Shown: in pieces, positions 1-64,000 of the stretch
Position numbering within the stretch: the stretch's first letter is position 1
Layout of the letters: each line of letters begins with the position of its first letter
Assembly: GCA_902630885.1 (NCBI GenBank)
Contig: CACOWI010000007.1
Location: forward strand, 6,787 to 70,786
Source: an uncultured SAR86 cluster bacterium
GTDB lineage: Bacteria; Pseudomonadota; Gammaproteobacteria; Magnimaribacterales; D2472
Length of the DNA: 64,000 nucleotides
Direction of reading: 5' to 3'
Made by a program: the position numbers and the translations under genes
The notes under the pieces: generated by a model
Told to the model about the DNA's origin: nothing
Seen by the model: the letters and a program-made list of their open reading frames with translations, nothing else
Database searches by the model: none

Positions 1-966
1 ATTATTAACAACATTAATAATTTTGTTCATGATAATTCAAATAATTGGCCTAATTCTAAAAATCTGATTATTTTTCTTCAAAAAACTTTTAAAGATTGGC
101 AGAAATATGCTCCAGTCTTAAATGAAGATCTAGATCAACTCAAAAAATTATATTTTGATGCCAGAAAACCAATAAATGATGAAATAAAACGTCAAGAAGA
201 TGCAAATAAAGAAAAAAAGATATCACTCATAAAAAAAGTTGCTGAGATTTCAAGTGACGACAATGAGAAAAATATTAGTGAATTTAAGAAACTTAAAGAT
301 GAGTGGTCTAATATTGGTCCTGCTGGAAAGAAAAATGAAAAGAAAATGTGGGATGAGTTCAATAAAAATGCTGATAAGTTCTTTGTTGAAAGAAAACAAC
401 AATTAACAGATGAAGTAAATAAAATATGTGATTTAAATAAAAAATTAAATAATGATGAAATTTCTATTTCTGAAGTCAAGTCAGCCTTAAATGAAATTAA
501 AGATGCAAAAAATACTAAAGAATTTAAAAATATCAATAAAGACATCAAATCAAAGATTAATGATATTAATATCGCCAAAAAGAAAGATAAGTCTAATGCC
601 TACGCTAATATATATAATGTTCTCTTAGGTAAAATTGAAATTGATAATGCGCCATCTAATTTTAAAAATACCATACAAAATTCACTTGATAATAGTGAAT
701 CTAATATCTATGAATTAAATTATGCATGTGTAAAACTTGAAATTTTAGCTGGAATTGACTCTTTAAAAAAAGATCAATCTATTAGAAATAATATTCAGTT
801 AGAGATGTTAAGTAATAAATTTAATAAAAATAATAATTTAACTACAAATGATATGGATTCATTGATAAATCATTTCATAAATAATTTTTCAAAAAATGAT
901 GCAAAAACCACTCATGCAAATATTTGGAAAAGAATAACAAAATGCATCGATAAATTAATTTCTTGA
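1..966 (+). CDS. DUF349-domain protein, 5'-partial (frame open from window start)
   Basis: Frame 1 is open from base 1. It has repeated helical units with 'EFKKLKDEWSNIGPAGK..EKKMWDEFN...DKFF', typical of DUF349. The ORF-track start at 346 is internal. Confidence 0.7.
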   Translation: MINNINNFVHDNSNNWPNSKNLIIFLQKTFKDWQKYAPVLNEDLDQLKKLYFDARKPINDEIKRQEDANKEKKISLIKKVAEISSDDNEKNISEFKKLKDEWSNIGPAGKKNEKKMWDEFNKNADKFFVERKQQLTDEVNKICDLNKKLNNDEISISEVKSALNEIKDAKNTKEFKNINKDIKSKINDINIAKKKDKSNAYANIYNVLLGKIEIDNAPSNFKNTIQNSLDNSESNIYELNYACVKLEILAGIDSLKKDQSIRNNIQLEMLSNKFNKNNNLTTNDMDSLINHFINNFSKNDAKTTHANIWKRITKCIDKLIS

Positions 967-2349
967 TTTGAGAGATTTAATAATCTCCTCATGCCTAACA
1001 GCAGATAAAGAATAAAAGCTAAAAATAATTAATGGTACTATCATTAATAGTGTCGTTATTGGTCCTTGAACAAATGCAAGAGTATAAGCCTGTTCTGCTG
1101 TATGATTTGATCTGTCAAAATTAATGAAATTTAAAACCTGACCTGCAAAAAATGATCCAAGGCCAGTATTTAATTTTTGCATAAACCCAACAGTTGCAAA
1201 TAAAATACCTTCTTGTCTTTTTCCACTATTCAATTCCACCTCATCAGCGATATCTCCAACCATGGAGTCACGTACCATATTTCCGATAATATTAAAGGTG
1301 ATAAGAATTATTAAAAATGAACTTATGAACATAACTAATTCATACGAACCTTTAGAAGGTGTTAGGCCAAGGTTATAAAAAATAAATGCTGCAGGAGCAA
1401 AAATTCCAACAACAGATATTGAAATCATAACAATAGTTCTCTTATCAAATAAATTAACTAACTTTGGAGTTAAATATAAAGCTAATAAAGTTCCCATAAG
1501 GTAGATAGGTAAGAAATACTTAATTTGAGTGGCTTCAAATTCCCAAAAATATGTATTCACAAAAAGAGTTAGAGTGTTTGCTAAACCCCAAGATAAAGAT
1601 AAAAATAAATTACCGAAGAAAAATATTAAAAAAGATTTATTTCCAATAGCTATTTTTAGCTCTTTAATAATATCAGTTAAAGTAATATTTCCTTTCCATT
1701 TCGACAGAGACTTTATTTCATCTTTAGTGCTATATGATGAGTAAAGAACACTTATAATCATCACCATTGCGCCAGTTAATGCAAATGGAAACCAGGCATC
1801 TGGATTTAACTGTCCTTGCGGATATGTTGGAGTTGATGCAAAAAAGATACCATATCCCAAAAAAGCATTACTTAATCCAGCAATCCAACCAAAAGCCTCT
1901 CTCCAAGACATTAGGATAGTTCGTTCTTGATAATCTTTTGTAACCTCTCCTCCAAATGCACGATGAGGTATATCAAATAAAGTCATTCCAAGTCTTGTTA
2001 ATACTGTAAAAACTGTCATCCAAAGAAAAAGATCAGATTGAGACATATCCCAACCCTGTCTTGGAGCAAATAAAAATATATATCCTAGTGACATAGGTAT
2101 AAATGAAATGAACATATATGGATGCCTTCGTCCTAATGATGAATTGGTTCTATCTGATATTGTTCCCATTAGCGGATCAGTAACAGCATCAATACATAAA
2201 GCAATAAATATTGCAGAGCCAGCTAAACCAGGATTCAATCCAATTATATTGCTATAAAAAAATAGTAAGAAAAAAGTAAAAGTGTCAGTTTTAACTCCAT
2301 TTGCAACAGCACCAATAGAATAATTAATTTTAAATTTATTAGATAACAT
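955..2349 (-). CDS. MFS transporter, GPH (MelB-like) sugar:cation symporter family
   Basis: About 12 TM segments; 'DAVTDPLMGTISDRT..LGRRHPY' and 'DIADEVEL..GKRQEG' motifs. Confidence 0.85.
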   Translation of the reverse strand: MLSNKFKINYSIGAVANGVKTDTFTFFLLFFYSNIIGLNPGLAGSAIFIALCIDAVTDPLMGTISDRTNSSLGRRHPYMFISFIPMSLGYIFLFAPRQGWDMSQSDLFLWMTVFTVLTRLGMTLFDIPHRAFGGEVTKDYQERTILMSWREAFGWIAGLSNAFLGYGIFFASTPTYPQGQLNPDAWFPFALTGAMVMIISVLYSSYSTKDEIKSLSKWKGNITLTDIIKELKIAIGNKSFLIFFFGNLFLSLSWGLANTLTLFVNTYFWEFEATQIKYFLPIYLMGTLLALYLTPKLVNLFDKRTIVMISISVVGIFAPAAFIFYNLGLTPSKGSYELVMFISSFLIILITFNIIGNMVRDSMVGDIADEVELNSGKRQEGILFATVGFMQKLNTGLGSFFAGQVLNFINFDRSNHTAEQAYTLAFVQGPITTLLMIVPLIIFSFYSLSAVRHEEIIKSLKSRN

Positions 2350-2361
2350 TATTAAGTAAGA

Positions 2362-3339
2362 TTAATTTTTTAAATGGTTTAGTAGATCTTCTTTGAATTG
2401 ATCAAATACGGGTGGTTCTATTAAATGTCTCATATCAGATATTACTATTAAGTTGCTATCTTTTATAAGTTTATTTGTTTTATATGCATTTTTAACTTTA
2501 ATTAATGGATCATCTTTGCCATGAATGATTAAAGTTGGTGCCTTGATTGATTTAACCTTATCAAGTCTGTTTTTTGAGCCAAGAATTGCTGTAAGCTGTC
2601 TACCAAAACCAGTGTCATCATTTCCACCCCTTTTAATAGAACTTGAAATATCTTGATAAAATTCATCAGTATTCAAGTCTATTCCCTGATATCCTATTTC
2701 AGAAAAAATTTTTCTAGTTCTATCAACTCTTTGATCAATAGTAGAATTTGGATTTTTTGTCCTGTCCATTAATAATCTTCTTACTTTTCTTGTTGGTCCA
2801 TTTAATGGAGATGGGGTTGAGGCAGTTGATGCTATTAATGTAAAAGTTTTTGTTCTATCTGAATGAGTTGATGCAATTATTTGGGCAATCATTCCTCCCA
2901 TTGATATACCTAATACATGTGCCTTTGTAATATTAAGTTCATTTAATACAGCAATTGCGTCATTTGCCATATCGTCAATAGTATATTCAGATTCAATAGG
3001 AAGTCTTAAATAATATCTGATGTAACTCCGAACAATCGTATCGCTTCTTTTTTCGTCACTAAATGAATCACTATCAACTCTAGTTGAAAGGCCGGTATCT
3101 CTATTATCAAAAACAATTGGTCTAAAATTATTTTCAATCAAAAATTCTATTAGATGTTGCGGCCAATTAATTAGCTGTCCTCCTAATCCTTGAACGAGTA
3201 ATATGGGTTCTGCATCAACAGGTCCATAATCACGATAATATATTTCTATATCTTGATTAAGGGCCTTACCCTCCTCGTACGAAAATAAATTCGAATTTGT
3301 AAACATAATAATTATCAGTAAAAATTTAAATGAATGCAT
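2362..3339 (-). CDS. alpha/beta hydrolase (esterase/lipase-like)
   Basis: GISMGG nucleophile elbow, 'DNRDTGLS', HGKDD and C-terminal His. Confidence 0.85.
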   Translation of the reverse strand: MHSFKFLLIIIMFTNSNLFSYEEGKALNQDIEIYYRDYGPVDAEPILLVQGLGGQLINWPQHLIEFLIENNFRPIVFDNRDTGLSTRVDSDSFSDEKRSDTIVRSYIRYYLRLPIESEYTIDDMANDAIAVLNELNITKAHVLGISMGGMIAQIIASTHSDRTKTFTLIASTASTPSPLNGPTRKVRRLLMDRTKNPNSTIDQRVDRTRKIFSEIGYQGIDLNTDEFYQDISSSIKRGGNDDTGFGRQLTAILGSKNRLDKVKSIKAPTLIIHGKDDPLIKVKNAYKTNKLIKDSNLIVISDMRHLIEPPVFDQFKEDLLNHLKN

Positions 3340-4414
3340 CTATTCTATCTTTAACATTCTGCCTTAATGAACCCCAAAAAAGCATCATATCAAGCGAGTG
3401 CAGATCACCATTGAAGAATTTCATCTTTTGAATATTTTCTATCAAAGGGCCATTAGTTTCAACAAGTCCTGATTCATTGTTAAGCATCGCATTTAAACCC
3501 TGAATTCTTGTTAATCCAATCGATTTTTTAGTTCCAGTATGCTCTTTACGGAAACGATCTAAAAAATCATAATTTTGGGCTTTGTTAATTATAGATTTGT
3601 TAATTTCATTTGAATACCATTTATCGTCAATGGTCCATGATAATGGATTTGTAGAAATGATTTTTTGTTTCATAGGTTCAACAGACCAACCATCAGGTTT
3701 CCAAAAAAGAGTTTTTTCTCTATTTCTTTTAAATCCTTCAACGACAGTTGACCAAGAAATTATACAATTTGTATCGTCATAGTTTTCTGATTTTTTTATA
3801 TTTGGAAAAATATCATCATAAAATTTTTCAGGAATGATATACCCTATTACATAAGCACAAATAAATTGATCTTGAATTTGTGTATTATTTATTCGTTTAT
3901 TTATTAATCTATGAGCTAGAAGTGCTCCTTGGCTATGAGCAGCAATAATAAAAGGCTTTCCATTATTAAAAAATTCTAAAAAATAATTAAATGCGCTTTC
4001 AATGTCCTCATAAGCTAAATCTAATGCTTTTTTACCATTATCATCTTTATCAAAGAATGAGAAATATGTAGCTTGCCTATATTCAGGTGCATATATGTTA
4101 CAACTTTCATTAAAGGCAGAGGCTTGATTGCCAAGCATGATTTCTGTTCTTTCGTATGCTGATTTAGTCTTATCCATATCTGAATTCCAAGAAGTTTCAT
4201 AAAAACCTGTTGGATGGATATAGAAGACATCTATATCATTGTTTTTCTTAATTTCATATTGTGAATCAGGAATGTAAAATTGCTGTCCATCAATATCAGG
4301 AGTTGCAGCCCAATTATATATGTTTGAATAATCTGGATCAGGTGGATGTATTGAATCTTCGAATGACAGTTTTGGTTGTATAAGTTTTAAAAACTTAGAA
4401 AAATCATTCGACAT
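3326..4414 (-). CDS. DUF3089 family lipase-like hydrolase
   Basis: 'DVFYIHPT', 'YAPEYRQAT', AHSQG and 'GDLH' motifs. Confidence 0.8.
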   Translation of the reverse strand: MSNDFSKFLKLIQPKLSFEDSIHPPDPDYSNIYNWAATPDIDGQQFYIPDSQYEIKKNNDIDVFYIHPTGFYETSWNSDMDKTKSAYERTEIMLGNQASAFNESCNIYAPEYRQATYFSFFDKDDNGKKALDLAYEDIESAFNYFLEFFNNGKPFIIAAHSQGALLAHRLINKRINNTQIQDQFICAYVIGYIIPEKFYDDIFPNIKKSENYDDTNCIISWSTVVEGFKRNREKTLFWKPDGWSVEPMKQKIISTNPLSWTIDDKWYSNEINKSIINKAQNYDFLDRFRKEHTGTKKSIGLTRIQGLNAMLNNESGLVETNGPLIENIQKMKFFNGDLHSLDMMLFWGSLRQNVKDRIDAFI

Positions 4415-4987
4415 TTAAGACTGCAAATATATAGATCTTTTTGGTTTTTTAAAAAGTTTTTTGACCATCGGTATAAAAAAATCAAGATCAAGAGTATCGT
4501 AGTCAGGATCAAAACTATTTTGATCATACAATTCACAAAACTCCTTACAACTATCATAATAAGGATTGTTGATAAATTGTTCTCTCATATTTTTATCTAG
4601 GCCTAAGAATTCAAAAAAATAATATCCTTGAAAAATTCCATGATGTTTCACAATCCAATAATTCTCCTCAGAAACGAAAGGTTGAAGAATTGTAGCTGCA
4701 AATTCTGCATGATTAGCTGGAGCTAAGTTATCACCAATATCATGAATTAATGCACAAACAACATATTCATCATCTCTGCCATCTCTGTATGCTCTTGTAG
4801 CTGTCTGAAGTGAGTGAGTTAATCTATCTACTTGAAAACCTCCATAATCATCTCTTAGCATTTCAAGATGTGTTAATACTTTGTCTGCTAAATGATCATA
4901 GTCTTTTGCATTACTGGCCGCAATTATGGAGTAGTCTTCAGCATCTCCATCCTTCATTTGAGTAAATTTAGCTCTTTTTTCGGTCAT
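4415..4987 (-). CDS. HD-domain metalloenzyme (PhnZ-like subgroup)
   Basis: 'THSLQTATRA', 'ALIHDIGD', 'NH', 'KHH' and a later Asp give an H..HD..H..H..D ligand pattern. Confidence 0.75.
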   Translation of the reverse strand: MTEKRAKFTQMKDGDAEDYSIIAASNAKDYDHLADKVLTHLEMLRDDYGGFQVDRLTHSLQTATRAYRDGRDDEYVVCALIHDIGDNLAPANHAEFAATILQPFVSEENYWIVKHHGIFQGYYFFEFLGLDKNMREQFINNPYYDSCKEFCELYDQNSFDPDYDTLDLDFFIPMVKKLFKKPKRSIYLQS

Positions 4988-5008
4988 AGAAAAATTATAG
5001 CCTAAAAA

Positions 5009-5419
5009 CTATAAAACTATAATCTTATTTGAAGCAGTAGCAATAGCAATTAATTTTTCGTTTTGATAAATTTCACCAGAGGTAAAAACAACAGATTTTC
5101 CTTTTCTAACTATTTTTCCGGTTGCCTTTACTAAAACATTTGGAACACATGGTTTTAAAAATTTTACATCTAAATCTAACGTAAGTGGTAACTCTTTTCC
5201 TTTTGATAAATATATTAGAAATTGAGACATTGCCGAATCAACCATTCCAGAAACGAAACCACCTTGAACAACTGTTCCATTTGAATGAGTAAGATTTTCA
5301 GATGGCAAGTATTCAACCACCCATTGGTCAAGATCTTTGTCATGATAACAATCCCTAAAACCTAAAATTGATAAAAATTTAGGAACTTCATTAAATATTT
5401 TATTAAGATTATTATTCAT
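5009..5419 (-). CDS. PaaI family thioesterase (hotdog fold)
   Basis: 'GTVVQGGFVSGMVDSAM' and 'LDVKFLKP'. Start moved to ATG 5419 because the ORF-track extension runs into the tRNA. Confidence 0.8.
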   Translation of the reverse strand: MNNNLNKIFNEVPKFLSILGFRDCYHDKDLDQWVVEYLPSENLTHSNGTVVQGGFVSGMVDSAMSQFLIYLSKGKELPLTLDLDVKFLKPCVPNVLVKATGKIVRKGKSVVFTSGEIYQNEKLIAIATASNKIIVL

Positions 5420-5430
5420 GTGTAATTTTG

Positions 5431-5522
5431 TGGCGGAGGGAGTGGGATTCGAACCCACGGTGCCGATGAAGGCACGACGGTTTTCAAGACCGCTACAATA
5501 AACCAGACTCTGCCATCCCTCC
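5431..5522 (-). tRNA. tRNA-Ser (anticodon TGA), class II with long variable arm, CCA encoded
   Basis: Reverse complement GGAGGGATGGCAGAG...GCGGT-CTTGAAA-ACCGT...GGTTCGAATCC...CCCTCCGCCA; all stems pair. Confidence 0.97.
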
Positions 5523-5536
5523 TACTGTAAACCGCT

Positions 5537-5564
5537 ATTTTATAGCGTTTTTAAAACTTATCAA
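5537..5564 (-). promoter_or_regulatory. Putative sigma-70 promoter of tRNA-Ser
   Basis: TTGATA-N16-TAAAAT just upstream of the tRNA 5' end; the same boxes are conserved in the duplicated copy at 6557-6584. Confidence 0.7.
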
Positions 5565-5624
5565 TATCTTAATAAGAGCATAAAACCCCCCTTAAAAGCT
5601 TAATATGGGATTGATATATGGTAA

Positions 5625-5819
5625 TTAATCTTTATAGATAAATATTTTTTCTAAAGGTAAATTAAAATATTGGGTCATTTTAATAGCTAGTGTCAACGAA
5701 GGGTCAAATTTTCCATTCTCAATAGAATTAATAGTTTGCCTGCTTACTGAAAGAGCCTTAGCAAGATCGTTTTGACTTACTTGTTTTTTTGCACGTAAAT
5801 CCTTAAGTCTGTTTTCCAT
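5625..5819 (-). CDS. XRE/Cro-family helix-turn-helix transcriptional regulator
   Basis: 'SQNDLAKALSVSRQTINSIENGKFDPSL' HTH_3 signature. Confidence 0.9.
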   Translation of the reverse strand: MENRLKDLRAKKQVSQNDLAKALSVSRQTINSIENGKFDPSLTLAIKMTQYFNLPLEKIFIYKD

Positions 5820-6278
5820 TTAATCTTCTTTTATGAATAGAATATAGAATCTATAGCTATTTATAATAGCACCTAGGGCAAATCCAAAGAAAAGTTCCAT
5901 AATTCCATATTCATATTCAATAAAAGGAGATATAACGGCTATTGGAATTGATATTAAAATAAAGCCAACCGCACCACCAATCATAGTCATTTCATTATAT
6001 TTTTGAAAAAGTTGGTCTTGGTTTTTTAGAACTTGTATGTATGTATAAACGGCAATATAGATACATGCGAGTTCAGTAATTGCTAACCAAATATAATAAG
6101 TATTTTCTTTTATGCTACCAAATGCATCAATGCCATTTTCTGATAATGCAACACTAAACCATCCCGCTAAACCGCCGGCAATTCCTGAAGCTATCAAACA
6201 TATAATCCAATTCCTTTTATCTGCCCCTTTAAGAGATTTTATGTCTATCCAAAAACCATATCCTGATATTTTTGCCAT
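5820..6278 (-). CDS. Hypothetical membrane protein (~4 TM), adjacent to the XRE regulator
   Basis: Hydrophobic segments; GAGG RBS; stop codon abuts the regulator start. Confidence 0.7.
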   Translation of the reverse strand: MAKISGYGFWIDIKSLKGADKRNWIICLIASGIAGGLAGWFSVALSENGIDAFGSIKENTYYIWLAITELACIYIAVYTYIQVLKNQDQLFQKYNEMTMIGGAVGFILISIPIAVISPFIEYEYGIMELFFGFALGAIINSYRFYILFIKED

Positions 6279-6320
6279 AATTATTTACCTCAACAAAATA
6301 TTATAATCACTTAATATATA

Positions 6321-6339
6321 TATCAAGTAAACTTTACAT
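6321..6339 (-). promoter_or_regulatory. Imperfect palindrome (candidate XRE operator) overlapping a -35 box
   Basis: Minus strand ATGTAAAG-TTTA-CTTGATA; TTGATA-N17-TAATAT precedes the gene starting at 6278. Confidence 0.5.
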
Positions 6340-6500
6340 GCATTGAAGGAATAGATTTTCCTAAGTTGTTCATTTAGTGGGGATTTGGTGGAGAAATTTT
6401 TTCTCTTAATTATTTATTAAGAAATTGTACTGCTTGTTACAGCTGAATATTTACGGTATATACGTGTGAAGTAAAGATTAGAAAATAGGCAGGACGACCA

Positions 6501-6584
6501 TTTCAAGACCGCTACAATAAACCAGACTCTGCCATCCTTCCTAAGTCTGAAACGCTATTTTATGGCGTTCAAGGTAAATATCAA
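6501..6584 (-). repeat. Direct repeat: 5' half of tRNA-Ser plus its promoter (att-like scar)
   Basis: 6501-6541 matches 5482-5522 at 40/41 nt; the -10/-35 boxes and their spacing are conserved. Confidence 0.9.
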
Positions 6585-6636
6585 TCTTATAAATTTCTTA
6601 TAATTTTATAAATTGGATTAATATAGCATTTATTAA

Positions 6637-7368
6637 ATGAAGATTATAAAAGCTGACAATTATCAAACTTGGTACCTTGAGCATTTAGATGGTGCTATTT
6701 TAATTGATCCTTGGCTAACAAAAACTTTGCAACCAGAGGGAACTTTTTTTATTCAAAGGCGAAAAGAAAATTCAACCTGTTTAACAAAAAATCAAATTGA
6801 TAAAATAAATGGAATTATTATTACTGCTCCGTTTGAGGATCATTTGCATATTGAATCAATTAATATGTTTCCGGATGTCCCAATATATACATCAAATATT
6901 GTAAAAAGTCAGTTAATCAAAAAAAATATAAAAAACTCGATACTTATTTTGTCTGAGAAAAATACTAAATTAAATAATTTAAATATTAAATCTCTTCCAA
7001 CAAGTTATCCTTACTATCAAACAACATTTTCATTATTTATAGAAGATGACGAAGGAAATAGTATTTTTCATGAAGGTCATAGGGTGAATTTCAAATACTT
7101 AATTAATAATAATATCAAGGCAGATGTTGCGATCCTTACAGCAGAGGAATCTAAATTATTTGGATTTATACAGCTTGGCATGAATTATAAGAATACATTA
7201 AAAGCTATAAATATATTAGGATCAAACCAGCTATTTATTACAGGAAATAATCCTGATCAAACGCAGGGTTTTATAAAGAATTTTTTGAAAACAAAGTCTT
7301 TTAATATTGATGATTTATCAAAAGAAATTAATGTTTATAAAAATGAAGGAGATTTTTATGATCTTTAA
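6637..7368 (+). CDS. Metallo-beta-lactamase-fold protein (divergent metal motif)
   Basis: 'ILIDPWL' and 'IITAPFEDHLH' variant of the HxHxDH motif. Confidence 0.7.
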   Translation: MKIIKADNYQTWYLEHLDGAILIDPWLTKTLQPEGTFFIQRRKENSTCLTKNQIDKINGIIITAPFEDHLHIESINMFPDVPIYTSNIVKSQLIKKNIKNSILILSEKNTKLNNLNIKSLPTSYPYYQTTFSLFIEDDEGNSIFHEGHRVNFKYLINNNIKADVAILTAEESKLFGFIQLGMNYKNTLKAINILGSNQLFITGNNPDQTQGFIKNFLKTKSFNIDDLSKEINVYKNEGDFYDL

Positions 7369-8480
7369 ATTACTTCTGCGAGAGAATTTAAACAATATTC
7401 GATATTCTTTTTATTGGAAGACTGTCCCATAAGTCCAATTCGCCATACTTTACCTGCAAGAACTCCAAGACCAGCTCCAATTTCGAGATTAAATTCGTTT
7501 AAAAGTTTTTGTCTTGATTCTAGATCATTAACACCATCAGGAATATAGATAGCATTTAATTGAGGTAATCTATCTTCTTCTTTAACTAAAAATTCAATAT
7601 TTAATTTCTCTAAACCTTCCCTGAGTTGCATATGATTTTCTTTATGTCTTTTCCATGAATTTTCTAGACCTTCCTCACTCAACATTACCAAAGCTTCATG
7701 TAATCCATATAATGCATTTATAGGAGCAGTATGATGATATGATCGACCACCTTCTCCTTCCCAATATGACATGATTAAGTTTAAATCAAGAAACCAACTT
7801 TTCACTTTTGATTTTCTATTCTTGATCTTTTCCTTTGCAGCATTACTAAAACTAATTGGTGATAAACCAGGAGAAGCAGATAAACACTTTTGTGTTCCAG
7901 AATAAATTGCATCAATTCCCCATTCATCTACCTTTAAGGGCACCCCAACTAAACCAGTTACAGTATCTACAATTGATAAACATCCGTGATCATGTGCTAA
8001 TTTTGTAATTGATTCTGGATCTGTAAGAGCTCCAGTAGAAGTTTCAGCGTGAACTGAAGCAACAATTTTAGCATCCTTGTGTTCATTTAAGGCTGATTCA
8101 ATTTTATTTAAATCTACTTTTGTTCCCCATTCATCATCAATAACTATTGGTATTCCACCAAATCGCTCTACATTCTCTTTCATTCTTTCACCAAAGAATC
8201 CATTTTTAGCAATAATTACCTTATCATCTGGCTCAACAAGGTTTGCGAAGGAACATTCCATACCTGCCATACCAGGCGCCGATACAGCAAAAGTTAACTC
8301 GTTCTGTGTTTGAAATGCATACTGAAGTAACTGTTTTGTTTCGTCCATCATTTTAATAAAAACAGGATCAAGATGACCAATAGTTGGTCTTGCCATGGCT
8401 TCTAAAACTCTATCACAAACATCAGACGGACCTGGGCCCATTAAAATCCTATTTGGTGGTATAAATGAATTTGCTTTCAT
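7365..8480 (-). CDS. Alanine-glyoxylate / serine-pyruvate aminotransferase (class V PLP)
   Basis: 'LMGPGPS', 'HAETSTG', 'SGTQKCLS' (PLP lysine), 'YHHTAP', 'WRIGLMG'. Confidence 0.92.
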   Translation of the reverse strand: MKANSFIPPNRILMGPGPSDVCDRVLEAMARPTIGHLDPVFIKMMDETKQLLQYAFQTQNELTFAVSAPGMAGMECSFANLVEPDDKVIIAKNGFFGERMKENVERFGGIPIVIDDEWGTKVDLNKIESALNEHKDAKIVASVHAETSTGALTDPESITKLAHDHGCLSIVDTVTGLVGVPLKVDEWGIDAIYSGTQKCLSASPGLSPISFSNAAKEKIKNRKSKVKSWFLDLNLIMSYWEGEGGRSYHHTAPINALYGLHEALVMLSEEGLENSWKRHKENHMQLREGLEKLNIEFLVKEEDRLPQLNAIYIPDGVNDLESRQKLLNEFNLEIGAGLGVLAGKVWRIGLMGQSSNKKNIEYCLNSLAEVI

Positions 8481-8511
8481 GTAGTTATGATACTAGATAA
8501 ATAAGTATTAA

Positions 8512-10209
8512 TTAATACCCTGATGCATGTCCATCTTTTCTGCTTTCTGATGCTCCATACAAAACACCATCTTTTATCATTATTGCTTGATAGCCTCCAA
8601 ATGCACCTTTCATGTAATCATCCTCATTTCGATTAACAACTTTATGTCCAATTTCTTTAATTTTAGAAATTTCGTTTTGATCAAAACCATTCTCAAAAAT
8701 TAAATATCCTCCATCTTTCATCTTCTCACCGGTTGGTTGAGATGATCCTACATGCCTAAACCTTGGTGCATCACCTGCTTCCTGAAGATTCATATCAAAA
8801 TCAATCAAGTTTATTACTATTTGTGCATGTCCTAAAGGCTGCATTGCTCCTCCCATTACACCAAAACTTACAAATGGATTTCCATTTTTTGTTATAAAAG
8901 CTGGAATGATTGTATGGAATGGTCTTTTACCGCCCACCAAAGAGTTTCTGTGAGTTGGATCAAGATTAAACATCTCACCCCTATCTTGAAGCATAAATCC
9001 AGAATCATTTGGAATTACTCCTGATCCCATACCTCTATAGTTACTTTGAATGAGTGAAACCATATTTCCAAATTTATCCGCCACAGTTAAATAAATTGTA
9101 TCGCCATCCTCAAGATTATTTGAGTCGATAGATTTTAAAACCTTATCAAAACTAATGAGATTATTTCTTTTCTTTGCATATTCTTTTGATATCAAATAGT
9201 CTACTGGCACTTTAGCAAAACTCATATCTGCGTAATATTTAGCTCTATCTTCAAAAGCTAATTTTTTAGCCTCGGTAAAAAGATGGATATATTCTGCACT
9301 GTTGAAGCCTAATTTTTTAATATCATAATTTTCTAATACATTTAATATTTGTAATGCAGCAATTCCTTGTCCATTTGGAGGGAGTTCCCATACATCATAT
9401 CCTCTATAATTTGAAGAAACAGGATTTATCCATTCAGGCTTATATTCGGAAAGGTCACTTAGAGTGAAATATCCACCTTGTGAATTAACTGACTCTACAA
9501 TTTTTTTTGCTATCGTGCCCTGATAAAAATCTTTACCATAAGAGTTCGCTATAAGTCTGTAATCATTTGCTAATAATTTATTTTTAAAGATCTCTCCTTT
9601 TAGAGGAGTTTTACCATTTGCCATCCAGATAGTCTTAAAATTTGGATAGTCTTCAAATACTTCTGAAGATCTATTTAAGTAATAAGCAATTAATTCAGAA
9701 ACCGGAAATCCGTTTTCAGCATAACTAATTGCGTCATCAAATAATAATTTAAAATCTAAACTTCCAAATTTTGAATGAAGAGCATTCCATCCTGCAACAG
9801 CCCCAGGAACAGTTACAGGAAGAGCGCCATAGGGTGGTATCTTATCAATACCTTCCTCTCTTAACTTATCAATAGATATATTCTTTGGTGCAGGACCTGA
9901 AGAATTTAAACCATAAAGTTTTTTATCTTCCGCGCTCCAAACTATTGCAAATAAATCTCCTCCAATTCCACAGCCGGTTGGCTCTACAAGTCCTAAAACA
10001 GCATTTGCTGCTATTGCAGCATCAATCGCATTTCCTCCAGCTTTAAGGATTGAAATAGCCGCTTGTGTCGCAAGCGGATGACTAGTTGCTGCCATTCCAT
10101 TAGTTGCAATTACTTCTGATCGGCTGGCAAATTCAAGACCAGTTATCCTGTCATATCCATTTATAGGATTTGTTATTATTAATACGATTAAGATATATAA
10201 GAATTTCAT
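8512..10209 (-). CDS. ggt: Gamma-glutamyltransferase (signal peptide)
   Basis: 'GGNAIDAAIA', 'PPNGQG', Thr nucleophile in 'GDTIYLTV', 'KRPFHTIIP', 'FGVMGG'. Confidence 0.92.
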   Translation of the reverse strand: MKFLYILIVLIITNPINGYDRITGLEFASRSEVIATNGMAATSHPLATQAAISILKAGGNAIDAAIAANAVLGLVEPTGCGIGGDLFAIVWSAEDKKLYGLNSSGPAPKNISIDKLREEGIDKIPPYGALPVTVPGAVAGWNALHSKFGSLDFKLLFDDAISYAENGFPVSELIAYYLNRSSEVFEDYPNFKTIWMANGKTPLKGEIFKNKLLANDYRLIANSYGKDFYQGTIAKKIVESVNSQGGYFTLSDLSEYKPEWINPVSSNYRGYDVWELPPNGQGIAALQILNVLENYDIKKLGFNSAEYIHLFTEAKKLAFEDRAKYYADMSFAKVPVDYLISKEYAKKRNNLISFDKVLKSIDSNNLEDGDTIYLTVADKFGNMVSLIQSNYRGMGSGVIPNDSGFMLQDRGEMFNLDPTHRNSLVGGKRPFHTIIPAFITKNGNPFVSFGVMGGAMQPLGHAQIVINLIDFDMNLQEAGDAPRFRHVGSSQPTGEKMKDGGYLIFENGFDQNEISKIKEIGHKVVNRNEDDYMKGAFGGYQAIMIKDGVLYGASESRKDGHASGY

Positions 10210-10233
10210 TATTTAATAATATATACTCATGTC

Positions 10234-10569
10234 ATGAAGATGTTAATAGCTATTTTTGTTATGTTTTTCAGCTTTAATCTTTCAGCTGAATTTGACAATA
10301 AATGTTCTGTTCTTATTACATTAAGGTTCCAAAATAACGAAAATGCTTATGCTGATGCATTGGATAAAATTAATCAGTGTAATAAATATGATATTTTATC
10401 AGTAACAAGTTTTTTAGAACTATCAGTTAGTAAAGTTTATATTACAGACATTATTCAAACATATTGCATGTTTAATCATGAAATTATTACTTTACTTGAT
10501 GAAAGTACGTCAAATTTAAGTTGCGTTCATAGAGGCAAAGCTAGAAAGAATAGAAAACTAGTCAATTAA
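10234..10569 (+). CDS. Hypothetical exported protein with 4 Cys
   Basis: Signal-peptide-like N-terminus (..NLSA|EF); fills the intergenic gap. Confidence 0.6.
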   Translation: MKMLIAIFVMFFSFNLSAEFDNKCSVLITLRFQNNENAYADALDKINQCNKYDILSVTSFLELSVSKVYITDIIQTYCMFNHEIITLLDESTSNLSCVHRGKARKNRKLVN

Positions 10570-10590
10570 TATATATTCTCAAATATTGCT

Positions 10591-10974
10591 TTATATTGAA
10601 TATAAGTTAATACCCATCATAATCAGTACTACTATTGATGGAACCCAAATTAAAGGTCTAATGTGGGGAAATCTATATAAATCTATTACATGACCAATTA
10701 AATAAACTATTCTTAAACCAAACCATGTTTTAGCTAACATAAGATTATCTACCTCTAAAACAGCAGACATAACTGCCAATGGAATAAATATAAAGAGTGA
10801 CTGCCTTAGATTCTCACCAGCAACACCCATTCTTTCCGATAGATCTGTCATACCGGATAAGTCTCCATCCTTTATAGTGAAATTTACATAGGGAACTTTA
10901 TGTAAAGAAAATAATAATTTTAAGAAAAGATGTCCTGTATAGAAAAATAAAACACAAACTATTAAATTGATCAT
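10591..10974 (-). CDS. MAPEG-family membrane protein
   Basis: 'ENLRQSLFIF' and 'WFGLRIVYL'; about 4 TM; GAGG RBS. Confidence 0.6.
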   Translation of the reverse strand: MINLIVCVLFFYTGHLFLKLLFSLHKVPYVNFTIKDGDLSGMTDLSERMGVAGENLRQSLFIFIPLAVMSAVLEVDNLMLAKTWFGLRIVYLIGHVIDLYRFPHIRPLIWVPSIVVLIMMGINLYSI

Positions 10975-11012
10975 ATGATAACCTCAGTTATTTATTCTTA
11001 TGCTATCTTATT

Positions 11013-13016
11013 TTAGGAATTGATTAAAGCTATATCCTCAGGTTTAAGTAGTTCTTCATCTAAATTTTCTATCAATGGTTTTAGATTTTTAGCATAAGGC
11101 TTCCATCTGTGCATACCTGATTTATTTATTGGTTTTCTTACTTGTTCTGAGCTAGCGGTCCTAACTGATCTATCTGTTTCATAGAATGTTATACAAGATT
11201 CTTCAAATGGGAGTTCAAGGAAATCAAGCATTCTTTTTACCTGTCCCTCTAAATCATCGATGATATCCTCATTATTTACTCTTAAAATTTTATTTGGAAG
11301 TACCTTATCCCAATGATTCATTAGCTTTACATAACTATTATAATAACTTGCAGCTTCAGCCAAACCATAAGTGAATTCTTGTCCTTGAGCAAATAGTTGT
11401 TTAAACATACTAAAACAACAATCCAATGGATATCTTCTTGCATCGATAATTTTTGCATTTGGAAGAATTAAGTGTATAAGTCCAATATGGCGAAAATTAT
11501 TTGGCATTTTATCAGTAAACCTTGGGGCTTCTTTTCTGTGCATTTTAGTGTCATTAATAAATAATTTTCCTAGCTCCATTCTTTTTTCTTGCGATAAAGA
11601 TTTCATACTTTTAGGATAATTCCCTTCGTTGCCATATATGTCATCTCCCCTTAAACCTTGAGCTATAGATAAAATATTTGGTAGTTCAAGAGTTCCATCA
11701 ACCATGGAGTGTGATGCAAGTATTTGTTCAATTAGAGTAGATCCAGCTCTTGGAAGACCCAAGATAAAAATCGGATCATTGGACTCACAGCCACCTTTTC
11801 CTAGATTTTTAAAAAAACTATGATTACAAGTATCTATTTGTGCTTGGAGTTCTTTATCCATCTTCTCAATAGTGTATTTACTTTGTTCATTTTTTATTTT
11901 GTTACCTTTATCAAGGTTTATAAAAGCTTCATCATATTCCTCAATAGCCTCACATGCTTGTGCTAAAGCAAAGTGAAAATATGCTTTATCTTTTAGTGTT
12001 AAATCAAGTCTTTTTAATTGAGTTCTCATCATATTTATTTCATCACTTGTAAATTTATAAGTTTTAAGATTTGAAAGAGAAAAATATGCCTCTCCATGGT
12101 CGTTTTTTATCTTATAAGATGATTTATAACTATTAATTGCATCATTAGTATTTCCAAGAGTTTTTTCTGCGTGGCCTTTCGAAGTAAATACGCTAAAATT
12201 ATATGGATTTTTTTCTATTATTTTTTCAAATAACTCAATTGCATCAGCATGTTGACCATTCTGCATGATTTCGCTTGCTTTTTGTGCTTGATATGAAAGA
12301 TTATCAGGATATTGTTCACATAAGATATTTACTTGCTCCATTGTCTTTGCAAACTTTTGTTTTAGTCTTAGGATTAGGGCATATTTCATTCTTATCTCAC
12401 CATCATTTGGACTAAACTTCACAGCATTTTCTAATAAGACTTCTGCATCATCAAAATATCCAAACTTTTTAGCAATATCAGATAACAGTGACATTGCATA
12501 AACATTTGTTGGATTTTTCTTGAGAAAGTCTCTACATTTTTGTTCAGCAATTGCCAACCTCCCCTCATTTAAAATTTGACTTATGTAAAGAAGAATACTT
12601 GGTAGAGATTCAAGTTTATTAATTTGTTCATATGCGTGATCTGCAGCAGGTTTATTATTTTTTTTAACAAAATAATTGAACAGAGACTTCCATGAAGATA
12701 TTAATGCTGGATTTAATTCACAAGCCTGTCTGTAATATGAAATTGAATCTTCTTCTTTGCCCATTACTTTGTTAAGGTGACCCAATTCTTGATACGCTCT
12801 ACCCATATCCGGCGCTTGAGACAATAAATTATTTAAATAATTTTGTGAATCTTTGTAGTTTTTTAAGTATCTAGAACAAACTGCAGCAAAATACAAACTG
12901 TCGATATGATATGGATCCTTCGCTAAGTTGGATTCAAGAAAACTTAAAGCTTCAACAAATCTACTATCTCTAATTGCCTTAGAGGCTCTTTCAATATCTA
13001 ATTTGATTTGATCCAT
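11013..13016 (-). CDS. TPR-repeat sulfotransferase (Sulfotransfer_3 type)
   Basis: N-terminal TPR helices; 5'-PSB loop 'IFILGLPRAGSTLIEQIL'; 'DKMPNNF'; 3'-PB 'RRYPLDCCFS'; 'TASSEQVR'. Confidence 0.9.
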   Translation of the reverse strand: MDQIKLDIERASKAIRDSRFVEALSFLESNLAKDPYHIDSLYFAAVCSRYLKNYKDSQNYLNNLLSQAPDMGRAYQELGHLNKVMGKEEDSISYYRQACELNPALISSWKSLFNYFVKKNNKPAADHAYEQINKLESLPSILLYISQILNEGRLAIAEQKCRDFLKKNPTNVYAMSLLSDIAKKFGYFDDAEVLLENAVKFSPNDGEIRMKYALILRLKQKFAKTMEQVNILCEQYPDNLSYQAQKASEIMQNGQHADAIELFEKIIEKNPYNFSVFTSKGHAEKTLGNTNDAINSYKSSYKIKNDHGEAYFSLSNLKTYKFTSDEINMMRTQLKRLDLTLKDKAYFHFALAQACEAIEEYDEAFINLDKGNKIKNEQSKYTIEKMDKELQAQIDTCNHSFFKNLGKGGCESNDPIFILGLPRAGSTLIEQILASHSMVDGTLELPNILSIAQGLRGDDIYGNEGNYPKSMKSLSQEKRMELGKLFINDTKMHRKEAPRFTDKMPNNFRHIGLIHLILPNAKIIDARRYPLDCCFSMFKQLFAQGQEFTYGLAEAASYYNSYVKLMNHWDKVLPNKILRVNNEDIIDDLEGQVKRMLDFLELPFEESCITFYETDRSVRTASSEQVRKPINKSGMHRWKPYAKNLKPLIENLDEELLKPEDIALINS

Positions 13017-13054
13017 AAAATTATTATGAATTTATTATTACATATCTTAAAAAT

Positions 13055-13080
13055 AAAAAGGGAGTACAAACTCCCTTTTT
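13055..13080 (-). terminator. Rho-independent terminator after TBDR
   Basis: AAAAAGGGAGT-ACAA-ACTCCCTTTTT hairpin with T tracts on both strands. Confidence 0.85.
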
Positions 13081-13101
13081 ACTTTTTAAGTTTAACTACC
13101 G

Positions 13102-15696
13102 TTAAAAGTTCTTTTTAACTCTTATACCAATTGTTGTTGGTCTAATATAAGCAACACGTTGTCTATCAAAAACAAATGTATTACTTATTTCAGCTCTTTC
13201 ATCAGTAACATTATCAACATAAAGCTCTGCAGTTAAATCATCATTGGTTATACCTGCTCTTAGATCGATATAACTATAACTAGCCTGTCTTGCTTTGTTA
13301 GGTTCCATAATGTCTGAAAAACTATCATCTGAGTATGTGAACTGGACTTGTAAGTGACCAACATTTCCTGCAGTCATGCCCCATTCTTGTCTTACTCTCA
13401 CATTACCCTGCATACCAGGAGCGAATGCTAGTTCTTCACCGACAACAACATCATTTGTTGGTACTAATTTCTCAGTAATTTCAGTATCTAAGAAAGAGAA
13501 AGCACCAGCAACTGATAATCCTTCAATATTGGTGAAATAAGTAAAGTCTCCTTCAAGTCCTTTGATAGTCGCATCAGCAGCATTATCGGAGAAGAATAAG
13601 TTAACAATACTAGGATCAAAAATTGTACTTTGTAATCCTGTTACATCAACATAGAAGGCACTACCATTAAATCTTAGCTGGCCATCTTTAGTGATAGTTT
13701 TCCAACCAAATTCATAGTTAGTTATTTCATCAGTATCTACTTCTGGTTTTACAGTATAAGATCCATCAGCATTTGAAGATCCAACAGGTCTATTAAGAAG
13801 ACCTGGTCTGAAACCTTCTGACCATGTTACATAGTACATGATACCGTCATCAGGATTCCATGACACTGTAGCTTTACCAATTAAACCATCAGTTTCAGCT
13901 TTATCAGGATATCCATTAGCATTACCTGGAGCATACTGAACAGATAGATTAGAACCAAATCTCTGTTCATCTGGATTTCCAAAACCATTACCGAAAGAGG
14001 AGTTTGCACTACCTTCAAAATCAACAGCAATGTCATACCATCTGGCTCCTAGTGTAAGTTCAGCTGTATCAGATAAAGCATAATTAACCTCACCGAATAC
14101 ACCTTTTTGCTCATCAGTTCTTCTTATATCATTAAAGAAAATTACTGGTTCAGAGAAAGGTCCAGCTGAGAACCAGCCTGCTCCAGCCCTAACAGCGGAT
14201 TTACCACTATCAGATCTGTCCCCAGTAACTGATATATCAGTTAAAGCATAGTTAGCCGCATATGTTATATCATTAGCTAATGATCCAGGATATGTAAACA
14301 AGTTCAACTCTGTAAGTTCGGTATCACTCATAAACACACCAGCTGTTAGTGACATTTTGTCATTTATTGGAGCATTAATTCTAAACTCGTGACTTTCAAC
14401 TTTAGTATTTGTTGTTGAATCAACAAATAGATCAGATGTACCACAACTTCCTGTTGGAACTCCGCCAGGAGCAAAAGATGTGTAAGTCACATAGTAATCA
14501 CAAATGTAATATGGAAGGTATTGTCCAACAAATAAATAATCAGTGTAATCAACTATTTGATTTGTTTCTCTGTCTGTATAAGCACCAGCATAAACAGCTT
14601 CAAGCTCACCTATAGAACCTTCTAATGTAAGGCTCATATTTTCATACTCATCACTTATGTGATCATCACTATATCTTTGTATTTCTAAATCGCCTAAATT
14701 AGGATCAGCGAAGAATACACCATCAGATTCAATTGTTTGCTCAGCATAAACTAATGTTGCGTTCCAATTATCACCAATTTCTTGACCAATTGAAGATCTA
14801 AAGCCCTCATACTCAGTTCCATTTACATTGTCTTCGATTAAAGCATCAGTTTTAGCAAATGTAACTCCTGAAAGATCAGCTCCTGCTTGGAAACCAGCTC
14901 TTCCTGATGAAACAGGTAAACCGTTCTCTCTAACAGCACCAGCTTCTCTAAAACGTGCTGACATACTAGGGTCAACATTTCCAGCAACTTGATCAATGTA
15001 TCCACCTCTTCTATCTCTATAAGCAACAAATCTCCATGTTGTTGAATCTGTAAGAGGTACGTTTGTCATAACTTCAAGTTTCGTTCCTGTGTCACCCTCA
15101 GGCATAAATCTTGTTTCAACTTCAACGTTACTTTCTGTCACGCCTTGTTTTGGCTTATTTGTAATCATCCTTACAACACCAGCTTGAGAACTAGCTCCAA
15201 ATAGCGTTCCTTGAGGACCTGCAAGTACCTCTATACGAGCTACGTCAGCAGCATAAACGTCTAAGTTTCTGCCAGGTTGAGCTAAAGGTTGCTCATCTAG
15301 ATAAAATGACACGTTAGGCGCTAGACCAGCTACACCAGCTGTTGTAAGGTTTGGTGTAGTAGATGCTAAACCTCTGATATAAATAGTACTCTGTCCGGGA
15401 CCTGAGCCACCAGCAGTAACTCCTGGAAGTTGCATGAGGTAGTCTTCAAAAACATTTATACCTCTCTCTTCTAGTGTTTCTTCTGCCAAAGCACTTACTG
15501 AAAGTGGAACATCTTGTAAACTCTCAGATTTTTTACGAGCTGTAACTACCACTTCTTCAATCGTTGCATTTTGAGCAGCAATGTAACCACTGAAAACAGA
15601 TGCATTAATTACTGCAAAAGTAGACAGAGATGGTAATATCGCTGGTATTAAAGAAGGTACAACATCCTTCCGTATTTTGTTTAATTTATTTAACAT
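13102..15696 (-). CDS. TonB-dependent receptor
   Basis: TonB box 'IEEVVVTARK', plug 'RIEVLAGPQGTLFG', C-terminal aromatic residue (..VKKNF). Confidence 0.93.
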   Translation of the reverse strand: MLNKLNKIRKDVVPSLIPAILPSLSTFAVINASVFSGYIAAQNATIEEVVVTARKKSESLQDVPLSVSALAEETLEERGINVFEDYLMQLPGVTAGGSGPGQSTIYIRGLASTTPNLTTAGVAGLAPNVSFYLDEQPLAQPGRNLDVYAADVARIEVLAGPQGTLFGASSQAGVVRMITNKPKQGVTESNVEVETRFMPEGDTGTKLEVMTNVPLTDSTTWRFVAYRDRRGGYIDQVAGNVDPSMSARFREAGAVRENGLPVSSGRAGFQAGADLSGVTFAKTDALIEDNVNGTEYEGFRSSIGQEIGDNWNATLVYAEQTIESDGVFFADPNLGDLEIQRYSDDHISDEYENMSLTLEGSIGELEAVYAGAYTDRETNQIVDYTDYLFVGQYLPYYICDYYVTYTSFAPGGVPTGSCGTSDLFVDSTTNTKVESHEFRINAPINDKMSLTAGVFMSDTELTELNLFTYPGSLANDITYAANYALTDISVTGDRSDSGKSAVRAGAGWFSAGPFSEPVIFFNDIRRTDEQKGVFGEVNYALSDTAELTLGARWYDIAVDFEGSANSSFGNGFGNPDEQRFGSNLSVQYAPGNANGYPDKAETDGLIGKATVSWNPDDGIMYYVTWSEGFRPGLLNRPVGSSNADGSYTVKPEVDTDEITNYEFGWKTITKDGQLRFNGSAFYVDVTGLQSTIFDPSIVNLFFSDNAADATIKGLEGDFTYFTNIEGLSVAGAFSFLDTEITEKLVPTNDVVVGEELAFAPGMQGNVRVRQEWGMTAGNVGHLQVQFTYSDDSFSDIMEPNKARQASYSYIDLRAGITNDDLTAELYVDNVTDERAEISNTFVFDRQRVAYIRPTTIGIRVKKNF

Positions 15697-15855
15697 AGTT
15701 TCCCCTAATTAAGAAATTAATAGGACAAGGTTACTAAATATCTAAAAACTATGCAAATTTAGTTTATTTTATTTATCTTTTTTATATTTATAACCATCCA
15801 CCAGAGTGGAAATTTAACATTAATTATGTTTCACTAGACCTAATTTAAATCCTCT

Positions 15856-17349
15856 ATGAATAACTTAAGTAAACCAAGATTTTTAATTTCAATTATACTT
15901 TTATCATTTATTACAGCAGTTGTATCATTAAATTCAGATATATCTGAGTCATTTTTTCTTGATTTGCAAGCTTTTTTATCAAAATATCTTGGTTGGATGA
16001 TAATCTTAATAGCTAATGGATTTGTAATTTTCGCTTTTTTTCTTATTTTTACAAAGTATAAAGACATAAAACTAGGCGGTATTGAAGCTAAGCCTGCATA
16101 TTCGTATATAAATTGGATTGCTATGTTATTCAGCGCAGGTTTGGGCATTGGTTTATTGTTTTATGGTGTAGCTGAACCAATAATGCATCTAAACTCATAT
16201 CCAGGGATGATAGATGGTGATGCATCATTCAATGCCGGAAAGGCTATTGGATTAGCAAATCTTCACTGGGGTTTACATGGTTGGGCTATTTATTCCCTAT
16301 TAGGATTATGCTTTGCCTTTGCTTCATATAATAAAAAACTTCCTTTTAGAGTCAGTTCCTTATTAGGTCCTAAAATATCAAATAATAAGCCTTTAGCAAT
16401 ATCAATAGATATTATTGCAATACTTACAACAGTTCTTGGTGTAACAACTTCTTTAGGATTAGGCACGATTCAGATTAGTTCAGGATTAGAATATGTTTTT
16501 TCAATACCTGAAAGCTTTTCGAATCAAATTATTATTATCGCTCTTATTACTTTGATCGGTTTAACCAGTGTTTGTTTAGGTTTAGATAAAGGTATTAAAA
16601 GATTATCTCAACTAAATATGATCCTTGCATCCTCGTTAATGGCATTCATATTTATCTTTGGACCAACTGTTTTTATATTGAATGCATTAATTCAAAATTT
16701 TGGTTCATATGTGAACACACTTATAGAGTCAGCAACATGGACAGAAGTTTATTCGTCTTCATCATGGCAAGATGGATGGACATTGTTCTTTTACACATGG
16801 TGGTTTGCATGGGCGCCATTTGTCTCTCTATTTATTGCAAGAATATCTTATGGAAGATCAATAAAAGAATTTATTATTGGTGTGTTATTTGTTCCATCAT
16901 TAATTGTTTTCTTATGGATGGGAATTTTTGGAAATGCAGGCATATACCAAGTATTAAATGATACAAGTCAATTAAATGAAATTGTTAACAACAACTACAC
17001 AGTAGCCCTATTTGCGCTATTTGATGTTTATCCAATACCAACATTAATATCGATTTTAGCCTTGACTATAATTGTGACATTTTTTGTTACATCATCTGAT
17101 TCTGGTGCTCTTGTAGCATCTATGCTTTCATCAAAAAGTCATGTCGGTATTCATGATGACTCTCCGATTCTATCGAGAGTAACTTGGGCAATACTTTTAG
17201 GTATTATTGCAGCTGTCCTATTATACAAAGGAGGCCTTACTGCTCTTCAGACTTCTGTAGTAATATGTGGAGTTCCTTTTTCTATAATTGTTGTATTTGC
17301 AATTAGGCATTTTTATAACTCTCTTGAATCAGAGCTTGAAAAATATTAG
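15856..17349 (+). CDS. BCCT family (betaine/choline/carnitine) transporter
   Basis: 'WIAMLFSAGLGIGL', 'HWGLHGWAIY', 'WWFAWAPFV', 'FFVTSSDSG'. Confidence 0.92.
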   Translation: MNNLSKPRFLISIILLSFITAVVSLNSDISESFFLDLQAFLSKYLGWMIILIANGFVIFAFFLIFTKYKDIKLGGIEAKPAYSYINWIAMLFSAGLGIGLLFYGVAEPIMHLNSYPGMIDGDASFNAGKAIGLANLHWGLHGWAIYSLLGLCFAFASYNKKLPFRVSSLLGPKISNNKPLAISIDIIAILTTVLGVTTSLGLGTIQISSGLEYVFSIPESFSNQIIIIALITLIGLTSVCLGLDKGIKRLSQLNMILASSLMAFIFIFGPTVFILNALIQNFGSYVNTLIESATWTEVYSSSSWQDGWTLFFYTWWFAWAPFVSLFIARISYGRSIKEFIIGVLFVPSLIVFLWMGIFGNAGIYQVLNDTSQLNEIVNNNYTVALFALFDVYPIPTLISILALTIIVTFFVTSSDSGALVASMLSSKSHVGIHDDSPILSRVTWAILLGIIAAVLLYKGGLTALQTSVVICGVPFSIIVVFAIRHFYNSLESELEKY

Positions 17350-17489
17350 TCTAATTCTTCATCTAATTGCTTTAACTCATCTTCATCCATCTCATCTTCA
17401 AAAATTAAGTCATTATTAGAATTAAATTTCTTTGCAACAATAAGTGCAGCAACAATAACGATAAGTATGATTCCAATTTGATATAACAT
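17346..17489 (-). CDS. Small single-TM protein with acidic tail (47 aa; not in ORF track)
   Basis: MLYQIGIILIVIVAALIVAKKFNSNNDLIFEDEMDEDELKQLDEELD; its stop overlaps the BCCT stop. Confidence 0.65.
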   Translation of the reverse strand: MLYQIGIILIVIVAALIVAKKFNSNNDLIFEDEMDEDELKQLDEELD

Positions 17490-17547
17490 TGATTGAATTA
17501 TTATAATTAAGACTTACCTATATAATAACTCAAAAAATAAAAAATAA

Positions 17548-18099
17548 ATGGACGCACTTGAAAATATATTGAATCGAGTCTCTGCTAGAAGCCTTAAAGA
17601 GCCACATCCATCGAAAAAAGAGATGGATATAGTTTACAAAGCTGCATTGAGAGCACCTGATCATGCTTGGCTTAGAACAACTAGTTTTATTGAGGTTAAG
17701 GGTGAAAGCTTAAAAAAATTATCAAACATTTTTGTAAAATATGGAAAATCTGTTCCGGATATATCTGATGAAGTTCTAGAAAAATATAAAAATGCTCCTT
17801 ACAGAGCTCCAATGATTATAATTTTAGTTAATACATTTAAAGAACATCCAAAGGTACCTGCAATCGAACAAAAATTATCCACTGCAACAGCTGCTCAAAA
17901 TATAATGCTTGCTTTGAATGCCATGAAATATTCTTGTATTTGGAGAACCGGAAAAATGGCATTCAATGAGCTTATACAAAATGAACTTGGTCTAGCTAAA
18001 GATCAAGAAATTTTGGGTTATCTGTATATTGGAACTGAATCAGGCGAAAAGAAGAAAATTCCAAATTTAGATATTGATGATTTTGTAAGTTACTTATAG
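17548..18099 (+). CDS. Nitroreductase, YdjA-like
   Basis: 'NRVSAR', 'RAPDHA', 'RAPMII', 'IWRTG', 'GYLYIGT'. Confidence 0.88.
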   Translation: MDALENILNRVSARSLKEPHPSKKEMDIVYKAALRAPDHAWLRTTSFIEVKGESLKKLSNIFVKYGKSVPDISDEVLEKYKNAPYRAPMIIILVNTFKEHPKVPAIEQKLSTATAAQNIMLALNAMKYSCIWRTGKMAFNELIQNELGLAKDQEILGYLYIGTESGEKKKIPNLDIDDFVSYL

Positions 18100-18471
18100 A
18101 CTTTTATTCTTATATCTTAAAGCAGCTGTGAATGCCATTGAGGCAAATACAATCTCTGCTATTAACGATGAAATACCTAAAGGCGCATCATGACTGATAC
18201 TTGCAACAATATTAAAAGTTGCAGCAAACAAGTAAATCATTCCACAGCAAAATATAAACTCATATTTCTTTGATAATAAAGATAAAAAACACATAACAGA
18301 TGAAGCTAAAAAGAAAGCAGTAAAATCCCTTATCTGTGTATTTCTTCCATCACCATCAAGATATGGCATGCCAAGTGCTTCAGATGCAGATGCAGGAATA
18401 AAAATCCATTGCAATGCTATTAAAAATAAAACAACTCCAAGTACTGCTGATAATGTATTTGCTATTTTCAT
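18094..18471 (-). CDS. Hypothetical 4-TM membrane protein (DUF4345-like)
   Basis: Hydrophobic helices; 'ALGMP..DG.GRNTQIRD'. Confidence 0.65.
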   Translation of the reverse strand: MKIANTLSAVLGVVLFLIALQWIFIPASASEALGMPYLDGDGRNTQIRDFTAFFLASSVMCFLSLLSKKYEFIFCCGMIYLFAATFNIVASISHDAPLGISSLIAEIVFASMAFTAALRYKNKSL

Positions 18472-19166
18472 AATTGTATAGTTTCTGTATTTTCAATTTG
18501 GTTATTAGATATTATAGAGTCATTTTTATTTACTAAAAAACAATTTTTTTTGTTAGCAAAACTTACAGAATATTTTGGAACACCATTTACTAAGTGAAGA
18601 GCACAAAAGCCTTCAATGGCTATGCATTCTGATATAAGTTCATCATTAAGAATTTTATTAACAAATGGTATTCTCTCAGGCTCTTCATCATAATGAGGGC
18701 AACATATACCTTGAACAAAACCAAGGCATGGAATAATAGCTTGATTATCCTTCCAAGAATCAGTGATACCTTTTTCAAACCAACAAATTGCGCCAGCACT
18801 TACGCCGCTCATGATAGTACCTTTCTTGTAGGCTTTATATAAAATCTTATCTAGTTCCCAGTCTCTCCATACCGCCAACATACTCTTTGTATTTCCACCA
18901 CCAACAAAAATTATGTCCTGTTCTTTAATATGATTTTCAAGATTAATAGTTCTCTTAAAAAAATCAATGTGAGATGTTTTGCAACCAAGAGAATCAAAAG
19001 CTTTATAGAAATTTTCAATATATTTTGAGTCATCTCCAGTCGCAGTAGGAACAAAACAAACTGAAGGATTTTTTTTATTTGACTGTTCTACAATATATTT
19101 TTCAATTTTAAGTTCTTTTATTTCTCTTCCAAAACCTCCACCACCAATTGCAATAATCTGTTTCAT
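18468..19166 (-). CDS. Peptidase E (family S51)
   Basis: 'IAIGGGG', 'VGGGNT', 'GVSAGA' (Ser), 'CPHY' (His). Start moved to ATG 19166. Confidence 0.88.
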   Translation of the reverse strand: MKQIIAIGGGGFGREIKELKIEKYIVEQSNKKNPSVCFVPTATGDDSKYIENFYKAFDSLGCKTSHIDFFKRTINLENHIKEQDIIFVGGGNTKSMLAVWRDWELDKILYKAYKKGTIMSGVSAGAICWFEKGITDSWKDNQAIIPCLGFVQGICCPHYDEEPERIPFVNKILNDELISECIAIEGFCALHLVNGVPKYSVSFANKKNCFLVNKNDSIISNNQIENTETIQL

Positions 19167-19167
19167 A

Positions 19168-20751
19168 TTAGTTATCAAGTTGAAGCGTTTTTTTAAGATC
19201 TCCAAGCCAAGGCTCAAAGTTATTCCACTGTCCAATCCCTTTTTTGTAAATAGGCTGTCGAACCTGTTCAGAACTCGGCGTTCTTACTGTTCTTTTAGTT
19301 TTATAAAAATTCAAACAGCTTTCCTCAAATTCTAAATCGCAATATTTTAATAATTGTCTAATTTGTTTCTCAGTATCCTCGATCATATTTTCATATAAAA
19401 CTCTGTGTACCTTTCCCGGAAGTACTTTATCCCAATGCTCCATTATTTTAAGGTAATCTAAATAATAATTACCTATTCTGTTTTGTGAATAGGTAAATCC
19501 CTGACCTGAGCCAAATAGTTGTTTATAGCAACTAAAACAACAGTCCATTGGATTTCTTCTTGCATCAATTATTTTTGCATTTGGAAGAATTAAATTAATT
19601 AATCCTATATGAACAAAATTATTGGGCATTTTGTCTATGAAGTAAGGTTTGTCTGTAACTCTTTGATCCAAAGTGTTTTGTATGTATGCTTCGCCCATTT
19701 TTTTAAATTCGTCTTTTTTAATTTGAGATAATGCTGAAGGATACTCAGACTTACTTTTTGTATCTTTTTTATTTGCTATTTTTCTTGATAAAGCAATAAT
19801 ATTTTGCAGTTCAGTTGTTCCTTCAACCAATGAGTGTGATGAGAGGATTTGCTCAATAAGGGTCGATCCTGATCTTGGTAGGCCAACTATAAATATTGGA
19901 TCTGAGTTTTGATCGCCCACACCTTCATATTGTTCAAAAAATTCTTTGGTAAAAAAACTTATTAGTTCATCACACTCATAGCTAAATTTCTTTGAATCCC
20001 ATGGAACCTGTTTACTCTTGAGTGTATTTCCTTTTATGTATGCAGCTATAGAGTTTTTATAATTTTTGTTATCTTCTTCTGCCTTGCCTAATGCAAATAA
20101 TAGATGAAAATAATCATCCATTTTAGTATCTTTACTACTTAAAAGTTCTTTGAGATCTTCGATATCATTAGTTGTGAATTGGTAAGTCTTTAAATTTGCT
20201 AGGCTCCAATACGCCTCTCCAAAACCAGTTTTAGTTGTAATTGCATTTTTATAAGCTTGAATCGATTCATCAAGTCTTCCTATTGCTCTTAATGTATGAC
20301 CATAACTTAAATACAGTTGATTATTTTCAATCTTTTTATTGTTAATAATAATTTCAAAAATTTTAATAGCTTCATCATGTTGATTAGCTAGTGCTAAATT
20401 TACAGCTTTTAAAGTAAGGTACTGAGGGTTATTTTTATCCTTTTCTAATAATATTTGTATTTGTTCTAAAGCCTCATAAGGTAATTGTCTTTTATAGAGT
20501 AAATTAGCGTAACTCAGTCTTGCTTCATCATAATCTGGTGACAAATCTAAAGCTCTAACTAATAAATATCCAGCATCTTTGTATGCTCTAAATTTAACCC
20601 CAATGTCACCAAGCAACTTCATCGCATTGACATCCAATGGATATTCTTTAAGGTAATTTCTTAAAATAGGTTCAGCTTTTTTTAATTTATTCTCAGCAAT
20701 TAATCTCGCAGCATCAAGCAATTCTTCAGGTATGTTATTTTTTGTATACAC
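19168..20751 (-). CDS. TPR-repeat sulfotransferase, second paralog
   Basis: 'IFIVGLPRSGSTLIEQIL', 'DKMPNNF', 'RRNPMDCCFS', 'TPSSEQVRQPI'; TPR N-terminus; GTG start. Confidence 0.9.
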   Translation of the reverse strand: MYTKNNIPEELLDAARLIAENKLKKAEPILRNYLKEYPLDVNAMKLLGDIGVKFRAYKDAGYLLVRALDLSPDYDEARLSYANLLYKRQLPYEALEQIQILLEKDKNNPQYLTLKAVNLALANQHDEAIKIFEIIINNKKIENNQLYLSYGHTLRAIGRLDESIQAYKNAITTKTGFGEAYWSLANLKTYQFTTNDIEDLKELLSSKDTKMDDYFHLLFALGKAEEDNKNYKNSIAAYIKGNTLKSKQVPWDSKKFSYECDELISFFTKEFFEQYEGVGDQNSDPIFIVGLPRSGSTLIEQILSSHSLVEGTTELQNIIALSRKIANKKDTKSKSEYPSALSQIKKDEFKKMGEAYIQNTLDQRVTDKPYFIDKMPNNFVHIGLINLILPNAKIIDARRNPMDCCFSCYKQLFGSGQGFTYSQNRIGNYYLDYLKIMEHWDKVLPGKVHRVLYENMIEDTEKQIRQLLKYCDLEFEESCLNFYKTKRTVRTPSSEQVRQPIYKKGIGQWNNFEPWLGDLKKTLQLDN

Positions 20752-20766
20752 TCAATTTCAATAAAA

Positions 20767-20791
20767 AAGGCTGTATCAAGGATACAGCCTT
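20767..20791 (-). terminator. Rho-independent terminator after second TBDR
   Basis: AAGGCTGTATC-AAG-GATACAGCCTT, followed on the minus strand by a T tract. Confidence 0.85.
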
Positions 20792-20810
20792 ATTTAAGTT
20801 TTTTTAATAT

Positions 20811-23066
20811 TTAATTCATCTTCCAACTGTATTTAATACCAAATGTTCTTGGTCTATTTACAGTAGTTAGTCTTTGAATATCTTCACTATTTATGTATAA
20901 CTCTGCAACTTCATCAAATACATTATCAAAATATAGTTGTAATGAAACTTGATCGTTTACATCCATAGTATACGAAAGATTTCCGATACCATATGAATCT
21001 TGAAATTCTCTATCATCAAAGAATAGATCATTGTACATACCTGCAACAAAAGCATAATTAAAATCAATTCTTGAATTATCAGATATTTCTGCGGTAAGTC
21101 CTATATTGCCCTTTGTGTCAGGAGTAAAAGGCAGATCTTGATCTTTTCTAGCCTCAATGTTACCTCTCAAAACATAATCTTCAGTAAGGACTGCATCATT
21201 TTTTGCAAATGCAAAAGTTGCTGAAAGCCTATCATTTAAAATAATTTGAGAATCTATTTCAAAACCCATACTTTGTGCCGCGCCTATATTATCAACAAGG
21301 CCAAGTAAAGAAATACTTGAATCAAACCATCCAAGCTGGATATCATCCCATTCCATAGTATAGGCTGCTCCATTTAACCTCATCCTTCCATCCATAAGAA
21401 TAGTTTTAAAACCAAATTCATAGTTCGTTAGGAAGTCAGCATCATATGTAGCGCCAAGCTGAGTAGTTCTGTTTGTACCACCCGGTCTGTAGCCTTCTGA
21501 TACAGTGGCGTAAACCATAGCATTTTCAGTTGCTTGGTATGAAATATTAAATTTAGAAATACTATCACTACCATCAAATTTGGAATTTACATTATCAGGT
21601 CTTGTAGTACTTCCATAAATAGAATTCGGCCACCATATTGTTCCAACAAATCCCTTTAGGGTTGTTTCGTTGTCAAAACTTCTATGTCCTAATGTAATTT
21701 CGGTTTTATCATTAAGCTGAATATAAACCTCTCCAAAAATAGCTGATTCTTCTTCATATCTAACTTGGTCAGTTTGATAATATAAATCCTTTGAGCCTGG
21801 TACAGCTGCATCTGGATTAATTTGAGGAACATGCCACTGAGCATCATAAGCTGTTTCATTTTCAGTCATGAAAGCACCGACTATCCAATTGAACATTCCA
21901 TCAGACTTTGAAGCAAGTCTTATTTCAGTCGTATCGTATTCCTGATGTGTATCATTTTCGAATTGGATTCTTGGATCTACACAAGGTCCAAAATAATATG
22001 AATAACAGGTGTAATAAGCTTCAACATATCCATCAATTGAATAGTGAGAGTAATCACTTAATACTTCGAAATCTCTTTCAAGACTAGAAGTTGTAAATGT
22101 GAGGTCAGCAAAACCTAAATCACCAGTGACAGATAATGAAAATCTGTCCCACTCATCATGAGTAGTATCATCATAAAATCTGCCAACTTTATATTTTCCA
22201 AGTTTATCAGGATTATGATCCCAGACACCATCAGTTTCAGTATCTTGGCCCATATAATTTACATCAATCTGCCAATTATCATTTAAATCAACCCTTAATG
22301 CAGCTCTATATCCTTCTTTAACAGCATCATTAAAGTTATCTTCAACAAAAACCTCATTTGTTCGAGTGATTCCACTATATGGAAAAGTAATTGAATCAAG
22401 AACTGAATCAATATAACCACCATCTTCGTCACTAAATCCAACGAATCTCAAAGCCATATTATTTGATAAAGGTATATTTACAAAACCTTCAACCATTGTG
22501 CTGTCATCACCACCAGAAGTAAATTCAGAGCTTAAGTTTGCACCTGCATCAAATTCACTTGATGGTTTGTTTGTAATTATCTTTAGGTTACCCGCTTGAG
22601 ATGCTGCACCATATAAAGTTCCTTGAGGTCCAGATAAAGCCTCAACTCTCTCAATGTCATAAACATGAACATCAAGGTTATCACCAATCATTGTTACTGG
22701 AGATTCATCCAGATAAATAGCAACAGCCGGCCCTTGAAGTGATTGATTAGAGTTACCTCCATCCGATATACCTCTCATGAAGATTTGACCTTGCCCAGGT
22801 CTTCTTTGTGTTGCTGATGCAGACGGTAATTGAAGAACGTAATCTGCAAAGTCTTTTATGTTTAAGTTATCTAACTCAGTTGCAGAAAGTGTTGAAACAC
22901 TAATGGGCACATTTTGAAGATTCTCTGATTTTTTTTGTGCTGTAACTACTATTTCTTCAACGGTTGCATCTTGAGAGAGAACATCCGATGCCATAAAAAT
23001 AGAAGAAGCAAAAACTGTCGCTTTTGTAACTGCTTTATGGACTTTTTCGAAATGAAATATATTCAT
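20811..23066 (-). CDS. TonB-dependent receptor
   Basis: 'VEEIVVTAQK', 'RVEALSGPQGTLYG', C-terminal 'RPRTFGIKYSW'. Confidence 0.93.
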   Translation of the reverse strand: MNIFHFEKVHKAVTKATVFASSIFMASDVLSQDATVEEIVVTAQKKSENLQNVPISVSTLSATELDNLNIKDFADYVLQLPSASATQRRPGQGQIFMRGISDGGNSNQSLQGPAVAIYLDESPVTMIGDNLDVHVYDIERVEALSGPQGTLYGAASQAGNLKIITNKPSSEFDAGANLSSEFTSGGDDSTMVEGFVNIPLSNNMALRFVGFSDEDGGYIDSVLDSITFPYSGITRTNEVFVEDNFNDAVKEGYRAALRVDLNDNWQIDVNYMGQDTETDGVWDHNPDKLGKYKVGRFYDDTTHDEWDRFSLSVTGDLGFADLTFTTSSLERDFEVLSDYSHYSIDGYVEAYYTCYSYYFGPCVDPRIQFENDTHQEYDTTEIRLASKSDGMFNWIVGAFMTENETAYDAQWHVPQINPDAAVPGSKDLYYQTDQVRYEEESAIFGEVYIQLNDKTEITLGHRSFDNETTLKGFVGTIWWPNSIYGSTTRPDNVNSKFDGSDSISKFNISYQATENAMVYATVSEGYRPGGTNRTTQLGATYDADFLTNYEFGFKTILMDGRMRLNGAAYTMEWDDIQLGWFDSSISLLGLVDNIGAAQSMGFEIDSQIILNDRLSATFAFAKNDAVLTEDYVLRGNIEARKDQDLPFTPDTKGNIGLTAEISDNSRIDFNYAFVAGMYNDLFFDDREFQDSYGIGNLSYTMDVNDQVSLQLYFDNVFDEVAELYINSEDIQRLTTVNRPRTFGIKYSWKMN

Positions 23067-23164
23067 ATTACCCCCTAAAGTAATAAATAAATTTAAATAA
23101 AATATACATTAATTTTAAAATATAGTAAATTTTTATTACACATATTTTTTATAAAAGGTTACAT

Positions 23165-24859
23165 ATGAAAAACTTAAAAGATTTAACTTTAATACCAATT
23201 TTATTGATACTAGTCGCATCATGTTCTAAAAGTGAATTTTCTTTTTTACCGCTTCAAACGCAATGGATTGTTGATGAAACAGAAGCAACAAGATGGTCAA
23301 TGGTAAAACATAATAACCTTCCCACATTGACTGGCTCAAAAGAATGGAAAAACTATATGAGTTTTTTAGAAAATGAATTTAAAAGGTACGGCGTTGTTGA
23401 TTTGCATAAAAATACTTGGGAGTTTGATAAATGGACTATCTCTGAAGATCCTAGCAATTGGACCCTTAAAGTTGAAGGAATTGATGTAAGGGTTGCATAT
23501 TATGGCGCTTATTCTGGTAAAACAGATCTTAATGGTGTCACTGCTGAAATGGTCTATTATGATCATAATAATCCACCTAGTGATATTAAAGATAAAATTG
23601 TAGTAATACCGACTAGAAAGCATCCAAGTAAGCCTTTTAGCACAAATTATTTAACTAATTACACCTACAACGAATATGAACATGTCATTGACGGTGATAC
23701 TCTTCCAGCACCATTTGAATTTGTAGATCCTGAAGTATCTTTCACATTTGATATTTGGTATCAACTGGCACAAAGACTTGACCAAATTCCGGAAGATGGT
23801 GAAGCTGCTGGTGCTGTGATTGTTTATGATATGGCATACGATAGAACAAAAGGTCTATATACTTTTCCAGTTCCGGATCATTATGAGTCGCCTACCTTGA
23901 TACTCTCCAGAGAAGATGGTGCAGGTGTTATTAAAGCTGCAAAAGCAAGCAAGGAAGCAACAATTGTTTTAAAAAGCAAAATAGAGAAATCTGAAGCATA
24001 TCAATTAATAGGATATCTGCCAGGTAGGCATTATGGAACTGATAAAGATGAACAGATTATTTTGACTAACCATACAGATGGACCATCTATTACTCAAGAT
24101 AACGGTGCTTTAGGTATATTAGGCATCATTAAATATTTCTCTAACATTCCTCAAGAAAAAAGAGATAGAACTCTGCTCATTTATCTTGACTGCAGGCATT
24201 ATATGCCTGGCATGGAACAAGCCCACAAAGATGTTTCATGGCTTAAAAAAAATCCCAACTTAAAAGATAAGGTTGTTGGTTTAATTCAAACAGAGCATTT
24301 AGGAGAAATGGATTTCAAAGAGGTAAACGGAGAAGTACTTCCAACAGGTTATGCAGAACAATCTTACTTATGGACAAGAAATAATGACTATCTTATTGAA
24401 TCTGCAAAGAATGCTCTAGATAGATATGGTTGGCCAAGAGGAATGCTTTCAGTTCCTGAAAGACCAGGTCCGAATGGTGATATTCAACAAGTCTGGTGGG
24501 GAGTTGGTATTATCGCATTAGCTAATGAACTCAGAGACAGTGAAGATTGTGATGAATATTCATGCAATGAAAATGGATTACAAACACCGGATGCTTGGGA
24601 TGGTTCAAGCTGTGAGGTTTGGACATGTTTTAATGTTCCTGCATATGGGCAAGGTGGTTTTTTAGGATATTACTGGAATAAATACTCAGATATAACTAAA
24701 TGGAACTCAGAATTATTTGTTCAACAAACCTCTACTATGATAGATCTCACGGGCATATTAATGTACAGCGATTTAGAAAAAATTAAGCCTATTCTTGGTG
24801 ATCAAAGTTTTAGAAATACAGACATGAGTATTGCAGCACCAATTGATATTGACGAATAA
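23165..24859 (+). CDS. Lipoprotein, PA-domain / M28 peptidase-like
   Basis: Lipobox 'LVASC'; 'ILTNHTDG', 'QDNGALG', 'TEHLG' resemble M28 metal ligands. Confidence 0.6.
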   Translation: MKNLKDLTLIPILLILVASCSKSEFSFLPLQTQWIVDETEATRWSMVKHNNLPTLTGSKEWKNYMSFLENEFKRYGVVDLHKNTWEFDKWTISEDPSNWTLKVEGIDVRVAYYGAYSGKTDLNGVTAEMVYYDHNNPPSDIKDKIVVIPTRKHPSKPFSTNYLTNYTYNEYEHVIDGDTLPAPFEFVDPEVSFTFDIWYQLAQRLDQIPEDGEAAGAVIVYDMAYDRTKGLYTFPVPDHYESPTLILSREDGAGVIKAAKASKEATIVLKSKIEKSEAYQLIGYLPGRHYGTDKDEQIILTNHTDGPSITQDNGALGILGIIKYFSNIPQEKRDRTLLIYLDCRHYMPGMEQAHKDVSWLKKNPNLKDKVVGLIQTEHLGEMDFKEVNGEVLPTGYAEQSYLWTRNNDYLIESAKNALDRYGWPRGMLSVPERPGPNGDIQQVWWGVGIIALANELRDSEDCDEYSCNENGLQTPDAWDGSSCEVWTCFNVPAYGQGGFLGYYWNKYSDITKWNSELFVQQTSTMIDLTGILMYSDLEKIKPILGDQSFRNTDMSIAAPIDIDE

Positions 24860-24860
24860 C

Positions 24861-25544
24861 TTATTTCACCATGAAATTATTATGAAATTTTAATAACTTC
24901 TTTTTCCATATATTCGTATAGTGTTTAAATTCGTAATCCTTTATTAAAAATTTTTTAAATATTAAATCTCTATCGATCATTAATATTACAACTTGAGAAA
25001 TATCGGTATTAAACATAATGTTGTGAGCATTCGCGTAAGCACAACCTTGTAAGAAATAATCTTCTATCCATTCTTTTTTTTTAATTCTTTTTGATGTTTT
25101 GAAATCAATTATTGTATCTTTTCCATCAATGACACCAACACAGTCAGCAGTTCCGGCATAAAGTTTATTTAAAACTAAATGAACTTCCAGCCCATGAACT
25201 TCTGATATGTCCTGAAGAGCATCATCAATTAATTTTTGCGACATTCTTTTTGCCATATTTCCTAAGCTATCGTTAGTAAAAACATTTTTATCAATACCAT
25301 TTAAATGATTTTCTAATGAAAGATGAACCATGCTACCAATATCTGTTGCTTCGTTCATGACTCTATCTGCTTCAATATCACCGACTCTATTTCTCCATTC
25401 TTTTAAAGATGCTTTCTTATCGGACATATTATCTAAAACAGTAGTAACACTTGGTACTTCATTGTTATCAGAATCTATATAAAATCTGCCAAGTGAATTA
25501 TCAATTCTTTGAAGCTCTGGATATTGATATTTATTTGTTATCAT
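24861..25544 (-). CDS. PD-(D/E)XK exonuclease (phage-exonuclease / MGME1-like)
   Basis: 'PSVTTVL', 'GSMVH', 'YAGTAD', 'IDFKTS', 'LQ..AY'. Confidence 0.8.
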   Translation of the reverse strand: MITNKYQYPELQRIDNSLGRFYIDSDNNEVPSVTTVLDNMSDKKASLKEWRNRVGDIEADRVMNEATDIGSMVHLSLENHLNGIDKNVFTNDSLGNMAKRMSQKLIDDALQDISEVHGLEVHLVLNKLYAGTADCVGVIDGKDTIIDFKTSKRIKKKEWIEDYFLQGCAYANAHNIMFNTDISQVVILMIDRDLIFKKFLIKDYEFKHYTNIWKKKLLKFHNNFMVK

Positions 25545-25564
25545 TATGAATATTCTTATTAAGT

Positions 25565-27040
25565 ATGATTAATATAAAATTAAATCCTCTTTGGAGCAAA
25601 ACAGTTTTAGTAATTACATTCAGTTTTTTGCTACTTCTGTCTTCTTATGTTCTTATTGATCCAGAAGGTAGTGCAAAAAATTTACTTAATATCTATAACT
25701 TTTTTGCAATAAATTTTGAATCATTTTTTTTGTATTTTGGATTTGGTGTATTAGTTTTCTTAATAATTGTAGCTATATCAAAAAGTGGCTCAAAAAAGAT
25801 TTTACTTCAGGGAAGAACAACTTATTCATATTTTTCATGGTGTTCAATGCTTTTTGCAACTGGCATGGGAGCAGCTCTTCTATATTGGTCAACTTATGAG
25901 TGGCTTGTTTATTATACAAATCCTATTACAGGCGAAGAGCAATCTTTGCTAAAGGCAAGATCATATCCATTATTCCATTGGACTTTTACAGGTTGGGCGC
26001 TATACATTCTGCCAACAGTATCGTTTGTTTTTTCTCTTATGAAAAATCCAAATACACCGCTTACTTTTTCAGGCATTCTTTTAAAGGAACAGTCTGGACC
26101 TTTAAGAATAATATTAGATATCTTTTTTATTGGCGCGATATTAACTGGTGCTGGAGTTGGTCTTGCACTCTCTTTTCCTCTCATGTCAGCTGCTGTATCA
26201 AAATTATTTAATTTAAACCAAACAATTTTTTTAGATTTTTTGATGTTATTAATATGTATGTTTATTGTTGCTATCAGCGTCTATAAGGGTCTTCAAAATG
26301 GTATTAGAAAACTTAGTAATTTTAATATCATCCTCGTAATTGTATTTTTAACGTTAATCTTATTGACTGGTCCAACTAAATATATTGTTATTAACACAAT
26401 TGAACCATTTGCATATATTATAAAAAATTACTTGTCACTAAGTTTATTAAAATCACAATACTCTCTCGACTGGACTGTATTTTACTGGGCATGGTACATA
26501 GCTCTCGCTCCAGCAGTGGGAGCTTTTATTGTAAATATTTCTAACAATAAAACTGTGCGAGAGTTAATATTTGGTGCTTTGATTGTTGGTTCACTTGGCA
26601 GTATATTTCATATAGGAGTTCTATCGAACATTTCAATTTTCTTTTATGAAAATGGTATCTTGGATGCACCAAAAATATATTTAGATCAATCATTGACATC
26701 ACATGCCTTGGTTATTGAAACAATCTCTTCTTTGAACTTTGGAACATTATTTTTAATTTTGTTTACTGTTATTGCTGTTGTATTTTTATGTACTACTTAT
26801 GATTCCTTGTCATATATTTTAGCAACTGCCTCAATGAAAAATTTCAAAGATACGCCGTCTAGAAGTTTAAGAGTATTTTTTGCAATCATAATTATGGTTC
26901 AACCTGCACTCATTATGTTCTTGGGTGGTAAAGACTCATTTATGTGGCTTTTAGTAGTAATATCTGTACCATTAATGATTATTTATCTATTTCTAATATT
27001 ATCTATTATCAAAAATGCAATTAAATTTAAAAAATCATAG
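25565..27040 (+). CDS. BCCT family transporter (divergent)
   Basis: 'WCSMLFATGMG', 'FHWTFTGWALY', 'WTVFYWAWY', 'TTYDS'. Confidence 0.88.
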   Translation: MINIKLNPLWSKTVLVITFSFLLLLSSYVLIDPEGSAKNLLNIYNFFAINFESFFLYFGFGVLVFLIIVAISKSGSKKILLQGRTTYSYFSWCSMLFATGMGAALLYWSTYEWLVYYTNPITGEEQSLLKARSYPLFHWTFTGWALYILPTVSFVFSLMKNPNTPLTFSGILLKEQSGPLRIILDIFFIGAILTGAGVGLALSFPLMSAAVSKLFNLNQTIFLDFLMLLICMFIVAISVYKGLQNGIRKLSNFNIILVIVFLTLILLTGPTKYIVINTIEPFAYIIKNYLSLSLLKSQYSLDWTVFYWAWYIALAPAVGAFIVNISNNKTVRELIFGALIVGSLGSIFHIGVLSNISIFFYENGILDAPKIYLDQSLTSHALVIETISSLNFGTLFLILFTVIAVVFLCTTYDSLSYILATASMKNFKDTPSRSLRVFFAIIIMVQPALIMFLGGKDSFMWLLVVISVPLMIIYLFLILSIIKNAIKFKKS

Positions 27041-27893
27041 AGCAAATATTTTTGAGAAAAATCCTTTTGATGTGAACAAAACATCAATTATCTTTGTGCC
27101 TGGAGCAGGAATGGATCATCGAATAATTTCAATGTTCAATCTAGAGGATTTATATGATGAATTTAATATTCTTGGTATAGACTTACCTGGCCATGGATAT
27201 ACTTCAGGTCCCATAGTTGATTCTATTAGAGATCATACAAATTTTTGTATCGATGTTTTCAATGAAATTGGAATTAGTAAACCAATTGTGATTGGTCACA
27301 GTTGGGGAGGATTAGTTGCATTAGATCTAGCATCAGAGTTCGAGAATGAAATGACCATATGCATGAATATTGCTTATCCATTCCTTGTGGGTGATATGTT
27401 ACTTGATTTTGCTAAAGGTAATTTAGATCAAGCTGTTGAATTTTTGATGAAATACGGAATTTATAAATTTCCAAAAACAGAAATTAAAACAAAAGGATTT
27501 GGAACAATGGGATCCGGATTTTATGGAAGATCGAAAGGCCAAATTAAATCACCATATGGCACAAAAGTTGTAGAAGACGATCCAGAAAGAGAAATAAAAC
27601 TATATCCACTAAAGAGATTATTTAATCAATCAGAAAAGGAAATAAGTTCAATCGACCTAAAATCTTGTAATATTTTTAGGTTAACAGATGATCAAATTTC
27701 AAAACTAGAAAATATTAAATATATATTTAGCGAAAAAGATAAGTTAGCAAGATTTAATCCTGAAAATATTCTCCTAAAGGATGTAGATCATGAAAAAGAT
27801 GTAGTAATTCTAAAAGATGTGGGTCATTTTCCTTACTTCGAAGATCCTGATCTAATATCAAAAGAATTAGTTAGAATTATCAAAGGAGAATAA
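27015..27893 (+). CDS. alpha/beta hydrolase
   Basis: 'DLPGHG', GHSWGG, 'VGHFPYFEDP'. Confidence 0.85.
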   Translation: MQLNLKNHRANIFEKNPFDVNKTSIIFVPGAGMDHRIISMFNLEDLYDEFNILGIDLPGHGYTSGPIVDSIRDHTNFCIDVFNEIGISKPIVIGHSWGGLVALDLASEFENEMTICMNIAYPFLVGDMLLDFAKGNLDQAVEFLMKYGIYKFPKTEIKTKGFGTMGSGFYGRSKGQIKSPYGTKVVEDDPEREIKLYPLKRLFNQSEKEISSIDLKSCNIFRLTDDQISKLENIKYIFSEKDKLARFNPENILLKDVDHEKDVVILKDVGHFPYFEDPDLISKELVRIIKGE

Positions 27894-28910
27894 TTTTTTA
27901 ATAATATATTCACTGCCCCATCTATCATTTGATCTGTAACATTTTGCAGCATTCAAATCACTTTGAATATCTCCAACACATGTTCCAAAATTTGTATATG
28001 AACTTATCCCAGTATCTTTATCATATCCAGCTTCTGGCCACATATGATCAGAGTTTAAATTCAAAATAGACATAATTTTAATGCCGCCTGAACATCCTGA
28101 ATAAACTATTTCCTTAAATTCTTCATAATGTTTGTAGAAAATTTCTTTTGAATTTTGACAATTAAACTTATTTTTCCATTTATCAATAAAAACAGATTGA
28201 CTTTCATAAAAAAGTCCATCGGATGATATTTTTTTGACTGGAGGAATGGTTGTATCATTTAATGAAGCGTATGAAATAAAATTTACAGGTATGTCTGGTG
28301 TACATGCAAAACCATATCTTGGTAGACCATTTACACTGATTGCTGCTTTGATTGATTCTGGATACATACATGCATATGAATTAACAAACATTCCACCAGA
28401 ACTATTTCCTATCAAATAAACATCTTTTACGTTATATTCATTTTGTAATTTTTCAATTAAATTTTTAATAAATTTAGTGTCATCAACGCACGGAGCCCAA
28501 CCACATCTACCTCGGTCACATTCTGGAAACTTTGGATATATGATTCTTTTATCATCAGCTAGACAATTATTTGATATTTCATTATGAGAGGTAGGTCTAA
28601 CGATGTCATTGAATGTTGTTACTAAAGTATTTTCTTGATCATAAAAATATGTGGATTCAGGATAAACTGCGATAAAATTATACTTATCTGCCAATTTATT
28701 AAATCCTCCAGATACCTCACTCTCAAAACCTGATGCAGTACCTCCATATCCATGAATTCCAAATACTATTTTTGTTTTAGTATCATTATTATAGGAATTT
28801 GGAACATAAATAAGATAATGTCTTAACATTCCATCTTCATAGATATATATCTTCTCCATATCAGCTGATAACAGATGGTTAATGAAAAATAATAAAAAAA
28901 TATATTTCAT
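27867..28910 (-). CDS. Exported esterase, PHB-depolymerase/LpqC-like
   Basis: Signal peptide; 'HGYGG', 'VDD..FI', GNSSGG, 'HMWP'; several Cys. Confidence 0.75.
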   Translation of the reverse strand: MKYIFLLFFINHLLSADMEKIYIYEDGMLRHYLIYVPNSYNNDTKTKIVFGIHGYGGTASGFESEVSGGFNKLADKYNFIAVYPESTYFYDQENTLVTTFNDIVRPTSHNEISNNCLADDKRIIYPKFPECDRGRCGWAPCVDDTKFIKNLIEKLQNEYNVKDVYLIGNSSGGMFVNSYACMYPESIKAAISVNGLPRYGFACTPDIPVNFISYASLNDTTIPPVKKISSDGLFYESQSVFIDKWKNKFNCQNSKEIFYKHYEEFKEIVYSGCSGGIKIMSILNLNSDHMWPEAGYDKDTGISSYTNFGTCVGDIQSDLNAAKCYRSNDRWGSEYIIKKLFSFDNSN

Positions 28911-29809
28911 ATCCTCTCTATAAATGAATTTAGTAACTTATAAGCATCCACTTTTTTAGTTCCGCTGAAGACTTCATGCCTTTCATCTTCAAAAATTTTA
29001 ATATCTATATTAATAAAAAATTTTCTTAAAAAATTATATAAAAACATTACTCCCTTTTTAAAGTCACCTACAGGGTCTTCTGAGCCGGATATTATTAAAA
29101 CAGGAATATTTTTGTTTACACTATTATATTTTTTGCTTTTAAAACTATCTTCTATTCCTTGAGCCATATCCATCCATAAACCATTAGTTACTTTGAATCC
29201 ACAAAGTTCATCCTTAACATAATCATCAACATTATTATTATCAGTTGAAATCCAATCGCTTATTGTTCTGTTTGGCTTAAAATAATTATTAAATCTACCT
29301 GTTGTTATTGTTTCCATAACGTTATTGGTGCTGTTTCTGCCATTGAAAAATATGTCTATTTTTATAATTAATTTCTGAGCTGCTATTAGAAATTTAGGGA
29401 ACTTTGAAGATCCAGAAAGAATTAATCCATCAATTTTTAGTTCTTTTTTTAACATTGATAATGCTATCCATGAACCCATGCTATGGGCAAAAAGAAATTG
29501 CTTTAATTCTGGAAAACTATTTTTGGTATCATTAATTAATATTTCATAGTCATTAACTACCAATTCCCAGCCATTTTGACTATCTGAAAACTTGCCAATG
29601 TCATCTTCATTTAAAATTTTCTTACCATGGCCTCTATGATCAACAGCAATCACATGATAACCATCATTATTAAGTTGAGATATAAGCCATTTATACCTTC
29701 CGATATGTTCAGCTTTACCATGGCAAATATGAACTATTCCTTTGGGATCTAAAATGTTTGATAAATGCACATATAAATAGCTATTATCAATGGAGGTGTT
29801 TAAAATCAT
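28907..29809 (-). CDS. Lysophospholipase-like alpha/beta hydrolase
   Basis: 'HGKAEHIGRY', 'DHRGHG', AHSMG, 'RHE'. Confidence 0.85.
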   Translation of the reverse strand: MILNTSIDNSYLYVHLSNILDPKGIVHICHGKAEHIGRYKWLISQLNNDGYHVIAVDHRGHGKKILNEDDIGKFSDSQNGWELVVNDYEILINDTKNSFPELKQFLFAHSMGSWIALSMLKKELKIDGLILSGSSKFPKFLIAAQKLIIKIDIFFNGRNSTNNVMETITTGRFNNYFKPNRTISDWISTDNNNVDDYVKDELCGFKVTNGLWMDMAQGIEDSFKSKKYNSVNKNIPVLIISGSEDPVGDFKKGVMFLYNFLRKFFINIDIKIFEDERHEVFSGTKKVDAYKLLNSFIERI

Positions 29810-29846
29810 AATTTATAATAATAGTATATAAAGTTTTTAAAATATT

Positions 29847-30962
29847 ATGAAAGATATTCATATAGCTGGTACAGGCATTTGGTATCCAGAAGATACAATT
29901 AGTAACGAAGAAATCGTGCTGTCCTTTAACTCATACGTTGATAATTTTAACGATCTTAACAAAGATAAAATTGAAGATGGGAAAATTCAAAAACTTGAAT
30001 ATTCTTCAACAGAGTTTATTGAAAAAGCTTCCGGTATAAAAACAAGACACGTAATTGATAAAAAAAATATCTTAGACATTAATAAAATGATGCCTTCAGT
30101 TGTTCATGAAGACGAATCAAAAATGTCAATACATGCTGAAGTCGGAATTAAAGCAGCAAAAAAAGCTATGAATAATGCTGGAGTTACATCATCTGATATT
30201 GATGCTGTTATATTAGGAACATCTCATGCTGCTAGAAACTATCCATCAGTTGCCATTGAAATACAAAATGAACTTGGAATCGATGGATACGCATACGATA
30301 TGTTGGTTGGGTGTTCTTCAACTACATTTGCTATTAATAATGCTGTTAGCGATATTACTTCCGGTATTGCAAATACCGTACTTGTTATAAATCCAGAAAT
30401 ATCTACTCCATTTGTAAATTATGCTAAAAGAGATATTCATTTTATTTTTGGTGATGGTTGTGTTGCAACAATCGTTTCAAAAAATAATACTTCAAATAAT
30501 AGTTTTAAAGTTATAGATAGAAAATTAATTACAAAGTTTTCTAATAATATAAGAAGTGATTGGAGTTACCTAGCAAGAGCTGCTAGTGATGAAAAATCCT
30601 ATGAAGATTTGCTATTTTATCAAAATGGAAATAGTGTATTTAAAGAGGTTTGTCCAATGGTTGCAAAGTTTATTAACAACCAATTAGAAGAAAATAATCT
30701 TAAGTCTGATGATATTAAAAAGTTTTGGTTACATCAGGCCAATGCGAGAATGGTGAATCTAATAGTTTCTAAGGTAATAGGGTCAGACAATTTTGATACT
30801 TCGCTTGCCCCACTTCCAATAGAAAAATTCGGAAATTTAGCAAGTGCAGGATCGATGTTTGCATTCAATCTTCACAATGATCTCAAATCAGGTGAGAAAG
30901 GTTTGATATGTTCTTTTGGAGCAGGTTATTCAGTTTGTTCAATAATTGTAGAAAAAACATAA
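29847..30962 (+). CDS. Beta-ketoacyl-ACP synthase III (long, PA3286-like type)
   Basis: Cys-His-Asn triad 'VGCSS', 'WLHQAN', 'FGNLASA'; 'SFGAG'. Confidence 0.88.
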   Translation: MKDIHIAGTGIWYPEDTISNEEIVLSFNSYVDNFNDLNKDKIEDGKIQKLEYSSTEFIEKASGIKTRHVIDKKNILDINKMMPSVVHEDESKMSIHAEVGIKAAKKAMNNAGVTSSDIDAVILGTSHAARNYPSVAIEIQNELGIDGYAYDMLVGCSSTTFAINNAVSDITSGIANTVLVINPEISTPFVNYAKRDIHFIFGDGCVATIVSKNNTSNNSFKVIDRKLITKFSNNIRSDWSYLARAASDEKSYEDLLFYQNGNSVFKEVCPMVAKFINNQLEENNLKSDDIKKFWLHQANARMVNLIVSKVIGSDNFDTSLAPLPIEKFGNLASAGSMFAFNLHNDLKSGEKGLICSFGAGYSVCSIIVEKT

Positions 30963-31003
30963 TTAAAATATATTTAAAATAATAAAACATTTATAATTCG
31001 AGC

Positions 31004-31147
31004 ATGGGTGAATACGATGCAGTTTGGGTTTTTCTTATCTCTTTAGTTTTTGTTGGTTTTTATATTTATATAGAAGCAAGGCCAAAAGGCTCAAACTTAT
31101 TTGGGAATATTTCCGATACTATTGGAAGATTTTTTAGAAAAAGATAG
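31004..31147 (+). CDS. Small single-TM protein (47 aa; not in ORF track)
   Basis: MGEYDAVWVFLISLVFVGFYIYIEARPKGSNLFGNISDTIGRFFRKR; stop is 1 nt before the TspO TTG. Confidence 0.6.
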   Translation: MGEYDAVWVFLISLVFVGFYIYIEARPKGSNLFGNISDTIGRFFRKR

Positions 31148-31148
31148 A

Positions 31149-31589
31149 TTGTTTAATAAGAAGTTAAGTGTTTTCATATTTACCTTTCTGGCTCTTATTT
31201 TAGGTGGGTTATCATCATCAAATACTGCCGAAGATATATGGTATCAGGAACTAACGAAGTCATTATTAAATCCGCCTGGTTATGTATTTGGAATCGTTTG
31301 GCCAATTCTTTATGTATTTATGTCAATTTCTGCTTATAGAGCGTTTAATTCAATATACAAAATTTTTTATGTTCAGCTTTTCTTTAATACAATATGGTCT
31401 TGGTTATTTTTTGCATTTAATTTACCTGTAATTGCTCTTATTGATATATGCTTACTTATATTTTTAAATACTAAAATAACGCTTACTCTTTTAAAGATAG
31501 ATAAAATATCAACTTTCTTATACGTGCCTTATGTTCTTTGGTTATGTTTTGCGTCTTACTTAAATCTATTCATTGTTGTTAATAATTAG
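31149..31589 (+). CDS. tspO: TspO/MBR tryptophan-rich sensory protein
   Basis: 'WYQEL.K..LNPPGYVFGIVWPILY', 'QLFFNTIWSWLFF', 'PYVLWLCFA'. Start probably TTG 31149. Confidence 0.88.
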   Translation: MFNKKLSVFIFTFLALILGGLSSSNTAEDIWYQELTKSLLNPPGYVFGIVWPILYVFMSISAYRAFNSIYKIFYVQLFFNTIWSWLFFAFNLPVIALIDICLLIFLNTKITLTLLKIDKISTFLYVPYVLWLCFASYLNLFIVVNN

Positions 31590-32836
31590 ATAAAAATTCC
31601 CACTATGAGGCCGGTCATACATGATGCAAGTGTAGCTCCTACAAGGGCTTTGAATGAAACACTAATTAAGTCATCTTTTCGCTCAGGAGCCATTGCAGTT
31701 ATACCTGAAATCAATATACCTACTGATGATAAATTTGCAAAACCGCACAAACTATAAAATGTAATTAATTTTGATCTATCCGAAAGTTCACCACTTTCTA
31801 AGGCGGCTAATGCAGGATATGCAACAAATTCATTTAATGTTGTTTTAATTCCAAGCAACTCTCCTGCAATTACTGCTTCATCCCAAGGTATACCCATTAA
31901 CCAAGCTATTGGAGCAAAAATATAACCTAAAATTATTTCTATTGATAAATCAAAACCTAGCTGATAAGAAATAGAGCCCAAAATAGAATTAACAATATAA
32001 ACCAATGCAATTACAGCAATAAGAATAGTGCCAACACTTACTGCAATACTTGCTCCATCGGAAGTACCTCTCGTAACGGCATCCATTGTGCTTTTATAAA
32101 CTTTTGGAACTTTATTTTCGTTAAAATCAGTAATTGAATTAGATGGAATCATAATATTTGCATACATAATTGCTGCAGGAACTGATAGAACTGAAGCAGT
32201 AATAAAATGTTGGATTAAGTTCTCATTAATAAAAGCATTTTCTAGAATACTAATAAGTGCCACCATTACTGAACCAGCAACAGTAGCCATGCCAGCTGTC
32301 ATAAGAATTAGTAGTTCTTTATTTGATAATTTTCCAACGTAAGGTCTGACTAATAACGGTGCTTCGACTTGACCGACAAATATATTAGCAGCAGCTCCTA
32401 GACCAACTGGTCCTCCGATGTTAAAAAGTTTTTGACATGCTTTAGATATTAAGTTGACAATAAAAGGCAAGATTCCCCAATACCATAAAATTGCAGATAT
32501 ACATGCCATCACAATAATGTATGGAAGAACTCCAAATGCAAATGTTTCTAGTAGAGATCTATATGGGCTTTCATCATCAGACGGTGGATAACCAAAAACA
32601 AAATTTGCTCCTTCAATAGTTGCTTCTTGAAGAATAACAACTCCATTTCCAAGAACTTCAAATGCGCTTATAACAAAAGGTACTTTTAATAAAATAGCTG
32701 CTAGTAATACCTGAGACAAAATGCCATAAAAGACATATTTGTAATTTATAATCTTATAATTATCTGACAGGGGGACAGCTATAAAAACTAAACCAATAAA
32801 ACCAATAAGTATTTGTAAAAGAGTATAAAAATCCAT
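31586..32836 (-). CDS. Concentrative nucleoside transporter (CNT/NupC family)
   Basis: 'ANIFVGQVEAPL', 'GMATVAGSV', 'LNEFVAY', 'LCGFANLSS'. Confidence 0.92.
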   Translation of the reverse strand: MDFYTLLQILIGFIGLVFIAVPLSDNYKIINYKYVFYGILSQVLLAAILLKVPFVISAFEVLGNGVVILQEATIEGANFVFGYPPSDDESPYRSLLETFAFGVLPYIIVMACISAILWYWGILPFIVNLISKACQKLFNIGGPVGLGAAANIFVGQVEAPLLVRPYVGKLSNKELLILMTAGMATVAGSVMVALISILENAFINENLIQHFITASVLSVPAAIMYANIMIPSNSITDFNENKVPKVYKSTMDAVTRGTSDGASIAVSVGTILIAVIALVYIVNSILGSISYQLGFDLSIEIILGYIFAPIAWLMGIPWDEAVIAGELLGIKTTLNEFVAYPALAALESGELSDRSKLITFYSLCGFANLSSVGILISGITAMAPERKDDLISVSFKALVGATLASCMTGLIVGIFI

Positions 32837-32837
32837 A

Positions 32838-33740
32838 TTAATAAAGTTTTATTTCTTTAAGTCTTTGATCTAAAAAATCGTCTGCAAGAATACCCTCATC
32901 ATTGTCCCTAAAAATTGATTTCAAGTTAATCGATGGAGCTGGATGGAGAAAAAATGGAATACTATATCTAGATTTTGGTTCTGCATCTTCATCTTGTATG
33001 ACTCTATGTGTAGTACTTTTTAATTTCTTATCAGTAATAAGTTGCATCATGTCACCAATATTACAAACAATCGCCTCAGAACTTGGTGCAACTTTAATCC
33101 ATTCACCCTCTTTATTAAGAACTTCGAGGCCACCCTCTTCAGCACCTATTAAGAGAGTTATTAAGTTTATGTCTTCGTGAGCCCTAGCTCTGTGTGGATT
33201 TGACAAAGATTCAACTGGTGGATAATGAATAGATCTTAGTAGTGAATTACCTTTTTCGACCCAAGGAGTAAAAAAGTTATTATCAAGACCAAGAGATAAA
33301 GCAATCACTGATAAAACCCTTGAACCTATTTTGTGTAATTCGCAATAAAGTTCATCAAAATTTTTGTTAAATTCAGGTAACTGTTCGATTATAAGATTTT
33401 TAGGTATTTTTTTATCAAATGAATCATCAACAACTGGTCCATGATGCCAAAATTCTTTTTGGTCTGCTATCTTTTCTCCAACTGCTGTTTCTATTCCTTT
33501 TGGTGTATATCCTCTTGCACCTTTTGATCCAACTGAACTATATGTATTTTTAATTTCATAATTCAAATCAAAAAATGCTTTAGATGATTTGTAACATCTA
33601 TCTACAAGATTCTTCGATAAGCCGTGCTCAGTAATTGAAAAAAATCCATGGTCTGATAAAGCTTCTTTTAGAAGATTAATTGATATAAAGTCGCCTTTTT
33701 CAATTTCTTTGAAGGACAATTCTGGTATTAAGCTACTCAT
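32838..33740 (-). CDS. 2-oxoglutarate/Fe(II) dioxygenase, isopenicillin-N-synthase-like
   Basis: HxD 'AHEDINLITLL', distal His 'STTHRV', RxS 'RYSIPFF'. Confidence 0.88.
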   Translation of the reverse strand: MSSLIPELSFKEIEKGDFISINLLKEALSDHGFFSITEHGLSKNLVDRCYKSSKAFFDLNYEIKNTYSSVGSKGARGYTPKGIETAVGEKIADQKEFWHHGPVVDDSFDKKIPKNLIIEQLPEFNKNFDELYCELHKIGSRVLSVIALSLGLDNNFFTPWVEKGNSLLRSIHYPPVESLSNPHRARAHEDINLITLLIGAEEGGLEVLNKEGEWIKVAPSSEAIVCNIGDMMQLITDKKLKSTTHRVIQDEDAEPKSRYSIPFFLHPAPSINLKSIFRDNDEGILADDFLDQRLKEIKLY

Positions 33741-33745
33741 AATAA

Positions 33746-33768
33746 AAAGGCGGTCTAAAACCGCCTTT
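33746..33768 (-). terminator. Hairpin terminator after OAR-type TBDR
   Basis: AAAGGCGGT-CTAAA-ACCGCCTTT; the minus-strand T tract runs directly into the next ATG. Confidence 0.75.
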
Positions 33769-33787
33769 AAATTATATATAAGTATTA

Positions 33788-36700
33788 TTAGAAATTATAC
33801 TTAATTCCAAGTTGAGCTCTCCAAACACTCTGTGTTGCAGAAAGACTCATGTTATATGGATTATCGAAACTATATCTGAATGCATTTCTACTATAGTCAT
33901 ATCTAGATCCATCAATGATTTTTAAATCAATCACCGGAATCCTGCCAGAGTAATATCCATATCTAATTACACCCTTATCGTCATCAATTAAATTGAGTAA
34001 ATTTTCTATACCAAGTGTTATAACAAACTCATCATCACCTCTAAAACCTGGCAAGATTTGAGTTACCTTGAAGTCTAAAGATGATTGCCATGGGAATCTC
34101 ATAGACCCTCTATCAGCAATTTGTCCAGCCTTACCTTCAAGACCAAAAACATTGTATAAAAGATTTAATACTGCTTCTTCTCTAGCCAAAGCATCAGCAG
34201 ATCCTTCATCTCTGCAGCTTGATGAGTAACAAACTAATGGATCATTTCTTGTAGGTATATATAAAAGAGATGAACTATCATCATTTAAATTATAGTCATA
34301 ACCAAACGCTCTTGCTTTATAGTCACTTGTTCTACCTGTGAAAGTATCAAAAGTTGGATAAGCAGGTAAGCCTGATTTTCTCTCAAATATTAAAGTAAAT
34401 GTAGTTGGTTTATCTGCACCGAAGAAATAGTGTTTAGATCTTAATGTTGCAAGAAGTCTATGTTCAGTTTCATATATTGATGTCATAGCTCTTCTATTAT
34501 TAAAATCAATTGCTCCAGTCTTACCGTAGTTTGAATTAGATGTTGATGATGTCATACCGTTAAGTTCAGTATTATCTTGACCTGTATAACTTAATGATAG
34601 AACAGTATCACCATCTCTGAATGCCTTATTTAAGGTTGCTGAAATAACCTCCCTTTCACCACAGCAATCATTATATAAACCAGCTTTGTATGTCCTTCTC
34701 CCAGTCATGTTGTATATTGGTCTTCCATCAGGAGCAACTTCTGTTGGAACTGTTGGAATATCGCCGTTAAGCGGATATCCAGTGTCTATAACTTTATACA
34801 AAGCTTCTTCTTGTTCAGATTTTAAATATGTAACACTTAAATCCATGTCATATGGCAAATCTCTCTCATATGTAATATTTAAAATTTCTGAATCTGGCCA
34901 CTCGAAACTTGGCGCAATAAAATCAATCTTTGAGCTAGTTAACGGAGCATCAGTTATAGCTTGTTGAACGCAAGCTGGCAAGCCAGAACCAGCTGAGGTT
35001 AATGGATTGCATCCAGCTGGCGCATAGCTGCTGTTATAAGCAGATACTCTAACACCATCATTTGTATAAGCATTAGATATCCATACAGTGGGTAATTTTG
35101 ATGAATATGTTCCATAAGTAACATTAATATCACTTACGTCATCGATAACATAATCAACACCAAATCTTATATTTGTTAGACTTGCTCCATCAATACCGCC
35201 ATTTGCAAATCCGTATGTAGATTTAAAATCTGCATTTAATGATGGATCATCATCAGAATCATATTCATCATATCTAATACCAGCTGTTAAAGTTAATCTA
35301 TCTGATAAAGTATATTCATCCATGACATACATTGAAGTTAAACCATAATCAAAAATTGCTGCAGCATCATCAACATTTCCCGATTTAGCATTATTTGCAC
35401 TAAATGAACTTGCAACTCCTGCTTCATAATCTGCTAATGAGTCAAACTCCCATTCACCATCTTGAGCAACAATAAATACGTTATAAATATCATAGGTTGT
35501 ATTTTCAAATCCGGCTGTAATCTTGTGATCACCTGTATAGTATGTAAGCTTACCTTTAAAGTAGTCTGTTTCTGTGGCCAATGCATTTGCACTTCTGTAT
35601 ATATCAGCACCAAGATAAACTCTCATACCATAAGCATCATCAATATAAAAATTAGGAACATTTTGGCCTGCAGGTGAGTTTTGACTAGTATCAGTACTTT
35701 TTGTTGAATAATAAATCTCAGAGATTAAGTTATCAGACCAATCTGACACTAATAATATACTTGAAGTATCAGTTTCCTCCCCTTTAAAATAAGATGCTGA
35801 CTCAAAATAGAAACTTGAATTACTTCCTTCAGCTCTTAAACGATCCCCTTCAGTGTTTTTGTAGTTATAAGTAACCCTATGACTATCATTAATTATCCAA
35901 TCGATTCTTAATGATGTATTTTCTTGCTGTGACTCTGTTGTAGTTGCCACACCCAACGGATCCCATCCATATTTTGTTTTAGTGAGGTTTCTTATGTAAT
36001 CAACCTGTTGCAATGTAATTGCTTGTTCATTTGCTGCTCCGGATCCAGCAGGACCATAAAGGACAGGATTGGTTACTGTTGATTCTTCATATGTAAAATA
36101 GAAGAATGCTTTATCTTTGATAATTGGACCACCAAAGGTAAAACTTTCAGCTGTATCTTCTTTATCAAAAGTGTATTTTTTACCTTCAATTTTATCTCCA
36201 TAAAATTGATCGCCACGATCATAAAAACCAACACTTCCTTCAAATTCGTTCGTACCACCTTTTGTTACAAACTCAATGATTCCCCCTCTGAAATTTGAGT
36301 ATTCAACAGATGCAGGAGCAACTTTCACTGACATTTGTTCAATTGAATCTAAGTTGATTGGGCTTCTTTGAGATGGATATCCATTATCATTTAAACCAAA
36401 ATCGTCGTTAAAAGAAACACCGTCAACTTTAATATCATTACTTCTTGGGTGTGCTCCACCAATTGAAATACTTGCATATTCTTCTTCAGTGTCATCCAGC
36501 GAAACTAATGGATTTAATTTAATTAAATCTTTGATGTCTCTTGTTATCGATGGTGTATCTTGGATAGTTTGTGCATCTATAGTCGATGAGAATCCAAGAC
36601 CATCATCTGCAGTTACTCGTTGAGCAGTAACAACAACATCGTCAACAGATTCTGCTGAATTTAAGACAAAGGATAGTCTTGATGTTTCACCAACAACTAG

Positions 36701-36979
36701 ACTTGTAGTAACTTCATCAGATAGAAGACCAGCAGCAGATACCTTAATTGTATATGGTCCACCAGGCCTCAAACCACCTGCAAAATATTTACCAGATGAA
36801 TCAGTTGTTCTGGTTACAACTGTATTGGTAGGTTCGTAAGTAATCTCAACTTGAGCTCCACTAACAGAACCATCTGCAGAAGAAACTGATCCGGTTATAT
36901 CCGATGTGAGTTCTTGTGAGTTAAGGTTTGGTAAGAGAAAAATTGAGAATAGAGAGATTTTTAAAAAATTCCGTATCAT
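33788..36979 (-). CDS. TonB-dependent receptor, OAR-like with N-terminal carboxypeptidase-regulatory-like domain
   Basis: Signal peptide; 'GLRPGGPYTI', 'NDDFGLN', 'TKGGTNEF.GS'; C-terminal 'QLGIKYNF'; AGGGG RBS before ATG 36979. Confidence 0.9.
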   Translation of the reverse strand: MIRNFLKISLFSIFLLPNLNSQELTSDITGSVSSADGSVSGAQVEITYEPTNTVVTRTTDSSGKYFAGGLRPGGPYTIKVSAAGLLSDEVTTSLVVGETSRLSFVLNSAESVDDVVVTAQRVTADDGLGFSSTIDAQTIQDTPSITRDIKDLIKLNPLVSLDDTEEEYASISIGGAHPRSNDIKVDGVSFNDDFGLNDNGYPSQRSPINLDSIEQMSVKVAPASVEYSNFRGGIIEFVTKGGTNEFEGSVGFYDRGDQFYGDKIEGKKYTFDKEDTAESFTFGGPIIKDKAFFYFTYEESTVTNPVLYGPAGSGAANEQAITLQQVDYIRNLTKTKYGWDPLGVATTTESQQENTSLRIDWIINDSHRVTYNYKNTEGDRLRAEGSNSSFYFESASYFKGEETDTSSILLVSDWSDNLISEIYYSTKSTDTSQNSPAGQNVPNFYIDDAYGMRVYLGADIYRSANALATETDYFKGKLTYYTGDHKITAGFENTTYDIYNVFIVAQDGEWEFDSLADYEAGVASSFSANNAKSGNVDDAAAIFDYGLTSMYVMDEYTLSDRLTLTAGIRYDEYDSDDDPSLNADFKSTYGFANGGIDGASLTNIRFGVDYVIDDVSDINVTYGTYSSKLPTVWISNAYTNDGVRVSAYNSSYAPAGCNPLTSAGSGLPACVQQAITDAPLTSSKIDFIAPSFEWPDSEILNITYERDLPYDMDLSVTYLKSEQEEALYKVIDTGYPLNGDIPTVPTEVAPDGRPIYNMTGRRTYKAGLYNDCCGEREVISATLNKAFRDGDTVLSLSYTGQDNTELNGMTSSTSNSNYGKTGAIDFNNRRAMTSIYETEHRLLATLRSKHYFFGADKPTTFTLIFERKSGLPAYPTFDTFTGRTSDYKARAFGYDYNLNDDSSSLLYIPTRNDPLVCYSSSCRDEGSADALAREEAVLNLLYNVFGLEGKAGQIADRGSMRFPWQSSLDFKVTQILPGFRGDDEFVITLGIENLLNLIDDDKGVIRYGYYSGRIPVIDLKIIDGSRYDYSRNAFRYSFDNPYNMSLSATQSVWRAQLGIKYNF

Positions 36980-37054
36980 AATAAAACACACCCCTATATG
37001 TGATAATTAAGTTATACAGATAATATATATCAAAATTCCAATAAGGACTATTAG

Positions 37055-37076
37055 ATTTTTGTAAATTTTTTGTGAA
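37055..37076 (-). promoter_or_regulatory. Pho-box-like 11-bp-period direct repeat upstream of OAR-type TBDR
   Basis: Minus strand TTCACAAAAAA-TTTACAAAAAT; weak because the context is AT-rich. Confidence 0.3.
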
Positions 37077-37096
37077 GTTTAAATTAATACCTAATT

Positions 37097-38056
37097 TCAA
37101 TATTTGTAAGATATCGAATTAAGGTTAGCGCCATTGATATCTTTTATTTTTATTTGAATGATATTTTCAAAAATTTCTAAAACACTATAGTTTTCTTGTG
37201 GATATGTTTCACCAATTAGGTACTTATCAATCTCATCAAAGGATGATCCTGGTTTATTCATTGAGGAAGATGTTACTTCTAATATTCCGTTTTTCCTATA
37301 TATCCCCGCACGATGCCTATCACCTGAAAATAGAATTGTTTTATCACTAAATTTATCAATAAGATTAAGAAGTTTATATCTTTCATTTGGAAAGTTACTC
37401 CATTTCTCAAATCGATGATCTTCAGCAATAATTTGTATAGAACTAAAAATAAATAAAAAATCAAAATCATCATTAAGCTCATTCTCAAACCAAATCCATT
37501 GATCATTACCTAAAATCGTTGCATCAGGTTCAATGTTTTCAATATAGTTACTTTTTGCACCCTTTAATTTTGATCTAAAAAATCTTGTATCAAGAAAGAT
37601 AAATTTAAATTTTTTATCGAAAAAAACTTCATTTTTTGAGAAATATATTCCATCACGTTTTGATCTATCATCATCTTTTGATATTTCCCAAAAATCTAAA
37701 TAGAGTTTTTGAGCTTGTCTCTTAAATCTATAATCGGCACCGCCATCATTTTTTCCAAAGTCATGATCATCCCAAATCGAAAAAATGTAGATATCACTTA
37801 AAAAATCTGGCAAAACTTTTTTTTGTTTATCATAAGCATTTTTCATTTTTCTCAGTGATCCACTAGGAGTATCTCCGTAAACGTTATCACCTAAAAAAAT
37901 AAAATAATTTAAGTCTTCCTTTTGGATAGATTGCCATATGGGCTGAGGATAATCTTGATCAAGGCATGATCCGAGACCAATCTTTATTGATTCTGCATGA
38001 ATAACGTTCGCACTAAGGACTAAAAATAAAAAAAAGCTTAAAAAATTTTTTTTCAA
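37097..38056 (-). CDS. phoD: Alkaline phosphatase D family protein
   Basis: 'GDNVYGD', 'WDDHD', 'LDTR', 'SGDRH'; signal peptide. Confidence 0.85.
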   Translation of the reverse strand: MKKNFLSFFLFLVLSANVIHAESIKIGLGSCLDQDYPQPIWQSIQKEDLNYFIFLGDNVYGDTPSGSLRKMKNAYDKQKKVLPDFLSDIYIFSIWDDHDFGKNDGGADYRFKRQAQKLYLDFWEISKDDDRSKRDGIYFSKNEVFFDKKFKFIFLDTRFFRSKLKGAKSNYIENIEPDATILGNDQWIWFENELNDDFDFLFIFSSIQIIAEDHRFEKWSNFPNERYKLLNLIDKFSDKTILFSGDRHRAGIYRKNGILEVTSSSMNKPGSSFDEIDKYLIGETYPQENYSVLEIFENIIQIKIKDINGANLNSISYKY

Positions 38057-39300
38057 TTTACTTTTATTTCATTTGATCCAAAATATTGCTCGAGACAACT
38101 TGGAATATTGATAGTATCTTTACCATCAAAATTATTTTCTATTAAGGCAATTAAGCATCTGCCGACTGCAAGTCCTGATCCATTAATTGTATGGACAAAA
38201 TTATTTCCATCCTTGGATTTATATTTAATATTCGATCTCCTAGCTTGGAAGTCTGTAAAATTTGAACAAGATGAAATCTCTCTATACTTATTTTGACTTG
38301 GCATCCAAACTTCAATATCGAATGTTTTTGCAGAGGAAAAACCTAGATCACCAGAACAAAGTTCAACTATTTGATAAGGAAGTTCTAATTTATTAAGAAT
38401 TTCACAAGCATTGTTAAGAAGAGTTTCAAGACAATTCATTGAATCACTTGGATGTGTAATTTGTACAAGTTCAATTTTTTCAAACTGATGTTGTCTTATA
38501 AGACCTCTTGTATCTTTTCCATAACTGCCTGCCTCTGATCTAAAGCATGGAGTATGAGATGTAACCTTTACAGGTAAGTCTTTTTCATTAAGAAATTCAT
38601 CTCTAAATAAATTAGTCAAGGGAACTTCAGCAGTAGGAATAAGGTATAGTTTGTCTGAGGCCTTAAATAGATCTTCTTCAAATTTAGGTAATTGGCCGGT
38701 TCCAGTTAATGATTCTTCGTTTGCCATAAACGGAACATAATATTCTTTATAGCCATTATTGATGGCGCAATCGATCATGAAGGATATTAACGAGCGCTGC
38801 AGTTTAGCTAAATCTCCTTTCAAAACAGCAAATCTTGATCCAGATAATTTTGCAGCTAATTCGGTATCTATTTTTTTTGTAATCTCTAAATGATCTTGAG
38901 TGTTATTAGTTTTAATTTCACCATGTTGACTTATAACTTTATTATCTTCTTCAGATGATCCTATTGGAACAGAATCATCTGGAATGTTTGGCATATCTAA
39001 CAACAAACTATTTAACTTGCTTAAGACTTCTTGAAGGTCAGCATCTTTGTTCTCTAAATCAGAATTTTTTTCATCTATAATCTTTTTTAAATCTGAAGTA
39101 TCTTTACCTGAAGCTTTTAGCTTTCCAAATTCTGACGAGAGTTGTTTTCTTTCAGCTTGAAGACCTTCTACATCAACTTGAAGCTCTTTCCTTGAATCAT
39201 CTAAAGATTTAAAAGAAGATTCATCTAGATCATATCCTCGCTTTTTTAACGCAATTTTTATGTCTTCTAAATTATCTCTTAATTTTTTAATGTCTATCAT
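38053..39300 (-). CDS. serS: Serine--tRNA ligase
   Basis: 'LIPTAEVPL', 'FRSEAGS.G.DTRGLIRQHQF', 'EISSCSN', 'TINGSGLAVGR'. Confidence 0.98.
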   Translation of the reverse strand: MIDIKKLRDNLEDIKIALKKRGYDLDESSFKSLDDSRKELQVDVEGLQAERKQLSSEFGKLKASGKDTSDLKKIIDEKNSDLENKDADLQEVLSKLNSLLLDMPNIPDDSVPIGSSEEDNKVISQHGEIKTNNTQDHLEITKKIDTELAAKLSGSRFAVLKGDLAKLQRSLISFMIDCAINNGYKEYYVPFMANEESLTGTGQLPKFEEDLFKASDKLYLIPTAEVPLTNLFRDEFLNEKDLPVKVTSHTPCFRSEAGSYGKDTRGLIRQHQFEKIELVQITHPSDSMNCLETLLNNACEILNKLELPYQIVELCSGDLGFSSAKTFDIEVWMPSQNKYREISSCSNFTDFQARRSNIKYKSKDGNNFVHTINGSGLAVGRCLIALIENNFDGKDTINIPSCLEQYFGSNEIKVN

Positions 39301-39659
39301 TATCTAGCTATTGTTGTCCCAATATATGTAGCAGCAATAGTGATTACTACAGTAAACATTATATATGAAAGCGCATGAATTAAATTTGTATTAGCTATCA
39401 TAATGGTCTGATATGTAAGAGCGGACATAGTTGTAAAAGATCCTAAAAAACCAATGATAAAGAAGTAATATGTTGTATTTTTTTCTGGCATTGATGTTCC
39501 AATTATTAAGCCAATTAGAAAACATCCTACAATGTTTACCAAAAGAACAGAGTATGATGCGGAGTTATTTAAATACCTTTCAAGTAACTCATTAATACCG
39601 AATCTTGATACTGCTCCAAGCGCCCCGCCAAATCCAACAAAAAAAATTTTACTTATCAT
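39300..39659 (-). CDS. crcB: Fluoride channel Fluc/CrcB
   Basis: 'GGALGAVSR', 'VNIVGCFLIG', 'GFLGSFTTMS'; position next to serS. Confidence 0.85.
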   Translation of the reverse strand: MISKIFFVGFGGALGAVSRFGINELLERYLNNSASYSVLLVNIVGCFLIGLIIGTSMPEKNTTYYFFIIGFLGSFTTMSALTYQTIMIANTNLIHALSYIMFTVVITIAATYIGTTIAR

Positions 39660-40149
39660 TTTGCTTAGAAAAATTTATTAAATTATCTACATTCAAATTA
39701 TCTTTATATTTTATTTGTAATTCATCATTATTCAGAAATTCAAAATAGTAAGTTTTATCATCATCAATTAGTTTTAAATTTTTACTGTTAATTTGTTCCA
39801 AATTCAATAGCTCTTTGTCAAATCCGTTTTTAATAAAATTTAATAGATTGTTTGAAATGTCTTTATTTTCGATAAATCTTTTTTGATTAAATTCTAAGTC
39901 ATGAATTTCAACTCCATTTTTATTTATTAAATAAATTTCTTTGAATGGAGATGTAATCTCTATCTTTATGTTATTGTTTAGATCTCTATAAAAAGTTCCA
40001 TAAGATTTATCAAAACTATTATTTGCACTATTAAAACTTGTTTGAGTGAATTCTAAATTATTTTTAAAGAATCCATTTAAGAGATCTGTTGGATTTGCCG
40101 AAATAGTAAAACTTACTAGTAATAGGAAATGTATATATATAAATTTCAA
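39649..40149 (-). CDS. lolA: Outer-membrane lipoprotein chaperone LolA (short, divergent)
   Basis: Signal peptide, 'FTQ' motif, position directly after ftsK. Confidence 0.6.
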   Translation of the reverse strand: MKFIYIHFLLLVSFTISANPTDLLNGFFKNNLEFTQTSFNSANNSFDKSYGTFYRDLNNNIKIEITSPFKEIYLINKNGVEIHDLEFNQKRFIENKDISNNLLNFIKNGFDKELLNLEQINSKNLKLIDDDKTYYFEFLNNDELQIKYKDNLNVDNLINFSKQNDK

Positions 40150-40150
40150 T

Positions 40151-42451
40151 TTAATCTCTTTTAGGGACTAAAACTTCTCTTGAGCCATTTGAACTCATTT
40201 CTGACACAAGTCCTGCCTCCTCCATAGTCTCAATGAGTCTTGCTGCTCTGTTATAGCCAATTCTTAATTTTCTTTGAACAGCAGATATTGATGCTCTTCT
40301 TGATTCTATAACAAAACTTACAGCCTCATCATATAACTCATCTTGATCCTCTGAGTTACCTATATCGGTACCGGTCCATCCTGGTATTGGTCCTGTATCT
40401 TGACTAGATGAAGTTATTTCATCTACATAATTTGGTTCTGCCCTTGATTTCCAGTCATTAACAACTCTATGAACTTCATCATCTCCAACGAAGGCTCCAT
40501 GAACTCTTACGGGTACACCAACGCCTGGAGGTAAATAAAGCATATCTCCATATCCAAGCAATTGTTCTGCTCCGCCTTGATCTAAAATTGTTCTAGAATC
40601 AATTTTTGTAGAAACTTGAAAACCAATTCTTGTGGGTATGTTAGCTTTAATAAGTCCTGTTATGACATCTACCGATGGTCTCTGAGTTGCTAATATAAGG
40701 TGAATTCCTGCTGCTCTTGCTTTTTGAGCAATTCTTGCAATTAAATGTTCAACTTTTTTGCCTACCAACATCATCATATCTGCAAATTCGTCAACAACAA
40801 CAACTATAGATGGAAGTACTTCAAGATATTCATCTTCATCTTCCTTTAAAGGATTAAGGATTTGTTTTCCATTTTTCTCAGCATCTTGAATTTTTTTGTT
40901 ATATCCTGCTAAATTTCTTACTCCCATCATTGACATTAATTTATATCTTCTATCCATTTCAGCTACACACCATCTAAGGCCATTCGATGCATCTGTCATA
41001 TCAGTTATTACTGGTGTAAGGAGGTGAGGTATGCCGTCGTATACAGCTAATTCCAACATTTTTGGATCAACTAATATTAATCTCACTTCATCAGGATCAG
41101 ATTTAAATAATAAACTCAATAACATAGCATTAAGTCCAACCGACTTTCCTGATCCTGTTGTCCCTGCAACTAACAAATGTGGCATTTTCGCTAAATCTAC
41201 AACAATTGGATTACCAGAAATATCCTGACCAAGTGCAACACTAAGATTTGAGGGAGAGGATTTGAAAGCCTTAGAAGAAAGTATTTCGGTAAGCCTTACC
41301 ATCTTTCTATTATTATTTGGAATCTCGATACCAACGTATGATTTACCCTCAATGACCTCAACAACTCTGACGCTACTAACGGATAGTGATCTTGCGATAT
41401 CTTGAGCTATATTTGTAATTTTGCTTGCTTTTGTTCCTGGAGCTGGTTGAATTTCGAATCGAGTTACTACTGGACCAGGTAAAACTGATTCAACGGTGGC
41501 TTCAATACCAAATTCTTCAAGTTTAGCCTCAAGAAGTTCTGCAATTTGATTTAATTCGCTCTCGGTTAAGGAGCTGCCGTCATCTAGAGCTCTGTCAAGC
41601 AGTTCAGTGCTTGGCATAATAGCTTTTTCTTTTGTATCTTCTTTATCGTTATCTATATTTACTTTTGGTACTTCTTTTAATGGTGATTCATTGTTAATGG
41701 GCAAATCACCTTGTTTAAGATCTTGTTTAGTATCCTCAGTATGTTTTTCTTTTATTTGGGGTTCTTTTGAAATTTTAGGCTTTGATGAGGGCTTAACTTT
41801 ATTATCATTTCCAATTTGCATTGTGGTAACAATTTTTTTTACTTTTACAAAAAAAAGAGTTGCTAAATTTTTTAGACTTTGTGTAAATTTTAATGAAAGT
41901 TGAAGGCTAAATTTACCAGAGATGATTAATAGCTCTCCTGTCTTATCAAGAGTTTTTAACCAAGAAAAATTAAAAGCTAATGAGGTTGCAGGTATTAACA
42001 ATATAACAAGAAAAATCAATGATCCTATGTCACCTATCGAGGAGGACAATGTGGTAATTATTTCTTTACCAATTAAACCTCCAAAGCTATCAAGAAAATA
42101 AAAATATCCAATTGAACAAAAACAAATTAATAAAAGTATTGAGCTAAGCAGTCTTACTATGGATTTGTTAAAAGAAGAGTATGGGTCCTCATAAAATAAT
42201 ATTTCAATAGCCCAAACACTACCAATAAGAAGAACTAAATATCCACCGAAACCAAATATTACGAATAAAAAATCTGATATTTTAGCTCCAAGTGGACCAC
42301 CCAAATTATTTATTGTTTCATTTGAATTTTTATTAAAAAATCCAGAGTCAGAAATGTCATAAGAGACAAGTGAAATAAATATATATAATGAAAATGCAAT
42401 CAGAAAAAAGCTTAAAAAATTTGAAAGAGTATTTTTTATATATGGAGGCAT
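40151..42451 (-). CDS. ftsK: DNA translocase FtsK
   Basis: N-terminal TMs; '[14 protein letters not shown]', 'DEFADMM', 'ATQRPSVDV'; gamma domain '[13 protein letters not shown]'. Confidence 0.97.
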
Positions 42452-42489
42452 TTAAGTGTATCTAATTATTAGTCTAATTATAGGCATAA

Positions 42490-43467
<978 letters not shown>

Positions 43468-43468
43468 T

Positions 43469-44452
43469 ATGAAATTTAAAGGCTATCTTGTTAGAGAAAA
43501 AGATGGAGTTTTTAGTGGTTCAATAGAAGATATTGATTCGCCAAAACTTGAAGAAGGACGAGTATTAATTAAGGTACATTATTCATCTTTGAATTATAAA
43601 GATGCGCTGGCTGCGTCAGGAGCAAAAGGTGTAGCATCATCGTATCCGTTTGTACCTGGGATAGATATTGCTGGAGAAATAATTGAATCATCTACTTCAG
43701 ATTTTTCTAATGGCGACAAAGTTATTGCAACTGGATATAAAATTGGAATGTCAGAATTTGGAGGTTTTGGAGAAATTGTTCATCTTCCAAGCGAATGGGT
43801 AATTAAAATGCCATCAAATTTAGATTATATAAAATCAATGTCTTATGGAACTGCTGGTATCACAGCAGCAGCTTGTATAAAAAAAATTGTTGATGGTGGT
43901 TGTTCAAATAAACTTCCAGCTCTTGTATCTGGTTCGACTGGTGGTGTTGGATCTATAGCGGTAGGTATTCTTGCAAAAATTGGATATGAAGTTCATGCAA
44001 TTTCGGGAAAATCCTCACAAGTTGATACTCTTAAAATGATGGGAGCTAATGAAATATTAGATAGAAATGAATATATGTCAGATCCTATTAAGCCCATGGA
44101 TAAAGCTCAATACTCTGCAGCGGTAGATACTGTTGGTGGTGATGTTTTATCTAAAATGCTAACTATGATTGCAAACCATGGTGTTGTTTCATGCTGTGGA
44201 AATGTTGCTGGACCAAAATTCTCTTCATCTGTATTTCCTTTTATATTGAGAGGAATTCAGTTATGTGGAATTGATTCGGCAGAATCGTCTTTAGAACTAA
44301 AAAAAGAATTATGGGAGTTATTATCGAACAAATGGTCTTTAGATCTTTCAAATCAAACAAAGATTGTTAAAATTTCTGAAGTTGGGAAAGAGATTGATAA
44401 AATTCTCAAAGGTGATCAAATTGGCAGAGTGGTTATAAAACATGGAGATTAA
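43469..44452 (+). CDS. YhdH/AcuI-family quinone oxidoreductase (acrylyl-CoA reductase-like)
   Basis: 'YSSLNYKD', 'GTAG.TA', 'GSTGGVGS', 'PFILRG..LCGIDS'. Start moved to ATG 43469. Confidence 0.88.
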   Translation: MKFKGYLVREKDGVFSGSIEDIDSPKLEEGRVLIKVHYSSLNYKDALAASGAKGVASSYPFVPGIDIAGEIIESSTSDFSNGDKVIATGYKIGMSEFGGFGEIVHLPSEWVIKMPSNLDYIKSMSYGTAGITAAACIKKIVDGGCSNKLPALVSGSTGGVGSIAVGILAKIGYEVHAISGKSSQVDTLKMMGANEILDRNEYMSDPIKPMDKAQYSAAVDTVGGDVLSKMLTMIANHGVVSCCGNVAGPKFSSSVFPFILRGIQLCGIDSAESSLELKKELWELLSNKWSLDLSNQTKIVKISEVGKEIDKILKGDQIGRVVIKHGD

Positions 44453-44454
44453 AT

Positions 44455-44586
44455 ATGAAAGATGATTACGAAGACTTTTATGAGTCAGAAGAAGCAAATC
44501 TAGATAGTAAAAGCGATGCTAAGGTTATTTTCTTTCTTATTATTGTTGCTGTTATTGCAGTGACTTATTGGGTGGCAGCTCAATAA
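44455..44586 (+). CDS. Small protein with acidic N-terminus and C-terminal TM (43 aa; not in ORF track)
   Basis: GGAG RBS; MKDDYEDFYESEEANLDSKSDAKVIFFLIIVAVIAVTYWVAAQ; fills the gap exactly. Confidence 0.7.
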   Translation: MKDDYEDFYESEEANLDSKSDAKVIFFLIIVAVIAVTYWVAAQ

Positions 44587-44587
44587 A

Positions 44588-45358
44588 CTATCTTGGCTTC
44601 ATCCTCATACCTGAGTCCAATCTAATTGTCTCACCATTAAGGTAGGTATTTTCAACAATATGAACTGCTAAATCTGCAAATTCATTAGGTTGCCCAAATC
44701 TGTGAGGAAATTGAGTGGATTCTAATAGTGGATCTCTCACTTTATCGGGAGCCAATTGCATAAGAGGTGTATCAAAAATTCCTGGCGCAATAGTACACAC
44801 TCTAATAGAGTGTCTTGCCAAGTCTCTTGCAGCAGTTATAGTTAATCCAATTACACCAGCTTTTGATGCACTGTATGCTGATTGTCCAATTTGACCCTCT
44901 ATACCAGCAATAGATGCTGTATTAATGATTACGCCCTTTTCACCCTTATCATCTGGATCATTTTTATCCATTAATTCTGCGGCTATTCTCATTACATTAA
45001 AAGTACCAACAAGATTTAAATTAACTATAAATTGGAAAGCGTCCAAGGGATGTGGCGCCTCTTTTCCTAGTATTCTTCCAGGGTATCCAGTACCAGCACA
45101 ATTAACGGCAATATGAAGACCTCCAAAATTTTCTTTTATTTTATTTACTGCCTCAACTACAGGATCTTCTTTCATGATATCAGTGGAGATAAACATAACT
45201 TTATCCTCACCTAAAGTTTTTATTATCTCTGAGGCCTTTTCTTCATTTATATCTAATATTACTGCTTTTGCACCTTTGTCTACATAAGCCTCAACGGTTG
45301 CTTGACCCAATCCAGATGCCCCACCTGTTACTAACGCTACTTTATTATTAAGATCCAT
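44588..45358 (-). CDS. SDR, 3-hydroxyacyl-CoA dehydrogenase type II (HSD10-like)
   Basis: TGGASGLG, 'NTASIA..EGQIGQSAYSASK', 'NGETIRLD'. Confidence 0.9.
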   Translation of the reverse strand: MDLNNKVALVTGGASGLGQATVEAYVDKGAKAVILDINEEKASEIIKTLGEDKVMFISTDIMKEDPVVEAVNKIKENFGGLHIAVNCAGTGYPGRILGKEAPHPLDAFQFIVNLNLVGTFNVMRIAAELMDKNDPDDKGEKGVIINTASIAGIEGQIGQSAYSASKAGVIGLTITAARDLARHSIRVCTIAPGIFDTPLMQLAPDKVRDPLLESTQFPHRFGQPNEFADLAVHIVENTYLNGETIRLDSGMRMKPR

Positions 45359-45421
45359 GTGTTCTCCTAAAATTACATCAAAATTATAACTTTTTTTTTA
45401 TAAAAAATAATAATTCTATTA

Positions 45422-45438
45422 TTGGCACATAAATTGCA
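45422..45438 (+). promoter_or_regulatory. Sigma-54 (-24/-12) promoter of porin-glnK-amt operon
   Basis: TTGGCACATAAATTGCA matches TGGCAC-N5-TTGCA. Confidence 0.85.
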
Positions 45439-45473
45439 TAAGTATTAGTAAGTATATTTAAAAGGAGATTTAA

Positions 45474-46408
<935 letters not shown>

Positions 46409-46421
46409 ATAAGGAGAAAAT

Positions 46422-47684
46422 ATGGAAGAAATTAAATTTGCATTAGATACATTTTATGCCGTTATTGCAGGTGCATTAGTTATGTGGATGGCGGCAGGAT
46501 TTACTATGCTTGAAGCTGGTCTAGTTCAAAAGAAAGATGTATCTGAAATTGTTACTAAAAACCTAGGGTTATATTCAATAGCATGTATTATGTACTTGAT
46601 TTGCGGGTTTGCCCTTATGTATTCAGGTAGCAGTTCGTTTTTTGGACTATTTCCTGGCATTGATACCTCATGGGGTCTATCAACTTCTACTGAAGCAGAT
46701 CCTATTATGTATGGAGCAGAAGGCTCAATATCAGATGGTGATTTTGTTGGTTACTATTCTCATCAAGCTGACTTCTTTTTCCAAGTAGTTTTTGTTGCTA
46801 CTGCGATGTCAATTGTTTCAGGAGCAGTTGCTGGAAGAATGAGATTACTGCCTTTCTTTTTATTTGCTGTTGTATTAACTGGTTTTATTTATCCTACTCA
46901 AGGTTTTTGGAACTGGGGTGGTGGATTTGAAGGAATGGGTATTTCATATTCCGACTATGCTGGTTCAGGTACTGTACACTTATGTGGTGCCGCAGCTGCT
47001 TTAGCTGTAGTAACCGTCTTAGGACCTAGAAAAGGTAAATACAATTATGATGGTTCTGTTAACCCAATGCCTGGATCAAACATACCGATGGCTGCACTTG
47101 GTGCATGGATCTTATGGTTGGGTTGGTTCGGATTTAATGGTGGTTCAGAATTAAAAGTTTCTGAAGTTAGTAGTGCTACTGCAGTAAGCCAAGTATTTTT
47201 AAATACAAATATGGCTGCAGCTGGAGGTGTTGTAGCAGCTTTGTTACTAAGTCTTGGTTTAACTGGCAAAATGGATGTAACTATGGCTATCAATGGCGCT
47301 ATTGCAGGTTTAGTTTCAATTACTGCTGATCCTCTAAGTCCAAGTGGCGGAACATCCGTTATCGTCGGAGCGATTGGAGGAATAATAGTTTACTTCTCTA
47401 TTTTATTTTTAGAGAAAAGAGGAATCGATGACCCTGTAGGCGCTATATCTGCTCACGGTGTTGTGGGTATTTATGGTGTTCTTGTAGTAAGTTTAACTGG
47501 TGGAGCTGATTTCCTTGGCCAACTTACTGGTGTTGTTATGATTGCTGCATTTACATATGTTGCTAGCTACGGTGTAGTTAAGTTAATTGATAGGATTATG
47601 CCAATTAGAGCAACTGATGAAGAACAAGATCTAGGTCTAGATGTTACAGAGATAGGCATAGAAGCTTATCCAGAGTTTAAATAA
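46422..47684 (+). CDS. amtB: Ammonium transporter (Amt), paralog 1
   Basis: 'DYAGSGTVH', 'LWLGWFGFNGGS', 'DDPVGAISAHG' (twin His). Confidence 0.93.
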   Translation: MEEIKFALDTFYAVIAGALVMWMAAGFTMLEAGLVQKKDVSEIVTKNLGLYSIACIMYLICGFALMYSGSSSFFGLFPGIDTSWGLSTSTEADPIMYGAEGSISDGDFVGYYSHQADFFFQVVFVATAMSIVSGAVAGRMRLLPFFLFAVVLTGFIYPTQGFWNWGGGFEGMGISYSDYAGSGTVHLCGAAAALAVVTVLGPRKGKYNYDGSVNPMPGSNIPMAALGAWILWLGWFGFNGGSELKVSEVSSATAVSQVFLNTNMAAAGGVVAALLLSLGLTGKMDVTMAINGAIAGLVSITADPLSPSGGTSVIVGAIGGIIVYFSILFLEKRGIDDPVGAISAHGVVGIYGVLVVSLTGGADFLGQLTGVVMIAAFTYVASYGVVKLIDRIMPIRATDEEQDLGLDVTEIGIEAYPEFK

Positions 47685-47744
47685 TTTAATTGTAATGACG
47701 TTCATAGTGCTCCCCCAATAACTAAGTCATAACATTAAATTTTT

Positions 47745-47781
47745 AGAGAAGGGTTACAAAAGTAGCTCTTCTCTTTTTTTT
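47745..47781 (+). terminator. Rho-independent terminator of glnK-amt operon
   Basis: 13-bp stem AGAGAAGGGTTAC/GTAGCTCTTCTCT (two G-U pairs) plus T run. Confidence 0.85.
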
Positions 47782-47797
47782 GCACAAATATCGTGCA
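47781..47797. promoter_or_regulatory. NtrC-type binding site
   Basis: TGCAC-AAATATC-GTGCA (TGCAC-N7-GTGCA). Confidence 0.7.
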
Positions 47798-47813
47798 AAT
47801 AACTATTTTTATA

Positions 47814-47830
47814 TTGGCATAGATATTGCA
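47814..47830 (+). promoter_or_regulatory. Sigma-54 promoter of second amt
   Basis: TTGGCATAGATATTGCA, GG-N10-GC. Confidence 0.8.
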
Positions 47831-47858
47831 TGTATTTATATATATTTTGGGAGCATTT

Positions 47859-49139
47859 ATGAGACCTTTTTTGTTATCACTATCATTTGCATTTTTTTCA
47901 TTTAATTTATCTGCTGACAATTTAAATTCGGGTGACACATCCTGGATATTAACCTCAACGGCTCTAGTTTTGTTTATGACATTGCCTGGATTGGCACTTT
48001 TCTATGGTGGCTTAGTAAGATCAAAAAATGTTCTTTCTGTGCTAATGCAGTGTTTTTCTATTGCATGTTTGATATCAGTTTGTTGGGTCGTTTACGGATA
48101 TAGCTTGGCATTTAAAGGTGATGGAGCCTTTATTGGTAATTTAAGTGCCATTTTCTTAAATGGAGTTGAAAGAGATTCTATGAGTGGATCTTTGCCTGAA
48201 TCTGTATTTGTTACATTTCAAATGACTTTTGCAATTATCACACCAGCACTTGTGGTTGGAGCATTTGCAGAAAGAATGAAATTTTCTGCAATGTGTATTT
48301 TTTCAGTTGTATGGTTCACCCTTGTTTATCTTCCAGCTTGCCATATGGTTTGGGGAGGTGGTTATTTAGGCAATAAAGGAGTAATTGACTTTGCAGGTGG
48401 TCTTGTAGTTCACGCTACTTGTGGACTTGGAGCATTAGTTGCAGCAATCTACTTAGGAAAAAGAAAAGGATTTAATGTTTCCCCTCTTCCTCCTCATAAC
48501 AGAACAATGGTAATGATAGGTGCCTCAATGCTATGGGTTGGATGGTTTGGATTTAATGCAGGAAGTGCTGTTGCAGCAGATGGATCAGCTGGCATGGCTA
48601 TGCTTGTTACTCACATCAGTGCTGCTGTAGGAGCCTTAACATGGATGGGAATTGAATGGATAAAGTCAGGTAAAGCCACTATCGTAGGTATTTCAACTGG
48701 TATGGTTGCTGGGTTAGCAACTATCACGCCTGCCTCAGGAACAGTAGGTCCTGCTGGAGCTTTATTGATTGGGTTATTGGCAGGATCTGTATGTTTCTAT
48801 GCAACGCAAATGGTCAAATCATATTATGAGATTGATGACTCTCTAGATGTATTCCCTGTTCATGGTGTTGGAGGTATGCTTGGTATAGTTATGCTTGCAA
48901 TAGTAGGAAATCCTGACGGATTTTTAGGTTCTGGAGCTGCGGGTATATCTGAAGATGGTGCATTTGCTCAATTACTCCTTCAGTTAGAAGGAATATTTGT
49001 TATAGGACTTTGGACTATTATCGCAACCTATATCATTCTTAGATCTATAAATATGTTTACAACAATTAGGGTGTCTAATGAGGCAGAAGAAGAAGGATTA
49101 GATATTAATGAACATAATGAGCATGGTTACAGCCTATAA
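47859..49139 (+). CDS. amtB: Ammonium transporter (Amt), paralog 2, enterobacterial AmtB-like with leader peptide
   Basis: 'PGLALFYGG', 'FQMTFAIIT', 'DFAGGLVVH', 'DDSLDVFPVHG'; GGGAG RBS before ATG 47859. Confidence 0.93.
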   Translation: MRPFLLSLSFAFFSFNLSADNLNSGDTSWILTSTALVLFMTLPGLALFYGGLVRSKNVLSVLMQCFSIACLISVCWVVYGYSLAFKGDGAFIGNLSAIFLNGVERDSMSGSLPESVFVTFQMTFAIITPALVVGAFAERMKFSAMCIFSVVWFTLVYLPACHMVWGGGYLGNKGVIDFAGGLVVHATCGLGALVAAIYLGKRKGFNVSPLPPHNRTMVMIGASMLWVGWFGFNAGSAVAADGSAGMAMLVTHISAAVGALTWMGIEWIKSGKATIVGISTGMVAGLATITPASGTVGPAGALLIGLLAGSVCFYATQMVKSYYEIDDSLDVFPVHGVGGMLGIVMLAIVGNPDGFLGSGAAGISEDGAFAQLLLQLEGIFVIGLWTIIATYIILRSINMFTTIRVSNEAEEEGLDINEHNEHGYSL

Positions 49140-50243
49140 AACAGAATTAGAATATTGATTCAGTAAATAAGGTCTCATATCTTCTGGTATTAGATTCATT
49201 CTTCCTTGAAGGTAATCTATTGCTTCATTAATTTCTTCAGGTGGGTATTCAGCTCCATGATTTAGTTTTCCTTGTATTACTGCAGCTGCATGATTGGTAG
49301 GATGCAAAGTATATGATTGTTTTATAGCATGAGTAATTTGATCAGAACATTCTTCATATGAATTATTGTTGAAGTGCATAACCTCACCAATGTTTAAATT
49401 TACATTTCCTTTATATCCATTTATTCCTTGAAATATACTTTCCATATCCTCTTTTCTTTCCTTTATATATTTTTGGTTGAGATCTGTTAAGTACATCTCT
49501 TTTGCTTTAAGAAGATCGTTAGGATCTTTTTCATAAGATATTGAGACTGGAATCACATTTAAACTATTAAGGTAATCATTAATAGGTAATTTCTTTCTTG
49601 CATTTAAATGTATCATTTTAATAACGGATGGATCTGTATAATCGTTACCGTCTTTAGATCTTCCTTGTTTTTGCGCAATCCAAATAGACTCATTTTTATT
49701 GATTATCGAATTGAATATAAACTCTGATGCTAAATTTAAGCTTTTATAAATATCTCTTTTTGATTTATCGCTTCTATCAATAATAAAACTTTTATTTAAC
49801 CGCATTAGATCAGAGGCCCACTTCTCGCTTAATAGATTATTTCCAACTGCGTTATAAGTCGTCTTATATTTATTTTGATGTAAGGCTAAATTAAGCAATG
49901 CAGAATCCAGAGTTATATCTCTATGATTTGCTATAAAAAGATATCCTTTTTTTGAGTCTAGGTTTTCGATGCCTGATACTGAAAATTTTTTGATTGAATT
50001 GTTAATCACTTCAGAGACAACTGCTTCAAAAGCATTTTGATACTCATTTACACTTTTTATGTTTTTTATTCTAGACTTAATAACTAAGCTAAGAATCTTT
50101 CTAGAAAAAGGTAAATACCTGATTTTATTGAATCTACCTGTAGAAAATAACATTTTTAAAAATCTTCTATTATTGGATAGATTTATCAAAACTTGATGAA
50201 CTTCATCATCATGATATGGCCTTATGGAATCAAATTTTTTCAC
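49134..50243 (-). CDS. Glycerolipid acyltransferase (PlsC/PlsB-like)
   Basis: HxxxxD motif 'ANHRDITLD', 'WIAQKQGRSKDG', 'IPVSISYE'. Confidence 0.85.
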   Translation of the reverse strand: MKKFDSIRPYHDDEVHQVLINLSNNRRFLKMLFSTGRFNKIRYLPFSRKILSLVIKSRIKNIKSVNEYQNAFEAVVSEVINNSIKKFSVSGIENLDSKKGYLFIANHRDITLDSALLNLALHQNKYKTTYNAVGNNLLSEKWASDLMRLNKSFIIDRSDKSKRDIYKSLNLASEFIFNSIINKNESIWIAQKQGRSKDGNDYTDPSVIKMIHLNARKKLPINDYLNSLNVIPVSISYEKDPNDLLKAKEMYLTDLNQKYIKERKEDMESIFQGINGYKGNVNLNIGEVMHFNNNSYEECSDQITHAIKQSYTLHPTNHAAAVIQGKLNHGAEYPPEEINEAIDYLQGRMNLIPEDMRPYLLNQYSNSVL

Positions 50244-50307
50244 AGAAATATTTAACTTCTTATTTAAGAGATATATTTTACAATATTAACGTATACAATA
50301 TCGATCA

Positions 50308-51042
50308 ATGAAAACTTATCTAGAATATGATGGTCTTGAAGTATTGGCCCACAGAGGAGGAGCTGAAGAAGCAGCAGAAAATACTCTTGAATCATTTGAA
50401 TACTCAATATCTTTAGGTTGCAAATTCATTGAAACCGATGTGCAAGTATCATCTGATGGAGTTCCATATATTTTTCACGATAATGATCTTAAAAGGATCT
50501 GCGATATATCTGCCAAATTTGATAGCCTATCCAGTAAAGAAATTGATAATTTAAGAATATTTGGTGATTATAAGATTCCTAAATTAATCGATGCTTTATA
50601 TTCATTCCCCTCAACTTCATTCCAAATAGACTTTAAAACAGATGAGGTTGTAAATCCTGCATTAGAAGTAATTTCAAAATCAAATGCTTCAGAAAGAGTC
50701 TGTGTAGCAAGCTTCAATAGCGATAGATTAAATAATGTAAGATCAACTCATCCAAATTTGTGCATATCAATGGGTCCAAAAGAGGTTGCAAAAATACTGC
50801 TATCAAGTTTTGGTATATATAGAGGAACTGTGCCCGGTGACTGTCTTCAAATTCCTATATCGTATTATGGTGTTCGGATTGTTACAAAGAGGTTTGTTAA
50901 CTACCTCAAATCAAAAGAACTTAAAATTATGGTTTGGACAATTAATGATGTTAAAACGTTCAAATATTTAATCGATCTTGAAGTTGATGGAATAATAACT
51001 GATAGGCCAAAGCTTCTATTTGAAACACTCAAAAAATCTTAA
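50308..51042 (+). CDS. Glycerophosphodiester phosphodiesterase
   Basis: 'AHRGG', 'ENT', 'ETDV', 'FHD', 'VWTIND', 'IITDRP'. Confidence 0.9.
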   Translation: MKTYLEYDGLEVLAHRGGAEEAAENTLESFEYSISLGCKFIETDVQVSSDGVPYIFHDNDLKRICDISAKFDSLSSKEIDNLRIFGDYKIPKLIDALYSFPSTSFQIDFKTDEVVNPALEVISKSNASERVCVASFNSDRLNNVRSTHPNLCISMGPKEVAKILLSSFGIYRGTVPGDCLQIPISYYGVRIVTKRFVNYLKSKELKIMVWTINDVKTFKYLIDLEVDGIITDRPKLLFETLKKS

Positions 51043-51224
51043 AGATATTTTTTTATAAATCTGGTAATAACAGCATACATAGGAATAATTATTGCAGTTG
51101 TAATTAATAATTCTATGGTATTTGAATAATCAAGCATGCTTCTTATAAAAGGCGCTATCACAAATGCTGTTATAGCTCCTAAAATACTATAAAAAATAAT
51201 AGACTTTGCGCTAAATAGTTTCAT
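51039..51224 (-). CDS. Small 2-TM hypothetical protein (61 aa)
   Basis: MKLFSAKSIIFY...; two hydrophobic helices; overlaps the end of the MFS gene. Confidence 0.6.
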   Translation of the reverse strand: MKLFSAKSIIFYSILGAITAFVIAPFIRSMLDYSNTIELLITTAIIIPMYAVITRFIKKYL

Positions 51225-52458
51225 CAGTATCAACAAAATATAAAACAATAATACCCAGTATAAATAGAATTAACAGTGGTAGTAACATTAAAGTAGTATC
51301 TTTAAATATTGCTAAGAAAATTCCTATAAGTGCAGGTCCAATAAATGCTGCAGCCTTTCCAAAAGTATTAAATATTCCAAAAAATGCTCCCGCTTTATCT
51401 GATGGTATCAATTTGGCAAATAAACTACGAGAGCTTCCTTGAATACCGCCCTGAATAAATCCTATCAATCCTGCAAGAATGTAAAATTCAACTCCATCAG
51501 ATAAATTAAATGAATATAAAATTAATATAATATAAATAATAATTGTTATATTTATTACAATTTTATCCCCATATTTTTCAGCAACAAATGCCCACATTAA
51601 TGTTGATGGAAACGCCACAAATTGAACAAGGATAAGAGCAATAATTATTGAGCTTGTATCAAGACCTAAATTCAGTGCAAATGTTGATGCAAGTGCAATT
51701 ACAGTATGAACACCATCGATGAATAGAAAAAAAGCTATCAAGAATATAAATGCATTCCTATACTCTGAAACGGATCTAAGAGTGTTTATAAAATTTTTAA
51801 AAGAATCTTTGAGAACATTTTGTGATGAATTAATTACTCTTTCTTTATAAGTTATTGATAAAGGCAATAAAAATATTGTCCACCAAACAGATACAGTTAT
51901 AAATGACCATCTTATAGCATCGGCTTGAGACTCTAATCCAAACATTTCAGGATAAAGACTCATCAAAGCATTTACTAAGAAAAGTAACCCTCCACCAAAA
52001 TATCCCCATGCATAACCATAGCCAGAAATCTTGGAAAATAAATCAGGTGATGCTATCTGAACTAGAATTTTGTCGTATAGAACATTTGATGCAGAAAAAA
52101 AATAATTAGCTATACCAAAAAAAACCAATGCATAGAGCCAAGCTCCGACTTGAAGAAAAAAAAGCAGTCCAACACAAATAATGGATATTGAAACCATTGA
52201 TATAAACATTAATTTAGTAGATTTACTTATATCTGTAATAGCGCCAATTAAAGGTGCTGTAAATAACAAAGTTAAATTTGAAATTACAAGGGTCCAGCTT
52301 AAATATTCTGCAGATAAGGTAGAATCTATATTAGATGCCCAATATTGATTGTAAAAAATAGGAAAGAATGCCGCTAAAACAGTAGTTGCAAAAGCTGAAT
52401 TTCCCAAATCATAAGATATCCAAGCTTTAATTTCTTTAGATAGTTTTGAATTACTCAA
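51211..52458 (-). CDS. MFS transporter, UMF1/ATG22-like
   Basis: 'WISYDLGNSAF', 'GYAWGYFGG', 'SRSLFAKLIP', 'FFGIF...GK'. Confidence 0.85.
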   Translation of the reverse strand: MSNSKLSKEIKAWISYDLGNSAFATTVLAAFFPIFYNQYWASNIDSTLSAEYLSWTLVISNLTLLFTAPLIGAITDISKSTKLMFISMVSISIICVGLLFFLQVGAWLYALVFFGIANYFFSASNVLYDKILVQIASPDLFSKISGYGYAWGYFGGGLLFLVNALMSLYPEMFGLESQADAIRWSFITVSVWWTIFLLPLSITYKERVINSSQNVLKDSFKNFINTLRSVSEYRNAFIFLIAFFLFIDGVHTVIALASTFALNLGLDTSSIIIALILVQFVAFPSTLMWAFVAEKYGDKIVINITIIIYIILILYSFNLSDGVEFYILAGLIGFIQGGIQGSSRSLFAKLIPSDKAGAFFGIFNTFGKAAAFIGPALIGIFLAIFKDTTLMLLPLLILFILGIIVLYFVDTDETI

Positions 52459-52551
52459 GATTAAATAGTTATGAACTTTTAAACATTTTATCTTAAAAAA
52501 TCATTTGAAAAAGTATTAATTTTTGATATATTTTTTTTAAGGGGATACATA

Positions 52552-52650
52552 ATGGACGATGCACTTACTTTAAAGTATGGTTCCTACTTCGCAATAGGGA
52601 TCGGAATAGTGATATTTTTACTTGGCCTAGGCGCTTATATTTATTTTTAA
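52552..52650 (+). CDS. Small single-TM protein (32 aa; not in ORF track)
   Basis: AAGGGG RBS; MDDALTLKYGSYFAIGIGIVIFLLGLGAYIYF. Confidence 0.55.
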   Translation: MDDALTLKYGSYFAIGIGIVIFLLGLGAYIYF

Positions 52651-52988
52651 CCTGGCGGCCAATTAAGAGACCTTCCTGATAGAAGGTGAAGATGAAGGTG
52701 AAAAACACTTTGTCCTGCCTTGGCTCCATTATTTATTACCAATCTAAAGGTTTCATCTAATTCAAGCTGTTTGGCTATTTTGCCAGCAACTAACATTAAA
52801 TGGCCTAATATGTCCTGATCTTCAGTTGATGCATCAGACAATTTAGGAATTACTTTTTTTGGAATAATCAATAAATGAGTGGGTGCTTGGGGATTAATAT
52901 CCTCAATTACAATAGAAATATCATCTTCATAAATAATTTCAGCAGGTATTTCTTTATTTATAATTTTTTCAAATAAGGTTAACGACAT
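52647..52988 (-). CDS. Histidine triad nucleotide-binding protein (HinT-like)
   Basis: 'DINPQAPTH', 'GQSVFHLHLH', C-terminal WPPG; start ATG 52988. Confidence 0.92.
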   Translation of the reverse strand: MSLTLFEKIINKEIPAEIIYEDDISIVIEDINPQAPTHLLIIPKKVIPKLSDASTEDQDILGHLMLVAGKIAKQLELDETFRLVINNGAKAGQSVFHLHLHLLSGRSLNWPPG

Positions 52989-52989
52989 T

Positions 52990-53178
52990 TTAAATGAAGG
53001 TTCTAAAGAATCTAAATCCAATATAAAAAATAGCTGCAGTCATTAATATAGCCAAAAATATGATTAATAAATCTCTCAAGGTTTGTAAAAACCTTCCTTG
53101 CCTACTAGCTTTGATCAATTGATATAACAGATATAAGATCGCTATTGAGCTTACTACCAATATAAACATACTTAACAT
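52990..53178 (-). CDS. Small 2-TM hypothetical protein
   Basis: Two hydrophobic segments; tightly packed between dedA and HIT genes. Confidence 0.55.
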   Translation of the reverse strand: MLSMFILVVSSIAILYLLYQLIKASRQGRFLQTLRDLLIIFLAILMTAAIFYIGFRFFRTFI

Positions 53179-53182
53179 ATTT

Positions 53183-53686
53183 TTATCCTATTAAAGATCC
53201 AACACCGCTTACCAGTAATGCAAGAGCAATTCCCCAACACGAGCATGCAACGACATCAGCAATGTAAAATCTTACAGCTTTTAGATCAGAAATACCAAGC
53301 AAAAAAGGAACAATTGGTCTTATGGCAGGAACAAACCTTCCCAAAATTACAGTATATTGTCCTGTTTTATCCAAAAATTTTTGAGCTCTTTTTATTGTCT
53401 TTTCTCTTTTAGAGATAAATTTAGTTGCTAATAAGCTAGGTCCAACCGTTTTCCCAAAAAAGAAACCTGAAACATCTCCTAAGTGAGCACCAAGCATTGC
53501 CACCATCACTATTGAATATAAAGGTAATAACTCCATATTGAAAACAAAAATGCAAACCGAAAATAAGATAGCACTTGAAACAATAATTCCAGATAAAATG
53601 AATGATTCCATAAAAGCAAACATGAAAATAGCAATCCAAGCTAATTCATTATTGTTACTAAGAAAAGACTCTATATTCTCAAACAT
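53183..53686 (-). CDS. DedA family membrane protein
   Basis: 'AFMES', 'GAHLGD', 'GRFVPAIR'. Confidence 0.88.
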   Translation of the reverse strand: MFENIESFLSNNNELAWIAIFMFAFMESFILSGIIVSSAILFSVCIFVFNMELLPLYSIVMVAMLGAHLGDVSGFFFGKTVGPSLLATKFISKREKTIKRAQKFLDKTGQYTVILGRFVPAIRPIVPFLLGISDLKAVRFYIADVVACSCWGIALALLVSGVGSLIG

Positions 53687-53750
53687 ATGTAATTAAAAAA
53701 GATATTTTACTTCAATATATTTAAGGTGTGATATAAATTAAACTAATTAA

Positions 53751-54881
53751 TTGCTTATGAAAAATATAGAAGAATTTGAAGTTAAAGTATCTGAAAAAGA
53801 TATTGATTTACTAAATAAAAAGATAGATCTAACAAGATGGCCTGATGAAATAAATCATAGATGGTCTCATGGAACGGATCTTAATTTCTTAAAAGAACTA
53901 ACAAACTATTGGCGAAATGAATTTAATTGGCGAGATCATGAAAAGAAGATTAATGACATTGGTAGCTACAGATATACAACTAAGTCGGGACTTAAACTTC
54001 ATTTTCTTCATTCAAAGTCAAAAAAAGACAATGCTATTCCACTAGTAATGACTCATGGATGGCCTGGAAGCATCCAGGAATTTTTAAAAATAATACCAAT
54101 AATTCAAAAAAACTCTGATATACCAATTGATATTATTTGCCCTTCTCTGCCAGGATTTGGATTTTCCGATAAACCAAAAGAAGTTGGTATGGATTCCAAA
54201 CAGATTGCTATTTTGCAGCATGAGCTCTTAATAGCTCTTGGATATGATAAATATATTGTTCAAGGTGGTGACTGGGGAGCTACCATAAGCAAATGGATGG
54301 CTGAACTTTATCCAAATCATTGTATTGGCATTCACCTTAATATGATTATTGCTTGGCCACCTGCTGATAAAGATCCATTAGAAAATACCTCACAAGAAGA
54401 ACAAAAATTAATGGCAAATTATGAAAAATATAAAGAACAAGGAGTTGGATACTATGAGATACAAAAAACAAAACCACAAACACTTGGTTATGGCTTAAAT
54501 GACTCTCCTATTGGACTGGCTGCCTGGATTGTAGAGAAGTTTTATGGCTGGTTTGATGGTGAAGAGAATAAACTAGTTGTTTCAGATGATGAAGTTTTGG
54601 CAATAGTTTCTTTATATTGGTTTAGTGAATCAATAACTTCATCAACAAGGTTGTATAAAGAAAATGGAGACTTAGGATTTTCTTTTGAGAACATAAAGCA
54701 ACCTATGGCAGGCGCAGTTTTTGAAAGAGACTTGATTGCACCTCCAAGAGCATGGGCTGAAGAAATCTATAATGTAGTTCAATGGAATACTCACAAAGGT
54801 GGACATTTTGCAGCCTTAGAGCAACCTGAGTCACTTTCGGCAGATATTATTGATTTTATTAAAAAGTTAAATATTGTTTAA
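53751..54881 (+). CDS. Epoxide hydrolase (microsomal-type with EHN N-terminus)
   Basis: HGWP oxyanion motif, 'QGGDWG' nucleophile Asp, 'GGHFAALEQP'. Confidence 0.9.
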   Translation: MLMKNIEEFEVKVSEKDIDLLNKKIDLTRWPDEINHRWSHGTDLNFLKELTNYWRNEFNWRDHEKKINDIGSYRYTTKSGLKLHFLHSKSKKDNAIPLVMTHGWPGSIQEFLKIIPIIQKNSDIPIDIICPSLPGFGFSDKPKEVGMDSKQIAILQHELLIALGYDKYIVQGGDWGATISKWMAELYPNHCIGIHLNMIIAWPPADKDPLENTSQEEQKLMANYEKYKEQGVGYYEIQKTKPQTLGYGLNDSPIGLAAWIVEKFYGWFDGEENKLVVSDDEVLAIVSLYWFSESITSSTRLYKENGDLGFSFENIKQPMAGAVFERDLIAPPRAWAEEIYNVVQWNTHKGGHFAALEQPESLSADIIDFIKKLNIV

Positions 54882-55914
54882 TTTCTGAAAGAGATAATAA
54901 TTTAAAATTCTCTTTAGGTATGGTATTTTCACCAGTATTTTTTCCGTCTTGCACAACCAATAAGCCCTCTGCAAAATCGCTATTTAAAAAAGAGTTAACA
55001 ATTTCTAAACCATCGGTATCTGAAACCCCATCAATAGAATTGTTTTCTTTTATTTGGAAAGATCCAACATATGCATGTGGTTCAGTTCTATCATATATAT
55101 TAAATGTATTATTACCTTGTGAAGATGCAATGAGGTAACCGTTAGTTTGCGATGTTTTTAATATTGCTAATCCTTCAGGATCTCCAACAATATTCCCACT
55201 TCTATCATCAATTCTAATCTCATTACTAAGCTCCAAGTCTTTTGTAAGAGAATAGGATCTTAATACACCTCTTTGGTTTTCTTCAGAAATAAAAAGTTTT
55301 TTATTTTCATCATCTATGGCGCAACCTTCTGATTCTGAAGCATTGTTATTATTAAAAGTGTTTACGAAGTTAAGATTGTTTTCAGAAAACTTCCATAGCC
55401 TTACCCTAGGCCCTTTTGCCTCTGTAACAAATGAAATAAATTGACCATCAATCAAGCCTGCGCATACTCCGTACGCAAGAAAGTTAACCTCATCAGAATA
55501 GTGAGGCGTTTCATCCACACTAAAACTGCCTTCTTTTGATTTTTTATGCAAATAAGAGTTCTTATATTTCCATAAATATATTTTATTTGTTGATGTATCA
55601 GTTCCAACTATATATGTTCTGTCTTTGAAAGTCCTTAAATCAATATTGTTTATGCTTCCAGACTCAGAAAAGCCAATAATTTCCCCTTTTAAGTTGTATG
55701 AATAAATACCATTATATTTATCAGTCCCAAATATTATTGATAAGCCTGGATTTGCCTCATTGAACCAAATTGCTGGATCATCTGCGTTTCCATTTATCTT
55801 AACTTGGGGTGTTTCAAATAAAGCAGAAACCGAAAATTCCTTTGCGGCATAAACATTAACATTAATAATAAATACGAAAATTATTAACAGTAGATTTAAT
55901 TTTTTAATCAACAT
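54859..55914 (-). CDS. Beta-propeller phytase (3-phytase-like)
   Basis: Signal peptide; 'ADDPAIW', 'NNIDLR', 'SEGC..DDE', 'SSQG', 'TDG', 'VQDG'. Confidence 0.88.
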   Translation of the reverse strand: MLIKKLNLLLIIFVFIINVNVYAAKEFSVSALFETPQVKINGNADDPAIWFNEANPGLSIIFGTDKYNGIYSYNLKGEIIGFSESGSINNIDLRTFKDRTYIVGTDTSTNKIYLWKYKNSYLHKKSKEGSFSVDETPHYSDEVNFLAYGVCAGLIDGQFISFVTEAKGPRVRLWKFSENNLNFVNTFNNNNASESEGCAIDDENKKLFISEENQRGVLRSYSLTKDLELSNEIRIDDRSGNIVGDPEGLAILKTSQTNGYLIASSQGNNTFNIYDRTEPHAYVGSFQIKENNSIDGVSDTDGLEIVNSFLNSDFAEGLLVVQDGKNTGENTIPKENFKLLSLSEIKQYLTF

Positions 55915-55918
55915 TCAA

Positions 55919-56515
55919 TTATTTTGATTGATTAACCCAATTTAGAATATATGCATACGCTGCTCTATTGGCCTCAATTTTACCAACTTCGTTTAAGATA
56001 CCGCTTTCTCTTGTGTTAAGAGAGAAAATTGAAATAATTATTTGTGTAAATACTCTAAAAACTCCATCGTTATTAAAGAACACTGGAAGTTCTATATTTC
56101 TTTCTATAAATTCTTGAACACTGGATGACAGTTCATGAAAAGGCTCTTTAGTAACTGGTAGTGATGTTGTATTTGATAAAACTAATTGTTGTGCAGCAAT
56201 TGAAGATGAAAAATAATCATAAATAATTTCAACAGTTCTCAAGACGATTACTGACAGTTCAGCTGTATTTATATCCGATGATCTTTTAGAAAAATCTTTT
56301 GATAATTCAATAAAATATTTAGTTGCTAATGCAGCTTTAATAGCTTCAGGTGTTTGAAAAAATTTATACGTTGAAGTTCTTTTTAAACCTGAAACTTTTG
56401 ATATATTTGCAATTGTGACTGAATCAATACCATTCTCTAACAGAATATTTTCAGCAGTAGTTAATATGACTTCAATTCTTTTTCTACTTCTTTCCTGTTT
56501 AGGGGCTTGATCCAT
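55919..56515 (-). CDS. TetR/AcrR family regulator
   Basis: 'PKQERSRKR..IL..A', HTH 'TIANISKVSGL...STYKFF'. Confidence 0.85.
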   Translation of the reverse strand: MDQAPKQERSRKRIEVILTTAENILLENGIDSVTIANISKVSGLKRTSTYKFFQTPEAIKAALATKYFIELSKDFSKRSSDINTAELSVIVLRTVEIIYDYFSSSIAAQQLVLSNTTSLPVTKEPFHELSSSVQEFIERNIELPVFFNNDGVFRVFTQIIISIFSLNTRESGILNEVGKIEANRAAYAYILNWVNQSK

Positions 56516-56560
56516 AAATTTATTATGGACAAATGTTGAGAAAAGTAAATCAGATTGATG

Positions 56561-56586
56561 TAAAAAGGGGCTATAAACCCCTTTTA
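56561..56586 (-). terminator. Terminator-like hairpin after porin
   Basis: AAAAGGGG-CTATAAA-CCCCTTTT. Confidence 0.75.
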
Positions 56587-56590
56587 CAAA

Positions 56591-57511
56591 TTAAAACTTA
56601 TATTCAAAACCTGCAGATACATATTCTGCATTCTTAGATGTTTTATCACTCTCTAAATCTGAATAGTGAAAAAAGATCTTAGCAATTTTAGATATTTTAT
56701 AATCGTATCCGATTGAGTTTTGCTTACCAGATTCTAACTTTATATCTGAGCTAGCTGTCTGAAGATAGAAACTGCCCTTATCTGATACTTTCTTTTTAAG
56801 ACTTAAAAGATGACCATTTTCAGATACTCCAGTAGAGGTTTTTTCAGATGATTGATACATCAAACCAACATCAATACCAATTGATTCTATTGGAAACATT
56901 GTTGTAAATCTTGTACTGTCATACCCCTTTCCGTTTGAATCTAAAGCAAACGCCAATTTTACAGATCCGGTTGAGTAATTAACTGAATAGGATTCAAAGG
57001 TTCCTGTTGATTGGCTAATAGAGTTTATAGTTACTTTTAGGCCATCAATTAGTTCTGGTGTTGTATACGCAACAAAACTATTCATCCTATTTTCACCTTG
57101 GAATAAATATTTAATATCTGCTCTAGTGTCATTAAATAAATCAACTTTTAATTGTGCAACTTTAAAAGCAGTATCATGCGTTCCAGCAAACAGTCTTCCA
57201 AAATTTCCTTCTAGCGCTAAAAATGTGTTTCTTTCTTTGAAGACTTTTTCTCCATCAGCTCTAAACCTTCCATCAGTTGGATCAATCTCATTTTCAATTT
57301 GAAAAGAAATTTTTAGACCATCGTTAATATCAAACTTACCTTTAACACCTAATCTTGATGCATTGTTTTTAAAATCTGTATCTGTTTTAGAGTCTTTATC
57401 AGTGCTTTCATAACTAGTATTTATCTTTCCGTAAAATGTAATATCAGAAAGTAGATCTGAAGAAAAACAAAAAACAGCTAGAGTAGAACTTAAAAGCTTA
57501 AATATTTTCAT
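56591..57511 (-). CDS. Gram-negative general porin
   Basis: Signal peptide; 'ITFYGKI', 'SRLGVKG', 'FQIE'; C-terminal 'GFEYKF'. Confidence 0.85.
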   Translation of the reverse strand: MKIFKLLSSTLAVFCFSSDLLSDITFYGKINTSYESTDKDSKTDTDFKNNASRLGVKGKFDINDGLKISFQIENEIDPTDGRFRADGEKVFKERNTFLALEGNFGRLFAGTHDTAFKVAQLKVDLFNDTRADIKYLFQGENRMNSFVAYTTPELIDGLKVTINSISQSTGTFESYSVNYSTGSVKLAFALDSNGKGYDSTRFTTMFPIESIGIDVGLMYQSSEKTSTGVSENGHLLSLKKKVSDKGSFYLQTASSDIKLESGKQNSIGYDYKISKIAKIFFHYSDLESDKTSKNAEYVSAGFEYKF

Positions 57512-57517
57512 TTGGAT

Positions 57518-58765
57518 TTAAACCCCAAAAACTGTCTTTAATATAAAATAAAATAATATTGTTAGACTTGCTCCAGCTGGTATTGTTACAACCCAAGAAA
57601 GAACAATTCTTCCAATAGAACCAAGATCTAAATGAGAGACACCTTTTGCCAATCCAACTCCTATTACTGCACCTACTAATGTATGTGTTGTTGATATTGG
57701 AAATCCTATATAAGTTGCAGCTACAACTGTTGATGCTGCCGCCATTTCTGCAGAAAAACCAAGACTAGGTGTTAAATGAGTAATCTTGCTGCCTACTGTC
57801 TTAATTACTCTTCCACCGAGCATTGCCAATCCAAAAACAATACCTATACCACCTATTAATAATACCCATGGACTGACAGCTGCCTTAGCACCTATTGCAC
57901 CTTCTGAGGCAACACTTATTATTGCTGACATTGGTCCAATAGCATTTGCAACATCGTTTGATCCGTGTGCAAAGGCCATTGCTGAAGCAGTTACTATCAT
58001 TAGAATAGCAAAAGCTGATTCGACACCATATTCTTTAATTTTATCTTTATTTAAATTTAATAAAATTGCAGTTACGATTGTTACAACTACTCCAAAACCT
58101 ATAGTAACTAGAACAACTTCGTTGTCTGTTAGTGGTAAGCCTACATGCTTCAATCCTTTTCTTGCAGTTACTAAACCTATAATTACTGCTACAAAAAACC
58201 CATAAAAAGGTATCAAAGATACTGCTGCTTGTTCTGGATCTCTTCTGTCTAAAATTAATTTTTTAGCACTTAAGAAAATTAAAAATGCCATAGTTCCAGA
58301 TACAGCGGGAGAAACAACCCAACTAGCAGCGATAGTTCCAACTTTACCCCAAGAAACTGACGCAAAGCCCATAGAGATAATTACAAAACCTACTATCGAA
58401 CCCACAATTGAATGTGTTGTTGAAACTGGCCAACCCTTTGAGCTAGCTAATAGTAACCAGGTAGCAGCAGCAAATAATGCTGACATCATACCGATTATAA
58501 AAATATTTTCTTGTCCAATATATAAATCTGGTGAGACTATTCCTTTTCTTATAGTTGAGGTGACCTCACCACCTGCTAGATAAGCTCCAAGAAACTCAAA
58601 AATAGCTGCTATAAAGACTGCTTGTCTAAATGTAATAGCTTTACTTCCTACAGAAGTTCCCATAGCATTAGCAACATCATTTGCTCCAATACCAAAAGCC
58701 ATAAAGAAACCAGCAAAAGCTGCAATTAACAATATAATCGTCGGGTCTAAAAATAAATTTTCCAT
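57518..58765 (-). CDS. Inorganic phosphate transporter, PiT family
   Basis: Twin signatures 'GANDVANA' and 'HGSNDVANA'; 'PVSTTH', 'PISTTH'. Confidence 0.93.
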   Translation of the reverse strand: MENLFLDPTIILLIAAFAGFFMAFGIGANDVANAMGTSVGSKAITFRQAVFIAAIFEFLGAYLAGGEVTSTIRKGIVSPDLYIGQENIFIIGMMSALFAAATWLLLASSKGWPVSTTHSIVGSIVGFVIISMGFASVSWGKVGTIAASWVVSPAVSGTMAFLIFLSAKKLILDRRDPEQAAVSLIPFYGFFVAVIIGLVTARKGLKHVGLPLTDNEVVLVTIGFGVVVTIVTAILLNLNKDKIKEYGVESAFAILMIVTASAMAFAHGSNDVANAIGPMSAIISVASEGAIGAKAAVSPWVLLIGGIGIVFGLAMLGGRVIKTVGSKITHLTPSLGFSAEMAAASTVVAATYIGFPISTTHTLVGAVIGVGLAKGVSHLDLGSIGRIVLSWVVTIPAGASLTILFYFILKTVFGV

Positions 58766-58810
58766 GATGTTTTTTGTAATTAATTTACAAGAATTATTTA
58801 ACCTAAGTAA

Positions 58811-58832
58811 TGTTACAAAAGTGTTACTAAAT
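58811..58832 (+). promoter_or_regulatory. Pho-box-like direct repeat between pit and ppk2
   Basis: TGTTACAAAAG-TGTTACTAAAT with 11-bp period. Confidence 0.55.
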
Positions 58833-58910
58833 GATTAAAGTTTTGTAATTTATTTACGAAGTTTTTGTTAAGGAATAGTAAAATATAGTAATAAATAACC
58901 AAAAATAATT

Positions 58911-59750
58911 ATGAGTCTTATTTCTTTAGATCAAAGTGAGTACAAAAGTTTAGATGCTAAAGCGTATGATCGTGAAAAAAGAAGATTAAGAATTGAATTA
59001 CTAAAGCTTCAAGAAGACGTCATTAAAAATAATAGAAAGTTATGTATTATTTTTGAAGGAAGGGACACTGCAGGAAAGAGTACTGCTATTCGATTTTTTT
59101 CTGAATATTTAAGACCTCAACACTTTAACTATGTTCAACTTGGCATTCCAACCAAATGGGAATCCTCGCATTGGTTCCAAAGGTGGAAAAAAGCATTACC
59201 ACGCAGAGGAGAAATTTCGTTCCTAGACCGTTCCTGGTATACACGTGCAATTACAGAACCGATTATGGGTTATTGCTCTGAAAATCAATATAGAACTTTT
59301 ATGAAAAAAGTTAATAAATGGGAAGATGAACAAATGGATAATGGAATTGAACTAACAAAGTTTTATTTTTCTTTATCTAAAGATCAACAAGAGATACGAA
59401 TGAAGGCAAGAAAGAATTCAGAATTAAAATATTGGAAGCTTTCAAAAAACGATGAAAAAATTATAACTAAGTGGAATGCATTCACCTTATACAAAGAGCA
59501 AATGTTTAATCAAACAAGTACCGATAATAGTCCATGGGTCTCTATCAATTCTAATAATAAGATGATTGCAAGACTAACATCACTTAGATACCTCTTGATT
59601 AAAACAGAATATGAAGGCAAAAAGATACTTAAGCCAACTAAATGGTCTAAATCCCTTAACAATTATTCATCCAATTTAGAAGGTGTCCAATTCGATAATC
59701 TTTCATATGATCAATTCATGATTATCAGCAAGTACAGTGATAATTCATGA
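58911..59750 (+). CDS. ppk2: Polyphosphate kinase 2
   Basis: 'FEGRDTAGK', 'LDRSWY', 'WKLS..D'. Confidence 0.92.
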   Translation: MSLISLDQSEYKSLDAKAYDREKRRLRIELLKLQEDVIKNNRKLCIIFEGRDTAGKSTAIRFFSEYLRPQHFNYVQLGIPTKWESSHWFQRWKKALPRRGEISFLDRSWYTRAITEPIMGYCSENQYRTFMKKVNKWEDEQMDNGIELTKFYFSLSKDQQEIRMKARKNSELKYWKLSKNDEKIITKWNAFTLYKEQMFNQTSTDNSPWVSINSNNKMIARLTSLRYLLIKTEYEGKKILKPTKWSKSLNNYSSNLEGVQFDNLSYDQFMIISKYSDNS

Positions 59751-60610
59751 AGATTGCATCAGTTGATATAGGAACTAACGCAGTTAAATCTAAGATTTTT
59801 AAAACAACACCTACCTCAATTAAGTATATTGATGGAATTCGCTCACCAATTCGACTTGGTGCAGAAGTATTCAAAAAAGGGAAATTATCTGAAAAAAAAC
59901 TTAAAGAGTTAACCCATACTTTAAAAAAATATCAAAAAAAATTTATAAAAGACGGGATTGGTCAATATGAAATAGTGGCAACTAGCGCTCTAAGAAATAC
60001 CTCAAATTCTGAAGATGCAAGAAGATATATAGAAAATAAAATTGAACATCCAATTAGAATAATTTCAGGTCTTGAAGAGGCTCAATTAATAAGTTTTCAT
60101 CCAAAAGCTCAAAAAGAAAAAAACAAAATGTATGTTGATGTTGGTGGTGGAAGTACTGAGATATATATTTACGACAACTCAATTCATTCAGTTCAATCAT
60201 TTCAATTAGGCGGTGTTAGGTTGATGCTTAAAAAAGATGAAAAAAATGAATGGCAAAGAATGGATAAATGGTTAAGCCAATTTAGTGATATAAAAGAAAT
60301 TATAGGAGTTGGAGGTAACATAAGAGCCTTTTTAAATGCAAATAAATCAAAAAAAATGAAAACTGATGATTTTTTAAAAAAATATAAGCATCTAAGAAAT
60401 CTTAAAATAGAGGAAAAAATTAATGAGTTTGGGTTTGCGAGTGACAGAGCTGACGTTATTGATTTTGCATTAAAAATCTATGAAAGAATTATTAAAAAAT
60501 TAGACATTAAAACTATACAATCAACAAAATGGGGAGTGTCAGATTCTATTGCAGTTAAAATTTTCCATGAAATTTATTCAAAAAAAATATCAATATATAA
60601 CGAAAAATGA
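59747..60610 (+). CDS. ppx: Ppx/GppA exopolyphosphatase (short form)
   Basis: 'DIGTNA', 'ATSALR', 'ISGLEEA', 'DVGGGSTE', 'DRADVI'. Confidence 0.88.
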   Translation: MKIASVDIGTNAVKSKIFKTTPTSIKYIDGIRSPIRLGAEVFKKGKLSEKKLKELTHTLKKYQKKFIKDGIGQYEIVATSALRNTSNSEDARRYIENKIEHPIRIISGLEEAQLISFHPKAQKEKNKMYVDVGGGSTEIYIYDNSIHSVQSFQLGGVRLMLKKDEKNEWQRMDKWLSQFSDIKEIIGVGGNIRAFLNANKSKKMKTDDFLKKYKHLRNLKIEEKINEFGFASDRADVIDFALKIYERIIKKLDIKTIQSTKWGVSDSIAVKIFHEIYSKKISIYNEK

Positions 60611-60675
60611 TTTCTCCTTTTGTTTGGCACAGATTATCGGATCAATTATAGCGTTTATAGTTTATAAATTTTTCT

Positions 60676-61125
60676 TTAAGGATTGATAATAAAAAGCTCT
60701 GTAAAAGATCCCTTCTCGTTTTTTGAATAAGTTACTTTACTAAAATCTTTGTTCAGCATTGATGTTATCTCATCTGCAATAGAAATTGATTCTTTTAAAT
60801 TCATGGTTTCAAAAGAAATTTTTAGGTAATTTTCAATTTTAGCTACCTTAAGATTTTTTATATCTAAATCTATAGAATTATCTAAAAATGATTTTATCTC
60901 GGTTGGATCATTTGACTGATTAATCAATGCATTGCTAAGTTGCTGTGCTTTTATAGCAACGTACTCATAATCAGTCTTAGCTTTTTCTAGCCTTTTTGAT
61001 GAAAAGCTTAAATTTTGCATCGTATTATTAATTGTTAAAAAAACAATAACAGTAACTATGAGAAATGATGCGGCTAAAATTAAATTTTTTTCTCTTGTAT
61101 TTAAATTACCAAAAAAGTTATTCAT
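60676..61125 (-). CDS. gspM: Type II secretion protein M (divergent)
   Basis: 'LNTREK' before a single TM; position after gspL; ATG 61125. Confidence 0.65.
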   Translation of the reverse strand: MNNFFGNLNTREKNLILAASFLIVTVIVFLTINNTMQNLSFSSKRLEKAKTDYEYVAIKAQQLSNALINQSNDPTEIKSFLDNSIDLDIKNLKVAKIENYLKISFETMNLKESISIADEITSMLNKDFSKVTYSKNEKGSFTELFIINP

Positions 61126-62275
61126 TATTAAATCCAATTTTGATTTGACCATTTATTTTATTTTCATTATTTAATATGTCCTCATTAAGGATCTCAATAT
61201 TGAAGCTTGTTGCTGAATTTTTTAATAAGCGATACTGTAACTCCGGTAAATTAATAAAAGATAAAGTAGCCTCATTTGAATTAAAATCGATTTGAACATT
61301 ATTTAAAAAGTCGTCACCTATTGATACCAAAAACCCAAAATTTGAGAAATTTGATTTTATATCTTTGGCTTGAACCAAAGACGAAACTGATATTTGTTCT
61401 ACTAATTGATCCATTTGTATTTTCGGTGTCACAACCTTTTTTGTATTCTTATCTATCGTTTTAAAAATATTGAATGTTTCTGACTCATATATATTGATTT
61501 GTTTGTTATTTTGAGCAATAAACACATATGGTAGAGATAAACAGGATACTAATAACAAAATACATAAGTACATCTCTGTCTTAGAAAAACTCAATTTATT
61601 GAAGATATTTTTAATTGTAAATTTGAATTTAAATAAATTAGGCAAATCAGATTTCATATTTATTAAGAATTCAGGTACCTTAATATTCTTATTAATGTTA
61701 AAAGTTTGTAATTCTTTTATATTTTTATCTGAGAAAACATCTGGATTAAAATCTGGATGAGATGATTTTACTGTATCTAAATACTGTTTAAGAGAATCGT
61801 GGTCAATTGATCCACCAGTGCCATCTTTAAATGAAAACAAAAAATTATCATTAAATTCAGTGATGGTATCTTTGTCTGTTTTATTATTTAGAAAATAATC
61901 GGGTATTGCGATAACCTTACAATTTAACGAATTTAAAAGATTGTTAATTTTTTTGTAAAGTGATTTATCGATTACAAAGCCATTTTGATCAGAAATAAAA
62001 AATTCATTTTTAGAAATATCACTAACTATGTATGTGTCAATCTCAGATATGAAATTCGCTAAATTATTCTGCTTTGATAGATTTTTATTACTTTCGAAAA
62101 CATAATTTCCAATAATTGATGAGGGAATTAAATAAATAAATGTATCTTTATGTGTTAAAGATTGAAATTCATTAAAATCTAAAAATTTATTTGCTTTTTT
62201 AAAATTATCAGAACTTTGATGATAATTTCCGTTACTAAAATCTAGATTATTTGGATATGCAATAATTGTTTTCAT
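61118..62275 (-). CDS. gspL: Type II secretion protein L (divergent)
   Basis: Cytoplasmic domain with 'IPDY', single TM, position after gspK. Confidence 0.6.
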   Translation of the reverse strand: MKTIIAYPNNLDFSNGNYHQSSDNFKKANKFLDFNEFQSLTHKDTFIYLIPSSIIGNYVFESNKNLSKQNNLANFISEIDTYIVSDISKNEFFISDQNGFVIDKSLYKKINNLLNSLNCKVIAIPDYFLNNKTDKDTITEFNDNFLFSFKDGTGGSIDHDSLKQYLDTVKSSHPDFNPDVFSDKNIKELQTFNINKNIKVPEFLINMKSDLPNLFKFKFTIKNIFNKLSFSKTEMYLCILLLVSCLSLPYVFIAQNNKQINIYESETFNIFKTIDKNTKKVVTPKIQMDQLVEQISVSSLVQAKDIKSNFSNFGFLVSIGDDFLNNVQIDFNSNEATLSFINLPELQYRLLKNSATSFNIEILNEDILNNENKINGQIKIGFNNE

Positions 62276-63249
62276 TAGATTCCATTATAAATTCTTGAAA
62301 TAATAAAACCATTATTATTATTTTCATAAATTATTTTGCTTGAGGAAGAAGATGTAAATTCATTAAAAATGATCTCTGTATTGATTTCAAAAATATTTGA
62401 TAAAAATTTAAGCTCGCCATTTGGATCATTAAAATTTATATTCGGAAAACTCTTCATAAAACTATTTATGTCATCAAAACCAGATAAAGGAATGTTTTCA
62501 ATAATGTATTCAGCATCTTTGATAGGCAGATTTGGAAAAATAGAACTTAAAAGATATATATCCTCGAAGTCAAGAGTATTCGCATTAAGTGAGATTTTAT
62601 TTGCTTCAGGCATTGCGCAAAAATGCTTACTGAATATTTCCCAATTAACTTTCTTTACTGCAGGAAGGCTTTTTAATTCATCTACAGAAACCATTAACCT
62701 CATGCCTGTATATTCTCTTGGATTATGTAATGGACCAGAATAATAATAGTCTTCTAATCCATAAGCCCTTGGATTTGAATCTTTATCTATCCAATCTATG
62801 ACTTGATCAATAACTTCTTCAATTAAGTTATTATCAATTTCCTCTAAAAATAGTATTTTTCTTAATGCGGCTGAGGAATTTTTATTTTCTACATATTTAC
62901 CATCATTTAAGATAACTATTGAATTAATATTAAAACAATTACTTCCATCTGATATTTTTGTAATGACTTCTGCCCCATTTAAATTAAATACAAATGGTTC
63001 TTTTAAAATTGGATTATTTTTAGATAATTTATTTGAATTAAATCTCAATTCTGTTTCTATCTTATCTTGTGATAAAGATTCTAAATTCCTAAAAATATTT
63101 AAAGATAAAGTCTGAAATTCTATGTATTGAGCTCTCTTGAATGATAAAAAATATTTATTCCCAAATAATATTGCTACTGATGATAATAGTAAAACCATCA
63201 GGAGTATTGAAATGAGTACAACTCCCTTATTGCTTGAAGACATAATCAA
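62275..63249 (-). CDS. gspK: Type II secretion minor pseudopilin K
   Basis: 'KG|VVLISILL', 'CFNIN', 'IDWIDKD', 'GLED.YY'. Confidence 0.88.
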   Translation of the reverse strand: MIMSSSNKGVVLISILLMVLLLSSVAILFGNKYFLSFKRAQYIEFQTLSLNIFRNLESLSQDKIETELRFNSNKLSKNNPILKEPFVFNLNGAEVITKISDGSNCFNINSIVILNDGKYVENKNSSAALRKILFLEEIDNNLIEEVIDQVIDWIDKDSNPRAYGLEDYYYSGPLHNPREYTGMRLMVSVDELKSLPAVKKVNWEIFSKHFCAMPEANKISLNANTLDFEDIYLLSSIFPNLPIKDAEYIIENIPLSGFDDINSFMKSFPNINFNDPNGELKFLSNIFEINTEIIFNEFTSSSSSKIIYENNNNGFIISRIYNGI

Positions 63250-63820
63250 AATTTGGTTCTATGATCCATATATATTCTTTATCATTTTTTATAAACTCTA
63301 GCTTTATTAATTCAGGAATTTTTCTTTGTGTGATCGTATCGACAGGCCATTCTTGATACCACATTTTCTCATGCCAGAATTTTATATCTATTTCAGAAAC
63401 TTCTTCAATTAAAACTGATTTTATAAATTCATCAGCGTCATATGGATTGGAAGAGTAAAACTGTTTTCTTACTAAGTTATTTTCCTCAAGCACATATTCG
63501 ACTCTCTTTATGGGAGATGTTTCGTTAGATATTGATTTAATTTTAGTGTTAAAAGCAATCTTATTATCAATATTATTTCCAATAAATGTTCCTTTTATTT
63601 GATTTCCATAAAAATCTCTTAATGGCACATTAATTATTTGCCTAATATCTCTTCTTAAAGTTATTGATGAAAAATTTAATTTTCTTGCGGACTGTAGTCT
63701 TTCAGATGAGTTAAATTCAGTTTCTAAGGATGATTGAAGGATGTTGGATGAAATTACTGCAATCATTGAAAGAATTACTAATGAAACTAAAACTTCAATT
63801 AAAGTAAAGCCCTTACTCAT
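63227..63820 (-). CDS. gspJ: Type II secretion minor pseudopilin J
   Basis: Prepilin motif 'KG|FTLIEVLV', 'LRRDIRQ', 'W..EWP'. Confidence 0.88.
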   Translation of the reverse strand: MSKGFTLIEVLVSLVILSMIAVISSNILQSSLETEFNSSERLQSARKLNFSSITLRRDIRQIINVPLRDFYGNQIKGTFIGNNIDNKIAFNTKIKSISNETSPIKRVEYVLEENNLVRKQFYSSNPYDADEFIKSVLIEEVSEIDIKFWHEKMWYQEWPVDTITQRKIPELIKLEFIKNDKEYIWIIEPNFDYVFKQ

Positions 63821-64000
63821 TTTGTATAATATCCATTTATTGAGTAAATGTAGGAATCACTATCAAAACTTTTCACAGAAATTGTATATTCAAAAAATTC
63901 GTCATTTGAACTAATATTAATAGTCTCATCCCATTTCCATTTTTGGCCGCCCATAGTCATTTCACCACTTCTTTCAATTGGTCTTGAAGATTTTTCAATG
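63817..64000 (-). CDS. gspI: Type II secretion minor pseudopilin I, 3' part only
   Basis: Open frame '..SGEMTMGGQKWKW...INGYYTK*'; stop overlaps the gspJ ATG (ATGA). Confidence 0.7.
   Translation of the reverse strand, partial: IEKSSRPIERSGEMTMGGQKWKWDETINISSNDEFFEYTISVKSFDSDSYIYSINGYYTK

Follow-up and report, generated by a model that had tools for sequence, protein, structure and literature searches.

Each of two gene pairs in the window, a 64,000 nucleotide stretch of DNA from an uncultured SAR86 cluster bacterium, is best explained as one unit of a widespread two-gene module, composed of a TonB-dependent receptor (TBDR) of one subfamily and a dedicated cytoplasmic enzyme, a sulfotransferase (ST) with an N-terminal TPR arm. 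No description of a TBDR and TPR-sulfotransferase pair was found in a literature search. Adjacency in both directions, co-occurrence in genomes and mirrored phylogenies lend strong support to the original prediction of a dedicated, uncharacterised system in which each receptor has its own enzyme; the neighbourhood survey and TBDR/ST co-phylogeny proposed with it found conserved adjacency and matching clades. The target of the ST is less certain. Indirect arguments lean towards the receptor itself, while a link to BCCT carriers in marine taxa keeps an imported solute in consideration.

Two gene pairs in the window

The open reading frames of the two copies of the TBDR and ST architecture lie exactly where they had been predicted (Table 1). 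The description of a duplicated module holds in that one architecture is present twice, but not in the sense of a recent duplication, as the copies are ancient paralogs from different subfamilies. ST1 and ST2 are 42% identical and TBDR1 and TBDR2 31%, and the two TBDRs are mutual best paralogs in the genome (337 bits versus ≤96 bits). A strong hairpin had been noted between the genes of each pair, and both spacers (59-85 nt) do fold, with none of 200 shuffled sequences as stable. In a terminator scan, the TBDR2/ST2 hairpin was found on the minus strand and the TBDR1/ST1 hairpin on the plus strand only. The expected BCCT gene is also present near each copy, BCCT_a being divergent from TBDR1 across 159 bp and BCCT_b being the third gene beyond TBDR2. 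Both encode a full-length BCCT domain and only BCCT_a passes the TIGR00842 cut-off. The spacers in the window (59-159 bp) are too small for a precursor-peptide gene.

Table 1. Positions of the two gene pairs and associated features in the window.
Feature	Position	Strand	Basis or remark
TBDR1, TonB-dependent receptor, 864 aa, clade A	13102..15696	-	Plug and TonB_dep_Rec_b-barrel domains; clade A in TBDR tree
ST1, leaderless cytoplasmic TPR + Sulfotransfer_3 protein, 667 aa, clade A	11013..13016	-	Sulfotransfer_3 E 1.2e-44
TBDR2, TonB-dependent receptor, 751 aa, clade B	20811..23066	-	Plug and barrel domains
ST2, leaderless cytoplasmic TPR + Sulfotransfer_3 protein, 527 aa, clade B	19168..20751	-	Sulfotransfer_3 E 3e-47
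Hairpin and T-run, TBDR1/ST1 spacer	13054..13081	-	-22.1 kcal/mol, z -5.1
Terminator-like hairpin and T-run, TBDR2/ST2 spacer	20767..20791	-	-17.4 kcal/mol, z -5.8
BCCT_a, betaine/choline/carnitine-type carrier	15856..17349	+	Pfam BCCT (PF02028) 535 bits; TIGR00842 above cut-off
BCCT_b, divergent BCCT carrier associated with pair 2	25565..27040	+	Pfam BCCT (PF02028) 312 bits
Leaderless alpha/beta hydrolase, overlaps the end of BCCT_b	27015..27893	+	Context gene; membership in module uncertain
TBDR1 signature R376-x6-D383-Y-x-x-Y, then Tyr-rich segment with Cys (about residues 376-425)	14422..14571	-	8 Tyr in 25 aa
TBDR2 signature R331-x6-D338-Y339-x-x-Y342, then Tyr-rich loop 339-367	21966..22076	-	Loop placed from AF2 model

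A profile search of the whole assembly (1.06 Mb, 79% complete) detected 12 Plug-domain, 3 Sulfotransfer_3 and 2 BCCT genes. Both TPR-STs of the assembly directly follow a TBDR, and both BCCT genes are at most three genes from a pair. As Sulfotransfer_3 and BCCT genes are so few, yet all TPR-STs and BCCTs are at the pairs, the pairing exceeds chance.

Conservation of the pairing across genomes

In a survey that started from the ST, a TBDR of the subfamily is directly adjacent in 72 of 80 loci; the remainder are five with a contig or locus end or a broken adjacent TBDR, and three with the TBDR 1.3-4 kb away. Starting from the TBDR, an ST is adjacent in 65 of 80 loci and within 5 kb in six more, with one locus uninformative and eight that have none within 5 kb. 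All eight of the latter genomes encode full-length TPR-STs elsewhere. The adjacency is kept across three gene orders and two proteobacterial classes. By our tally of 31 genomes of the SAR86 order, ST1/ST2-type genes are present in 19, all of which (19/19) also carry the TBDR subfamily, and the best match to TBDR2 in the other 12 is ≤114 bits. No third gene is conserved overall, the next-commonest gene cluster being found in 10 of the 80 ST-first loci; neighbour clustering covered ORFs of at least 80 aa, a size below which small precursor genes in other loci would fall.

Four ST clades (A-D) correspond one-to-one with four TBDR clades, each of which has SH-like support of 100%. When ST labels are placed on the TBDR tree, only 4 changes are required, which is the minimum possible (shuffled mean 20.3; 0 of 200 shuffles as low). 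Every ST/TBDR clade mixes Alpha- and Gammaproteobacteria. Identity to ST2 across the clades is 41-64%, and that of the partner receptors to TBDR2 is 32-60%. As the STs are more conserved than the TBDRs, an invariant acceptor fits better than a cargo specific to each clade.

In the SAR86 order, a BCCT gene lies at most two genes from each of the 13 scorable pairs (11 loci, 2 families), with the BCCT_a paralog always accompanying pair 1 and the BCCT_b paralog pair 2. In one of these loci, L091, TBDR1, ST1 and the BCCT gene are co-directional, in that order, with a gap of 9 bp. Of the 80 TBDR-first loci, 14 have a BCCT gene at a distance of up to 5 kb, all of them from marine taxa; the ST-first survey detected one in only 4 of 80. 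No inner-membrane carrier is conserved in clades C and D, which make up 55 of the 69 tree rows. The alpha/beta hydrolase gene is directly beside BCCT_b in five loci (L081, L083, L084, L085 and L094) and at least 1.3 kb away in two (L090 and L092), and a gene for a COesterase-family enzyme adjoins the BCCT gene in L001 and L037. Just upstream of the TBDR in Glaciecola (L042) are genes for a choline-dehydrogenase-like GMC protein and a BADH/PuuC-like aldehyde dehydrogenase, both below the equivalog cut-offs.

Properties of the sulfotransferase and receptor

ST1 and ST2 each combine a PF13469 domain with the 5'-PSB and 3'-PB motifs of PAPS-dependent sulfotransferases. The PAPS motifs are intact, as had been reported; ST2 aligns with human TPST1 at GxPRSGxTL (5'-PSB), the Lys of DKMPNN and RR...S (3'-PB), and ST1 carries the same strings. 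These columns are invariant in 47 aligned ST sequences, for which mean column identity is 54% with 54 invariant columns, 10 of them in the TPR arm. The invariance of the PAPS-binding and catalytic residues indicates that catalysis is under selection. The reported lack of a signal peptide is borne out by top Kyte-Doolittle 19-residue means of 0.30 and 0.41 over the first 40 window starts, and no membrane segment was detected over the full length of the STs, where this mean is ≤1.3.

In the AF2 model of ST2 (pLDDT 92.8), helices spanning residues 9-274 form a TPR superhelix, and residues 285-527 form the sulfotransferase domain. By both sequence and fold, the ST domain is best matched by TPST1, TPST2 (PDB 5wrj, 3ap1 and 8w5z) and a tick TPST (TM 0.58-0.68), with OLS ST at 0.53. 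CurM ST, whose substrate is an acyl chain tethered to an ACP, is nearly equal to TPST1 by sequence (E 7e-5 versus 3.5e-5). On these matches, the nearest relatives of the ST domain among sulfotransferases are the TPSTs, with a small sequence margin over CurM ST. However, TPSTs are type II membrane proteins of the Golgi lumen without TPRs, whereas the STs described here are leaderless, cytoplasmic and fused to 6-10 TPRs, and share only 17-21% identity with TPST1 and TPST2. As they have no hydrophobic segment, and so neither the membrane anchor nor the lumenal domain of the TPST topology, they are classed as TPST-like and not as members of the TPST family. The nearest relatives of the TPR arm by sequence and fold are OGT and SPY (SPINDLY), whose TPRs hold protein substrates. 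These proteins share the arrangement of a TPR arm joined to a transferase, and among solved structures their superhelix comes closest to the N-terminal half of the ST, but the catalytic domain and chemistry differ. The fold matches of the ST2 model also include 8qoy, one of the polysaccharide enzymes in which TPR domains are scaffolds, and the TPR region gives weak matches to chaperone-type TPR proteins (LcrH/SycD).

Genes for CysD/CysH (PF01507) and Sat (PF01747) were not detected in this 79%-complete genome, which appears to lack canonical sulfate activation. Among 31 relatives, a strong CysD-type match was found in G027 only, with two further weak matches barely above the cut-off, and Sat in G019 only. 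Two small ORFs of the genome, one APS-kinase-like (143 aa) and one for an HxGH nucleotidyltransferase (129 aa), track the STs and are a putative source of PAPS.

TBDR1 and TBDR2 match PF07715 and PF00593 above the cut-offs, identifying both as TonB-dependent receptors. In each, a hydrophobic N-terminus detected in a hydropathy scan, a candidate signal peptide, is followed by EE(I/V)VVTA, a putative TonB box recognised by eye. The AF2 model of TBDR2 (pLDDT 89) is a plug in a 22-strand barrel; the nearest solved fold is FyuA (TM 0.90), and Fiu and PiuA are among the closest. A regular expression for R-x6-DY-x-x-Y finds the signature in 74 of 80 TBDR-first loci, and D338, Y339 and Y342 of TBDR2 are invariant in all 49 rows of the paired-TBDR alignment. 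Only two of the 12 TBDRs of the genome, the paired ones, have the motif at this position. Asp at position -1 of Tyr is a classic TPST determinant. The Tyr-rich loop of TBDR2 is modelled as 29 residues between strands 320-338 and 368-386. The density of 8 Tyr in 25 aa in TBDR1 barely exceeds that in another TBDR of the same genome (7 in 25).

Possible targets of the sulfotransferase

We tentatively favour, as quite possible, sulfation by the ST of its own receptor before export. This is argued for by the pairing, the co-evolution, the TPST-like ST domain, the OGT/SPY-like TPR arm, the invariant DY-x-x-Y and the absence of another conserved partner. There are precedents for parts of such a system. 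The cytoplasmic enzymes of HMW1C/HMW1 and Aah/AIDA-I are encoded beside an exported surface protein and decorate it before export, although these enzymes are glycosyltransferases and their targets are adhesins rather than transporters. Fiu-YbiX and PiuA-PiuC likewise pair an outer membrane TBDR with a gene for a cytoplasmic protein-hydroxylase-like enzyme, but that enzyme is of another class and sulfation is not involved; the enzymes resemble eukaryotic protein-modifying enzymes and, to our knowledge, have no known role. In RaxST-RaxX-RaxABC of Xanthomonas oryzae, a cytoplasmic bacterial PAPS-dependent enzyme sulfates a Tyr in a protein before its export, and the system includes a small precursor peptide and a dedicated type I exporter. 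Here the partner is a TBDR and the enzyme has a TPR arm, and a system of the RaxST type was rejected as there is no conserved precursor or dedicated exporter nearby (80 loci, ORFs ≥80 aa) and no spare intergenic room in the window.

If the receptor is the target, the OGT-like arm would hold the unfolded receptor precursor in the cytoplasm while the TPST-like domain used PAPS to O-sulfate Tyr in the family-invariant R-x6-DY-x-x-Y and Tyr-rich stretch. After Sec export and barrel assembly, this stretch would form the long loop between strands 7 and 8, which we read as extracellular because short turns and long loops alternate in the TBDR2 model. Sulfotyrosines would make the surface of the loop permanently anionic and aromatic, so that it could capture cationic cargo of the quaternary-amine type, and in marine lineages the linked BCCT paralog would then carry the cargo across the inner membrane. 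The hairpin 3' of each receptor gene would keep enzyme mRNA far below receptor mRNA, and the minimal APS-kinase-like and HxGH-nucleotidyltransferase pair would supply PAPS. Such a TPR-guided, TPST-like cytoplasmic enzyme sulfating its own TonB-dependent receptor before export would be the first known case of its kind. SAR86 is among the most abundant marine heterotrophs. The wider proposal, a candidate first known Tyr sulfation of a bacterial outer membrane transporter in which the DY-x-x-Y/Tyr-rich surface loop is a sulfotyrosine and aromatic trap for scarce quaternary-amine nutrients and PAPS comes from an unrecognised minimal PAPS synthase in SAR86, is conceivable but somewhat unlikely.

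Several points count against receptor sulfation. Adjacency and co-cladogenesis are equally expected if TBDR and ST share a small-molecule substrate, and DY-x-x-Y could simply mark the TBDR subfamily for structural or ligand-binding reasons. The near-equal CurM ST match, the use of TPRs as scaffolds in polysaccharide enzymes and the modest excess in Tyr density also weigh against it, and the BCCT gene, often with an esterase gene, beside the pair (SAR86 order; 14/80 loci, marine) would provide a full solute route to a cytoplasmic ST. The corresponding alternative, which we consider unlikely, is that the TBDR imports a quaternary-amine ester or conjugate, the BCCT carrier moves the cargo or its head group inward, a hydrolase frees a choline- or carnitine-type alcohol and the ST O-sulfates it, perhaps yielding choline-O-sulfate or the like as an osmolyte, storage or detoxified form. 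The paralog-matched BCCT genes at all 13 scorable SAR86-order pairs, the 9-bp gap in L091, the location of both BCCTs of the genome beside the pairs, the hydrolase gene overlapping BCCT_b, the COesterase-family enzymes and the Glaciecola dehydrogenase genes are consistent with it. However, a BCCT gene is rare in the ST-first loci, clades C and D have no conserved carrier, and the large, strongly conserved TPR arm (10 of 54 invariant columns) is unexplained for a small-molecule enzyme. The cargo would be expected to vary by clade, yet the receptors diverge more between clades than the ST does. Choline-sized solutes also do not normally need a TBDR, and we know of no catabolic logic for import followed by sulfation.

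A shuttle or signal is improbable; under this model, a peptide or metabolite with its genes elsewhere would be sulfated by the ST, secreted and then taken back up through the paired TBDR, much like a RaxX-type sulfated peptide or a siderophore cycle. Bacteria can Tyr-sulfate a secreted peptide, as RaxST/RaxX demonstrates, the fold is TPST-like, and TBDR and ST specificity would co-evolve; but no exporter, precursor or other third gene is conserved (next cluster in 10/80 loci; ORFs ≥80 aa), and the window spacers cannot accommodate a peptide gene. We give a similarly small probability to another protein target or a non-catalytic role, with the ST modifying or chaperoning TonB/ExbBD, a carrier tail or a regulator, or serving as a TPR scaffold. 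The whole ST is very highly conserved across classes (mean column identity 54%), as would be expected if its partner were itself universally conserved, and the weak LcrH/SycD matches would fit a chaperone, but one enzyme per receptor and mirrored clades point to a receptor-specific relation, and the residues for PAPS binding and catalysis are invariant. That the two genes are neighbours without being functionally linked is extremely improbable. Although a hairpin separates the genes in both copies, chance adjacency is effectively refuted by the two reciprocal surveys, and the retention of adjacency in three gene orders and two classes and the co-occurrence of 19/19 versus 0/12 argue for a functional relationship.

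Gene content and setting of the two pairs

Each pair comprises a gene for a TonB-dependent receptor (TBDR1 or TBDR2) followed by one for a sulfotransferase (ST1 or ST2). The source assembly (G000) is 1.06 Mb and 79% complete with a GC content of ∼31%, and the window lies on its contig C7; the named proteins most closely related to its own come from the SAR86 cluster. Spacers of 85 nt (pair 1) and 59 nt (pair 2) separate the paired genes, and each folds into a strong hairpin with a T-run after it (z -5.1 and -5.8), with none of 200 shuffles as stable. A hydropathy scan found no hydrophobic N-terminus or membrane segment in ST1 or ST2, and the pairs are flanked by both BCCT transporter genes of the assembly. 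Thus, the original observation of two receptor-hairpin-sulfotransferase copies with leaderless enzymes and BCCT neighbours was borne out in all details by the ORFs, domains, folding and hydropathy.

Features of the two pairs and of associated genes. Positions are those of the window unless a contig is named.
Feature	Position	Strand	Description
TBDR1	15696->13102	-	864 aa, Plug and barrel domains
ST1	13016->11013	-	667 aa, N-terminal TPRs and C-terminal Sulfotransfer_3
TBDR2	23066->20811	-	751 aa, Plug and barrel domains
ST2	20751->19168	-	527 aa, N-terminal TPRs and C-terminal Sulfotransfer_3
BCCT_a	15856-17349	+	BCCT gene near pair 1
BCCT_b	25565-27040	+	BCCT gene near pair 2
S51 peptidase ORF	18468-19235	-	PepE/cyanophycinase-like, overlaps the end of ST2
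125-aa protein gene	18094-18471	-	Hydrophobic N-terminus, no family assigned
Hydrolase gene	8512-10209	-	
Hydrolase gene	23165-24859	+	
Hydrolase gene	27867-28910	-	
Hydrolase gene	28907-29809	-	
Third TBDR	33788-36991	-	1067 aa, CarboxypepD_reg, Plug and OMP_b-brl_4, Oar-like
APS-kinase-like and HxGH ORFs	G000:C6:11278-12091 (L173:1278-2091)	-	Overlapping, outside the window
Third ST	G000:C6:70661-71779 (L174:4661-5779)	-	372 aa, TPR-less

Metatranscriptome contigs from 4 runs of one study cover 13253-15703 at TBDR1 and 20997-23023 at TBDR2; no listed contig covers ST1 or ST2 except at depth 1 in one bin, and gaps in such contigs cannot rank expression. A promoter scan predicted 55 sites in the real sequence versus 88 in shuffles and was discarded.

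The first internal Met of the S51 peptidase ORF lies just past the ST2 stop. Relatives keep the order ST2, a gene for a 227-aa protein of no known function, the S51 gene and the 125-aa gene, which suggests co-transcription with ST2. Four hydrolase genes surround the pairs. Export-type N-termini were found on three of the products, namely a gamma-glutamyltranspeptidase, a 564-aa lipoprotein-like protein, for which M28/carboxypeptidase-Q is a feature-based lead only, and a PHB-depolymerase-family esterase. Beside them is a lysophospholipase-like S33 hydrolase without a hydrophobic N-terminus. The third, Oar-like TBDR of the window is unrelated to the paired subfamily.

Conservation and co-inheritance of receptor and enzyme

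A neighbourhood survey seeded with the enzyme used a profile of 14 sulfotransferases and one genome per species, and the best 80 of at least 577 places were analysed. A TBDR of the same subfamily directly adjoins the ST gene in 72 of these 80 loci, in the orders ST>TBDR (52), TBDR>ST as in the window (12) or divergent (8). Culturable bacteria with the pair include Caulobacter sp. (L026), Sphingomonas zeicaulis (L029), Glaciecola punicea ACAM 611 (L042) and Kordiimonas sediminis (L010). Among the 8 exceptions, a cut or frameshifted TBDR adjoins the ST in two (L034 and L071), the contig or locus ends before the partner position in three (L006, L015 and L072), a subfamily TBDR lies 1.9 and 4 kb away in L005 and L065, respectively, and a TBDR of another type lies 1.3 kb away in L004. 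Clustering of ORFs of at least 80 aa found no third conserved gene in these best 80 of at least 577 loci, the next commonest neighbour cluster being present in 10. The reciprocal survey, seeded with the receptor, placed an ST adjacent in 65 of 80 loci, elsewhere within 5 kb in 6 and not within 5 kb in 8, with 1 uninformative; all 8 genomes of the loci with none within 5 kb encode full-length TPR-sulfotransferases elsewhere. The adjacency is therefore conserved both ways in the kind of gene-neighbourhood survey that had been proposed. The two surveys share some loci (L095 and L001, for example, cover one place) and do not count as independent. In a tally of 31 SAR86-order genomes, ST1/ST2-type genes were present in 19, and the same 19 carry full-length relatives of TBDR1/TBDR2; in the other 12 the best receptor match is at most 114 bits.

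Trees were built with FastTree from 69 STs and their 69 partner TBDRs. They include 67 of the 72 adjacent pairs, the other 5 being excluded for a TBDR ORF of <650 aa or an ST ORF of <480 aa. The ST tree resolves four clades, and every one of them is tied to a single gene order and contains both Alpha- and Gammaproteobacteria; clade A includes ST1 and clade B includes ST2. These correspond exactly to four TBDR clades with 100% local support. Mapping the ST clades on the TBDR tree needs 4 label changes, the minimum, versus a mean of 20.3 over 200 shuffles, none of which came down to 4. Co-phylogeny of the two genes, which had been proposed as a check, thus holds one-to-one, and the pair has stayed together as one unit through inheritance, duplication and transfer.

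Description of the window as carrying a duplicated module stands in that TBDR1 and TBDR2 are mutual best matches among the 12 TBDRs of the genome (337 bits versus at most 96), but the event is an old one: identity has fallen to 42% between the two STs and to 31% between the two receptors (847 residues compared), and the copies belong to separate clades. The pair was therefore duplicated as a unit long ago.

Modules can be arrayed in tandem, as seen in L054 and L058, where two TBDRs and two or three ST-like genes follow one another; L054 has two TBDR>ST units with an oppositely oriented ST-like gene between them. A gammaproteobacterial genome reached via L136 (G037) holds a large expansion of the TPR-sulfotransferase family, with 24 profile matches, some with internal stop codons.

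Enzyme, receptor and the target of sulfation

The AF2 model of ST2 (pLDDT 92.8) consists of a TPR superhelix (helices 9-274) and a sulfotransferase domain (285-527). Among solved structures, the catalytic half is most similar in fold to TPST2, TPST1 and tick TPST (TM 0.58-0.68), with an olefin-synthase ST at TM 0.53, and the TPR half matches OGT and SPINDLY folds. The best PDB sequence matches are TPST1 (E 3.5e-5) and the CurM ST (7e-5). Intact PAPS-binding motifs had been noted; the TPST1 alignment pairs the 5′-PSB loop, the Lys of DKMPNN and the 3′-PB Arg/Ser with ST2, and the motif columns are invariant across 47 STs. The enzyme is TPST-like but is not a TPST, as it lacks the membrane anchor and has an added TPR arm. 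ST2 residues 178-192 (window ∼20176-20220, minus strand), where the TPR arm meets the catalytic domain, read GEAYWSLANLKTxxF, and S183, L184, N186, K188 and T189 are invariant in the 47 STs.

TBDR2 is modelled as an ordinary 22-strand transporter (AF2, pLDDT 89). Its nearest folds, FyuA, Fiu and PiuA, are generic siderophore-type receptors, and the fold was rejected as a clue to cargo. R331, D338, Y339 and Y342 do not vary in any of the 49 subfamily rows. In the model this motif sits at the end of strand 320-338 and opens a 29-residue, partly helical, Tyr-rich loop (339-367) with two Cys. An extracellular position is read for this loop from the way in which short turns alternate with long loops along the barrel. 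Only the 2 paired receptors among the 12 TBDRs of the genome have the motif at that position, and it is present in 74 of the 80 loci of the receptor-seeded survey. Tyr density reaches 8 in 25 residues in both paired receptors, the genome maximum, next to 7 in another TBDR.

Of fourteen SAR86-order loci, 11 have 13 scorable pairs; another pair is truncated at the end of its contig, and in 2 loci there is a divergent ST only, without a receptor. A BCCT gene lies within two genes of all 13 scorable pairs (two families), and the BCCT_a type is always found with pair 1 and the BCCT_b type with pair 2. The gene orders differ. In L091 the order is TBDR1>ST1>BCCT with a 9-bp gap. Outside the SAR86 order, BCCT genes occur in 4 of the best 80 of at least 577 enzyme-seeded loci and in 14 of 80 receptor-seeded loci, all of them marine (Glaciecola, Alteromonas, Halieaceae, Pseudohongiellaceae and Psychrobium among others); on the former count BCCT was rejected as a universal module member. 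Assignment to the BCCT_b type is marginal in L001, L037 and L076 (243-245 versus 191-218 bits). Other neighbours include a choline-dehydrogenase-like GMC enzyme and a BADH/PuuC-like aldehyde dehydrogenase in Glaciecola (both below equivalog cut-offs), GlpD and GlpT in Emcibacter, a PAF-acetylhydrolase-like enzyme in Arenicella, and a COesterase beside the BCCT gene in L001 and L037. S9 and M20 peptidases, Rieske oxygenases, amine oxidases and class-III aminotransferases recur in clades C and D, each in 7-10 of the best 80 of at least 577 loci. These neighbours suggest amine/choline-type chemistry and a cationic amine cargo, which is only a lead since the thread was picked after the hits were known.

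Two targets may be considered, the receptor and the imported cargo, and pairing, co-occurrence and co-cladogenesis are explained equally by both. Sulfation of the receptor by its partner enzyme is put forward tentatively, as somewhat short of an even chance. It is favoured by the TPST-like fold, the resemblance of the TPR arm to that of OGT, the presence of an invariant DY motif in the sole conserved partner, the fact that 55 of 69 tree rows have no inner-membrane carrier in common, and the greater conservation across clades of the enzymes than of their receptors. The hairpin after the receptor gene would hold the enzyme mRNA sub-stoichiometric, which also counts in favour, and there are precedents for cytoplasmic enzymes that modify exported surface proteins. 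Sulfation of the cargo is rated less likely; it draws on the tight association with BCCT (and esterase) genes in marine lineages and on a sequence match to a non-protein ST that is nearly as good as that to TPST1. The BCCT link is itself silent on the ST substrate, as carrier and receptor would co-diversify in either case. A complex prediction of ST2 with TBDR2 residues 322-372 scored 0.00, with controls not folded, and has no bearing on either target.

Either target would be new. If it is the receptor, tyrosine sulfation becomes a bacterial envelope modification, and no post-translational modification is known to tune the ligand site of a TonB-dependent transporter; if it is the cargo, the module represents an oceanic import-and-sulfate pathway for quaternary amines. 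Full-text literature searches, with supplements outside their scope, found no description of a TBDR-ST pair, and all hits were incidental. TonB-dependent transporters are the chief high-affinity nutrient gates of Gram-negative bacteria. In both Alpha- and Gammaproteobacteria this one subfamily has retained a TPST-like enzyme of its own, and a streamlined genome of 1.1-1.3 Mb has two copies, which points to an important unstudied step in nutrient capture.

PAPS supply and the third sulfotransferase

The module also opens a testable question, namely the route by which SAR86, lacking a known ATP sulfurylase, arrives at PAPS. No PAPS_reduct-family (CysD/CysH) protein or Sat-type ATP sulfurylase was found in the 79%-complete source genome, and of the 31 relatives, many of which are 90-97% complete, G027 alone has a strong CysD-type match and G019 alone has Sat. 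Two overlapping ORFs on contig C6 encode an APS-kinase-like protein (143 aa, 29 bits versus a cut-off of 21, with the match confined to profile positions 1-89 of 152) and an NMNAT-like nucleotidyltransferase with an HxGH motif (129 aa). Besides the source genome, both are present in 17 of 18 relatives of family f1, all 4 of f2 and none of 4 of f3; in f4 the HxGH gene is absent from all 4, and the sole APS-kinase match is the canonical fused enzyme of G027. Sulfotransfer_3 genes occur in 18/18, 4/4, 0/4 and 1/4 genomes of f1 to f4, respectively, so the distribution of the ORF pair over the 31 relatives matches that of the sulfotransferases. The HxGH transferase is 63-87% identical across two families. 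In three f2 genomes (G022, G025 and G028) the pair adjoins a TPR-less ST, and in G019 the two ORFs are on separate contigs, each near a TPR-less ST. On sequence grounds, the two ORFs are a credible but unproven candidate for a minimal PAPS synthase and hence for the PAPS source.

The source genome has a third, TPR-less ST with no adjacent TBDR. Its neighbours, which include cyclophilin, metallophosphoesterase and UmuDC-like genes, were set aside as uninformative. Most of the relatives searched that have STs have also kept this gene.
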